In this document: positions 1-34,687 of the stretch, in pieces | Numbering within the stretch: the first letter of the stretch is position 1 | Layout: each line of letters starts with the position of its first letter | NCBI GenBank assembly: GCA_044222475.1 | Contig: JBGANF010000008.1 | Coordinates: forward strand, 1-34,687 | Length of the DNA: 34,687 bases | DNA from: Polyangiaceae bacterium | GTDB taxonomy: Bacteria; Myxococcota_A; Polyangia; Polyangiales; Polyangiaceae | Direction: 5' to 3' | Program-made: the position numbers and the translations under genes | Notes under the pieces: model-generated | What the model was told of the DNA's origin: nothing | The model's database searches: none | Seen by the model: the letters and a program-made list of their open reading frames with translations, nothing else

Positions 1-1190
1 TGCGCGCGCACCGCGCCCGCGGGGTCTGCGTCCTCGGAAGCGCGACGCCGTCGCTCGAGAGCGAGCAGCTCGTTCGCTCGAACAAGGCCATCCGGCTGCG
101 CCTCCCGGATCGCGCGCGCGCCCAGCCGATGCCCAAGGTCGAGGTCGTCGATCTACGGCGCATCGGGGCGGGCCCCACCGGCGACAAGCGGATCAGCCTT
201 CCGCTCCACCGCGCCCTCGAGCAGACGCTCGCCGCCAAGGAGCAAGCGATCCTCTTCTTGAACCGTCGCGGCTTCTCGCCCAGCGTTCGCTGCGAGGCCT
301 GCGGCGTCGTGAGCGAGTGCGCGAGCTGCTCGGTCGCGCTCACGTACCACAAGGCCGGGCGCTCGGCGTTCGGCTCGGCGACGCTTCGCTGCCATTACTG
401 CGATCACGAAGAGCCGATGCCCACCCGTTGCAAAAAGTGCGCGGCGCCGGCGCTCGTCCTCGAAGGGCTCGGGACCGAGAAGCTCGAAGAGACGCTCGCC
501 AAGGCGTTCCCCGACGCCCGCGTCGCGCGCCTCGATCGCGACGTCGCGACCGGCAAGAACATCGAGACCCTGCTCGATCGCGTCCGCCGCCGCGAGGTCG
601 ACATCCTCGTCGGCACGCAGATGGTCACCAAAGGGCACGACTTGCCGCACGTCACGCTGGTCGGCGTCGTCAACGCCGACGCGGCGCTCTCCATCCCGGA
701 CTTCCGCGCGTCCGAGCGCGCGTTCCAGCTCATGGTGCAGGTCGCCGGTCGCGCGGGGCGCGGTGACGTGCCGGGGCGCGTGTTGATCCAGTCGTACGAT
801 CCGGACCACGTGGCGATCGCGTACGCGATGAAGCACGACGTCGACGGCTTCCTCGAGCGCGAGCTCGCCGATCGTCGCGAGCTCGGCTACCCGCCGTTCT
901 CTCGCGCGGCGCTCCTCCGCTTCGATGCGATCGACGAAGCGGAGACGCGCGGCGCGTGTGCCCAGGTGGCCGAAGCGTGCCGGCGCGTCGCCGACTCGAG
1001 CGTGTTGGTTCTCGGTCCCTCGCCCGCGCCGCTCGCTCGCCTTCGCAACCGGTACCGCTTCCGCGTTCTCGTGCGTTGTCCCGAAAGGGGACCGCTGCGA
1101 AAGGTCCTCCTCGTCGCGGAGCGGATGCGCGCCCAGCTCTCGCGCAAGGTGCGCATGGTGATCGACGTCGATCCCGTGCAGCTCCTGTGA
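1..1190 (+). CDS. priA: Primosomal protein N' (PriA replication-restart helicase), 5'-truncated by the window edge
   Basis: The frame is open from nt 3. Upstream translation reads ...GVCVLGSATPSLES... (PriA helicase C-terminal motif). A Cys4 cluster follows (CEACGVVSECASCSVALTYH...LRCHYCDHEEPMPTRCKKCAAP), typical of the PriA zinc-binding domain. Helicase motif VI-like QVAGRAGR and a C-terminal domain are present. The ATG at 129 is internal, not the true start. Confidence 0.85.
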   Translation, partial: RAHRARGVCVLGSATPSLESEQLVRSNKAIRLRLPDRARAQPMPKVEVVDLRRIGAGPTGDKRISLPLHRALEQTLAAKEQAILFLNRRGFSPSVRCEACGVVSECASCSVALTYHKAGRSAFGSATLRCHYCDHEEPMPTRCKKCAAPALVLEGLGTEKLEETLAKAFPDARVARLDRDVATGKNIETLLDRVRRREVDILVGTQMVTKGHDLPHVTLVGVVNADAALSIPDFRASERAFQLMVQVAGRAGRGDVPGRVLIQSYDPDHVAIAYAMKHDVDGFLERELADRRELGYPPFSRAALLRFDAIDEAETRGACAQVAEACRRVADSSVLVLGPSPAPLARLRNRYRFRVLVRCPERGPLRKVLLVAERMRAQLSRKVRMVIDVDPVQLL

Positions 1191-1213
1191 TCGGTGTTGT
1201 AGGCTCTGGGTAG

Positions 1214-1798
1214 GTGCCGCCCGCTCTATCCACCCGGCTCGAGACGCCGCGCTTCGTCATCCGCCCGCCAAAAGGCGACGACGCACGCGCCATCATCGCG
1301 GCGCTGAAGCGCAACGCCGAGCACCTCGCGCCGTGGAGCCCGGCCGGCGTCGTCGGACCTCAAGCCCGCACGGCCGTTCGCATCTCGGCGGCGATCGCCG
1401 AGGCGCGGCGGAACTGGGGCAAGGACACGCAGTACAACCTGTACGTCTTCGATCGCGAGGACGCGACCACGATCCTCGGCCGCATCAACCTCACGGTGAC
1501 GCGCGGCGCATTTCAGAACGCGTACGTCGGCTACTGGTGCGACCACGCACGCCAGGGCACCGGGCTCATGACGGAGTGCCTCTCGGCTGCGATCGACTTC
1601 GGCTTCGGTCCGCTCGCGCTCCACCGGATCCAAGCGGCGATCATGCCTCGCAACGGCGCGAGCATCCGCGTGGTCGAGAAGCTCGGCTTTCGCAACGAGG
1701 GGCTCGCCGCGCGCTACCTCCAGATCGCCGGTGTATGGGAGGACCACGTCATCTACGCCCGCACCGTCGAAGAACGAGCAACTCCGCCCGCGCGCTGA
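1214..1798 (+). CDS. GNAT family N-acetyltransferase (RimJ/RimL-like)
   Basis: GTG start 23 nt after the priA stop. Motifs YVGYWCDHARQGTGLMTE and RNGASIRVVEKLGFRNEG match the acetyl-CoA binding core of RimJ-like acetyltransferases. Confidence 0.75.
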   Translation: MPPALSTRLETPRFVIRPPKGDDARAIIAALKRNAEHLAPWSPAGVVGPQARTAVRISAAIAEARRNWGKDTQYNLYVFDREDATTILGRINLTVTRGAFQNAYVGYWCDHARQGTGLMTECLSAAIDFGFGPLALHRIQAAIMPRNGASIRVVEKLGFRNEGLAARYLQIAGVWEDHVIYARTVEERATPPAR

Positions 1799-1811
1799 CC
1801 GATGGACCGCC

Positions 1812-2438
1812 ATGGTCTCGCCGCGCGCGCTCGGCGCCGCTCTCGTCGAGGGTCTGCTGTCGCTCGCGTCTCCACCGCGCTGCGCGGCTTGCGACGAGCG
1901 CGTCGCCGCTCGCGTCGTGTTCTGCCCGGCGTGCGCCCGCACGGTCGAGCGTGCTCCAGCCGGAGCGAGCGCTCCGTTCCTCTACGGTGGCGCGCTCGCT
2001 CGCGCGATCCATCGCTTCAAGTACGAGGACGCGACGCACCTCGCGCGTCCGCTCGGTGAGCTCCTCCGTCACGCACCCGTACCCGTCGTCGGGCTCTCCG
2101 TCGTGGTACCCGTGCCGCTCCACCCGCGGCGACTCGCGCAGCGCGGTTTCAACCAAGCCGCGCTGCTCGGCGACGCGATCGCGCGGGCGTGGAGTCTGCC
2201 CATGAACGTCACCGCGCTCTCGCGCGTGCGCGACACGAGCCGACAAGCGGAGCTCGAGCGCGATGCACGCCTCACCAACGTCGACGGAGCATTCCACACC
2301 GCCCACTCCATGGTGGGTCACCATGTCCTACTTGTAGACGACGTGGCGACCACTGGAGCGACGCTGCGCGCCTGCGCAGCATCGCTCACGGCCGCCGGCG
2401 CGAAGGTCCGTAACCTCGTCCTCGCTGTCGCGCTCTGA
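1812..2438 (+). CDS. ComF family protein (phosphoribosyltransferase-domain, ComFC/GntX-like)
   Basis: N-terminal CxxC...CxxC zinc finger (CAACDERV...FCPACART). It has VPVPLHPRRLAQRGFNQAALL and the PRTase signature VLLVDDVATTGATL. The ATG at 1812 is preferred over the upstream track start at 1731 because of the 13-nt gap to the GNAT stop. Confidence 0.75.
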   Translation: MVSPRALGAALVEGLLSLASPPRCAACDERVAARVVFCPACARTVERAPAGASAPFLYGGALARAIHRFKYEDATHLARPLGELLRHAPVPVVGLSVVVPVPLHPRRLAQRGFNQAALLGDAIARAWSLPMNVTALSRVRDTSRQAELERDARLTNVDGAFHTAHSMVGHHVLLVDDVATTGATLRACAASLTAAGAKVRNLVLAVAL

Positions 2439-2453
2439 TACCCTTGGAGTCGC

Positions 2454-5117
2454 GTGAGCAACCACGAGTGGCGATGGGCAGATCCCGCCGGACAGCAGCG
2501 TCTGGTCCGTACGGACGAGCTGAGAGCGGCTCTTTCGAGCGGTCTGATCCCCGCAAATGCCCCGGTCTGGCGGCGCGGCTGGACCGAGTGGAAGCCGGCT
2601 CAAGAGGTGCCCGAGCTCAGCCAGAGCGCGCTCGGTGCGGCGAACGGGGTGCTCTTGAACGTGCCGCCGCCTCCGCTGTTCGTCGTCGCTGCCCAGAGTG
2701 AGTTCGAGGGCGAGGGCGGGGACGACGCAGCCGAAGAGGAGCCGCCGCCACCGCCGAGGTACGTGCCGCTCGCTGCCCCTGCGCCGCCGGCGGTGCCGCC
2801 GGTGGTCACGGACGCCAAGCCCAAGGTCGCCGAGGCGCCGAAAGCCGCCGAGAAGCCGAAGACACCCGAGGCGTCGCCGAAGCCCGCGATCGTCGTCCCG
2901 AAACCCGCCGAAGCGACGACGAAGCCGATGCCGGTTCGCGCGAAGGACCCGCCCAAGATCCCGCCCGCGCCGATGCCGATCAAGCCCGCCGCGAAGACCG
3001 TGCAGACGGCGCCGGCCGCTACCGCGAAGGCGCCGGCCGTCGCGCACGCGCCTGCTCCAGCGCCCGCCGCGCGCGCGGGCTTGCCGCCGAGTCCACCGCC
3101 GGGCAGCGAGATGCGTTCGATCCCGACGATGCGCGGCATTCCGGTGATCCCGGATCCGACCAAGGTGCCGAAGATCGAGATGCCGCACGTCGAGAAGACG
3201 GCGCCGATGCCGCGCGTGGAGCCCGTCCCTCACGACGCACCTTCGTCGATCAAGCGCGCGACGTTGCCGGTCTTCCCGGCGCCTCCCCCGATGACGAAGG
3301 CCGACGAGCCGTCGGCGCGACCGCCGCCCGAACCTGCACCGGTCGTGGTGCCGCCGCCCGCGGACTCACCGCAGCCGGCCCTGAGCAAGCACCCGACGTT
3401 GATCCAGTTTGGTGGTGCTCCCGAGTCGACGCCGCCACCAGCCGAAGCCGCACCGATCGTGGTACCGCCGCCCGAGAAGAGCGAGGTCACCGGGGGCTCC
3501 GTCACCCGACCGCCGCCGTGGGGCGAAGGCGCAGTAGGGATGGCGCCCGACATCCCGAAGTCGACGCCTGCGCCGAAGATCGCTCCGGAGAACGTGGAGG
3601 AGCTCAGCGGATCGATGCTCCTCCCCGAGTCGATTCCGCCGCCGTTGCCCGCCAATCGTCCGGTGGAGCTCAGCTCGTCCGACCTCACCTCCGAAGCCGA
3701 GATCGTCGTCGCGAAGCCGGCGCCGCTGGTCCCGGGCGAGAAACGCGCCGGCACGTTGATGGGGATGGCCCCGCCGCCGCTCACCAAGAGCGAGAAGCCG
3801 CCGAAGCGCGAAGAAGAGCCGCTGCCGGCCAAGACGGAGCCGATGAAGGCTCCGCCGAAGATGGAGGAAGACGCCGTCCCTCTGCCCCGTCCGAGCGGCG
3901 CACGGACCATCAACCTGCGCGAGATCGCTCGGGAGCGCCCGCCGTGGTTCCTCGCCTCCGCGGGTGCGTTCGGCGCGCTCCTCTTCATCGGGCTCGTCGG
4001 CGTCGTGATGAAGATCGCGGGGAGCGGCAGCGGAGCGACGACGGCCACGAGCGCGAGCGCCACCGCTGCGACGTCCGTCGCGCCGACCGTGTCCACGACA
4101 CCCACCGCGGTCACGACCACGACCGCGCCGTCGACTCCGAAGTCCGTGACGTGCGCCGTGTCGGGGAAGCCGAAGACCATCGCCTCGAGCGCGATGGTGG
4201 GGAGCGGCGTCGAGGTGCGTGCCAGCGGCGGCGGCGTCGCGCTCGCGTTCGCCACGAGCCCGAAGGACGGAACACTCATGGTGCTCGATCCGTCGACGCT
4301 CGACGCGACGTCGACGTCGCGCGCCAAGTCCGCCGACGCCATTCGACGCGTCGTCGCGCTGAAGAGCGGCGTCGCGCTCGACTCCGATCGCAAAGGCGAC
4401 AAGCTCCAAGGGCGCCGCACGGTCGTGACCAACCCGCCGATCGATCTCGGGTCCGACGGCACCAACCTCGCGTGGGCCGCCCACGGGACCGACAAGACGA
4501 TCCCGCTCTGGCCGCTCGGCGGCACCGGACCGGTCGAAGCCATCCGCGCAGAGCAGACCGACGCCGCGACGTTCGTCGCGTTCCGCCAAGGCACGAGCAT
4601 CTACGTGGGCGCGTTCGGCGGCACTCCGCCCGCGCCGCTCGGCGGGCTCACGAAGATCGACGGATTCGGTCCCAAAGTGGGATCTCCGGCGATCGCTGCG
4701 AGCGGCGACCACGCGCTCGTCGTCTGGGCGGATCGCGCCGCCGACACCGATCCTTGGGGGCTCCGCTACGTAGCGTTCCAGGCCGGCAAAGACGCGCCCG
4801 CAGCGAAGAAGTTCGACGTGCCCGCCGGCGGTCTCGGCGAGCACGCGATGTCTCCCGGCGTCGCCAGCCTCGCGGGCGGTCACTACTTCCTCCTCTGGGC
4901 CGAAGGCCCCACGTCGAGCCATCAGGTTCGCGGCATCGTGCTGGACTCCGCCGGCGCGGCGCACGGTGACGCGCTCACGGTGAGCGCAGAAGGAGTCAAC
5001 GCCGGTCAGGGCCAAGCCGCGGTGCAAGCCGACGGCAAAGGCGTCGTCGCTTTCCTGGCCGGAAGCGGCAAGTCGTTCGACGTGATCGCAACCTCGATTG
5101 CATGTACCGAAAAATGA
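2454..5117 (+). CDS. Membrane protein with N-terminal DUF4339/GYF-like domain, long Pro/Ala/Lys-rich linker, one TM helix and a C-terminal beta-rich extracytoplasmic domain
   Basis: GTG start preceded by GGAG 7 nt upstream. The N-terminus EWRWADPAGQQRLVRTDELRAALSSGLIPANAPVWRRGWTEWKPAQEV matches the DUF4339 (GYF_2) consensus. ~450 aa of PxxP/AP/KP low complexity follows. The TM helix is WFLASAGAFGALLFIGLVGVVMKIAG. A Ser/Thr-rich spacer and a ~330 aa Gly/Ala/Val-rich C-terminal domain follow. Confidence 0.7.
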   Translation: MSNHEWRWADPAGQQRLVRTDELRAALSSGLIPANAPVWRRGWTEWKPAQEVPELSQSALGAANGVLLNVPPPPLFVVAAQSEFEGEGGDDAAEEEPPPPPRYVPLAAPAPPAVPPVVTDAKPKVAEAPKAAEKPKTPEASPKPAIVVPKPAEATTKPMPVRAKDPPKIPPAPMPIKPAAKTVQTAPAATAKAPAVAHAPAPAPAARAGLPPSPPPGSEMRSIPTMRGIPVIPDPTKVPKIEMPHVEKTAPMPRVEPVPHDAPSSIKRATLPVFPAPPPMTKADEPSARPPPEPAPVVVPPPADSPQPALSKHPTLIQFGGAPESTPPPAEAAPIVVPPPEKSEVTGGSVTRPPPWGEGAVGMAPDIPKSTPAPKIAPENVEELSGSMLLPESIPPPLPANRPVELSSSDLTSEAEIVVAKPAPLVPGEKRAGTLMGMAPPPLTKSEKPPKREEEPLPAKTEPMKAPPKMEEDAVPLPRPSGARTINLREIARERPPWFLASAGAFGALLFIGLVGVVMKIAGSGSGATTATSASATAATSVAPTVSTTPTAVTTTTAPSTPKSVTCAVSGKPKTIASSAMVGSGVEVRASGGGVALAFATSPKDGTLMVLDPSTLDATSTSRAKSADAIRRVVALKSGVALDSDRKGDKLQGRRTVVTNPPIDLGSDGTNLAWAAHGTDKTIPLWPLGGTGPVEAIRAEQTDAATFVAFRQGTSIYVGAFGGTPPAPLGGLTKIDGFGPKVGSPAIAASGDHALVVWADRAADTDPWGLRYVAFQAGKDAPAAKKFDVPAGGLGEHAMSPGVASLAGGHYFLLWAEGPTSSHQVRGIVLDSAGAAHGDALTVSAEGVNAGQGQAAVQADGKGVVAFLAGSGKSFDVIATSIACTEK

Positions 5118-5989
5118 ACATCCTCCGCTCCACCGCGCTCGCCGCGATCTTCGTCGTCGCGTGCAACCTCTTCGAAGGTGGCACGCACGTCCGCGAAGGT
5201 CAGCTCTACCAACCTGGCGTGGCCAACTACGATCGGTACTTCAAAGAGGTCCACGAGCTCCAGGTGGCGCAGAACACGTGGCCGGAGGACCGCAAGGCGT
5301 CGCGTCGCGCGCTCGTCGACTTCTTGAAGCTCAGCCTCGACGCAGCGGACGTCACGATCGCGCAGGCGACCCACGAGCGCATGGTCGCGGCGGCACACCA
5401 GTTCGGCACGACCAAGCTCGAGGTGAAATCCGACGACGCTCACGTCGTCGTCGCAGGCGGCGACGGGCGAATCGACGCGACCACGAAGGATCTCTTTCGC
5501 GCGATCGAGACGACGGTCAAGGCCGAGCTCGCGCGACGCAAAGCTCTCGGCGAGATCCCTGCGCGCATCGACGATCTCACGAAGGTCGGGCGCGACCTCG
5601 AACCCCACGTGCGCGAGGACTTCGCGAAGAACGGCGGCTCGATGGCGAGCGACGTCAAAGCGGAGCTCACGTCGAGCTACGAGGTGCTCGGTACGCTATC
5701 GGGCAAAGCGCGCACGGAGGCGCGCGAGGCGGAGGACTTCGTGTCCGTTCTCGACCGGGCCGTCGCCGCCGAGCCGTCCGAGCCGCTGGTGAAGCTCGAG
5801 CCGCCCAAGCCGCCGCCGGGCGCGAAGCCCCGGCCCACCGCGACGTCGACGCCCCCGCCGAAGCCCCCGCCGACGGCGACCACGCCGAAGCCCCCGCCGA
5901 CGGCGACCACGCCGCCGACCGCGACCGCCACGACGCCGAAGCCGCCACCGCCGAAGCCGACGGGCGGTGGCGAAGTCTTCGAGCCGTGA
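5114..5989 (+). CDS. Lipoprotein with C-terminal PKPPPTATT proline-rich repeats
   Basis: Signal peptide plus lipobox (AAIFVVAC). The ATG overlaps the upstream stop as ATGA (5114-5117). A protein-like helical middle region is followed by tandem PKPPPTATT repeats. The overlapping ORF 5098.. in another frame is Arg-rich junk. Confidence 0.65.
   Translation: MNILRSTALAAIFVVACNLFEGGTHVREGQLYQPGVANYDRYFKEVHELQVAQNTWPEDRKASRRALVDFLKLSLDAADVTIAQATHERMVAAAHQFGTTKLEVKSDDAHVVVAGGDGRIDATTKDLFRAIETTVKAELARRKALGEIPARIDDLTKVGRDLEPHVREDFAKNGGSMASDVKAELTSSYEVLGTLSGKARTEAREAEDFVSVLDRAVAAEPSEPLVKLEPPKPPPGAKPRPTATSTPPPKPPPTATTPKPPPTATTPPTATATTPKPPPPKPTGGGEVFEP
5858..5911 (+). repeat. Exact 27-nt tandem duplication (ccgaagcccccgccgacggcgaccacg x2) encoding PKPPPTATT repeats
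   Basis: Read directly from the sequence. Coordinates are accurate to about +/-1 nt. Confidence 0.6.
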
Positions 5990-6000
5990 CACGCTACCGG

Positions 6001-7254
6001 ATGGCGTTCGTCTCGCGGCGGGCCGTGATCGCGCTCGCGTTCGCGGGAGGGATCGTCGCCGGCGTCGTGCACTGCAGCGACCCTCAGGGTCCGATCGGGC
6101 CCGACGGCGGTGGCGATGGGCCCTTCGACAAGGACGCCGACCTCTGCGGCGCGCTCTCGCTGTGCAGCGGCGTCTGCGTCGACACGTCGACGTCGGTCGC
6201 CCACTGCGGTGGTTGCGGCAAGGCGTGCGCTACCGGAGAGACGTGCGTTGGCGGAGCGTGCAAAGGGTGTGCGTCGGTCGACATCGACGGAGACGGAGAC
6301 GATTCGTGCAAGGACTGCGACGACTCGGACCCGCTCGTGAACCACGCAGCCTTCGACGTGCCGGGAAACGGCAAGGACGACGACTGCAACGGCACGAAGG
6401 ACGACGTCGTGGCGTGCGAGGGATCGCCGCAGTCGAACTCGTCGTTCGCGGTCGAGTACGCGCGAGCGATGGAGCTCTGCGAGCCGACGCTCCTCAAGGT
6501 GGACCTCGTTTCGCCGGACGACCGCGCTCGGCAAATCGCCGCCGACTGGGGCCTCTTCAAACCCCGCGCCGGCGCGCGTTTTGCGGCGTTTTCGACCGGC
6601 GTCGCGGCGGCACCCGGGCACACGGCGCCCGCGCCAATCGTCGGACAGACGCCGCAACTAGGAACGGACTTCCAGAAGAAAGGCGCGCCATACCCCGGTA
6701 CGCTCGGGAGCCAGTCCTGCCCGCTCCCGCTCGCCGATCCGGTGACGGTGAACGACCTCACGTCGTTCACCGTTACCATCTTGGTACCGTCGAACGCCCA
6801 CTCGTTCCTGCTCGACCTGAACTTCCTGACCGCCGACGCGCCCGAGTGGCCGTGCTCGGACTTCGACGATCAGGCGCTCGTCCTGCTCGACTCGGCATCG
6901 TTCAAGGGGAACCTCGTCGTCGACGCCAAAGGCCGGCGTCTGGGGGTGAACCATGGCCTCGTCCTCGCGCTCGACGCCCCGAGTCTCCTCGGTACCGGCT
7001 TCGACGTGATCGACGGCAACGGCAAGGTGACCGGGGCGGCGACCGGGTGGGTCACGCTGCGCGCGCCGGTGACCCCGCGGGAGCAGATCACCCTACGTTT
7101 CCACCTCTTCGACTCGAAGGACGGCATCTACGACTCGCAGCTCTTGCTCGATCACTTCCGCTGGTCGACCGATGTGGTGACGTGCCCGAGCACCACGAGC
7201 CCGCTCGACGACGCGGGCGCGGGGGGATGCCCTGGTGATGCGGGGAAGGACTAG
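6001..7254 (+). CDS. Secreted/lipo- Cys-rich protein with putative myxobacterial metal-binding Cys motif and C-terminal beta-sandwich-like domain
   Basis: Signal peptide MAFVSRRAVIALAFAGGIVAGVVHCS. CGALSLCSGVCVDTSTSVAHCGGCGKACATGETCVGGAC is followed by DIDGDGDDSCKDCDDSDPLVNHAAFDVPGNGKDDDCNG. These resemble the Cys repeats annotated in Myxococcota as 'putative metal-binding motif'. A C-terminal ~280 aa domain contains further Cys. It sits 11 nt after the upstream stop. Confidence 0.65.
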   Translation: MAFVSRRAVIALAFAGGIVAGVVHCSDPQGPIGPDGGGDGPFDKDADLCGALSLCSGVCVDTSTSVAHCGGCGKACATGETCVGGACKGCASVDIDGDGDDSCKDCDDSDPLVNHAAFDVPGNGKDDDCNGTKDDVVACEGSPQSNSSFAVEYARAMELCEPTLLKVDLVSPDDRARQIAADWGLFKPRAGARFAAFSTGVAAAPGHTAPAPIVGQTPQLGTDFQKKGAPYPGTLGSQSCPLPLADPVTVNDLTSFTVTILVPSNAHSFLLDLNFLTADAPEWPCSDFDDQALVLLDSASFKGNLVVDAKGRRLGVNHGLVLALDAPSLLGTGFDVIDGNGKVTGAATGWVTLRAPVTPREQITLRFHLFDSKDGIYDSQLLLDHFRWSTDVVTCPSTTSPLDDAGAGGCPGDAGKD

Positions 7255-7263
7255 AATGGCGTC

Positions 7264-7743
7264 ATGAGCAGCACCCTTCGCCGCACGATCCTCCATGGCA
7301 CTCGATCACTCGTGCTCGCGTTCACGCTCCTGGCCTTCGCCGGCGTCGGGCAGCTGGGCTGCGGAGAGTCGTCCACCGCCAACACCAGCGCGACGTTGAA
7401 GAACGCGCAGCTCTGCGATCCGGCCTTCCCCCAAGATTGTCCCTTCAGCACGTGCGCCGACGTCGTCGGCGGCAACTCGGTGAAGGGCGGTGTCGCCTAC
7501 CAGTGGGACATGCCCGCGGTGAAGGGCACCATCTGCACGAGGTCGTGTAGCCAAGACGGCGATTGCGCCGGCTTCAACTTCGCCTCCGCCAACGGGCACC
7601 AGACGGCCAGCGAGGAGTGGCGGTGCGTGTCGAACGTGTGCCGCGTGCGGGTGACCGCTCCGCCGTCGGCCCCCGTCGATCCCTGCGCCGGCTGCGGCGG
7701 GGTCTTCTGCTCGGGCAACTGCATCGGCTGCAGTCAGTGCTGA
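7264..7743 (+). CDS. Small secreted Cys-rich protein (12 Cys in ~130 mature residues)
   Basis: Signal peptide (SLVLAFTLLAFAGVGQLGCG). Cys-rich mature part with CxxC-like clusters (PCAGCGGVFCSGNCIGCSQC at the C-terminus). It lies 9 nt after the upstream stop. Confidence 0.55.
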   Translation: MSSTLRRTILHGTRSLVLAFTLLAFAGVGQLGCGESSTANTSATLKNAQLCDPAFPQDCPFSTCADVVGGNSVKGGVAYQWDMPAVKGTICTRSCSQDGDCAGFNFASANGHQTASEEWRCVSNVCRVRVTAPPSAPVDPCAGCGGVFCSGNCIGCSQC

Positions 7744-7750
7744 AGAGGCG

Positions 7751-9040
7751 CTAGTTCGACGCGAACTTGCTGGACGGGTACTTCTTCGCCGCGTCGTCCA
7801 AGTGGGTCTGCACCATCTCGGCCGTGATGACCTCGGGCAGGAGGTCACGCGTACCGTCGGGGTACACGATCATGTAGTCCGGGATGCCGGACCGACCCGT
7901 GCTGTCGAGCAGCGCATCGAGCTCGTCGTTCGAGTTCGTGAAGTCGACCTTCATCGGGAGCACCTTCGTTCGATCGAAGGCGTTGCGCACCGTGTCGGTC
8001 TCGATGAAGGACTTCTCGTTCACCTTGCAGGTCGCGCACCACTCGGCCGTGAAGTCGAGGAACACCGGGCGTCCGCGCGCATGCTCGGCCTTGATGCGCG
8101 CCTTGTCGTACGGGACCCACGCGATGTGACCGTCGACGATGACCGGCGCCTCGGCCTTTGCCGTGGTGGTGACGTCGGTCGAGGCGACCGCGACCGGCTC
8201 CGGCTTGGCGAAGCTGACGATGAAGAACCCGGCGCCCGCGACGAGCCCGATCTGGAGGAAACGGACCGCCCAGCGACGCACCGGCGGCGCCGCGACGCCA
8301 CCGAACCGACCGCCCGCCCAGAGCGCGAGCGCCAGGACGAGCAGGAAGATGAGGAACGAGTTGGCGCTCTGCGGAGTGAGCTGCGACTGGAGCGTGCGGA
8401 AGAGCCAGATCGCCGTGCCCATGAGGGTGAAGCCCATGACCTGCTTCAACGTCTCCATCCAGCGGCCGGGCCGCGGGAGGATGCGCGAGAACGCCGGGAT
8501 CAACGTGAGGAGCAGGTACGGCAGCGCGAGGCCGAAGCCGATCGTCGCGAAGACGAGGAGCGTCTGCCACGGGGCCGCGTCCGAGCCGAGCGCGAACGCG
8601 ACCGCGGTACCGAGGAACGGCGCCGAACACGGCGTGGACATGATCGCGGCGAAGAGCCCGTTGAAGTACGAGCCGGAGAACTTGTCGTCATCGCCGCCTT
8701 CGGCGCTCGACGAGAGCGTGATCTCGAACACACCGAGCGAGTTGAGACCGAACGCGAAGACCAACGCGACCATGAACGCGACGAACTTCGGCTGCTGGAA
8801 CTGCATGCCCCAGCCGAGGTGCTTGCCCGACGCCTTGATGACGAGGACCAGGATGGCGAGCCCGACGAACAGCGTCATGGTGCCGAGCGTGTAGGCGAGG
8901 CCGTGGAGGCGCCGCTTGTGCGCGTCGTGCCGGGCGTGGTCGACGACGCTCATCGCCTTGAGCGCCAGCACCGGAAGGACGCATGGCATCACATTGAGGA
9001 TCAGCCCGCCGACCAGTGCGATTCCGAGAATTCCGAGCAT
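7751..9040 (-). CDS. dsbD: Protein-disulfide reductase DsbD family (CcdA-like TM beta-domain fused to C-terminal thioredoxin gamma-domain; no alpha domain)
   Basis: Conserved TM Cys pair (NVMPCVLPV ... STPCSAPFLGTA). C-terminal thioredoxin fold with WCATCK active site. ~8 TM segments. Convergent with the Cys-rich cassette (7-nt gap to the 7743 stop). Confidence 0.8.
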   Translation of the reverse strand: MLGILGIALVGGLILNVMPCVLPVLALKAMSVVDHARHDAHKRRLHGLAYTLGTMTLFVGLAILVLVIKASGKHLGWGMQFQQPKFVAFMVALVFAFGLNSLGVFEITLSSSAEGGDDDKFSGSYFNGLFAAIMSTPCSAPFLGTAVAFALGSDAAPWQTLLVFATIGFGLALPYLLLTLIPAFSRILPRPGRWMETLKQVMGFTLMGTAIWLFRTLQSQLTPQSANSFLIFLLVLALALWAGGRFGGVAAPPVRRWAVRFLQIGLVAGAGFFIVSFAKPEPVAVASTDVTTTAKAEAPVIVDGHIAWVPYDKARIKAEHARGRPVFLDFTAEWCATCKVNEKSFIETDTVRNAFDRTKVLPMKVDFTNSNDELDALLDSTGRSGIPDYMIVYPDGTRDLLPEVITAEMVQTHLDDAAKKYPSSKFASN

Positions 9041-9204
9041 GGCCTACCTCGCGTCCTTGCAGAACGTGCTCATCTCACCATGACAAAGCAAGCCGCGCGC
9101 CGGGTTCATTCCCTAGAAGTTTAGCAGAGATCCGGCCGCGTCCACTACCCGGACTGGATCACCGAAGGCTCAGCAGCGGATAGCCGAGAGACCTGTCCAT
9201 ATGG

Positions 9205-9933
9205 CTATGATGGCGCCATCTTGGCGAGGGTTGCTTTGGCCATGCGTACCTCGCCAGCCAGGGCGATCGCCATCGCGGCGCGTGCGGCCTCGGTGCGACG
9301 GACGAACGCGTCGAGGTAGCGCTTCGCGACGCCGAACTCGCCAGCCGCGTAGGCGAGGTGCCCGAGCACGAAGCGCCCGTACCCTTGACCACACGGTGCC
9401 GTCGCGAGCTCGTCGATCGTGCCCTGGAGGTCGTTGACGCGCTCCCCCGCCGAGATGCGCGCGAGGGCGAGGTGAGCCCGGTAGAGCGGCTTGTCGCGCG
9501 TGCCCCAACGCACGGCGCGCTGGAGCGCGGACACCGACTCGTCGTAGCGATGCGCGAGGAACAGCACGCTGCCGAGGGTCCACAGATGAAACGGCCGGCG
9601 CGACGCCGGGCCGCGCCGCGCCGCGGCGCGAAGGTGGGATACCGCCTCCTCGAGCTGGCCGCTCGCGAGCGCGGCCCGCGCGGCGTCTTGGTGAAGGACG
9701 TCGGGGAGGATCTCCAGCTCGAGCGCGCTCTCCACGGTCTCGAGGGCGGCGTCGAACCGCTCGGCCTCGAAATACGCGAGGTAGAGCTGGCGCAGCAGCA
9801 TCGCGTGCGTCGTCCGATCGATGGGAGCGCGGGCGGCGAGGCCCTGCTTGGCGAAGCGTGCGCGAGACGACCAGGACCGCGCGGTCATCGCACGTTGGAG
9901 GAGCTCTTCCGGTCTGGGCACGCGGCCAGGCAT
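9205..9933 (-). CDS. TPR-like (all-helical Ala/Leu-rich repeat) hypothetical protein
   Basis: Protein-like helical repeat composition. The opposite-strand ORFs are RG-rich junk. No catalytic motifs recognised. Confidence 0.5.
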   Translation of the reverse strand: MPGRVPRPEELLQRAMTARSWSSRARFAKQGLAARAPIDRTTHAMLLRQLYLAYFEAERFDAALETVESALELEILPDVLHQDAARAALASGQLEEAVSHLRAAARRGPASRRPFHLWTLGSVLFLAHRYDESVSALQRAVRWGTRDKPLYRAHLALARISAGERVNDLQGTIDELATAPCGQGYGRFVLGHLAYAAGEFGVAKRYLDAFVRRTEAARAAMAIALAGEVRMAKATLAKMAPS

Positions 9934-10020
9934 GGGCCGAAATCATTGTAGCATCCAGGTTTTTCGCGCGCACAAGCGGTTTCCACTCTGCACCCGGCGT
10001 GCTAATTCGCCCTACCTGTC

Positions 10021-10326
10021 ATGTCGGCCATGTCGGATCGCTTCGTCGCTGTCGTCACGCTCGTCGCGCTCGCCTTGCTGGTGGGCTGCGGGCGCAAGGC
10101 GACCGAGGCCGATTGCCAGGTGATCGTCGACCAGATGGTCGTCGTGAAGATGAAGAAGAAGAACAACACCGATCCGGCGGCGGTCACCAAGCTCCAGGCC
10201 GAGCTTCGCGAGGAAGCCAAAGGCGAAGTAATGGATGGCTGCGTCGGTCGGCGAATCAGTGACGGCGCTCTCGATTGCATCAAGAAGGCCGAGACCCAAG
10301 AGGAAATCATCACGTGCATGCGCTGA
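10021..10326 (+). CDS. Small lipoprotein, 5-Cys family (copy A)
   Basis: Signal peptide plus canonical lipobox LLVGC. Mature pattern C-GRKATEAD-C ... C-x12-C-x12-C. It is lower GC and Lys/Glu-rich, unlike GC-artefact ORFs. Confidence 0.55.
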   Translation: MSAMSDRFVAVVTLVALALLVGCGRKATEADCQVIVDQMVVVKMKKKNNTDPAAVTKLQAELREEAKGEVMDGCVGRRISDGALDCIKKAETQEEIITCMR

Positions 10327-10634
10327 CCCGTCCCGCGATTCTCCCGCTTGCGCTGGGATGCGGGTTCGCGATCGTGCTGGCCACTTCGGCGTGTCGTCGC
10401 AAGGCGACGGAGGCGCAGTGCGATGCGCTGGTCGATCACTACGCGGAGCTCGCGATGAAGGAGCAGTTCCCCGACGCCGGACCGGCGGAGATCGAAGCGC
10501 AGCGAAAGCACGTCCGCGAAGAGTCGAAGGGCGACGACGACTTCAAGAACTGTACGTCGGAGGTCGAGGCTGCCGACTACGCCTGCGCCATGAAGGCGAC
10601 CACGACGGAAGGCGTCGAGCGCTGCCTCGAGTGA
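10314..10634 (+). CDS. Small lipoprotein, 5-Cys family (copy B, paralog of copy A)
   Basis: Same motif C-RRKATEAQ-C ... C ... C ... C as copy A. Likely GTG start at 10314 (the alternative TTG at 10275), so it overlaps the end of copy A. The signal peptide has a lipobox-like ATSAC. Confidence 0.5.
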   Translation: MHALTRPAILPLALGCGFAIVLATSACRRKATEAQCDALVDHYAELAMKEQFPDAGPAEIEAQRKHVREESKGDDDFKNCTSEVEAADYACAMKATTTEGVERCLE

Positions 10635-10638
10635 GCGC

Positions 10639-10962
10639 TCACTTCTTCTTCACGGCGCGGCCGCTGAAGACCTGCTTGCCGTTCTCCATCGACGGCTTGT
10701 CCGATACCTGCCACACGGCGTCGCCGCCGAGCTTGCACACCTGATCGAGGAGCTCGCGCATGCAGTCGTCTTCCTTGACGAGCGTCGCATCGCACGACGC
10801 GCGAACGGGACCGATGTTCGTCGTCGCGACGTTCGGCGCGTCGCGGTAGACCTCGACGTCACAGCCGGCGGGCCGCTCGGGGAAATTCGGGGTCGCGTTG
10901 TGACCGCCGCCGCATGCCGCGAGAGCGAGCGCGCCAAGGGTGAGCGTGCCGATGAGTCTCAT
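10639..10962 (-). CDS. Small lipoprotein with 5 Cys (unrelated to the A/B family)
   Basis: [20 protein letters not shown] signal peptide and lipobox. Only the last 107 codons of the track ORF 10639..11346 are protein-like. The ATG overlaps the glyQ stop as ATGA. It ends 4 nt from the convergent lipoprotein B. Confidence 0.55.
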
Positions 10963-11879
10963 GCGCGTGCCTCCGCGTGCTTGGACTTTCCGTCGAGGAG
11001 AGGAAACCCGAGCGCCTCGCGCTGCGCGAGGTACGCCTCGGCGACGGCCTTCGCGAGGCCGCGGACGCGCCCGATGAAGCGCGCGCGCTCGGTGACGCCG
11101 ATGGCGCCACGAGCGTCGAGGACGTTGAACTGGTGCGCCGCCTTGACGACGAAGTCGTACGCGGGCAGCACGAGTCGCTTCAGCGGCTCCTTCTCGCTCC
11201 CGAGCGCGAGGAGGCGCTTCGCCTCCTTCTCGTAGTGGTCGAAGTGAGCGAAGTGCGCCGCCGTGTCGGCCTGCTCGAAGTTGTACGTGCTCCACTCCCA
11301 CTCGGCGCGCTTCGCGATCTCGCCGTAGCGGACGCCCTTGGCCCACATCACGTCCATGATGTGGTCGACGTCCTGCAGGTACATCGAGATGCGCTCGAGG
11401 CCGTAGGTGAGCTCACCCGAGACCGGCTTGCACTCGATGCTCCCGACCTGCTGGAAGTACGTGAACTGGCTGATCTCCAAGCCATCGAGCCAGACCTGCC
11501 AGCCGAGACCCCACGCGCCGAGCGTCGGCGACTCCCAGTCGTCTTCGACGAAGCGCACGTCGTGCTCTTCCGGCACGGTCCCGATCGCGCGGAGCGACTC
11601 GAGGTAGAGATCCTGGATGTCGATCGGCGACGGCTTGAGGATCACCTGGAACTGGTGGAACTGCTGGAGCCGGTTCGGGTTGTCGCCGTAGCGGCCGTCG
11701 GAGGGACGACGCGACGGCTCGACGAACGCGACGTTCCAGGGCTCGGGGCCGAGCGCACGAAGGAACGTCGCCGGGTTGTAGGTACCGGCGCCGACTTCGG
11801 AGTTGTAGGGCTGAACGATGAGGCAGCCGCGTTGCGCCCAGAAATTCTGCAACCCGAGGATGATGTCTTGGAAGTACAT
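10959..11879 (-). CDS. glyQ: Glycine--tRNA ligase alpha subunit
   Basis: Full-length (306 aa). It aligns by eye with the E. coli GlyQ consensus, for example [55 protein letters not shown] and [24 protein letters not shown]. Confidence 0.92.
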
Positions 11880-11881
11880 GG

Positions 11882-14800
11882 TCAGTCGATTCGAGCGAGG
11901 AGGTCACGCGCGAGTTGGCGTGAAGGGTCGTCGTCGATCGCCCGTTTCAGTAGCATCACCGCGCGCTTGTTGTCGCCGGCTTCGAGCGCGAGCTCGCCGA
12001 GGCGCTCGTAGGCTTCGGCGCGCGACATTGGAGCCTGGGCGCGGAGCATGGTGATCGTACGGAGCGCGCGTGTCTCGATCTCGGTGCTGCCGAGCTCGCG
12101 CGCGACCCACGCGAGCTCGGAGGCGACGGCGCCGTTTTGGCCGTCCATGTCGAGCGCGGTGCCCAGCATCGCGAGGTCGTTCCCGCGATCCCCGGAGGCG
12201 CGGGCTACGCGGGCGAGGCGGAGATAGACGTGCGACAGCTCCTTGCTGCGGCGGCCCTTGTGCTTCTCGAGGACGGCGCGCAGGAGCTCGTCGGCGGCGG
12301 CGAGGTTGCTCTGACCGATGTACGCGTCGGCGAGGAGGCTCGTGCACTCGAGGTCGCCCGGTTTGATCTCGAGCGCGCGGCGGAGGACGTCGGTCGCGGC
12401 GGTGGCGTCGCCGCCTTCGCCGAGGAGGAGCGTCGCGGCAGCGACGTAGAACGGCAGGCGCTTCGGCGGCTCGGGGATGCGCTCGGCCTCCGCGATGCGC
12501 AGCGCCGCGAGCGCCTGAACGTCGCCCAGTGCGCCGTAGATCTCGCCGAGCTTCTCGCTGACGCGTTCGTCCTCGGGGGCGAGGCGATGTGCGCGTTCGA
12601 GTCCGGCGCGCGCATACCCCGGCGAGCCGGTGCGGGTCGCGCGATCGACGAGGCGGAGCGCGATCTCGGCGACCTCGGCGTCGGGGACGACCTCGACGAG
12701 ACGCGCGAGGACGTCGGTCTCGGCGTCGACGCGATCGGCGCGGGCTTCGAGGTCGGCGAGCGCGCGAAGCGCTTCGGCGTCCTGCTCGTGGGTCTGGAGG
12801 ACCTGCTCGAGCTGGTTCCGCGCGTCGTCCGTCCGACCGAGGGCGTCGCAAAGCGTCGCGAGTCGCACGCGGTACGAGCGTCGATCGTTCTCGTCCGTCG
12901 TTCCAGCGGCGGCGAGCGCGAGGATCTCGGAGAGGTGCTCGGCGAGCCGGCCGTCGTCGCGATACGCCGCTTCGCCGCTGTCGACGGCCTCGGCGAAGCG
13001 CTCGGTGCGAAGCGCGAGGCGCGCCCGCTCGAGGAGCCACGCGGCCTGCATCGGGGTGCCGCTGACCTGGGACTCGAGGTTCGACAGCTCCTCCCACGAC
13101 GAGGCGACGTCGTCGGCGTCGGCGAGGGCGCGGTAGTACGCGATGTGGGTCGTGTCGGCGGCTCCTGGGATCGCGTACGCGCCGCGCATCACGCGGACGA
13201 CACCGGCCGTGTCGCTGATCGCTCCGTAGTGGCGCGCTGCCTCGAGGAACGCTGCTTCGGCCTCGGCCGGAACGAGCGCCGCGGCCGTCGTCTCGTGGAG
13301 CTTCGCGAGCTTCGCGGCGTCGTTGCGTTCGGTGTAGATTGCAAGCAATCGCTCGCGGAGGTTCGCGCTCTCCGGAGCGGCGGCGAGACCGAGCTCCAGC
13401 GCGCGCTCTGCGCCCTCGCTGTCCCAGGCTTCGTTGCGGACGGCGAACAGATCGAGGGCGAGCTTTTCGCCTTCCTCGCCCCGGGTCTGCTCGAGCAAGC
13501 GCTCCAGCAGCTCCGCGCGGTCGACGCCCTCCGATGCCGGGATGACGCGCAACGCGCCGCGGAGGAGCTCGGGGTTCTTCGCTTCCCAGTCGAGCCCGGT
13601 CGCGTACACCGAGCGCGCCTTTTCGGCGTCGTCGCCTTCGAGCAGCTTGCCCAGTCGCGCGGCGACGGTGGCGACCCCCGGAGCGTCGGCGCGGTCGCGC
13701 GCGGCTTCGAGTCGTCGTTCGAGGAGGGCGACGAGCTCGCTCTTGTCACCGCTGCCCTCGAGCAGGTCGACGAGGACCGTCGCCGCGTCTTCGGAGAGCG
13801 GATCCTCTTCGAGCACTTCGCGCAGCTCGGCGATCGCTTCGGTCGCTCGATCGAGCGCGGTCGCGAGCAGCTTCGCGTGCTCGACGCGGAGGGCGCTTCG
13901 CTCCGGGGATGCCGAGTGGAGCGCCGCCGTCGTACGCAGAGCTTCTTCGAGCTCCTCCTTCGTCCCGTGGGTTCGGAGGAGCGCGAGCAACGTGCCGCGC
14001 AGCTCGAGGTCGTTGGGCTCGGATGCGAGCACGGCTTCGATCGCCTCCCGCGCGATCGCTGGCGTCGTCCCGGCCGCCTGCGCGACTTCGAGGCGGAGCT
14101 TCCTCGCCTCGGCGGGGGGCAGCGTGGTGGCCGCCTCGAGGCGGAGCCGCGCGGCCAGGGCGGGATCGCTCGCTTCCCGAAGCGTCGCGAGCTCGAGGCG
14201 CGCCCAGCGTCCGAAGTCGCCCTCTTCGCTGATCGAGCGCTCCAGGATCACGTCGGCGACGTCGAGCTTGCCGGCGCGCTTCGCCTCCTCGACGCCTTCT
14301 CGGTAGAGCTCCGGCGTGCCGCAACCGGCGCGTGCCGAGAGCTCGATCGCGCGGAGCAGCCGCTCGGCGTCTCCTCGCGTTCGGGCGATGCGTTCGTAGA
14401 GGTGGAACAGCGCGGGCTCGGTCGCGCCCTCGAGCGCCGGCTCGAGGATCTTCAGCGCGCGCTCGTGATCGCTCTGCTTCTCGAAGGCGGATTTCAGGAG
14501 AGCGGCGCCAGAGGCCCGATCGCCTCCGGGCTTCAGGCGCAGCTCTGCGAGTCGATACTCCGCGTCGGCTGCGGCCTTGGGGTCCTTAGCGCCTTCGGCG
14601 AGCGCCGCGATCAACCGCGCGAGGACCTTCTCCTGGCGCGGGTCGTCCGTCTTCGCGTAGGTGCGATCGAGGGCTCGGAGGACGTCGGCGTTCAGCGGAT
14701 CGGCGTCCGACGCGCGCTCGAGGACCGTTGCGGCCCTCGCGGAGTCGCCGGTCTCCTCTTCGATCACCGCTGCCGCGCCGTGGAGAAGCTGCGCTGCGTC

Positions 14801-17800
14801 CTTGCCGTTCCCTTCGCTCGCGAGGCGATCTCCGAGCGCGAGGAGGCGCTCCACGTAGCGCTCGGTCGTGCCGCTCTTCTTCGCTCCAGCGAGCGCGGCG
14901 TCACGGAGGGCGCGGCTCGCGGGGGCTGCCTCGAGCGCCGTGAGCCGGGTGTCGAGCGCGCCTGCGTCGTCGCCGAGCTCTTCTTGTGCCCGCGCCATGT
15001 CGGCGAGGACTTGGGCGCGCTTCTCTCCACCCTCGGCGCGCTCCAGCCGGCCGCGGAGGGCGCGCAACAGGAGGTCGTTCTTCTTCTTCGCGCGCAACGC
15101 GTCTTCGAGTCGAACGGCCTCCGCGTCGGACGTCGTCGCCGCTTCGAACGCGGACTCGACGATCTCCGCTGCGCGCTCCTTCTCGTCCTGGCGATCGGCG
15201 ATCTCGGCGAGCTCGATGAGGACCTCGCTTCGCGCGACGGTCATCCCGTCGGAGTCGCGGCGCAGCACAGAGAGGAGGGCGCGGTACGAGCGCTCGGCCT
15301 TCTCGAGCTGGCCGTCGTCACGCGCGAGCTCGGCGACCATCCGGAGGATCTCCGGGTTGGCGGGATCGATGCGGGTCGCCGCCTCGAGCTCGGCGAGAGC
15401 GGGCGTGCGCTCGCCCAGCGCGAGCAACAGACGAGCGAGGTGGAAGTGAACCTGCGCGCGCTCCTTGGGGCGTCGTCCGCCGAACGCGTCGAGCATCGAG
15501 CGGAGGAGGGTGCGCGCGTCGTCGGGGCGGCCCGCCGCGGTGAGCGCCTGCGAGAGTCGGAGGCGAAGCGCGCGATCGTCGGGGGCGAGCTCCGCTGCTT
15601 CGGACAGGAGCTCGGCGGCTCGGCCCGGAGCCTGGCATCGCGTGAGCCAGAGATCGGCGGCCTCTTCGAGGCCGCGACGCTTCTCGGCGGGCGTCTCGGC
15701 CTTCGACGCTTGACGGGTGAGCAGATCGGCGAGCGGCGCATAGAGCTCGGCTTTGCGGTAGAGCTCGGCGAGACGCTGCGGGACCTCCGCCGGCGACCCC
15801 GTCGCTTCGACGGCTGCTTCGAGGTGACGCCGAGCGTCCTCCTCGTGACCGGCGGTGACGAGGGCGTCAGTGAGGCGGAGGATGACCCCCGCTCGTCGAT
15901 CGGGGAACTTGTGAAGCAGCCGCTCCAGGTACTGCGCCGCGGCCGAGTGGTCGCCCTGGCGTTCGTGGAGCTTCGCGATGGCGTCGAGGTCGTCGGCCTC
16001 GACGACCAACGGCAGCACGCGCTGGAAGTAGCCGAGCGCCGCCGCCGTGTCGTTCTGGCGGGAGTCGGCGAGAACGGCGGCGCGACGGAACATCGTCGCC
16101 GCGGCGTGGATGTCCCCTTCGGCCTCGGCGAGGTGGGCCTGTTCGGCAAGGAACGCGATGAGCTCCGCGTTGCGACCAGCGGCCTCGAGGACGTCGATGA
16201 TCATCGCCGCGCTCTCGGCGTGGCGCGGCTGCTCGCTGAGGTTGTCCTTGAGGAGCGCCAGCGCTGCGTCGGTCTTGTCGAGCGAGCTCTCGAGCGCCGC
16301 GGCGTCGAGTCGAAGCGGCAGCCGCACCGCAGCGGTCGACGCGCGCGCGATCTGCCGCTTTCGCAGCGCGAGGAGATCCGGGCGGCGATCCAGCGTGCGA
16401 AGCACCGCCGCCAAGCGCTCGGCCGCGAGCGCATCATCGGGGTCGTCGCCTTCGAGCTCGGCGTACAGTCGGAGGGCGGCCTCCTGGTCGCCCACGCGCT
16501 CGAGGGCCATGCGAGCGGCCTCGTGACGAAGCTCGCGCGCGCGCGCGGTCTCGAACGGGAGGCGAGCGGTCTCCGACAGCAGGCTGACGATGCGCTCCGC
16601 GTTGCCTTCTTCGTTGTGGATGCGCACGAGCTCGCCCATCGCCCACTCGACGTACTCTCCGGGGTGGCGCGGGGAGCCCTGGGTCAGCGGCGCCTCTTCG
16701 GTGTCGGCTTCGCCGACCCAGCGCTCGGAGGCGAGCTTCAGGAGGCGTTCGAGGATCGTCTTCGCGAGCCCGCGGTCCACCACGACACTCGCGGCGACGT
16801 CCGCCGCCTCGCGCAGGAGCTCGGGGTCGCCGCCGGTCGCCTGCGACAGGCGCAGCAAAGTCTCGATCAGGGGGCGCCCTCGGGTGCGACGCTGGAGCTG
16901 AGCGAGCGCCCGGAGGAGGTCGGCGTTCGTACCATCTTGGGACAGCGCGCGGGCGTACGCTGCTTCGGCGGCGTCGGGATCTCCGCGGCGATCGCGGTGC
17001 CACGTCGCGATGCGCGCCTCGAGATCGCGGACGACGTTCGCGGGCAGGCCGCTGCGCTCGGCAAGCGCGGCCTCGAGGGCTCCAGTGGCCGCGTCCCAGC
17101 CGGCGTTGCCGGTGACCCGAGCCTCCAGCTCACCGAGCAGCAGGTCGTCGACCTGCCCGAGCGCGGCAGCTCGGTCGATGATGACGCGCGCGGTCGCATC
17201 CCAACGCTGTACGCGGGCGCCCACGCGAACGGACGCCACTCCCGCGACCTCGTCCAACGGCGCCTCTTCGGCGACCCGGAGGTACAACGTCAGCGCGGTG
17301 CGCGGATCATCGAGGTGTTGCTCGAGCACGTCAGCGAGGCCTTTCCGGAGCCTCGGGATCGCCTCGCCGGTCGTGCCCGAAGCCTCGAGCGTCTCGAGGA
17401 CGGTCCTCAGGACCTCGGCGCGTGCGCGCTGATTGTCCGACACGGCGGCGAGACGCGCGAGGGTCGCGTCGATCGCGATGTCGCCGCGCGAGAGCACGAA
17501 CGCATCGCTGCACGATCGAAACGCGGCGGCGGGGTCGAGGCCGCGATCCTCTTCGAGCTTCGCGGCCTCGAGGAGGATCGCGATTCGCGCTTGGTCGTCG
17601 GCGGCGATGCGAAGTCGGTCGCTCTGGAGCTGCAGCACGTCCCGCCACGCGTCGCGAGCGCGGTGGTCGGCGAGGAGGACGTCCATCGCCGACGTCGCCG
17701 CGTCGCCGTCGCCGAGGAGCGCGGTGAGGCCCGCGATCGCTCCGGGGTGTCCCGACTCGGCTTCGAGCGCCGAGCGGTAGTCCACGACCGCCTTCGCCGT

Positions 17801-20800
17801 CGCTCCCAAGTGCACTCGCCGGAGATCGCCGAGGCGCACGAGGATCGCCGCGCGTGACGCTTCGGGGGCGCTCTCGGCGGCGCGCACGAGGAGCTTGGAC
17901 AGCTTCTTCCAGTGCGATCCGCGCTCGTAGAGGTCGGCGAGCGCGAGCGTGCTGTCCTCGGTCGCGCCGAAGTCGTGCTCGATGCCCTCCCACGCCTTGA
18001 TGGCCGCCTCGTCGTCGGCGAGCTCGCCGCCGAGCAAGCGCGCGGCGCGCACTCGATCGGCCTGCTTGTCCGCTTCGCTCGGCAACAGTCGCGCGCGCCG
18101 CTCGAGCGCCTCGTACAGCGGCCGGTGACGACCGCTCGCCTCGAGAATCGCGACGAGACCGTGAAGCGCCACGAGGTCGGACGAGTCTTCGGCCAGTCGA
18201 GCTTCCCACGCGGCGATGCCGCGATCGATCTCACCGAGCGACGCCGCGAGGCGCGCCGCCTCGCCAAGGGCGCCACGGCGCTCTTCGGTGCGCGTCTCGA
18301 GCTGAGCGATGCGCTCGAGGACCCCGAGTCGCTCCGGTTCGCGTCCGGCGCGCTCGAGCAAACCCTCGAGCGGACGCGCCGCGCGGAGGAGCACCTCGTG
18401 GTCGACGTCGAACGCGAGGACGCGGAAGTAGAGATCGATCGCCCGACCGGGATCGGCGAGGCGGTCGGAGTGCACCACCGCGGCCTCCATGAGCAGCGCG
18501 ACGCGTAGCTCGTCGCCTTCGCACTCGTCGGCGGCTGCGGCGAGGACCTCGGCGAGGCGATCGTGGCGTCCGGTGCGCTCGGCGAGAGAGGCCAATTTCT
18601 GGCGATGGGGGGCCGAGTCGGGCTCGAGCATCACGAGCGAGACTCCGTGCGCCAGCGCAGCGACGTCGTTGCCGATGCGCTCGTAGAGCTCGACGAGCTC
18701 GCGGTGTCGCCGGATGCGCTCCTTCGCGCTCTTCACGTCCTCGAGCTCGACCTCGAGGACACGCGCGAGATCGACGTCGCGTCCGAGCTGGGCGTAGCGC
18801 TCGCGCAGCAACCCGGCGGCGCGTTGGCGCACGAGCACTCGCTTGCTGCGGCTGCTCTTGCCCGGCGGTGGAACCGATGCGCGGGGCGGCGCAACCGAGG
18901 CACGCGCCGGCGGAACCGACGCGCGGGGCGGCGGGATGGACTCGTACGCCTGGGCGATGCGCTCGCTCAACGGCGAAGAGGTCGGGGGAAGCGTCTTCTT
19001 GAGCTCCTCCGCCGGCGGAGCGGCGGTGAGGATTTGCTCGAGGAGCTCGCGGGTGGTGTCGCCTTCGTCTCCGTCAGCGATCATGGCTTCGACGACGAGG
19101 AGCGCCGACCCTGCGTCCGAGAGCTCGTCGAGCCACAGTCGCGCGATCCGGCCGCGGAGCTCCGCGATCTGCTGCGGAGTCTTTCCGCCGAGCTGCGCCT
19201 CGAGGAGGCCGACGAGCTCGCGGTGTCGGCCGTGGCGCTCGTAGAGGCGCTCGAGCGAAGCGATCAGTCGATCGTTCTTCGGTTTTCGGAGGAGCAGCGC
19301 TTCGAGGTACCGCATCGCGCGGTCCGCGTTCTTGGCGAAGTCCTTGGCGATCTGAGCGGCGTCGGCGAGGAGCTCGACGCGCCGCCCGTCGTCCAGATCG
19401 GTCGCGAGGACGCGGTCGTAGAGCACGAACAGCTCGTCCCAGCGCTCGGCCGCGTCGTAGAGGAGCTTGAGGCGATCGAACGCCCAACCGCCCGGATCGA
19501 CGGTGACGATTCGATCGAGGATCTTCACCACGCCCGTTCGCTCTTCGAACCACTCTTCGTGGAACGCGACGGCGCGCTGGCCGAGCTCCTCCGCCTGTTC
19601 ACGATCGGAAACCCGCGCCACCACGCCCTGGTAGAGCTCCGCGAGATCGAGCGGCTGATCGAGATCGCGGGCGAGCTGCTCGGCGCGATCCCATCGATCG
19701 GCCACGTTGGGCAGCTCGTCGAGCGCCCGCAGGATCGCGGCGAACTCTTCCTTCGGTCCGCGAGCGCTCGCAGCCTCGATCGCGCGATCGTGCCAGGCCG
19801 CACGCCGCTCGGGCGACGCGGAGCGTGCGCCTCGGAGCAGCGCGTCGAGCGCGCGCGATTGCGCCTCGGCGTCGCCGGCCTTCGCGATCGTCTCTTCGAG
19901 CAGCGCAGCGGCCGCGTCGCCGGCCTCGGGATCGGCGACGAGGTCGGCGGTGAGCTTCAGGGCCTGTGCATCGTCGGGAGCGAGCGCGAGCACCTTGCTC
20001 AGCTCGTCGAGGGCCTCGCGAGCGCGGCCGCCTTGCGAGACGAGGATCGCCGCGACGTCGCCGCGGATGCGACGCGCACGGTCGGCGTCGGCCCCGTTCA
20101 GTTGATCGCGCAGAGACGCGAGCGCGCCATCGACGTCGCCGCGGGCGAGCGTGATGCGCGCGATCTCGGTCGCGGCTCCGGTCGCCGGATCGACGACGTT
20201 GGCCTCGCGGTAGAGCTCGAGCGCGCGATCCGTGTCCTGGAAGCGGGTCTCCGCCGTGCGTGCCCAGTCGAACAGCACGACCCCTCGCTCGGGCCCGCCC
20301 GCGCGTCGAGCGCGCTCGCTGAAGAGCCACTCCCAATCGTCGCGCGGCGCCGACTCGGGGTGGGTTTGGAACAGCAGCCCCATCTGGGCGAGCGCGTGGA
20401 CGCGGATCGCGTCCGCCACGCGATCGTTCTCCGCGAGCGCGCGGAACGACGACGCGGCGTCACCGATGGCGTCGGGGAGGTTCGCCAGCACGGCGGCGCG
20501 CTCGAGGAGGATCGGGGCTCGGGCATCGACGTCCGCGATTTGGGCGAGCGCGCCGTCGACTGCGCGCAAGAACACGTCCGTGTGTCCGCTCTCGCGCGCG
20601 AGTCGCGACGCGAGGGCGAGGGCTGCGGGATCTTGAGGCGCGTCGCCGAACGCGCGCATCGCTGCGTCGAACGCGCCGTCGCGATCGCCGCAGCGCTCGA
20701 GCGCGCTGGAGAGGTGCAAGAGCGCGTCGCGTCGCTCCTCCACCGTCGCGGCGGCTTCGACGCGAGACGCGTAGAGCTCGGGGAGGAGCGCAGTCTCGCC

Positions 20801-23800
20801 GCCGTTCTCTGCGATGGCGATCAGCTTGAGGGTCGCGTCGCGATCGTAGGGGGCGATCTTCCGGATGCGCTCGAAGAGACGGCGCGCGGTCTTGATGTCG
20901 TCCACCTTCTCGGCGATGGCGGCGGCGCGATGGAACGCCGACACCGCGCCGGCGATCTCGCTTCGCTCGACGAGCACGCTGCCGAGGCGAGTGAGCCACA
21001 TCGTGCGCTCCTCGTCGTTCTCCGAGGCATCGGCGCGGCGGGACATGACGTCACCAAGCAGCGCGCGCTCCTCGAGCTGCTCGGCGACGCGCTCGACGAG
21101 ATCGAGGTCGGTCGCGGTCGCGAGCTCGTCCTCCACGAGGGCGCGCGCGTGGGCGATGGCGCGATCGCGCAGGCCGTGCGCGGTGGCGAGGTCGGCGATG
21201 CGTGCGTGCAGCGCGCGCTCGTCCGCGCCGGGGGCCGTCCGTACGAGCTCGTGTTCGAGGATGCGGCACGCTTCGAGCCACGCGGACGACTCGAGGTACA
21301 GCGCGAAGAGAGCTTCGGCCGACCCACGGTCGTCGGGATCTTCCTCGAGCGCTCGCACGAGGGTGGCTTGCGCTGCGGTCACGTCACCGAGCTCGGCTCG
21401 CTGGAGCTGCGCGATCCCGGCGAACAGGGTGCGGCGCTTCGCCGGGTTCTGCTCGACCTGGAGCGCGCTCTGGTAGAGCCGCAGCCGATCCTCGGGGGTT
21501 CCCTGGTCACGCAGGAGGAGCTCCACGCTCGCCATCACGTCCGGCGACGAAGGAGCGAACGCGAGCGCGCGCTGGAACGCGTCCAGGGCGCCTGCGCGAT
21601 CGCCGGCGCTCATCGCCGCGTCTCCCGCAGCGCGAGCGAGGGCGAGGAGCTCCGGGCCATCGACGGCTCGGTCACCGAGCGCGCGCCGAAGGGCGGTCGC
21701 GCGACGACGAGCGCCTTCGTCGCCAGGAGCGAAGTGATCGATCGCGCCGATCCACGGAGCGAGCGCGGCGCCCGACTCGACCGCATCCCCGAGGGCGGCA
21801 GCGGCGAGGTCGAAGGCTCGCGCACGCTCCTGCGGCACCGATTCGGCTGCTGCGAGCGCGGCGGCGGCCGCGGCGAGCCTCGTCGGGGCGTCGGGACCGC
21901 GGGTCGCGCGAACGCATTGAACGTGGAACAGACCGGCGTTCGCGCCCTCGTGGCGGTACACGGGCTCGAGCACGTTCGCGGCGGCGATCGCGAGCGCGTC
22001 GTCCTTGCCGTCGAGCAATCGCTCGAGCGCGTCGCGGCTCGTGGTCTCGTTCGGGTTGGCCTCGAGCGAGGACGCGAAAGCCTCGATCGCCCCGCGGGGG
22101 TCTTGGAGGTTCTGCGCGCGGAGGATGCCGAGAGTCGCGAGCGTGCGCGCGCGCTCCTCGCCCGACCAGAGGTTCGACGCCATCGTCAACGCGCCATCGA
22201 GCGCCGAGAAATCGCGTCGGAGCTCGAGGAGCGGGATCCATCGTGCGACCGCCTCGCGCGAGGGGCCGAAGCGACCGATGAAATCGCGCCACGCCGCGGA
22301 GGCGGCTTCGATGTTGCCCGACGCTTCGGTGAGAGCTTCGGCGGCTCGTTGGAGCAACGCTCGTTGCTCTTCGACGTCCGTCGAGTCTTCCGCGCGAGCG
22401 CGGAGGACCTCTGCCAAGCCGATCGCATCGCCGATGTCGCCGAGCAACGGCTCCAGCGCTGCGAGCGCCTTGGCGCGCGCCGGCGTGTCGAGGAGCGCTC
22501 GCCACGAGCCGATCGCCCGAGCGGGATCTCCGAGAGGTCCGGCGGCGAGCGCCGCGAGCCGCTCGGCCGCGGCGAGGCGGCGATCGGGCTCGGGCTCGAC
22601 GCGCGCCATGCGATCGAGCATGTCCGCGAGCGATGCGTTGTCCTCTTCTTCCTCGTAGAGGCGTGCGAGCGCGCGCACCGCGCCGAGGGTCGCCTCGTCG
22701 GTTGCTCCCGGCACGGAGAGCGCGCTCGAGAACGCCGCGCGAGCGCGGCGCACGTCGCCGTTGGCGAGCAGGAGCTCGCCGCTCGCCGTGCTCAGGCGCG
22801 CGCGTGCGTTCGGATCCTTGGCCAAGCCGAGAAGCCGCGTGAGCGTCTTGGCGCTCGCCTCGTGCTTGCCGAGGACGCGAGTGAGGTTGACGTAGCGCTC
22901 GACGAGAGCACCATCGTTGGGATCGAGGCCGAGCGCGGCGTCCGCCGCCTCGTAGGCACCGGCCGGATCGTCGAGGTGGTCTTCGCGCAGCGCCGCGAGC
23001 GCGCGAAGGACGAACGCACGCCTCGGTCCGCGCGCTTGCTCGAGCTCGAGCATGTAGTAGCGCGCCGCATCGGAGTACGAGCCTGCCATCTGAGCGGCGC
23101 CCGCGAGCGCGGCCGCTGCTCGCGCGACAGTGGCGCGACCTTCGAGGAGCTGCACCGCGACGTCGTGAGCGCGCACGTCGTCCGGGTGCTTGGACAGGAT
23201 CCACTCGACGTGCGGGAGGCTGCGCTCGAGCTCGCCGACGCCGGCGTAGGCGTCGAGCAGCTTCCAGCGCATGTCGAGCTGAACGTCGTCGGCCGGCGCC
23301 GGGTCGTGGGTCAACGCTTGCTCAAGGAGCTTCGCGACCTCGCGCGGCCGATTCGCGCGAGCGAGTGCGTCGAGGAGACGCGCTCGTGCCTCGTCGTCCT
23401 TGGGATCGATTCGGACGAGCACGGTCAGCGCGTCGGCGACCTTGTCGACGGCGTCGACGCGCTCGTACGCATCTGCGGCCTTCCGATAGAGGTTCACCTG
23501 CTCGGCGCGCGGTCTGTGCGACGCGAGCTCGGCGTACATGTCTCCGATTCCGATGAAGTTTCCGTCGCGCGCGAGGATCTCCTCGCGTCGGGCGAGCGAG
23601 CCTGCGTGAGTCGGAACCGCGGCGAGCGCTCGGTCGAGGTACGCGGCGGATCCCATCTCGTCGCCGAACGCGTCCCCGAAGAACACCGCGGCTTGGAACA
23701 TGAACTCGGCGACGACGCCGGCCTGGAGCGTGCGCAACCGGCGGTCGCCGGTGAGCTGCTCGAACGCGAACGCGAGCTCGGCGAGGCGTTGATCGCGCTG

Positions 23801-23962
23801 AGCCGCTTGCCCGAGGCGATCCCATGCACCGTCGTCGAGCTGTCCCTTGCTCATCGCGAGAAGGAACGCGTCCAACACATCGGCTTCGTTTTCGAGGCGG
23901 GTATCGAGCGATGCGAGGACGGCTGCTAGTCCACCGGTCGCGCGGTTACGAGGTTCGGTCAT
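11882..23962 (-). CDS. Giant (4026 aa) all-alpha TPR-like repeat protein, function unknown
   Basis: A single uninterrupted 12,081-nt ORF. Its translation is consistently helical and Ala/Leu/Glu/Arg/Asp-rich, with recurring TPR-like hairpins (for example ...[32 protein letters not shown]...). The reverse-strand ORFs (1906 aa and 1788 aa) are RG/RR-rich artefacts. The stop lies 2 nt before the glyQ start. It contains one short 8-aa internal repeat, [23 protein letters not shown]. No catalytic motif recognised. Confidence 0.8.
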
Positions 23963-24043
23963 GTCCCTGTCGCGCGCTTGGACGACGAAGCGCGGACCTC
24001 GAAGGGTATCAAGGTCGGGGAATGCAACCTACCGCACTGACGT

Positions 24044-25339
24044 TCAGGTCGCGATCGTGCGGTATGGATCGCCCGACGAGGGCGTATTGCCGTTTTTCCC
24101 TCGAATGAGGCCGGCCGCGCGGGTCGCCACGACGGTGCCGATCCCCAGGAAGACGACCGCGAAGGTGACGATTCCACCGATCCACGGCAGCGAGCCGAGG
24201 ACGAGGAAGAGTGCGCAACCCACGAGGAGGTGGACGTGCGGGCTGTCGCTGCGGTGCCCGAGCAGGGCCTTGCCCGCCGTCGCGAGCACGGCACACACAC
24301 CCGCGTAGCTCGCGAACACGGCGGCAGGAACGGCGACCACTGCAACGGGGATTCCGATCACGCTCACGCAGAGCGCGACGACGAGGACGATGCCGGCGAT
24401 GAGGCCGACGATGCCCATCGCGAACGTGCGCATCGGTCGCGCGGCGACCTCGGCGCGCAGCGTGTCCATGCGCTGACCGGCGAGGGCGAAGAGGACGGCG
24501 CCGAAGACGAAGAGGAGCGCCGAGCGCGCGAGCGCGTCGCCGATCTGCTTCAGCACGCCGGACTTGTGCTCGCCGTCGCCACCGACGGTCACCGCCGATC
24601 CGACGACCGACTTCGAACCGCGATTCAGCACGCCACCGACGACGCCGACCTGGCCGTCGATCTGAGCGTCGTCTTCCACGTCGAGCTCGCCGCCCACCGC
24701 CGTCGCGTTTCCGACGATGTGGGCACCCTTCACGACCTTCAGCGTCCCGCCCGTGACGACCGCGTTGCCGGTCACCGTTCCTCGGACCGTCAAGTCGCCG
24801 CCGACCACGCTCACGTCGTGAACGATTTCGTTCGCCTCGATGACGGCGTCGTCGCCGTTGACGACGCGGTCCGATCCGCGGACCGACGGGAGCGGTGCGG
24901 CCTTGAGCGCCGCGGAAGGTGCCTCGAGCGGCGCTGCGTCCGCCTCAGCGGCGGTCGCGGCCGGTGCGGGCGCCGCCGTCTCGGCGCTGCGAACCGAGAC
25001 GAGTGCGCCGTCGCGCTTCGCGGTCCACTTTCCGTCCGCGAGGACGATGTCGAGGATCTTCGACGGGCTCTCGTCCTTCACGTGAAGGTCGATGCGGTCC
25101 TTGTCGCCGTCGACGTCGTCCATGCGGAGGACCAGGTTCCACCCCGCTGCCTCGGCGAGCTTGGTCAGCGCGTCGTGGCGAGAGACGTGCGCGAGGTCGA
25201 GCGAGACCTTCTTCTCCTCGGCGGGCGTCGGCCAGGTGCCGGTGCGCTCGACGTCGGCGAACGCGAGGGACGTCGTCGCGAGCAGCGCGGCGAGGGTGGC
25301 GGCGAGAGTCACGGGACCTACGGCGACGCGCTTCATCAT
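24044..25339 (-). CDS. Membrane protein: signal peptide + STN-like (secretin/TonB N-terminal type) domain + Ala/Pro linker + bactofilin/DUF4097-like beta-helical repeat + C-terminal 4-TM bundle
   Basis: MMKRVAVGPVTLAATLAALLATTSLAFA signal peptide. VSLDLAHVSRHDALTKLAEAAGWNLVLR...ILDIVLADGKWTAKRDGALVSV resembles the STN signalling domain. VVGGDLTVRGTVTGNAVVTGGTLKVVKGAHIVGNATAVGGELDVEDDAQIDGQVGVVGG resembles polymer-forming/bactofilin or 'putative adhesin' beta-helix repeats. Four C-terminal TM helices. The ATG overlaps the anti-sigma stop (ATGA). Confidence 0.65.
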   Translation of the reverse strand: MMKRVAVGPVTLAATLAALLATTSLAFADVERTGTWPTPAEEKKVSLDLAHVSRHDALTKLAEAAGWNLVLRMDDVDGDKDRIDLHVKDESPSKILDIVLADGKWTAKRDGALVSVRSAETAAPAPAATAAEADAAPLEAPSAALKAAPLPSVRGSDRVVNGDDAVIEANEIVHDVSVVGGDLTVRGTVTGNAVVTGGTLKVVKGAHIVGNATAVGGELDVEDDAQIDGQVGVVGGVLNRGSKSVVGSAVTVGGDGEHKSGVLKQIGDALARSALLFVFGAVLFALAGQRMDTLRAEVAARPMRTFAMGIVGLIAGIVLVVALCVSVIGIPVAVVAVPAAVFASYAGVCAVLATAGKALLGHRSDSPHVHLLVGCALFLVLGSLPWIGGIVTFAVVFLGIGTVVATRAAGLIRGKNGNTPSSGDPYRTIAT

Positions 25340-25839
25340 GACAAGACTCCACGTTGGGTGCGCGACGCGCGCGCGATGATCGCGCCCGAGAGCGCGAGGA
25401 CGGCAAAGACGGAGAACGCGACAGCGGCACCGAACGGACCCTGGGTGAGCGCTGCCGCGATCGCGCCGGCGGCACCGGCGAGCTGCGGAACGAGCTCGGG
25501 GAGCGAGGTCGCGATCGAGAGGGCGTGGAACGAACGATCCGCGAGTGACGGAGCGAGGCCGAGCCCCGCGAGCGCAAGTGCCGCGAGGACGAGGCCGGCG
25601 GGGAAGCGCCGCGCGGCCCGCGTGCGCTCGGCGGCGACCGGCGCGAGAGCGACACCGACTTCGAGGGCGAGCGTCGCGAGGTTCGCGAGTCGACCCGCGC
25701 ACTGCGTGCACGACTCGGCGTGATGCGACGCTTCGTCGCCGACGATCTCGATCTCCCCATCGCCGAGCGCGGCCAGCGCCGCGTCGGAGAGGTGGCCGTC
25801 TTCCAGCCAGAGATCCTGTGGTTGCAACGTGCGACTCAT
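25336..25839 (-). CDS. Anti-sigma factor, zinc-finger (ZAS, HxxxCxxC) type with C-terminal TM region
   Basis: 167 aa. ASHHAESCTQCAGRL is the HX3CX2C zinc motif. Two C-terminal hydrophobic segments. Its start overlaps the ECF sigma stop by ATGA. Confidence 0.7.
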   Translation of the reverse strand: MSRTLQPQDLWLEDGHLSDAALAALGDGEIEIVGDEASHHAESCTQCAGRLANLATLALEVGVALAPVAAERTRAARRFPAGLVLAALALAGLGLAPSLADRSFHALSIATSLPELVPQLAGAAGAIAAALTQGPFGAAVAFSVFAVLALSGAIIARASRTQRGVLS

Positions 25840-26411
25840 GACGACTCCTCGGCGAGAGTCTCCGCCAGCGATCGGCGTGCGCGGAGAATCCAGGTGGCGA
25901 CGGTGCCGACGGGGATGCGGAGCCGGGCCGAGATTTCGGCGTAGCTCTTTCCTTCGGCGTGAAAGAGAAGGAGCGCCTCGCGCATGCCGCCGGGGAGATC
26001 GGCCAGGGCGGCGTCGAGCCGCTTGCGATCTTGGGCATGGGCGAGGCGATCGAAGGGAGAGGGAGCGGAGTCGGGGATGCGATCCGCGACGTCGGACTCG
26101 GAGTCGTCGCTGCGCACGGTGGCGATGCGGGCTCGCGCGCGGTGGACGTCCATCGCGACGTGCTTCGCGATGCCGATCACCCAGGGACGAATCGGCTCGC
26201 CGGCGCGGATCCGCGCGGAGCCCTCGATCGCACGCCGCATGGTCTCGGAGACGGCGTCGTCGACGTCGGCGTGCGTCGGCGCGCAGCGGAGCGCTGACGC
26301 TACGATCGCGCGAACGAGCGGCCGCAGCGCGGCGAGCTCGCGAGGGAGCTCGGTCGCGGCCGCGGACGGCGTGGCGTGGGCAAGGGGAGGGAGAAGCAGC
26401 ACCGCAAGCAT
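25836..26411 (-). CDS. RNA polymerase sigma-70 ECF-family sigma factor
   Basis: 191 aa. Region 2 has PWVIGIAKHVAMDVHR (DNA-melting/-10 recognition). Region 4 HTH is GKSYAEISARLRIPVGTVATWILRARRSL. Confidence 0.85.
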   Translation of the reverse strand: MLAVLLLPPLAHATPSAAATELPRELAALRPLVRAIVASALRCAPTHADVDDAVSETMRRAIEGSARIRAGEPIRPWVIGIAKHVAMDVHRARARIATVRSDDSESDVADRIPDSAPSPFDRLAHAQDRKRLDAALADLPGGMREALLLFHAEGKSYAEISARLRIPVGTVATWILRARRSLAETLAEESS

Positions 26412-26483
26412 CGGTCATCTGCTCTTCGCGGCAACAGGGCCGAAATTTCACCCGCCGGCCCGCTCGACTGCAATGGCCCGAAA

Positions 26484-27374
26484 CTACTGAGTTTTGTGGG
26501 TGACGCCCAAGACGTTCGGGATCGACCAGAAGGTGTCGTTCTTGTCGTCCGCGAGGAACCCGGTCTCGAAGCTGCCCATCTCCGACACCGCACCGGAGAC
26601 CCACAGCGACGCCTCGGGGCCACCCTCGACGTGCATGGCGGTGTCGAGGTCGAGCTCGGGAGCGGCGAGGATCTTCGCGAGCTCGGTCATCGAGTAGGGC
26701 GTTCGCGCGTGAATGAACACGACGTTGCCCTTGCGATCCGTGCCGAGCACCGCGGCGCTGAAGAGCTTCGGATCCTGCCACGCGATCGGTTTCCGATCGC
26801 AGTCGAGGAGCCGGTAGTTCTGGACGACGGAGCGGTACTCCGTGCGCAGCCGCGCGAGATCGAAACCGGCGCAGTCGCGCCCGACCGAGACGACGGGCGG
26901 CGCGCCGGCGTTCACCGGATCCCACGCGAAGAAGCCGCCGAACTTGTGGTTGTCGGAGCCGTTGTTCGTCACCGGGCCGGACACGAGCAGCCCGACCGAC
27001 CGGCGATCTTCGCCGTACATCGACGCGTTGATCACCGCGACGAGCTTCGCGTCCTTCGCCCACGCGGGTGCGGTGCGAGAACCGCCCTCGACCTGTGCGG
27101 TGTGGAGCTCCAGCGCGAGCTTCGTGGGGTCGATGCGGACGATCGTGACGCATCGATCGCCGACGCCGGCGCTCGACGCCAAGGGTGCGAGGTACCGATC
27201 GACGGTGAGCCCCGGCTCGACGGTCGTGCGGAGCGCCGGGGAAGCGCACTTCGCCGGCGTCGCCGTCGGGCTCACGGAGTCCGCGCTCGCGGTGCTCGGC
27301 TTCGGGTCGTGCTTGCAGGCGCCTGCGGCGACGACGGTCACCAGGACGATCGTCGCGCCGCGCGCGAGGTTCAC
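26484..27374 (-). CDS. Lipoprotein, phosphodiester glycosidase (DUF2233/NAGPA)-like, tentative
   Basis: GTG start overlapping the upstream stop (GTGA). Signal peptide with AAGAC. ~270 aa periplasmic domain. Family assignment is from general resemblance only. Confidence 0.5.
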   Translation of the reverse strand: MNLARGATIVLVTVVAAGACKHDPKPSTASADSVSPTATPAKCASPALRTTVEPGLTVDRYLAPLASSAGVGDRCVTIVRIDPTKLALELHTAQVEGGSRTAPAWAKDAKLVAVINASMYGEDRRSVGLLVSGPVTNNGSDNHKFGGFFAWDPVNAGAPPVVSVGRDCAGFDLARLRTEYRSVVQNYRLLDCDRKPIAWQDPKLFSAAVLGTDRKGNVVFIHARTPYSMTELAKILAAPELDLDTAMHVEGGPEASLWVSGAVSEMGSFETGFLADDKNDTFWSIPNVLGVTHKTQ

Positions 27375-28630
27375 TTCGCGCGCTCGGCGACGAGCGCCTC
27401 GAGGCGTTCGGTCGCGCGCTCGAGGACCGGCATCGAAGGCCCGAACGAGAACCGCACGTGGTCCTTGAAGCGCGACGCGCGCCCGCTGCGGCGCTTGCCC
27501 GGGTTGACGTCGAAGAACTCTCCGGGGACGACGATGACCTTCTTGTCGAGGGCGGCGCGGAAGAGGCCCATCCCCTCGTCGAGCGGTGGCGGGAGGTTCT
27601 TCACGTTGCCCCAGACGTAGAACGTCCCGTCGGGGACGCGATCGAACCGAACGCCGAGGCGCTCGAGGCGCGAGAGCATGCGGTCGCGCTTGTCGCGGAA
27701 AGCGTGCTGAATCGCCCAGGTCTCCTTCACGACGTGGTCCTCGGCGAGGAGCGGGATCGCGGCGCGCTGGAGCGGCTTGCTGCCGCCTCCATCGAGGAAC
27801 GACCCTGCGCTCGCGAGCGCTTCCATGATCCGCTTCGGTCCGAGCGCCCAGGTGACGCGCCAGCCGGGGTAGCGCCAGTTCTTCGTGAAGCCGTCGAAGA
27901 CGACGACCGGGTCCTTGTCGACGTCGGCCACGTAGCGAGCCGCGCTCTCGACCGGGAGCACGCCGGGCTTCGTGCGGTAGACGTAGTGCGAGTAGAACTC
28001 GTCGAAGAGGAGCGTGCAGTCGAGCTCGCGAGCGACGCCGACCCAGCGCTCGAGCTCTTCGCCTTCGATGAGCTTCCCCGTCGGGTTGCACGGGTTCGAG
28101 AGGAGGATCGCCGACAGCCCGCGGCCGTTGATCTCGCGGCGCAGATCGTCGTGCGAAAACGCATAGCCGCGATCGCCTTCGAGCAAGATCGGGATCGACG
28201 TGAACGCCTTGAAGATGTCGAGCAGCTCCTCGTACGCGGTGTAGTCGGGGAGGAAGTGCCCGAGGTTCACTTGCGAGAGGCTCGCCGCGGCGCGCGTGAG
28301 CGCAGCGCGTCCGCCGCCGGACACACACACGTTCTCCGCGGTGTACTGGGACTTCATCCCTTTTCGGTACAACGTGTTGTAGAGGTCGGCGATCGCCTCG
28401 CGCAGCTCGGGCAGGCCGGCGACCGGCGCGTACTCCTGATCGTCGGGGTGGATGTGGATGTCGTGCACGCGCGGCGGAGACCCGGGAAGATCGCCGGTCT
28501 CCGGTTGCCCTTGGCCGAGGTTGCACCAGTCCGGGTGAGCCGACGAGAACCCGAGCTTCGTCGCCTCCGAGGTGACGAAGATGACGCCGGTGCGCGGGAC
28601 GGTACGGAAGGCAGTGAGCTCGTCGGCCAT
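27371..28630 (-). CDS. PLP-dependent aminotransferase, class I/II fold
   Basis: 419 aa from the ATG at 28630 (the track start at 28672 is TTG). SNPCNPTGK substrate/PLP region, FDEFYSHY, and the catalytic Lys in VVFDGFTKNWRYPGWR. Typical fold-type-I architecture. Confidence 0.8.
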   Translation of the reverse strand: MADELTAFRTVPRTGVIFVTSEATKLGFSSAHPDWCNLGQGQPETGDLPGSPPRVHDIHIHPDDQEYAPVAGLPELREAIADLYNTLYRKGMKSQYTAENVCVSGGGRAALTRAAASLSQVNLGHFLPDYTAYEELLDIFKAFTSIPILLEGDRGYAFSHDDLRREINGRGLSAILLSNPCNPTGKLIEGEELERWVGVARELDCTLLFDEFYSHYVYRTKPGVLPVESAARYVADVDKDPVVVFDGFTKNWRYPGWRVTWALGPKRIMEALASAGSFLDGGGSKPLQRAAIPLLAEDHVVKETWAIQHAFRDKRDRMLSRLERLGVRFDRVPDGTFYVWGNVKNLPPPLDEGMGLFRAALDKKVIVVPGEFFDVNPGKRRSGRASRFKDHVRFSFGPSMPVLERATERLEALVAERAK

Positions 28631-28678
28631 GATCCTCGCTGGTTCGTACTCGATTCTCCGCGCGACCACCAAGCGATC

Positions 28679-29440
28679 TCAGGGGATCGGGACCCCCTCG
28701 AAGAATTGGCTCGTGTAGTCGTCGATTTCCTTGCCCCCGGCGACGTCGAAGTGATGCTCGATGCCGCGAAGCGCCGGGTCCTCGCTTTCGCCCGACTTCA
28801 CCTCGATCGGCTCGAGGCCGGCCGCGCGGAAGGTGCGGCGCAAGCTCTCGGGGTCGTAGAGGAACTGGTGACCCCACGCGTGCATCATCAGGTTGAGGAG
28901 CGCGGTCTCGGGTCGGGGGACGGACGACAGGTTGTTGTGCTTCATCTGGAAGTCGATGAACTTCTGCTGGATCGGCGTCTTCTCCGGCGCCCACAGCGCG
29001 AGTAGCTGGTCGAGGTTGGGCGTCGCCAGTCGGACGCGCCCGCCGGGCTCGAGCACGCGACGGCACTCGCGGAGGAACGCGATCGCCGCCTCGAACGGGA
29101 CGTGCTCGATCACCTGCTCGGCGTAGATGTACCGAACGGAGTGATCGGCGAACGGGAGCTTCTCCGTCACGTCGAGGAAGACCTGAGTCGCGCGCGGCTC
29201 GATGTCGGTGTTGAGCCAGTCGGGAAAGTCGTTGGGACCCGCGCCGACTTGGATCTTTCGAACGGCATGCTCGGCGAAGTAGCGATCGACGATCGCCTGC
29301 TCGGCGGGGGACCAGACGTGCGCGCGGCCGAGGTCGTGTCGGACCGGGGTTTCCCGGGGTCTGCCGATCAAGACGAACACGAGGGCCTCGGCGAGGGCGA
29401 CGAAGACGATCATGAGCACGGCGAGGCGAACGCGGATCAT
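28679..29440 (-). CDS. Class I SAM-dependent methyltransferase with N-terminal TM anchor
   Basis: Hydrophobic N-terminus MIRVRLAVLMIVFVALAEALVFVLIG. Motif I-like KIQVGAGPNDFPDWLNTD and motif II/III VLEPGGRVRLATPN resemble Methyltransf_11/23 domains. Confidence 0.65.
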   Translation of the reverse strand: MIRVRLAVLMIVFVALAEALVFVLIGRPRETPVRHDLGRAHVWSPAEQAIVDRYFAEHAVRKIQVGAGPNDFPDWLNTDIEPRATQVFLDVTEKLPFADHSVRYIYAEQVIEHVPFEAAIAFLRECRRVLEPGGRVRLATPNLDQLLALWAPEKTPIQQKFIDFQMKHNNLSSVPRPETALLNLMMHAWGHQFLYDPESLRRTFRAAGLEPIEVKSGESEDPALRGIEHHFDVAGGKEIDDYTSQFFEGVPIP

Positions 29441-29469
29441 CGTGCGATCGAAGCACAACCGCGCGCCGA

Positions 29470-30138
29470 TTACCGCTCGCGCGCGCGCCGCGCTTCACGA
29501 AAGAGCAGCAGGAACCACGCCTCCATCAGGAGAAAGCCGAGCGCGTTCCCTGCCGCCACCATGCGATCGGGCAGCCGCAGCCCCGCCGGGAGCAGCGGGC
29601 CGATCGTGACGACGAGGAAGATCGTCCACAGCGGAACCGAGAGACGAAGGAGCGTGTTCGACCACAGCCCCGCCGCGCGAAAAGCGAACGTCCATGCGAT
29701 GGCGCCGAGCGTGTAGAGCAGCGCGGCGTACCACCCGGTGAGGGGGAACGCGGTGTGCTCGATCGCCATGTACGCCGCGAGGTCGCCGGCCTTGGCCGCC
29801 GCAACGCCGCGCGTGAGCCAGAGGATCTGCCCGCCTTGATCGCAGAGCACGGCGACGAACGTCAGCGCGAGCTGGGCCCACCGGATCGCCGGCGGGATGC
29901 GGGCGATGCGAACGAGGATCAGCGCGAGCAGCAGATCGGAGATCGCGGTCACGTGCCACGGGATCCATCCGATCCGGAACGTGGTCTCGTGGGACGCGAT
30001 CCACGCCATGCGCTCGGCGTCGCTCGTGTCGCCGCCGCCGGGCATCCCGGGCAGGAGGAGGAGCGCCATCCCGAGCATCGCCGCGCCATGGCAGAGGAAC
30101 GTGAAGAACAGACTCGCGGCGAGCCAGCGCGGCTTCAT
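29470..30138 (-). CDS. Polytopic membrane protein (about 6 TM), unknown family
   Basis: 222 aa from the internal ATG (MKPRWLAASLFFTF...). Alternating hydrophobic segments with Trp/Arg caps. The start overlaps the DCC stop (ATGA). Confidence 0.5.
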   Translation of the reverse strand: MKPRWLAASLFFTFLCHGAAMLGMALLLLPGMPGGGDTSDAERMAWIASHETTFRIGWIPWHVTAISDLLLALILVRIARIPPAIRWAQLALTFVAVLCDQGGQILWLTRGVAAAKAGDLAAYMAIEHTAFPLTGWYAALLYTLGAIAWTFAFRAAGLWSNTLLRLSVPLWTIFLVVTIGPLLPAGLRLPDRMVAAGNALGFLLMEAWFLLLFREARRARER

Positions 30139-30542
30139 CCCGCCAGGAATCGGGTGCGAATGTCGGGCGTGGGCACGCGGCACGTGTCGCTCTTGCCGAA
30201 CAGTCGGTAGCGGTTCTTCGCGATCACGACGTACACGAGGTCGCGCAGGAACCACGGGACCACGATGAACGCGAACATCACCTTCCAAGGGCTCGCCAGC
30301 CGGCGCGCGATCCGAAGCGCGGCGCCGCTGCGCTGGTACGCGTGCTCGCCGTCGATGAGGACGATCGTGTCGGGATCACCCTCGGGGACCTTCAACCCGT
30401 GTTTGCGCAGCAGATCCTTGGCGACGTCGGACTGAAGCGGCGCGAACTGAAACTGCTTCTCGGGATCGCGGTCGATGATGAAGTTGACCGACGCGTTGCA
30501 GAAGTTGCAGACACCGTCGAAGAGCACGATCCGGTCGGGCAT
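30135..30542 (-). CDS. Thiol-disulfide oxidoreductase DCC family (DUF393)
   Basis: MPDRIVLFDGVCNFCNASVNFIIDRDP is the DCC/DUF393 signature with a CxxC pair. ~135 aa. Confidence 0.7.
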   Translation of the reverse strand: MPDRIVLFDGVCNFCNASVNFIIDRDPEKQFQFAPLQSDVAKDLLRKHGLKVPEGDPDTIVLIDGEHAYQRSGAALRIARRLASPWKVMFAFIVVPWFLRDLVYVVIAKNRYRLFGKSDTCRVPTPDIRTRFLAG

Positions 30543-30566
30543 GGCAGCTACGAAACCGTAGCCCAA

Positions 30567-32393
30567 TCAGCGGGTCCGCGCCTCGACGGTGGCGATCGTG
30601 TCGTCGAGGGCCGAGTCCTTGCGCATGCACGACCAACAGTCGTTCATCCCGAGGAACCCGCACCCGTTCGTCGACCGCATCGCCTTGAGGGTCACTAGAG
30701 AGTGGGCGTCGCCGATCTCCTTCACCCGATCGAGCATCGCGTAGCGTGCGTCACACGTCTTGGTCGCCTTGAGATCGATCGCGAGGGCTGCAGCCGGGCT
30801 CGCGTGGGCCCGCACCTCGGGCTTGGCGAGGCTCTTGTTCAGCCGGGTCTTCGTCGCGTTCGCGACCCCGGGTTTGGCCAGGAGATCGAGCATCAGGTCG
30901 ACGCCATCGCTGCCGAGCGGTCCTTCCATGACGTCGATGGCGGCGTCGAGATCGGCTGGCGTGCCGGTCGCGGCGGCGAGGATCGCGTTCTCGACGTCGG
31001 GGCTCTTTCCCGCGGTCGGGTCCGCCGTCGCCCACCGCCGCACGGCGCCCATCGCCGCGTCGTGCTTGTCTTCGTGGGTGTAGGCGACCACGAGCGCATG
31101 CAAGATCCGCGGGTCCTTCGGGGCTTTCGTCGCGAGGCGCTCGAGCGCGGCGGATCCCGATGCGGAGGCAGTCGCGACGTCGTCGTCGTCGATGCTCCGC
31201 TCGGTCGGCGGGGGTTTCGGAGTCGGTGCCGTTCCGCTCGCGCTGCTCGCCGGCGATCGCCCGGCGTGGGTGGCGACGACGATGCCGATCACGAGAAGCG
31301 GGACGACGAGCACGGCCGCCGCGATCGCGGCGAGCACGGGAGGTCGGAGCGCGCGCAGTTGCGGCGGCAGCTTGGAGTGCAGCGTCGCGACTTGCACCCC
31401 GAGGCTCGGCGCGGTGGCCGGCGGCATCGTCCCCGCGACGGTCGGTGCGACCCCGCTCACTGCGGCCTGTTGCCCCGAAAGAAGGCGAGGGTTGCTCATC
31501 GGCGCCGACACCGAGGTCGCCGACGGTGTCTCGCTCGGCACCAATGCGTCGAGCGCCGCCGCGAGCGCCTTCGCGTCGGGGAAGCGCGCGTCCGGATCCT
31601 TCTGGAGCAGCCGCGCCACGATCGCACCCACCTCGGGCGACGCGCCCGGCGCCAGCGTCGAGAGCGGCGGCGGCGGATCGTTCGCGTGCATGAGGAGCAA
31701 GCGCACCGGCTCGTCGGCCTCGAACGGCCGCCGTCCCGAGAGCATCTCGAACAAGATGACGCCGAGCGCGTAGAGGTCCGCGCGCGCGTCGACGGGCCGA
31801 CCCAACGCCTGCTCGGGGGAGATGTACTCGGGCGTACCGAAGACGACGCCGAGCTGAGTGAGCGGCACGCCCGGCTTGGCGGACGACACCCCGAGCTCGC
31901 CCTGGAGCTTCGCGATGCCGAAGTCGAGCACCTTCACCTGCTCGCCGCCGTCGCGCGCGACGAGCATCACGTTCTCGGGCTTGAGATCCCGGTGGACGAC
32001 ACCGAGCTCGTGCGCGCGCGCGACCGCGCTGGTCATCTGCTTCATGAGCGAGATCGCTCGTGCCTCGGTGAAAGCCCCTTGGTCGAGGGCGCTGCGGAGG
32101 CTGCGCCCTTCGATGTACTCGAGGACCATGAAGAAGGTCCCGTCGTCGGTTCGGCCCGAGTCCGAGGCGGCGACGACGTTGGGGTGATCGATGTGGGCCG
32201 CGGCGATCGCCTCGCGCTCGAAGCGCGCGAGCACCTCGGCGTTGCCGCTCATCTCACGGTGGAGCACCTTGAGCGCCATCCGCTTCCGCATGGCGATGTG
32301 CTCGACGACGTACACCGCCCCCATTCCACCCTCACCGAGGGCGGAGAGGACGCGGTAGCGGCCGTCGATGATCGATCCGGGTTCGAGCGCCAA
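30567..32393 (-). CDS. Serine/threonine protein kinase with TM segment and C-terminal extracytoplasmic Cys-containing domain
   Basis: Hanks kinase motifs GEGGMGAVY, ALKVL (Lys), HRDLKPENVML, DFG and GTPEYISPE. A Pro/Ala-rich linker, then the TM helix LAAIAAAVLVVPLLVIGIVVA, then a ~230 aa C-terminal domain. TTG start. Confidence 0.85.
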   Translation of the reverse strand: MALEPGSIIDGRYRVLSALGEGGMGAVYVVEHIAMRKRMALKVLHREMSGNAEVLARFEREAIAAAHIDHPNVVAASDSGRTDDGTFFMVLEYIEGRSLRSALDQGAFTEARAISLMKQMTSAVARAHELGVVHRDLKPENVMLVARDGGEQVKVLDFGIAKLQGELGVSSAKPGVPLTQLGVVFGTPEYISPEQALGRPVDARADLYALGVILFEMLSGRRPFEADEPVRLLLMHANDPPPPLSTLAPGASPEVGAIVARLLQKDPDARFPDAKALAAALDALVPSETPSATSVSAPMSNPRLLSGQQAAVSGVAPTVAGTMPPATAPSLGVQVATLHSKLPPQLRALRPPVLAAIAAAVLVVPLLVIGIVVATHAGRSPASSASGTAPTPKPPPTERSIDDDDVATASASGSAALERLATKAPKDPRILHALVVAYTHEDKHDAAMGAVRRWATADPTAGKSPDVENAILAAATGTPADLDAAIDVMEGPLGSDGVDLMLDLLAKPGVANATKTRLNKSLAKPEVRAHASPAAALAIDLKATKTCDARYAMLDRVKEIGDAHSLVTLKAMRSTNGCGFLGMNDCWSCMRKDSALDDTIATVEARTR

Positions 32394-32453
32394 GGGACCA
32401 CGAACCTACCACGTGCCGTTTTGAAACGTTCCGTGCGCCGGTCGTTTCACAAT

Positions 32454-32488
32454 GGACGCGGTCAGGACGCGGTCAGGACGCGCTCAGG
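32454..32488. promoter_or_regulatory. Three tandem 11-nt repeats (GACGCGGTCAG, GACGCGGTCAG, GACGCGCTCAG) plus nearby inverted repeat GAAACG-N14-CGTTTC in the PilZ-to-kinase intergenic region
   Basis: Seen directly in the sequence, within the 90-nt region upstream of the kinase TTG start. Its function is only inferred. Confidence 0.35.
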
Positions 32489-32822
32489 TTCCGTGCAGCC
32501 GCATCGGTTGGCGCAGGGTCATGAATGCCTCGATCGCCCGTCGAGCCGAGTCGCTCAGGTCGACGAACTCGAGTCCGACGCCGACCACGCGCCCGCGCTC
32601 GCGCTGCTCCCACGTCGCACGCGCGTTCACCCGCAAGTTCCGCTTCAGAAAGCGCAGATCGATCGAGATCGTGGTCCCGAGCGGAATCTTCGCGCTCGTC
32701 TCGATGAACAGTCCGCCTGTGGATATGTCCCGCGTGTGCCCGCGGAAGAAGTTGTGTCCACAGGAGAAGTCGAGATCGACTCGCAGGTAGAGGCGAGCAT
32801 GCTGGCGGCGATCGGAGCTCAC
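32484..32822 (-). CDS. PilZ domain protein (putative c-di-GMP receptor)
   Basis: N-terminal RRQHAR (RxxxR) and DISTGGLF (DxSxGG) motifs at PilZ spacing. 112 aa. GTG start. Confidence 0.7.
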   Translation of the reverse strand: MSSDRRQHARLYLRVDLDFSCGHNFFRGHTRDISTGGLFIETSAKIPLGTTISIDLRFLKRNLRVNARATWEQRERGRVVGVGLEFVDLSDSARRAIEAFMTLRQPMRLHGT

Positions 32823-32855
32823 GGCGACGGAGCCTGCACGCGCCGTGCCGGGCGT

Positions 32856-33506
32856 TCAGTTCCCTGCGTAGCCCGTCTCCACCTTGGCGCGGAAGCGCGT
32901 GAGCATGATGCGGACGCCGTCGACCAACTGCGGGACGAGCCAAGCGCGCGGCAGCGGGAGCTTGGGATCGGCGAGCAACTCGATCTGCGCGAGCGTCTCG
33001 TTCGGACCGTCGGCCACGAGTCGCCAGCTGATGCGGAGGTCGTCGAGGTTTCCGTCGACTTCGTCTCCGCGATACGCGTGCGTGCCGGCGTCGCTGGCGA
33101 CTGGGCGAAAGCGCACGACCGCCCACACGTACTCGTGCATGAACGTGGGTATGCGCAGGTAGACATCGGTCGCATCCATGTCGGGGTGGCGATCGACGAC
33201 GGTGCTCTGCTCGATCTCGGGATCGAGATCCTTGATCTCGCCGAACCGGAGGGCGACGCGGTAGGCGTCTTCGAGCGGAGCGTGCACCCGCACCCACCCG
33301 CCGACCGTCGGCATGGAGCTCTCGGGATCGACGGTGCGATGCACGTACGTCTTCGCGACGTCGGTGATCGTCGCGCCCGCCGGCGGTGGCGGGGGTCGGA
33401 TGGAGGAAGCCGAGGTCGACGGTGCGCCCGTCGTCGGCGCCTCCACGTGAGCTGCGCAGGCGAGCGCGCACGCGGCGAGCATCACGACCGAGCGCGGGGC
33501 GCGCAT
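32856..33506 (-). CDS. Secreted/lipoprotein hypothetical protein (possible SRPBCC/START-like fold)
   Basis: Signal peptide with LAACALAC. Protein-like mature region. Fold guess is low confidence. Confidence 0.45.
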   Translation of the reverse strand: MRAPRSVVMLAACALACAAHVEAPTTGAPSTSASSIRPPPPPAGATITDVAKTYVHRTVDPESSMPTVGGWVRVHAPLEDAYRVALRFGEIKDLDPEIEQSTVVDRHPDMDATDVYLRIPTFMHEYVWAVVRFRPVASDAGTHAYRGDEVDGNLDDLRISWRLVADGPNETLAQIELLADPKLPLPRAWLVPQLVDGVRIMLTRFRAKVETGYAGN

Positions 33507-33513
33507 CGGCGCG

Positions 33514-34687
33514 CTAGCTCGCCCCGACTTGGCTCAAGCGTCGTTCGAGGTTCGACACCAAATCGGAGGACGGGTTGCGTGCGCGCTCCAGCTTGAGCGC
33601 GACCTCGAAGGCGGTGTGGGCCGCTTGTTTCTCTTCGAGGTGCAGCCGAGCGACGCCCAGCATCTCGTAGTCGGCGGGGTCGGCGTGTGCGTCGATCAGC
33701 GCTTGGATCCGGTCGACTGCGGCGTGGAACGCAGCGCTCACGGGCTCGGTTCGTACGGCGGGCGGCTTGGCGAGGAGAAGCATCTTGATGGCTTGACGCT
33801 GATCGTCGGGTCGGTATTGGGTGAAAGATCCCGCGCGCAGCAAATCCGCGTACTGCTGGTAGCCATCGTCGGTGCGGCCGCTCTTCAGGACGAGGACGAT
33901 CTTCTTCACCGCCTCGACGAAGCGCTCGTCGCGGCCCTCGCTCGGGGGCGACGCAGATGCCGGTGCCGTCGACGGGCGCGGCACCGCGTTCGGCGGCGGG
34001 GGCGTCGAAGGCTTCACGCTGACCGGCGCAGCGGGTGGAGGAGCGGGCGGAGGCGTCGACGGCTTCGCGTTCACGGCGGGCGGCGGCGGAGTCGAAGGCT
34101 TCGGGCTCACCACCGTCGGCGGCGGGGGAGGAGGAGGGGGCGGCTTCGCGGCCGGCGGCGGAGGAGGAGGCGGAGGGGGAGGCGGCTTCGCGGCCGGCGG
34201 AGGTCGCGGCGGGACCGGAGGGGGCTGCGGCTTCGAGATGGCGATCTCCGCGCGCGACACCGGCGTATTGCCCGACGCCGCCGGCGAGTCGGAGGCGGGT
34301 CGCGGACCGTCGTCGAGGGCGAGCGGCGCGAAGAGCGCTTGGGTCTCGGGCGGGAGCACGCCGTACTTCTCGCGCAGAGTGGACTTCGCCATGAAGAACT
34401 CTTCGCGTCGGTCGTCGGCGAGGGCGCGACGCAGCACGAGCTCGGAAGGCATGAGCGAACGCGCGCTGATCTCGCGCACGATCGGCGCGAGCATCGCCAC
34501 GAGACGCTCCACGAGCGGCGCGAACCGAGGCAACTCGCGCACGCTGGCGCCGTCGAGCGCAGCCTCGGTGAGTCGACCGTGGTCGAGCGTCGCGGCATCG
34601 AGTCGAAGCTTCTCGGCGATCTCGATGAGGGTCGCCGCGTCTTCGGGGTGCACGTCGAACGGGCCGCCTGCGCCGTCGTCCGGGCCG
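33514..34687 (-). CDS. Hypothetical protein with long polyproline/AKPPPP linker and helical C-terminal domain; 5' end probably outside the window
   Basis: The frame stays open upstream of the GTG at 34653, to the window edge. A central PPPAAKPPPPPPPPPPPAAKPPPPPPPPP tract is flanked by helical domains. Confidence 0.5.
   Translation of the reverse strand, partial: GPDDGAGGPFDVHPEDAATLIEIAEKLRLDAATLDHGRLTEAALDGASVRELPRFAPLVERLVAMLAPIVREISARSLMPSELVLRRALADDRREEFFMAKSTLREKYGVLPPETQALFAPLALDDGPRPASDSPAASGNTPVSRAEIAISKPQPPPVPPRPPPAAKPPPPPPPPPPPAAKPPPPPPPPPTVVSPKPSTPPPPAVNAKPSTPPPAPPPAAPVSVKPSTPPPPNAVPRPSTAPASASPPSEGRDERFVEAVKKIVLVLKSGRTDDGYQQYADLLRAGSFTQYRPDDQRQAIKMLLLAKPPAVRTEPVSAAFHAAVDRIQALIDAHADPADYEMLGVARLHLEEKQAAHTAFEVALKLERARNPSSDLVSNLERRLSQVGAS

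What the first reader, a model, noticed from the sequence alone, without database searches (positions are those of the whole stretch)
10639..23962. glyQ has no glyS partner and is sandwiched, with 2-nt and 4-nt junctions, between the giant TPR gene and a Cys-lipoprotein gene
In alpha2beta2 GlyRS bacteria, glyQ is normally followed by glyS. Here the giant ORF stop is 2 nt before the glyQ ATG. The glyQ TGA overlaps the ATG of a 107-aa 5-Cys lipoprotein (ATGA). No glyS is anywhere in the window. An essential housekeeping aaRS subunit translationally coupled to a 4026-aa protein is odd. It may reflect gene rearrangement, a moonlighting GlyQ, or coupling of giant-protein expression to translation capacity.
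Basis: partly seen in the sequence, partly recalled or inferred. Interest (0 to 1): 0.6.

Follow-up and report, generated by a model that had tools for sequence, protein, structure and literature searches.

The report
Ordinary glyQ, unlinked from glyS
This is a normal glycyl-tRNA synthetase alpha-subunit gene in a Polyangiaceae-type myxobacterium whose whole clade has glyQ away from glyS; its tight packing behind a giant TPR gene is local gene-order drift, not a special coupling.

Summary
A 4026-aa TPR ORF (11882-23962, minus strand) ends TGA-cc-ATG before glyQ (10959-11879). The glyQ stop overlaps the ATG (ATGA) of a 107-aa, 5-Cys lipoprotein ORF. No glyS is in the window.

It is ordinary.
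- GlyQ is canonical. It passes the curated glyQ equivalog cut-offs, and dN/dS is 0.06 against a 96%-identical relative.
- All 11 related loci with GlyQ at least 76% identical also lack glyS within the 1.3-10 kb of DNA held around glyQ.
- Relatives at 73% identity or less mostly keep glyQ-glyS, and one has three genes inserted between them. The split is therefore a clade trait, not an assembly artefact.
- Unlinked glyQ and glyS are already published for Aquifex and Helicobacter.
- The giant gene sits directly upstream of glyQ in only some relatives, with spacers of 2, 15, 22 and 558 nt. It lies 7.7 kb away in one relative and is absent in at least eight.
- The better conserved pair is glyQ plus the lipoprotein gene, adjacent in 6 of 6 independent contexts. 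The lipoprotein's predicted fold resembles RcsF, and it lies beside other 4-Cys lipoprotein genes and dsbD.

I could not locate glyS for this clade. Its presence elsewhere in the genome is inferred.

The parts
11882..23962 (-). Giant gene encoding a 4026-aa, all-helical TPR-repeat protein. No signal peptide is evident on reading the N-terminus, and Pfam finds no catalytic domain.
   Evidence: ORF. Pfam finds only TPR/ARM-like families. GC3 is 0.86. Orthologues: L171, called at 4018 aa and 81% aa identity over the 3012 residues held, dN/dS 0.19; L083, 48-52%; L084, 37-39%.
11880..11884 (-). Junction TGA-cc before the glyQ ATG, a 2-nt spacer. No Shine-Dalgarno sequence lies in the 20 nt upstream.
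   Evidence: Sequence. L171 has a 22-nt spacer (gccgactaagacggaagcgccc) at the same place, so the window differs by a 20-nt deletion. L083 has 15 nt. The P0196 contig has 558 nt.
10959..11879 (-). glyQ, glycine--tRNA ligase alpha subunit, 306 aa.
   Evidence: PF02091 E 5e-141. TIGR00388 464 bits against a cut-off of 361. PDB matches: 5f5w E 2e-126, E. coli 7eiv E 1e-122. dN/dS 0.06 against L171. D67, R76, E141, E162 and R169 (E. coli numbering) are conserved.
10970..10974 (-). GGAGG Shine-Dalgarno sequence for the lipoprotein gene. It lies inside the glyQ 3' end, 7 nt before the ATG.
   Evidence: Read from the sequence. L171 has GGAGAGG at the equivalent place.
10959..10962 (-). ATGA stop/start overlap between glyQ and the lipoprotein gene.
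   Evidence: The same 4-nt overlap is called in L171, the P0204 contig and the P0196 contig.
10639..10962 (-). Gene for a small lipoprotein (107 aa) with lipobox Cys17 and four invariant Cys (34, 57, 67, 76). The predicted fold resembles RcsF/YbjQ.
10314..10634 (+). Convergent small gene (106 aa called in L002) for a lipobox, Cys-rich protein. It ends 4 nt from the lipoprotein gene's stop.
   Evidence: Gene calls in L002 and L171. Translation. Conserved in L003 by tblastx, 47%.
10021..10326 (+). Second small lipoprotein gene on the + strand, just upstream of 10314-10634 and so also convergent with glyQ. It encodes a lipobox, 4-Cys protein that looks paralogous to the one at 10314-10634.
   Evidence: Translation. 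TIGR04454 Lepto_4Cys at 33 bits, just under the cut-off of 35.
9205..9933 (-). Small TPR protein gene, part of the block that stays syntenic with glyQ and the lipoprotein gene.
   Evidence: Pfam TPR_16 and TPR_2. Same position in L083, L171 and the P0204 contig.
7751..9040 (-). dsbD-type gene for a thiol:disulfide reductase (DsbD_TM plus a thioredoxin-like domain), part of the same syntenic block.
   Evidence: PF02683 and PF13899. NF001419 DsbD subfamily E 5e-38, below its curated cut-off. Same position in L083, L171 and the P0204 contig.

Best explanation
glyQ here is the ordinary, functional gene for the catalytic alpha subunit of the alpha2beta2 glycyl-tRNA synthetase. It lies in a Polyangiaceae-type lineage in which the ancestral scpAB-glyQ-glyS-ppdK arrangement was broken, so glyQ now sits apart from glyS.

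Shown:
- The split is shared by every close relative sampled.
- The flanks of glyQ differ from genome to genome.
- In one sub-clade glyQ lies between a giant TPR gene and a small RcsF-fold lipoprotein gene.
- The spacer between the giant gene and glyQ varies (558, 22, 15 and 2 nt). The window's 2-nt spacer differs from its nearest relative by a 20-nt deletion.

Inferred:
- glyS is intact elsewhere in the genome, probably still next to ppdK, because the alpha subunit alone is essentially inactive.
- The 2-nt junction reflects neutral compaction and puts glyQ on the giant gene's transcript. It says nothing about a shared function.
- glyQ is translated by termination-reinitiation, or from a short-leader transcript that starts inside the giant gene's 3' end.
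- The lipoprotein gene is translated from its own GGAGG sequence and is coupled to glyQ through the ATGA overlap.
For: - Canonical GlyQ. Strong purifying selection (dN/dS 0.06).
- Most loci keep the operon: 129 of 168 glyQ loci have glyS immediately downstream.
- The window's clade does not: the window, its two copies L001/L002, and 11 relatives with GlyQ 76-96% identical have no glyS in the locus DNA held, which covers 1.3-10 kb on the downstream side.
- Sister lineages at 70-73% identity keep glyQ-glyS (L005, L090). L174 has three genes inserted between glyQ and glyS.
- scpAB and ppdK flank the operon in those outgroups but are never near glyQ in the split clade.
- Apart from the window, L171 and L083, which share one block, only glyQ itself matched in the tblastx comparisons run between clade loci. 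Several loci have a divergent gene immediately upstream of glyQ.
- Giant-gene adjacency is patchy.
- The clade-specific GlyQ substitutions (D32N, E134Q, M140L, T143S) also occur in relatives that keep glyQ-glyS adjacent, so they predate the split.
- Literature: the alpha subunit alone has no or extremely low activity. glyQ and glyS are 854 kb apart in Aquifex and separated by several genes in H. pylori (PMC8464048).
Against: - glyS of this clade was never located.
- No promoter-like or terminator-like site was found around glyQ, and there is no SD sequence before its ATG. How an essential enzyme is expressed adequately behind a 12-kb gene is therefore unexplained.
- The giant gene is directly upstream of glyQ in 4 of the 6 contexts that carry the lipoprotein gene. 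That is more persistent than a purely random neighbour would be.
- The glyQ-lipoprotein pairing is conserved in 6 of 6 contexts down to 45% lipoprotein identity. This could reflect more than hitch-hiking.
Confidence: 0.8

Rival explanations
1. The giant TPR protein and GlyQ are functionally linked. The tight junction would exist to couple their synthesis, either for co-regulation with translation capacity or because GlyQ moonlights as a partner of the TPR scaffold.
For: - The giant gene is directly upstream of glyQ in the window, L171, L083 and the P0196 contig, and lies within 8 kb in L084.
- There is no SD sequence and only a 2-nt spacer in the window.
Against: - Spacer length is not conserved (2, 15, 22, 558 nt).
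- gltBD and other genes are inserted between the two in L084.
- L092 and the P0204 contig have glyQ-lipoprotein with no giant gene upstream.
- L003, L091, L093-L096 and L004 have no giant homologue in the DNA held upstream of glyQ, which is 0.9-10 kb depending on the contig.
- Giant homologues L085-L087 are not followed by glyQ.
- GlyQ carries no substitutions specific to the giant-linked subset.
- Equimolar coupling of an abundant housekeeping enzyme to a 4026-aa protein would be very costly. This last point is my inference.
Confidence: 0.05
2. glyQ and the RcsF-fold lipoprotein gene form a selected two-gene module. An envelope-associated lipoprotein would be deliberately co-expressed with, or physically linked to, GlyQ.
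For: - The pair is adjacent in all six independent contexts recovered: the window (L001/L002 are the same organism), L171 (L172/L173 are the same protein in other samples), L083, L092, the P0204 contig and the P0196 contig.
- Four of these share the same 4-nt overlap.
- In L083 the two are one in-frame 395-aa ORF.
Against: - The lipoprotein has a signal peptide and lipobox, so it is exported, while GlyQ is cytoplasmic.
- The lipoprotein is absent next to glyQ in L003, L091, L084, L093-L096 and L004.
- The L083 fusion comes from a long-read assembly whose giant gene is visibly frameshifted, so it may be an error.
- The lipoprotein fits the adjacent cluster of 4-Cys lipoprotein genes and dsbD better than it fits glyQ.
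Confidence: 0.07
3. This glyQ is an extra, diverging paralogue, and a canonical glyQS operon exists elsewhere in the same genome.
For: It cannot be excluded directly, because only 34.7 kb of this genome is available.
Against: - GlyQ is 60-68% identical to GlyQ of unrelated phyla and exceeds the equivalog cut-offs. dN/dS is 0.06.
- In the GTDB scan, the two nearest species genomes (WQYX01, DAOMZH01) each gave one glyQ locus among the 80 best. A canonical second copy at about 70% identity would have ranked there. The caveats are that these are MAGs and that the scan depends on exact peptide patterns.
- Signature residues are shared with single-copy glyQS relatives.
Confidence: 0.05
4. The arrangement is an assembly or chimera artefact that joins the giant gene to glyQ.
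For: None found.
Against: The identical junction occurs in two independent ENA assemblies (L001, L002). The same gene order occurs in L171/L172/L173 and L083, which come from other samples and assemblers.
Confidence: 0.01

Closest known systems
Unlinked glyQ and glyS genes of Aquifex aeolicus VF5 and Helicobacter pylori G27 (alpha2beta2 GlyRS)
   Same: A canonical alpha-subunit gene stands apart from the beta-subunit gene. The two are 854,211 nt apart in Aquifex and separated by several genes in H. pylori (PMC8464048). My own scan also found glyQ without an adjacent glyS in Aquificota, anammox (Brocadia-type), Desulfofustis and Spirochaetes loci.
   Different: The split here is an independent event inside the Polyangia. 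Sister lineages keep glyQ-glyS, and L174 shows an operon interrupted by three genes. The distance to glyS in this genome is unknown.
Canonical glyQS operon (E. coli, Geobacter, Myxococcia, Sandaracinaceae-type Polyangia)
   Same: The GlyQ protein is the same: a full-length PF02091/TIGR00388 match, with five of the six E. coli residues named in PMC8464048 conserved.
   Different: glyS does not follow glyQ. The downstream, stop/start-overlapping gene is a 107-aa lipoprotein gene. The SD sequence seen before glyQ in Geobacter and related loci (GGAGG) is absent here.
RcsF, the outer-membrane stress-sensor lipoprotein of Enterobacteria (PDB 2y1b)

Membership tests
GlyQ (glycine--tRNA ligase alpha subunit; PF02091, TIGR00388, NF006827) | Full-length match above the curated family cut-offs | tested here: met
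   PF02091 469 bits against a cut-off of 27, covering profile positions 1-278 of 278. TIGR00388 464.3 against 361.45 and NF006827 464.2 against 369.
GlyQ (glycine--tRNA ligase alpha subunit; PF02091, TIGR00388, NF006827) | Active-site, Mg2+ and ATP residues defined in E. coli GlyRS (D67, R76, E134, E141, E162, R169; PMC8464048) | tested here: inconclusive
   D67, R76, E141, E162 and R169 are invariant. E134 is Gln in the window and in all 13 sequences of the split clade. It is also Gln in L090 and L005, where glyQ-glyS are adjacent, and in L174. It is therefore a Polyangia-wide variant compatible with a normal operon. The biochemical effect was not tested.
GlyQ (glycine--tRNA ligase alpha subunit; PF02091, TIGR00388, NF006827) | A cognate beta subunit (GlyS, PF02092) encoded in the same genome | not testable with these tools
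   Only 34.7 kb of the genome is available, and the source contig is not in the look-up collection. The GlyS search returned other lineages only.
glyQS operon | glyS immediately downstream of glyQ on the same strand | tested here: not met
   No GlyS similarity anywhere in the window (best E 0.24) or in 11 related loci. The downstream gene is a 107-aa lipoprotein gene.
Translationally coupled operon (giant gene, glyQ, lipoprotein gene) | Same strand, with stop/start overlap or a gap of a few nt | tested here: met
   TGAccATG and ATGA.
Translationally coupled operon (giant gene, glyQ, lipoprotein gene) | Co-transcription, and dependence of downstream translation on upstream translation | not testable with these tools
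   This needs RNA-seq, TSS mapping or reporter fusions. The consensus scan found no promoter or terminator in 10200-12600, which is weak evidence in a 70% GC myxobacterium.
Bacterial lipoprotein (Lgt/LspA substrate) | N-terminal signal peptide ending in a lipobox [LVI][ASTVI][GAS]C | tested here: met
   [20 protein letters not shown]. The Cys is invariant in all 19 family members aligned. No dedicated predictor was run.
RcsF family (PF16358) | Sequence match to the family model | tested here: not met
   No Pfam or NCBIfam hit at E 0.01 or better.
RcsF family (PF16358) | RcsF fold with two disulfides formed by four conserved Cys | tested here: inconclusive
   [not shown]

The most novel reading that the evidence does not exclude
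The conserved, stop/start-overlapping pair of glyQ and an RcsF-fold lipoprotein gene is a selected module. It is found in 6 of 6 contexts and as a single fused ORF in L083. Such a module would tie synthesis of an envelope (disulfide-dependent) lipoprotein to the GlyRS alpha subunit. Alternatively, the unlinked GlyQ has acquired a second role connected with the neighbouring giant TPR scaffold.
Probability: 0.05. Interest if true: 0.55.

Novelty: new member of a known kind. Interest (0 to 1): 0.15.

Why it matters
It matters little for GlyRS biology. The case adds the Polyangiaceae to the lineages in which the two GlyRS subunit genes are unlinked (Aquifex and Helicobacter are the published examples). 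It also documents stages of operon decay within one class: intact, interrupted by three genes, and fully separated.

It is a caution against reading function into very tight junctions in compact, high-GC myxobacterial genomes.

Two by-products may be useful to annotators:
- a small, Pfam-less lipoprotein family with an RcsF-like predicted fold, lying next to other 4-Cys lipoprotein genes and dsbD;
- a conserved family of roughly 4000-aa TPR proteins in Polyangiaceae.

Tried and rejected
- Homologue search with the whole 4026-aa protein timed out. I repeated it with the C-terminal 1200 aa.
- I tried to locate the clade's glyS by searching with the L005 GlyS and inspecting three hits. P0127 and P0086 lie in canonical glyQS operons. 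P0079 lies in an operon interrupted by three genes. None belongs to the split clade. Clustering 21 GlyS hits did not reveal which might.
- The first literature search on gene order gave nothing useful. The second found PMC8464048.
- The sigma-70 promoter and intrinsic terminator scan of 10200-12600 found nothing. Rfam and tRNA scans of the whole window found nothing, so there is no T-box or other leader RNA.
- The afdb50 fold library was unavailable.
- I considered and rejected the idea that the E134Q, D32N, M140L and T143S substitutions mark a functional shift tied to the loss of glyS linkage. They also occur in L090 and L005, which keep glyQ-glyS adjacent.
- I considered a gTGATA motif as the glyQ promoter in the window. 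It is present in five clade relatives and in L090, but absent from the window and L171.
Full report
**1. The observation**

The window is 70% GC. On the minus strand, a 4026-codon ORF (11882-23962) ends with TGA. Two bases later comes the ATG of a 306-codon ORF (10959-11879). That ORF's TGA overlaps, as ATGA, the ATG of a 107-codon ORF (10639-10962).

- The middle ORF is glyQ. It matches PF02091 end to end (E 5e-141). It exceeds the curated equivalog cut-offs of TIGR00388 and NF006827. It aligns at E 1e-122 to 2e-126 with the solved alpha subunits of Aquifex and E. coli.
- The upstream ORF encodes a helical-repeat protein rich in Ala, Leu and Arg. Pfam finds only TPR and ARM-type families in it.
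- The downstream ORF encodes a signal peptide, a lipobox (LAAC) and four further Cys.
- No GlyS-like sequence exists anywhere in the window. Seven GlyS queries gave a best E of 0.24.
- The junction is real. Two independent ENA contigs carry the identical sequence, and a 258-kb JGI contig of a related species has the same gene order.

All stated facts are therefore confirmed. Junctions of 0-7 nt between genes with unrelated Pfam domains occur several times elsewhere in this window, so the tightness is not exceptional.

**2. Is an unlinked glyQ unusual?**

I collected 168 glyQ loci from GTDB species genomes, JGI metagenomes and look-ups.

- 129 of the 168 have glyS immediately downstream.
- Thirteen of those without it are contigs that end within about 550 nt of glyQ.
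- The window, its two short copies and 11 distinct relatives with GlyQ 76-96% identical all lack glyS. The relatives are L171, L092, L003, L091, L084, L083, L094, L093, L096, L004 and L095. No glyS is found anywhere in the DNA held for these loci, which extends 1.3-10 kb downstream of glyQ.
- The named relatives are Polyangiaceae or Polyangium MAGs.
- The next-closest GlyQs (70-73% identity) behave differently. L005 and L090 have glyQ-glyS adjacent. In L174, glyQ and glyS are separated by three inserted genes: a ROK-family gene, an FG-GAP gene and one without a Pfam hit.
- In those outgroups, scpA/scpB precede glyQ. ppdK follows glyS in 28 loci. Neither is ever near glyQ in the split clade. 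I infer from this that glyQ, not glyS, left the ancestral neighbourhood.

Unlinked glyQ also appeared in Aquificota, anammox, Desulfofustis and Spirochaetes loci. The literature already records a distance of 854,211 nt between the two genes in Aquifex aeolicus and several intervening genes in H. pylori (PMC8464048). The split is therefore a clade-level rearrangement of a known kind.

**3. Is this GlyQ still an ordinary GlyQ?**

- dN/dS against L171 is 0.06. For comparison, it is 0.19 for the giant gene and 0.27 for the lipoprotein gene.
- Five of the six E. coli residues named in PMC8464048 (D67, R76, E141, E162, R169) are invariant.
- The clade does carry Q at E134 (a Mg2+-associated residue), N at D32, L at M140 and S at T143. 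The same residues occur in L090, L005 and L174, which keep glyS beside or near glyQ. These are older Polyangia signatures and unrelated to the split.
- The alpha subunit alone has no or extremely low activity (PMC8464048). A glyS gene elsewhere is therefore inferred. I could not find it.
- The two nearest GTDB genomes each gave only one glyQ locus among the 80 best hits. This argues, weakly, against a second canonical operon.

**4. Is the giant gene a meaningful partner?**

Homologues of its C-terminal 1200 aa exist in Polyangiaceae-type sequences. The contexts are:

| Context | Arrangement |
|---|---|
| Window | giant, 2 nt, glyQ |
| L171 (giant 81% aa identity) | giant, 22 nt, glyQ |
| L083 (48-52%) | giant, 15 nt, glyQ |
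| JGI contig with P0196 | giant, 558 nt, glyQ |
| L084 | giant, then convergent gltDB and two other genes, then glyQ 7.7 kb downstream |
| L085, L086, L087 | giant homologues not followed by glyQ |
| L092, P0204 contig | a divergent, unrelated gene upstream of glyQ |
| L003, L091, L093-L096, L004 | no giant homologue in the DNA held upstream of glyQ (0.9-10 kb) |

Apart from the window, L171 and L083, which share the block described in section 5, only glyQ itself matched in the tblastx comparisons I ran between clade loci. The window's 2-nt spacer is L171's 22-nt spacer minus 20 nt. This is the pattern of a lineage-specific neighbour whose spacer has been eroded. It is not the pattern of a conserved coupling device.

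**5. The better conserved neighbour**

The lipoprotein belongs to a tiny family: 16 database clusters of 101-133 aa, none with a Pfam domain. The lipobox Cys and four further Cys are invariant.

Every member whose context could be seen lies directly after glyQ. These contexts are the window, L171 (L172/L173 carry the same protein in other samples), L092, L083, the P0204 contig and the P0196 contig. Four of them have the same 4-nt overlap.

Downstream lie two convergent genes for lipobox, Cys-rich proteins. One scores just under the TIGR04454 Lepto_4Cys cut-off. After them come a small TPR gene and a dsbD-type gene. This block is syntenic in L083, L171 and the P0204 contig. The lipoprotein therefore seems to belong to an envelope thiol/disulfide neighbourhood at whose edge glyQ has come to rest.

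**6. How it probably works**

The giant gene, glyQ and the lipoprotein gene are on one strand with no room for a promoter between them. No consensus promoter or terminator lies in 10200-12600.

- The lipoprotein gene has a GGAGG sequence 7 nt before its ATG, inside glyQ.
- glyQ has no SD sequence.
- In five clade relatives and L090, a gTGATA motif sits 15-20 nt before the glyQ ATG. It resembles an extended -10 element, which would give a very short leader. The window and L171 lack it.

I therefore infer that glyQ in the window is transcribed with the giant gene, from an unrecognised promoter in that gene's 3' end, or both. Translation would then be by termination-reinitiation or SD-independent initiation. 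This step is not shown.

**7. Verdict**

The finding is an ordinary housekeeping gene in a lineage-specific, partly conserved but clearly drifting context. It is a new example of a known kind of arrangement, and interest is low.

The main open point is the location of glyS. The only mildly intriguing residue is the persistent pairing of glyQ with the RcsF-fold lipoprotein gene, together with a possibly artefactual fused ORF in L083.

Noticed in passing
[not shown]
   Followed up: partly
window 7751-10634: There is a cluster of envelope redox-type genes: two convergent small genes for lipobox, Cys-rich lipoproteins that look paralogous (10021-10326 and 10314-10634, +; the first is near the TIGR04454 Lepto_4Cys cut-off), a small TPR gene (9205-9933, -) and a dsbD-type gene (7751-9040, -). 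The cluster is syntenic in L083, L171 and the P0204 contig.
   Followed up: partly
L083 15305-16492: glyQ and the lipoprotein gene form one in-frame 395-aa ORF. The junction is 41 nt shorter than in the window, removing the GlyQ tail, the stop codon and the start of the signal peptide. The same long-read contig has a visibly frameshifted giant gene, so this may be an assembly error or a real fusion.
   Followed up: partly
L084, L092, L003, L091, L083, L090: 15-20 nt upstream of the glyQ ATG: A conserved gTGATA motif (possibly an extended -10 element, implying a very short or absent leader) precedes glyQ in five clade relatives and one glyQS relative. No SD sequence accompanies it. The motif is absent in the window and L171. 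Geobacter-type loci have a classical GGAGG instead.
   Followed up: partly
window GlyQ residues aligned to E. coli D32, E134, M140, T143: There is a Polyangia-wide signature N/Q/L/S at positions that are at least 93% conserved (D/E/M/T) in about 150 other GlyQs. It includes E134, a Mg2+-associated residue whose Ala mutant loses about 11-fold in glycine activation in E. coli. L090 and L005, which keep glyQ-glyS adjacent, share the Q, L and S; L005 has S rather than N at the first position.
   Followed up: yes
L174 2797-10079 (GCA_034680565.1): This is an intermediate state of operon decay. glyQ is followed, with a 4-nt overlap, by a ROK-family gene, then an FG-GAP gene and a reverse-strand gene. 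glyS lies 4.3 kb downstream, with ppdK two genes further on.
   Followed up: yes
window 11882-23962 (-); L171, L083, L084: The giant TPR protein is a conserved Polyangiaceae family of about 4000 aa (called at 4018 aa in L171). Identity is 37-81% and dN/dS 0.19. No non-TPR domain was detected. In L083 an ECF sigma factor gene lies two genes upstream, and in L084 an HSP70-like gene lies two genes upstream. Function unknown.
   Followed up: partly
28 glyQS loci, e.g. L012 13073-15736, L089, L174: ppdK (pyruvate phosphate dikinase) follows glyS, directly or within two genes, across many 'deltaproteobacterial' lineages. This linkage could help locate the lone glyS in Polyangiaceae genomes.
   Followed up: no
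window 24044-26038 (-): The 664-aa ORF 81 nt upstream of the giant gene has only faint similarity to the STN / PilQ secretin N-terminal region (E 0.009 and 1e-4, far below the cut-offs). The coding frame in 24-27 kb is ambiguous, with several long overlapping ORFs.
   Followed up: no

Follow-up and report, generated by a model that had tools for sequence, protein, structure and literature searches.

The window, by which we mean the whole 34,687-nucleotide stretch of a Polyangiaceae contig analysed here, carries a giant open reading frame (ORF) on its minus strand, lying between a sigma factor module and glyQ. The genes and elements concerned are the following.

25836..26411, minus strand: ECF sigma-70 family factor (Sigma70_r2 and r4_2, TIGR02937)
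25336..25839, minus strand: ZAS-type anti-sigma factor, with HHAESCTQC (= HxxxCxxC), then TM/hydrophobic segments, and a weak RseA match
24044..25345, minus strand: 433-aa membrane protein whose homologues carry Pfam DUF8173
24003..24012, minus strand: extended -10-like promoter motif TTGATACCCT, 40 nt upstream of the giant's ATG
11882..23962, minus strand: giant ORF, ATG start, TGA stop, 4026 aa, 435.6 kDa, pI 5.0
10959..11879, minus strand: glyQ, glycyl-tRNA synthetase alpha, its ATG 2 nt past the giant's TGA

The -10-like element upstream of the giant's ATG is also given as TGATACCCT.

An initial sequence-only reading of this DNA had described a single giant ORF, and it was found, intact, at exactly this position. 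A frame open for 4027 codons has a chance probability of around e^-73, stops making up some 1.8% of random triplets at about 71% GC, but openness alone is weak evidence because long antisense shadow ORFs exist opposite the giant (1906 and 1788 aa). These had been dismissed as compositional junk, a judgement that stands: their pattern is inverted, with GC1 (0.85-0.87) above GC3 (0.79-0.80), whereas GC3 exceeds GC1 in the sense frame (GC1/2/3 = 0.80/0.49/0.86) and in every other real gene of the window. Codon periodicity of the giant ORF is uniform in all 14 tiles of 900 nt. Comparison with the 82% identical copy at locus L003 gives a dN/dS of 0.21 overall and of 0.15-0.26 per 400-codon tile. 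The start codon is common to homologues, P0004 likewise beginning MTEPRNRAT, and the composition of the protein is dominated by A (19.7%), L (14.1%), R (11.0%), E (9.5%) and D (7.9%).

The giant ORF is a genuine, intact gene under purifying selection. That it might instead be nonfunctional, whether as an artefact of assembly, a pseudogene or a frame kept open by base composition, can hardly be credited. Long spurious ORFs do arise in high-GC genomes, as the antisense shadows illustrate, and frameshifts split the copies of some relatives. The split copies, however, are broken at differing positions, two of them on contigs bearing the name suffix 'np1212', which we take from the names to denote long-read assembly prone to indel errors, and a further 35 orthologues are intact. 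Periodicity, purifying selection, TPR domains and confident AlphaFold2 folds (see below) all speak for a real gene, and the nonfunctional reading is refuted by the coding, selection, fold and orthologue data.

The all-helical, TPR-like solenoid originally proposed is borne out by Pfam matches, autocorrelation, structure models and Foldseek comparisons. In Pfam the giant matches TPR_19 (54.4 bits, cut-off 25), TPR_8 (47.4 bits, cut-off 25.7), TPR_14 (44.1 bits, cut-off 23.5), TPR_11 (33.8 bits, cut-off 26.8) and ARM_TT21_5th (37.9 bits, cut-off 27.8), and the autocorrelation of its sequence peaks at lags 17, 34, 71-72, 108, 143-146 and 180, which include multiples of about 36. AlphaFold modelling of tiles had been suggested as a check on the fold. 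Two tiles of 1000 aa were modelled with AlphaFold2, aa 1401-2400 and aa 3027-4026, and both are continuous alpha-solenoids, broken only by the linker described below: the first has 55 helices (pLDDT 88.1) and the second 56 (pLDDT 90.3), each 12-18 residues long. Their pTM values are 0.43-0.46, so that the models do not settle whether the overall shape is extended or folded back. For both tiles the best Foldseek matches are Ski3/TTC37, IFT139, Ctr9 and OGT, with E-values of 1e-9 to 6e-15. Sequence searches of the PDB with the giant returned designed or consensus TPRs, OGT and BcsC only, while NCBIfam, which lacks a GltI model, gave only sub-threshold generic TPR matches. Within the giant the following segments can be distinguished.

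19013..19612, minus strand: aa 1451-1650, among the most conserved blocks, with an invariant FHEEWF and WDRAEQ neighbourhood
18833..19000, minus strand: aa 1655-1710, Pro-rich disordered linker, AlphaFold2 pLDDT <50
16763..17812, minus strand: aa 2051-2400, size-class segment, carried by the ~4000-aa class but not by the ~3470-aa class
15113..15562, minus strand: aa 2801-2950, the most conserved block, with canonical TPRs (TPR_8 at 2836-2869, TPR_19, TPR_11)
11885..14884, minus strand: C-terminal 1000 aa, modelled as one solenoid without a break, 56 helices, pLDDT 90.3

The repeat composition had been thought uniform throughout. This holds for nearly all of the protein, but the search for hidden non-repeat islands that had been proposed did reveal one, the Pro-rich linker, in which pLDDT falls below 50 at tile residues 255-263 and 275-308. 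It is the sole non-helical island within the 2000 modelled residues; most family members lack it and those of the window's own clade carry it. The reported lack of enzymatic, transmembrane or secretion motifs was likewise confirmed: the giant lacks Walker A and CxxC motifs, enzyme domains and transmembrane segments (maximum KD19 1.38), and the N-termini of its family share no conserved signal peptide. The giant is predicted to be a cytoplasmic TPR-like alpha-solenoid of some 225 helices, equivalent to about 110 hairpins of around 36 aa.

Several other identities were considered and rejected. A secreted adhesin would not fit the lack of a signal peptide and of beta repeats, and a STAND NTPase with a TPR sensor is contradicted by the missing Walker A motif and by the lack of any NTPase match in Pfam or NCBIfam. 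An NRPS/PKS assignment was also discarded, as was identity with the exonuclease SbcC, given that there is neither a Walker A motif nor an AAA or SMC match in Pfam. 'Exonuclease SbcC' is the name that NCBI gives, as a misnomer, to the partial MAG proteins P0008, P0010 and P0029.

The phylogenetic distribution, a further point that the sequence-only reading had raised, was examined using the FHEEWF/WDRAEQ neighbourhood as a probe for relatives. Family loci number 68, from as many different species-level Polyangia assemblies, and the gene is single-copy; all the relatives found come from Polyangia, and a Myxococcota origin of the DNA is borne out. In 35 other genomes the ORF is intact and collinear, at 3459-4075 aa. 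The 36 full-length sequences, 31-81% identical, can be aligned collinearly; all gaps lie within six segments, and the lengths form two discrete size classes of ~3470 and ~4030 aa. Members have in common an N-terminal cap, ELAFAYE...AEF...FF.D.GD, and likewise the C-terminus, and a shorter relative of ~2600 aa occurs in Sandaracinaceae. Judged by these alignments, the family is one of uncharacterised, single-copy predicted proteins of 3.5-4.1 thousand residues that are conserved over their whole length in Polyangia. For a repeat protein to stay collinear at around 35% identity, every single repeat must be under constraint, as position-specific docking sites would produce.

Proteins of this size built of TPR-like hairpins had been called rare, but within Myxococcota they are not: among the best 150 matches, 74 cluster representatives are of at least 3300 aa. 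Cluster names are nearly always absent or simply 'TPR repeat protein', and a literature search found no paper on the giant's family. All proteins retrieved by the protein search with tiles were below about 1800 aa in length, so that neither full-length relatives nor GltI are visible in the database that it used.

As first noted from the sequence, the giant lies directly behind a sigma/anti-sigma module, here comprising the ECF sigma factor, the ZAS-type anti-sigma factor, whose gene start overlaps the sigma gene stop, and the DUF8173-type protein, whose stop codon is 81 nt upstream of the giant's ATG. The tight coupling to glyQ was also borne out by the two-nucleotide spacing. Scans for sigma-70 promoters and terminators in the gaps on either side of the giant, towards the upstream gene and towards glyQ, gave nothing relevant. 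Since no Shine-Dalgarno sequence, terminator or promoter-like site is seen for glyQ behind the giant, the two are probably co-transcribed and translationally coupled. The -10-like motif is found upstream of the giant at 10 of 36 family loci, against a background of 0.0024 per 150 nt, and recurs at loci with other neighbours, including some that lack the sigma module. This conserved motif suggests that the giant has its own promoter.

Synteny, whose examination had also been proposed, proved to be local. The sigma module and glyQ do adjoin the giant in the nearest clade, but only there, at about 11 of 70 related loci. When the flanking ORFs of 45 family loci were clustered, no cluster was represented at more than 13 loci, and none pointed to a pathway; the clusters include a LysM-esterase, STK, a small Cys-rich protein, a MenE-like protein, SDR and HU, and none is glt-like. 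The giant might conceivably belong functionally to the ECF sigma/anti-sigma/DUF8173 module, for example as a cytoplasmic sensor or regulator scaffold, and be controlled by the sigma factor or control it. It is encoded on the same strand, 81 nt downstream with no terminator between, and the arrangement is kept in its closest relatives (loci L001-L006, L010, L021 and L069). Such a role is nevertheless very improbable, since the module is missing at most family loci, where the giant is equally conserved, and since the -10-like motif lies between module and giant and occurs also where there is no module. With adjacency limited to one clade, and a motif suggestive of an own promoter, the neighbourhood says little about the giant's function.

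The sequence-only reading had allowed for a match to a characterised giant-protein family. To our knowledge GltI, also called AgmK, is the sole characterised giant myxobacterial TPR protein and the least understood part of the gliding motor, hitherto treated as a one-off. It is encoded in the G1 cluster together with gltD-E-F-G-H and gltJ. In Myxococcus xanthus GltI (MXAN_4863, YP_633022) is a 3822-aa cytoplasmic TPR scaffold of Agl-Glt gliding focal adhesions (PMC4508894, PMC11761067). It is required for gliding and found at focal adhesions, and it has been predicted to form a multivalent scaffold of ~1100 Å (PMC4508894; PMC11761067; PMC3169522), binding the FHA domain of GltG and the GYF domain of GltJ (PMC4508894, PMC11761067). 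A characterised family thus does exist, but the window's giant falls outside it on the comparisons that follow.

In these comparisons the GltI family is represented by the giant at locus L080, which lies in the gltD-E-F-G cluster of one MAG, rather than by the M. xanthus sequence itself; matches to GltE, CglF and GltG are found directly upstream of it. L080 groups with P0188, P0192 and P0205, all mutually collinear, with 32-48% identity over ~3450 aa and 1500-2600 bits. The window's giant, by comparison, matches L080, P0188 and P0192 with 22-28% identity and at most 130 bits, in several shifted registers. In assembly ERZ25039549 the glt-cluster giant L080 is accompanied by a giant of the window's family, L082, which argues for paralogy of the two types; that one ERZ accession corresponds to one MAG is itself inferred, from ERZ25039548 being MAG MFD05705.bin.2.131.

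Could the giant nonetheless be this lineage's GltI orthologue, a gliding-motor scaffold that has moved out of the glt cluster and evolves fast? The two are cytoplasmic Myxococcota TPR proteins of similar size, homologues of gltI have been reported in Sorangium, Plesiocystis and Haliangium (Luciano et al., PMC3169522), and similarity of the giant to the glt-cluster giants is significant, with E-values down to ~1e-31, although at the level of repeats and out of register. Orthology is quite unlikely, however, in view of the bit scores and registers just described and of the co-occurrence of both giant types in one assembly. Among the window proteins scanned there is also no match to the NCBIfam models for GltE, GltG, GltJ or CglF, and the flanks of the 45 family loci contain no glt-like cluster. 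The window does encode a GYF membrane protein, at 2454..5117. By sequence, the giant is best regarded as related to GltI/AgmK at repeat level and non-orthologous to the glt-cluster giants.

The best explanation, which we consider probable, is that the giant is a genuine gene encoding an acidic, cytoplasmic TPR solenoid of a Polyangia family distinct from GltI, and that it serves as a multivalent docking scaffold. The protein would form an extended superhelix of ~100 nm, like GltI, Ski3, IFT139 and Ctr9, whose repeats, each specific to its position, would bind a wide range of partner proteins and thereby organise a large cytoplasmic or inner-membrane-associated assembly. By analogy with such proteins, a scaffold role is the most likely one; we infer both the length of ~100 nm and expression from an own promoter together with glyQ.

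The same solenoid could instead act as a self-assembling cytoskeleton-like strut or molecular ruler rather than as a docking platform. Its extreme and tightly conserved length, in two size classes, would suit such a function, as would the continuity of the solenoid and the single-copy gene without obvious partner genes. There is, however, no evidence of oligomerisation motifs, comparable TPR solenoids in solved structures are scaffolds within hetero-complexes, and multiple specific surfaces would account well for a dN/dS of about 0.2 and for conservation in blocks. We therefore regard a strut or ruler as unlikely, and a docking scaffold as the preferred role.

The gene shows that Myxococcota possess several ancient, separately conserved families of giant TPR solenoids, and that of the window's giant is intact, collinear and single-copy in all 36 genomes in which the full-length gene can be read. 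The family thus provides comparative material on what scaffold length and individual repeats encode, and the giant suggests that Polyangia contain one or more large cytoplasmic assemblies so far not looked for. More practically, its gene serves well to reveal indel errors in genome assemblies. A broader proposal is possible, if doubtful: besides GltI, Polyangia may carry a second universal, single-copy giant TPR solenoid of fixed length (~100 nm), a novel type of cytoplasmic ruler or organiser in bacteria, independent of the gliding motor, which together with GltI and relatives of ~3750, ~2600 and ~1700 aa would make up a Myxococcota-specific 'mega-TPR' superfamily. Were this true, the targets of the second giant might be cell-envelope, polarity or developmental machinery.

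Among known proteins, GltI is the closest parallel in kind. Like the giant (3822 against 4026 aa) it consists of cytoplasmic TPR-like hairpins, has no signal peptide or transmembrane segment and is Myxococcota-specific; unlike GltI, the giant lies outside any glt cluster, and it differs from the glt-cluster giants in its N-terminal cap and, in members of the window's clade, in the additional Pro-rich linker. A protein of Chondromyces crocatus Cm c5 (WP_050434324.1 / A0A0K1EPA5, 4045 aa), annotated as 'tetratricopeptide repeat protein' and itself uncharacterised, belongs to the same family. It is in register with the giant at the N-terminus (aa 1-703, 39% identity) and at the C-terminus (aa 3695-4022, 34% identity) and is part of collinear group G2, but in a different sub-clade.

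More distant are the giant TPR proteins of ~3750 aa (P0108, P0116, P0160 and others) from high-GC metagenome contigs, at loci L072-L077. Part of their length is collinear with the window's giant, whose last ~330 aa are in register with their C-termini as well as with that of WP_050434324.1. They form a separate cluster, nearer to the GltI group, with which they are collinear at 27-28% identity and ~870 bits, than the family of the window's giant is. They were rejected as GltI itself since there are no glt genes at their metagenome loci, where their own giant genes are accompanied by DUF374 and a class IV aminotransferase, and by dnaX-like genes. The contexts of P0056 (Kofleriaceae), P0007 and P0061 were uninformative.

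The best structural matches, finally, are eukaryotic: Ski3/TTC37 of the SKI complex, IFT139/TTC21B of IFT-A, Ctr9 of Paf1C and the TPR domain of OGT. With 11-18% identity and global TM-scores of 0.11-0.19 this is similarity of fold class only, implying no homology beyond the TPR clan, and these proteins are three to four times shorter than the giant. Like the modelled tiles, each nevertheless forms a continuous TPR superhelix, and theirs holds multi-protein complexes together.

In DNA as GC-rich as this (about 70% in the window), a long open frame is by itself weak evidence of coding, since the strand opposite the giant gene carries two long shadow ORFs (1906 and 1788 aa):

11882..23962, reverse strand: giant ORF, 4026 aa, ATG start in the ORF listing
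12137..17857, forward strand: antisense shadow ORF within the giant gene, 1906 aa
18563..23929, forward strand: antisense shadow ORF within the giant gene, 1788 aa

The sense frame of the giant has GC1/2/3 of 0.80/0.49/0.86 in every 900-nt tile. The shadow ORFs have GC1 > GC3, the opposite of all real genes in the window, and are non-coding by this pattern, in line with a sequence-only reading that had called the antisense frames compositional junk; they could mislead gene callers on such genomes. By simple arithmetic, the chance of 4027 codons staying open in a random frame of 71% GC is around e^-73. Homologues sharing the N-terminus MTEPRNRAT confirm the ATG, and dN/dS against the closest relative is 0.21 overall (0.15-0.26 per 400-codon tile). 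Codon periodicity in every tile, the shared start and this dN/dS establish the single ORF as real, and that it might be no gene at all, as the weakness of mere openness would allow, has a negligible chance of being true.

The product (435.6 kDa, pI 5.0) is rich in Ala, Leu, Arg, Glu and Asp. Its Pfam matches are to TPR-type models only, several above gathering scores; NCBIfam matches are to generic TPR and all sub-threshold, and the PDB entries retrieved by sequence were OGT, BcsC and consensus TPRs. In a BLOSUM autocorrelation the sequence peaks at lags of 17, 34 and 71-72 residues, then at higher multiples of about 36. AlphaFold2, run with alignments on two tiles, gave 55 helices for aa 1401-2400 (pLDDT 88.1; disorder only at aa 1655-1710) and 56 for aa 3027-4026 (pLDDT 90.3; no disorder), and in Foldseek searches of the PDB Ski3/TTC37, IFT139/TTC21B, Ctr9, OGT and spliceosomal HAT/TPR proteins ranked first for both. 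The half of the protein outside these tiles has TPR matches and the same periodicity. Together these results define a cytoplasmic α-solenoid of some 110 TPR-like hairpins, as modelled for aa 1401-2400 and 3027-4026 and as TPR matches and periodicity indicate elsewhere. The all-helical TPR-like nature first read from the sequence is thus borne out, as is the lack of enzymatic, transmembrane or secretion motifs: neither a TM segment nor a signal peptide was found along the protein, and Walker A and CxxC motifs are likewise absent. The uniform repeat composition claimed with it holds for most of the chain, the sole compositional island being a Pro-rich stretch at about aa 1660-1705, within the disordered segment. 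The original finding is real and was correctly described.

Relatives were sought by a degenerate-peptide scan, one genome per species, which yielded 68 loci, each in a different assembly and all from uncultured Polyangia (Polyangiaceae, Polyangiales, Labilithrix, Nannocystaceae and a Sorangium sp.); the top identity among them is 82%. The ORF is intact in 36, in size classes of about 3460-3545 and 3880-4075 aa. These 36 proteins can be aligned over their full length, with 31-81% identity and gaps limited to a few segments; the shorter class lacks aa ~2050-2400 of the window protein, and the Pro-rich linker is limited to the window's clade. With aa 1401-2050 as query, an exhaustive HMMER search gave 641 cluster representatives at E<=1e-30. 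One cultured member is the 4045-aa ‘tetratricopeptide repeat protein’ WP_050434324.1 of Chondromyces crocatus, which is collinear at its N- and C-terminal ends.

In several assemblies the giant is split into two or three ORFs. The breaks fall at differing positions and homology resumes in a shifted frame, so that these copies are probably indel errors; in two such assemblies the contig names end in ‘np1212’, a suffix that from the name alone we take to mark long-read assemblies. Shorter relatives also exist. One of 1699 aa (L083, ERZ26871208 contig_213007) matches aa 1407-1554 and 2624-4008 and adjoins an FHA-sigma54 activator and a Ser/Thr kinase, while Sandaracinaceae relatives of about 2600 aa (P0215) are collinear with aa 1424-4016. 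Three NCBI MAG proteins labelled ‘Exonuclease SbcC, partial’ (P0008, P0010, P0029) are partial family fragments; lacking any SbcC/SMC feature, they are mis-annotated.

The surroundings of the gene are as follows:

25836..26411, reverse strand: ECF sigma factor, upstream of the giant
25336..25839, reverse strand: ZAS-type anti-sigma factor (HHAESCTQC and TM segments), upstream of the giant
24044..25345, reverse strand: 433-aa membrane protein, upstream of the giant, homologues carrying DUF8173
24003..24012, reverse strand: extended -10-like element TTGATACCCT, 40 nt upstream of the giant's ATG
10959..11879, reverse strand: glyQ, start codon 2 nt past the giant's stop
10006..10326, forward strand: four-Cys lipoprotein of the TIGR04454 family, next gene after glyQ

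The giant does lie behind a sigma/anti-sigma module on the same strand, as first described, which would suit a component of that module. The arrangement with DUF8173 and glyQ is confined to the nearest clade (about 11 loci), and none of the genes flanking 45 family loci recurs in more than 13 of them. Moreover, in 10 of 36 family loci TTGATACCCT (background 0.0024 per 150 nt) precedes the giant gene; its recurrence beside unrelated upstream genes suggests that the giant has its own promoter. Membership of the ECF module is most improbable. The proposed operon with glyQ stands as far as the 2-nt stop-start spacing goes; since no SD, terminator or promoter-like site was seen at the junction, co-transcription and translational coupling are likely.

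Other features of these loci deserve mention. The glyQ gene has no adjacent glyS. In the DUF8173 protein a weak STN/PilQ-N-like segment and a multi-TM C-terminus are accompanied by Val/Gly-rich repeats, beta-helix-like by eye only and without a Pfam match. A lipoprotein-like gene of about 280 aa (26484..27368, reverse strand), between an aminotransferase and the ECF sigma gene, is missing from the matching interval of relative L001. In nine loci of the ~3470-aa class (L023, L052 and seven more), a gene for a ~100-aa Cys-rich (CxxC...CxxC) protein starts at or a few bases from the giant's stop; its product could be a translationally coupled partner.

Like the window protein, GltI (AgmK, MXAN_4863) of Myxococcus xanthus is a giant cytosolic TPR protein (3822 against 4026 residues); it is required for gliding, is found at focal adhesions and has an estimated length of 1100 A (PMC4508894, PMC11761067, PMC3169522), and it is predicted to bind the GYF domain of GltJ (PMC11761067). 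The top matches with 3300 aa or more sort into four groups: the clade of the window protein, another collinear clade within its family, ~3750-aa giants, and a group that includes P0188 (3819 aa), P0192 and P0205, with which an Anaeromyxobacteraceae fragment also falls. To this last group belongs L080, a split giant (1449+2491 aa) collinear with P0192 at 44-48% identity and directly downstream of a 1195-aa TPR protein. The genes upstream best match GltE (1e-28), CglF/GltF (1e-20) and GltG (8e-23 and 1e-59) in NCBIfam and are, on these matches, a gltD-E-F-G cluster; we therefore read the group as the GltI family by gene position, defined by the L080 cluster and not by the M. xanthus sequence. 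Its members are mutually collinear (32-48% identity, 1500-2600 bits), whereas the window protein matches P0188, P0192 and L080 at 22-28% identity, at most 130 bits and in several alternative registers, a likeness at the level of repeats rather than orthology. Furthermore, assembly ERZ25039549 holds both L080 and, on another contig, a window-family giant (L082, split by frameshifts into 1623+848+988 aa). This argues for the two families being paralogues, ERZ25039549 being judged a single MAG from sister accessions of its series. True orthology to GltI, for all the shared size and fold, is accordingly improbable; the window protein falls outside the characterised family and, by these comparisons, is not an already characterised protein. 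Compared with the window family, the ~3750-aa giants (L072, L076, L077) stand nearer to the GltI group, and they have their own conserved context of giant, DUF374 and class IV aminotransferase.

The best-supported role, by analogy, is that of a long multivalent cytoplasmic docking scaffold: solved members of the fold class all hold hetero-complexes together, GltI offers a precedent, and end-to-end collinear conservation, unusual in a repeat protein, implies a constraint on each repeat. From about 110 repeats and the published GltI estimate, the solenoid would be some 100 nm long and would dock several partners along its repeats. That it is instead a self-assembling strut seems unlikely. Pro-rich peptides are ligands of GYF domains, and the window encodes one candidate reader of the giant's Pro-rich linker:

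2454..5117, forward strand: GYF_2-domain membrane protein, 887 aa, bitopic

In this protein the GYF_2 domain lies at the N-terminus and an extracytoplasmic domain at the C-terminus; between them are a very long Pro-rich region and a single TM segment. It has no match to the NCBIfam GltJ model, but its architecture recalls GltJ and, given the predicted GltI-GltJ interaction, it is a possible partner. The giant thus represents a distinct, conserved and uncharacterised family of the ‘mega-TPR’ kind for which GltI is the precedent.

Follow-up and report, generated by a model that had tools for sequence, protein, structure and literature searches.

Across Polyangia (Myxococcota), the genes for an ECF sigma factor, a predicted ZAS-type anti-sigma factor and a membrane protein of the Pfam family DUF8173 form a conserved unit. 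We put at roughly 60% the probability that this trio is a self-contained, autoregulated ECF sigma switch with a split anti-sigma, conserved across Polyangia, and that the giant TPR gene found beside it here is a lineage-specific neighbor with a promoter element of its own. Our analysis centers on one such trio within a 34,687-nt stretch of DNA (the window), in which the locus has the following features:

26412-26483: 72-nt sigma upstream region, between the stop codon of the upstream NAGPA-family gene and the sigma start codon
26421-26452, minus strand: putative ECF-type promoter motif of the module, TGAAAT-N16-CGAA, from dyad counting and a position weight matrix (PWM)
25836-26411, minus strand: ECF sigma gene, ORF of 191 aa
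25336-25839, minus strand: predicted anti-sigma gene (gene 2), ORF of 167 aa
24044-25339, minus strand: DUF8173 gene (gene 3), ORF of 431 aa
23963-24043, minus strand: 81-nt gap separating gene 3 from the giant gene
24003-24011, minus strand: extended -10-like box TGATACCCT within the gap, 40 nt ahead of the ATG of the giant gene
11882-23962, minus strand: giant TPR gene, 4026 aa, with matches to Pfam TPR families

Organization and conservation of the trio

The TGA stop codon of the sigma gene and the start codon of gene 2 share the sequence ATGA at 25839-25836, and the TGA stop of gene 2 and the start of gene 3 share a second ATGA at 25339-25336. A preliminary description of this DNA had the trio joined by such overlaps and lying 81 nt from the giant ORF, and all of its coordinates are correct. 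At both junctions, overlaps of 4 nt or 1 nt are the rule in 79 related genome loci; because they recur in this way, the overlaps within the trio are more than chance. Moreover, 70 of 74 Polyangia genome loci have the sigma gene directly upstream of the DUF8173 gene. The earlier proposal of a tightly packed module, made up of an ECF sigma factor, a ZAS-type anti-sigma and an STN-beta-helix membrane protein, is borne out.

The sigma factor and its promoter motif

The 191-aa protein is an ECF (group 4) sigma factor, as had been proposed. Pfam recognizes Sigma70_r2 (residues 32-95) and Sigma70_r4_2 (residues 130-182), and the protein scores 71.7 bits against TIGR02937, for which the cut-off is 42.9. 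Its length falls within the ~170-220 aa of ECF (group 4) proteins, which contain the sigma-2 and sigma-4 regions only. Among solved structures, the closest are M. tuberculosis SigH and SigE; no NCBIfam equivalog reached its cut-off for this protein.

The 72-nt region upstream of the sigma gene had been singled out as the place to look for an ECF promoter, and an ECF-type motif is found there. It consists of a -35 box (TGAAAT, 26450-26445) and a -10 box (CGAA, 26428-26425) separated by a 16-nt spacer; the general form is TGAAAT-N16/17-CGAA. With the -10 box 13 nt ahead of the sigma ATG, any leader would be very short. Of 70 orthologous regions upstream of sigma, 46-51 contain GAAAT-N17-CGAA by de novo, unbiased dyad counting. 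In the window, the PWM built for this motif gives 27.3 bits at 26452-26421 and 8.0 bits at the next best site, and in a scan of 2.95 Mb it identified 68 sites upstream of sigma genes and ~20 scattered, weaker matches elsewhere. The PWM instances were chosen by regular expression, which makes the apparent invariance of the motif core partly a product of construction, and the dyad count is the unbiased evidence. The motif is presumably that of an autoregulated promoter. A simple scan of 23700-26800 for sigma-70 promoters and terminators returned nothing.

The same type of motif occurs away from sigma genes. Three full-length orphan paralogs of gene 3 have it ~90 nt upstream of their start codons, followed by a Shine-Dalgarno sequence, and two of the three come from metagenome-assembled genomes (MAGs) that also hold a complete trio. 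The minimal predicted regulon of the sigma factor comprises its own operon and the orphan DUF8173 paralogs. The presence of the motif at these paralogs suits a role of gene 3 as pure regulon output equally well.

A putative divergent membrane anti-sigma

The 167-aa product of gene 2 begins with a tetrad of potential zinc ligands, H16-x23-H40-x3-C44-x2-C47. This ZAS motif is present in 64 of 64 orthologs, and H16, H40, C44 and C47 are invariant in their alignment. A hydropathy scan places two transmembrane (TM) segments at ~81-99 and ~138-156, which leaves a periplasmic loop of ~38 aa. Profile methods add little. Pfam gave no significant match to the protein; zf-HC2 (PF13490) was detected in 5 of 37 orthologs, with a best E value of 0.11, which is not significant; and the NCBIfam RseA model matched at E=0.0027, far below its cut-off. 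Searched against the PDB, a profile of the orthologs reached no solved anti-sigma significantly; the only two it picked up, both weakly, were the ChrR ASD (E=0.32) and DdvA (E=1.1). Matches to sensory rhodopsin in a single-sequence PDB search reflect TM composition only and were set aside. Of the earlier ZAS assignment, then, the motif and its conservation stand, and a Pfam profile match does not. We classify the protein, on its sequence, as a putative divergent membrane ZAS-type (class I) anti-sigma; from the H-H-C-C motif, it is predicted to bind the sigma factor and to coordinate zinc.

Architecture of the DUF8173 protein

Gene 3 encodes a protein with the following predicted parts:

Residues 7-23: signal peptide
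Residues 30-122: STN/N0 domain
Residues 123-148: Pro/Ala linker
Residues 156-252: beta-helix
Residues 261-406: five TM helices
C terminus: cytoplasmic tail ending in PYRT

The AlphaFold model of this protein has an overall pLDDT of 80, rising to ~87-93 for residues 30-122. In the model, these residues adopt the beta-alpha-beta-beta-alpha-beta-beta fold of secretin N0 domains and the signaling domains of TonB transducers, and Foldseek matches the domain to PilQ N0 (4ar0), DotD (3ady), PupB (9cuv), PupA (2a02) and GspD N0 (4jtm), with probabilities of 0.92-1.00 and target TM-scores of 0.48-0.68. The signaling domain of FpvA and the FecR-like anti-sigma 4m0n are also among the matches to this N-terminal domain. 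The model and the Foldseek searches confirm the prior description of gene 3 as an STN and beta-helix membrane protein. At the sequence level, the STN profile PF07660 scores 18.3 bits (E=0.002) against gene 3, under its gathering score of 28.4, and 2 of the 120 gene 3 homologs listed have a precomputed match to it.

Gene 3 and all 120 of the homologs listed have a precomputed match to PF26514 (DUF8173). The assignment rests on that match, since our own Pfam search returned no PF26514 hit for gene 3. DUF8173 has no recorded function, and the literature we searched does not mention it. Some gene 3 homologs are named bactofilin-like in the source databases, and the NCBI name is "polymer-forming cytoskeletal protein." A bactofilin identity is not supported for gene 3, which has no PF04519 match at E<=0.1. 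Moreover, the beta-helix lies between the signal peptide and the first TM helix and is predicted to be periplasmic, which makes a cytoskeletal role unlikely.

Natural fusions and a proposed split anti-sigma

Among the best 150 relatives of the DUF8173 protein, 27 are long forms of 560-690 aa that carry ~170-200 additional N-terminal residues. The HxxxCxxC core is kept in 20 of these; the other seven are without it, yet keep the whole architecture and the linkage to a sigma gene. In all five long relatives that we looked up, the gene overlaps the 3' end of an ECF sigma gene, and upstream of two of those five sigma genes we found GAAAT-N17-CGTA. A sister clade thus has the anti-sigma and DUF8173 parts in one protein, whose gene directly follows an ECF sigma gene, and for this reason genes 2 and 3 appear to form a split anti-sigma. 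We propose that gene 3 is its sensory half. One fusion belongs to the close clade itself and might be a frameshift artifact.

A different account of gene 3 is that it is mere regulon output, such as a membrane protein with a structural or envelope-protective role, and takes no part in sensing, while the two-TM anti-sigma is regulated alone, for instance by intramembrane proteolysis. The orphan paralogs, which carry the ECF promoter motif with neither a sigma nor an anti-sigma gene adjacent, fit such a role, as does the statement in an ECF classification paper that ECF operons are frequently co-encoded with target genes (PMC7826278). The fusions tell against it, because in them an anti-sigma domain is naturally joined to the whole gene 3 architecture directly after ECF sigma genes; so do the nearly invariant pairing and coupling of the genes (70 of 74 loci) and the near absence of a periplasmic domain in the anti-sigma itself. 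We consider this account unlikely. Output and sensing roles of gene 3 are mutually compatible.

Loss of the motif in some fusions also bears on how the signal might be perceived. The anti-sigma could be an RsrA-type thiol/redox sensor acting in the cytoplasm, in which oxidation of the zinc site frees the sigma factor and the membrane parts are incidental. In keeping with this, the H-x23-H-x3-C-x2-C tetrad is invariant in 64 of 64 orthologs, and the partners of SigH and SigE, the closest solved relatives of the sigma factor, are ZAS proteins. However, the His-His-Cys-Cys ligand set is that of ChrR, whose zinc is structural, and the motif is lost in 7 of 27 fused relatives with architecture and sigma linkage retained. 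In addition, the anti-sigma is predicted to be membrane anchored and is always paired with a large periplasmic partner. Redox sensing of this kind strikes us as very improbable.

The split anti-sigma that we favor suggests the following model. RNA polymerase carrying the sigma factor would initiate at TGAAAT-N16-CGAA (26452-26421), producing one translationally coupled message for the sigma factor, the anti-sigma and the DUF8173 protein. The 167-aa anti-sigma would tether the sigma factor at the inner membrane through its zinc-type (H-H-C-C) class I domain, exposing only ~38 residues to the periplasm. The DUF8173 protein, with a periplasmic STN/N0 domain and beta-helix mounted on five TM helices, would supply the missing sensory part; in the membrane, it and the anti-sigma would act together as a split anti-sigma factor. 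An envelope signal sensed by the DUF8173 protein would then lead to release of the sigma factor, which would raise expression of its own operon and of the orphan DUF8173 paralogs. The gene identities, the conserved trio, the promoter motif with its distribution, the fusion proteins and the lack of a conserved link to the giant gene are observed; we infer that the anti-sigma and the DUF8173 protein touch, what kind of signal acts, how the sigma factor is released and what both promoter elements do.

The giant TPR gene as a lineage-specific neighbor

The preliminary description went on to suggest that the giant TPR gene and glyQ may be controlled by the sigma factor. On this reading, read-through from the trio across the 81-nt gap would put both genes on its transcript and so under ECF (envelope stress) control. 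The giant gene is on the same strand as the trio, the gap is short and contains neither a terminator-like site nor a significantly stable hairpin (RNA fold z-score, -1.46), and the window's own clade retains the adjacency, in 7 genome and 9 metagenome loci. In four other loci the trio and the giant gene lie in looser proximity, 1-3 kb apart with one gene between them.

Conservation beyond that clade points the other way. Of 70 genome loci anchored on gene 3, only 7 have the giant gene within 500 nt downstream of the trio, and 9 have it within 3.5 kb; of 56 metagenome loci anchored on the giant gene, only 9 have gene 3 directly upstream, and these nine are confined to the window's own clade. 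Elsewhere than in the seven loci, the gene following the trio varies and is often convergent, a qualitative result only, as the underlying GC3-based gene calls are crude and let antisense ORFs through. Adjacency and co-orientation of the giant gene with the trio are therefore not conserved, and the giant TPR gene is a lineage-specific neighbor, not a conserved part of the module.

Promoter-like sequences upstream of the giant gene also differ from those of the trio. No ECF motif is present in the 81-nt gap, where the best PWM score is -8 bits, and the 300 nt upstream of each of 79 giant orthologs likewise lack one: the highest score there is 12.1 bits, whereas true sites score at least 16, with a median of 27.5. 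Instead, the giant orthologs share an extended -10-like box with the consensus tGnTACnCT. The longer form tGnTACnCTCG...TTCC lies no more than 160 nt upstream of the giant ortholog in 68 of 84 loci, whatever the upstream neighbor, which in some loci is a ClC channel gene or another gene from outside the trio. The 9-mer TGATACCCT occurs twice in the window, as compared with 0.35 expected occurrences, both times just upstream of the start of a long ORF. We regard this box as a candidate independent promoter of the giant gene. TTGATA was considered as its -35 element and rejected, since many of the orthologous boxes read CGGTAC or GTTAC and the start codon follows them at only 12-17 nt. Inspection also led us to reject TTGCAT in the gap as a sigma-54 element. 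Rfam gave no match over the whole window.

With adjacency in 7 of 70 loci, no ECF motif and a conserved box that is independent of the upstream gene, control of the giant gene and glyQ by the sigma factor is not borne out. Moreover, glyQ encodes a housekeeping aminoacyl-tRNA synthetase subunit, for which dependence on a stress sigma factor is improbable. We judge co-transcription by read-through to be quite unlikely. Of the two features named earlier as evidence against it, a promoter or a terminator within 23963-24043, the gap contains a conserved promoter-like element, as judged from sequence, and no terminator was found there; some read-through, and with it some ECF influence on the giant gene, may accordingly exist in this lineage.

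Implications

ECF sigma/anti-sigma pairs are among the commonest bacterial signaling devices, and genomes of Polyangia contain dozens of them; to our knowledge, almost none of these has been studied. One Polyangia ECF group now has a defined promoter motif and a testable architecture, in which natural fusions support the combination of a cytoplasmic zinc-type binding module with a separate periplasmic STN/beta-helix sensor. DUF8173 gains its first functional context. Our results also remove the attractive but unsupported idea of a stress-regulated 4026-aa TPR protein and glyQ, and the giant gene's own conserved upstream element is a better focus for work on its regulation.

A bolder version of the model is conceivable, and we offer it tentatively. 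The DUF8173 protein may be the sensory half of an undescribed kind of anti-sigma, occurring as one polypeptide or as two translationally coupled genes, in which the STN domain, much as in cell-surface signaling, relays contact with a periplasmic or outer-membrane protein to an ECF sigma factor, with no TonB-dependent transducer involved; in this lineage only, read-through might in addition couple the giant gene to that signal.

Comparison with known systems

Papers that we found on Sorangium ECF promoters do not cover the trio, and the main text of the ECF classification paper mentions neither bactofilin, DUF583 nor STN (PMC7826278). Within Pfam, the family closest to gene 3 is DUF8173 itself, with which it shares the PF26514 match; unlike what bactofilin-type names imply, it has no bactofilin profile match.

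As a pair, the sigma factor and gene 2 resemble SigW-RsiW of B. subtilis, RpoE-ChrR of R. sphaeroides and DdvS-DdvA of M. xanthus, in which an ECF sigma gene is likewise followed by a coupled anti-sigma gene. With membrane-anchored ZAS pairs the trio shares the N-terminal H-x(23-27)-H-x3-C-x2-C domain of the anti-sigma and a promoter of the autoregulated type, TGAAAT / CGAA in the trio; the SigW promoter is TGAAAC-N16-CGTA. Unlike the anti-sigmas of those pairs, gene 2 lacks a sensor domain of its own, whether extracytoplasmic or C-terminal, and has no significant zf-HC2 match, and the trio's third position is taken by a separate conserved polytopic protein.

The gene order of the trio, sigma factor, sigma regulator and a protein with a signaling domain of the STN fold, is also that of FecI-FecR-FecA. 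However, Pfam detected no FecR, Plug or TonB_dep_Rec domain in the trio, which does not belong to the FecIRA type: gene 2 has no FecR domain, and gene 3 is predicted to lie in the inner membrane, with five TM helices and a beta-helix, rather than to form a TonB-dependent outer-membrane barrel, its STN domain standing before the beta-helix, not after.

Finally, SigM-YhdL-YhdK of B. subtilis and RpoE-RseA-RseB of E. coli likewise combine a sigma factor and an anti-sigma with a third, co-transcribed envelope protein, YhdK or RseB, that modulates the anti-sigma. Neither is related to gene 3 in sequence or fold. In contrast to these systems, gene 3 is elsewhere fused to the anti-sigma domain, which suggests a single polypeptide that has been split rather than an accessory modulator.

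Organization and conservation of the sigma/anti-sigma/DUF8173 genes

Three minus-strand genes of the window (G+C content about 70%; matched by a contig of the MAG assembly GCA_964652985.1) overlap through ATGA stop/start sequences at 25839-25836 (genes 1/2) and 25339-25336 (genes 2/3). The preliminary description of this trio, and of the 81 nt separating it from a giant gene, was correct in coordinates and content.

25836-26411, minus strand: gene 1, sigma factor, 191 aa
25336-25839, minus strand: gene 2, putative anti-sigma, 167 aa
24044-25339, minus strand: gene 3, DUF8173 protein, 431 aa
11882-23962, minus strand: giant gene, TPR protein, 4026 aa, starting 81 nt past gene 3

A scan with gene 3 across one genome per species yielded 79 loci with a relative, all from Polyangia (Polyangiaceae, Sorangium, Polyangium, Labilithrix and Byssovorax). 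Among the 74 with sufficient upstream DNA, 70 carry the sigma gene directly 5' of gene 3 on the same strand, with the anti-sigma gene between them and overlaps of 4 nt or 1 nt usual at both junctions. The four exceptions are full-length orphan paralogs (L029, L061 and L071) and a truncated locus, L079. In the latter (~9919-10495), the ECF promoter motif described below and the first sigma-like codons (ATGCTG...) are joined directly to the C-terminal half of such a homolog of gene 3; the locus either derives from the trio by deletion or reflects an assembly error. Judged by gene order, the trio is a conserved unit, in support of the module identity first proposed, which the promoter motif, orphan targets and putative split anti-sigma described below extend.

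The flanking genes also recur. Just 5' of sigma, in the same orientation, many loci (L005-L011, L015, L025, L033 and others) carry a class I/II aminotransferase gene, joined in the closest relatives by one for a NAGPA-family phosphodiester glycosidase; in the window (26484-28672, minus strand) these two genes share a 4-nt overlap at 27371-27374. Past the giant gene, glyQ (PF02091, E=5e-141; 10959-11879, minus strand) starts 2 nt after the giant stop codon (11882-11884). The window's ORF list contains no glyS-sized ORF after glyQ on that strand, the next minus-strand ORF being a 267-aa TPR protein (9170-9973).

Gene 1 is an ECF sigma factor, with Pfam matches to Sigma70_r2 and Sigma70_r4_2, a TIGR02937 score above cut-off, and M. 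tuberculosis SigH and SigE as its nearest solved relatives. Gene 2 has no significant Pfam match and carries H16-x23-H40-x3-C44-x2-C47. HxxxCxxC with an upstream His is present in 64/64 orthologs, in which the only invariant positions besides H16, H40, C44 and C47 are the start Met and Asp27. The only solved anti-sigmas that the ortholog profile retrieves are ChrR (E=0.32) and DdvA of M. xanthus (E=1.1), and a weak zf-HC2 match occurs in 5 of 37 orthologs. Because the His/Cys motif is conserved but profile matches are weak, we call gene 2 a putative, divergent ZAS-type anti-sigma. Hydropathy indicates two transmembrane (TM) segments separated by a loop of ~38 residues; the protein is therefore predicted to expose very little to the periplasm.

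Gene 3 belongs to DUF8173 (PF26514, precomputed match), a family for which we found no mention in the literature searched. Its AlphaFold model (mean pLDDT 80) has the following architecture.

N-terminus: signal peptide
Residues 30-122: alpha/beta domain
Between alpha/beta domain and beta-helix: disordered Pro/Ala linker
Residues 156-252: beta-helix
Residues 261-406: five long helices

Foldseek relates the alpha/beta domain to the N0/STN domains of PilQ, DotD and GspD, as well as to the signaling domains of FpvA, PupA and PupB and a FecR-like anti-sigma, and the beta-helix to ice-binding and CAP-type beta-helices. On the strength of the model and these matches, the earlier designation of gene 3 as an STN plus beta-helix membrane protein is right.

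A predicted autoregulatory promoter

We counted all 5-mer/gap/4-mer dyads, without a prior pattern, in the 200 nt upstream of 70 sigma genes. GAAAT-N17-CGAA occurs in 46-51 of these regions, and control regions gave G+C-rich noise only. The consensus, cTGAAATTTc-N-GCGAA, ends ~13-17 nt before the sigma ATG. A weight matrix of this motif (the ECF matrix) has a single match in the whole window, at 26452-26421 on the minus strand (27.3 bits; runner-up 8.0 bits), placing a candidate ECF promoter in the 72-nt region upstream of sigma where one had been suggested. Across 2.95 Mb of related loci the matrix detects 68 sites 5' of sigma genes; since its own sites were collected by regular expression, it overstates the invariance of the motif core, and the unbiased evidence comes from the dyad count. 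Strong sites elsewhere are few; among them are ones directly 5' of orphan gene-3 paralogs (19.5-26.5 bits), positioned ~90 nt from the start codon with a Shine-Dalgarno sequence after them. Two orphan paralogs belong to MAGs in which a complete trio is also present. ECF sigmas are usually autoregulated and co-encoded with regulators and/or targets (PMC7826278). The motif distribution is the pattern expected of an autoregulated ECF sigma, and shows DUF8173 genes to be putative targets of the trio sigma.

Gene 3 as part of a putative split anti-sigma

A gene-3 profile search of 1.84 billion representative proteins returned 12,979 matches at E<=0.001, 443 of them at E<=1e-30. Among the best 150 of the 12,979, 27 are 560-690 aa long and cover the full gene-3 profile, with alignments beginning near residue 170-200. 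The N-terminal extension of these proteins is an anti-sigma domain, with HxxxCxxC kept in 20; the other seven (P0230, P0237, P0243, P0246, P0247, P0259 and P0265) lack the His/Cys ligands and retain the homologous helix (…EALAHGR.DL…) and remaining architecture. Because these seven lost the zinc ligands and kept the architecture, zinc binding would not be essential to the function of the fused anti-sigma::DUF8173 family.

All five fused genes looked up have an ECF sigma gene immediately 5', overlapping by 1-4 nt, and GAAAT-N17-CGTA precedes two of these sigma genes. At one fused-type locus (L165, 2317-3276), an extra, short (319-aa) DUF8173 gene lies directly 5' of sigma. Fused-protein topology, with the domain inside, two TM segments and a third TM at the position of gene 3's signal peptide, agrees with that predicted for the separate gene-2 and gene-3 proteins. 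Given these Rosetta-stone fusions, the near-invariant coupling of the two genes and the absence of a periplasmic domain from gene 2, we propose that genes 2 and 3 form a split anti-sigma, with gene 3 as its sensory half. We infer a physical interaction between the two proteins, a signal and a mechanism of sigma release.

Relationship of the giant gene to the trio

The preliminary description suggested that ECF control may extend to the giant gene, a proposal that comparative evidence from synteny, the gene's own upstream box and the lack of an ECF motif does not support. Of 70 loci, 7 have a giant ortholog starting within 500 nt downstream of gene 3, and 9 have one within 3.5 kb; the gene after the trio differs in Sorangium, Polyangium, Labilithrix and others. 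From the giant side, a metagenome scan with the N-terminal 350 aa gave 80 loci, 56 of them non-identical with at least 1.5 kb upstream. Gene 3 is directly 5' of the giant in nine, each sharing 54% identity or more with the giant protein of the window; the remaining 47 have other upstream neighbors, often a ClC channel gene.

By motif inspection only, a gene for a ClC-type chloride channel whose C-terminus is CBS-like lies ~2 kb before the giant, on the same strand, at L094, L100, L110, L115, L125 and L153, and such a gene is common in lineages without an adjacent trio. This common neighbor, together with the order trio, ClC, giant at L115, suggests that an intervening gene was lost or relocated to give the arrangement seen in the window.

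The ECF matrix finds no site in the 81-nt gap (23963-24043; best -8 bits) and none in the 300 nt before any of 79 giant orthologs, where scores peak at 12.1 bits. A shared box, t-G-n-T-A-C-n-C-T-C-G then TTCC, lies no more than 160 nt before the giant start in 68 of 84 loci, with G at -2 in 97% of the 68; by our base-composition estimate its regular expression would match 160 nt of sequence by chance in ~17% of loci. The box reads as an extended -10 element (TGnTAnnnT).

24011-24003, minus strand: -10-like box TGATACCCT, 40 nt before the giant ATG
2436-2444, plus strand: the other TGATACCCT copy, an exact one, 9 nt ahead of the GTG start of gene 2454-5117 (plus strand)
24037-24047, minus strand: palindrome CTGAACGTCAG, overlapping the gene-3 stop codon

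Taken together, synteny, the conserved box and the lack of ECF sites leave the giant gene outside the conserved operon and regulon of the trio, and it appears to have its own promoter. Of the strong independent promoter or terminator once considered for the gap, the sequence offers a promoter-like box, with no terminator-like site or significantly stable hairpin; some read-through from the trio into the giant gene may therefore occur in the window's lineage.

The TGATACCCT 9-mer occurs twice in the window against 0.35 copies expected. Since its copies precede both the giant gene and gene 2454-5117 (887 aa, GYF_2 domain), TGnTAnnnT may be a common -10 element in this organism, with very short leaders. 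In the window, 13 nt without a Shine-Dalgarno sequence separate CGAA of the sigma -10 box from the sigma ATG (26412-26428, minus strand), and the giant box is often 12-17 nt before the ortholog ATG; these distances imply that sigma and many giant-ortholog mRNAs would be leaderless or nearly so. GAGGAG and GGAG precede the anti-sigma and gene-3 starts, respectively, by ~7-10 nt.

In L005, the closest relative, an ATG-TAG start-stop pair occupies the giant-start position of other loci, ~13 nt past TACCCT, and the real start is ~28 nt further downstream, as in the window. Where trio and giant abut (L005-L025, L088-L090, L130 and L162), the stretch from the gene-3 stop to the -10-like box contains a conserved element, CTGAAC...CAGATCGCG, with CTGAACGTCAG as its window form; this element might bind a regulator.

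Comparison with known systems

The trio belongs to a very common kind of system, and is of note for ECF signaling and myxobacterial regulation. Known from sequence, it would work in the classical manner of an ECF sigma paired with a ZAS anti-sigma in the membrane, like SigW-RsiW, RpoE-ChrR and DdvS-DdvA. In gene order and in having an STN domain it is reminiscent of FecI-FecR-FecA, but it lacks a FecR domain and a TonB-dependent transducer. As a three-part module it resembles SigM-YhdL-YhdK, although its gene-3 protein is unrelated to those of such modules and is elsewhere fused to the anti-sigma.
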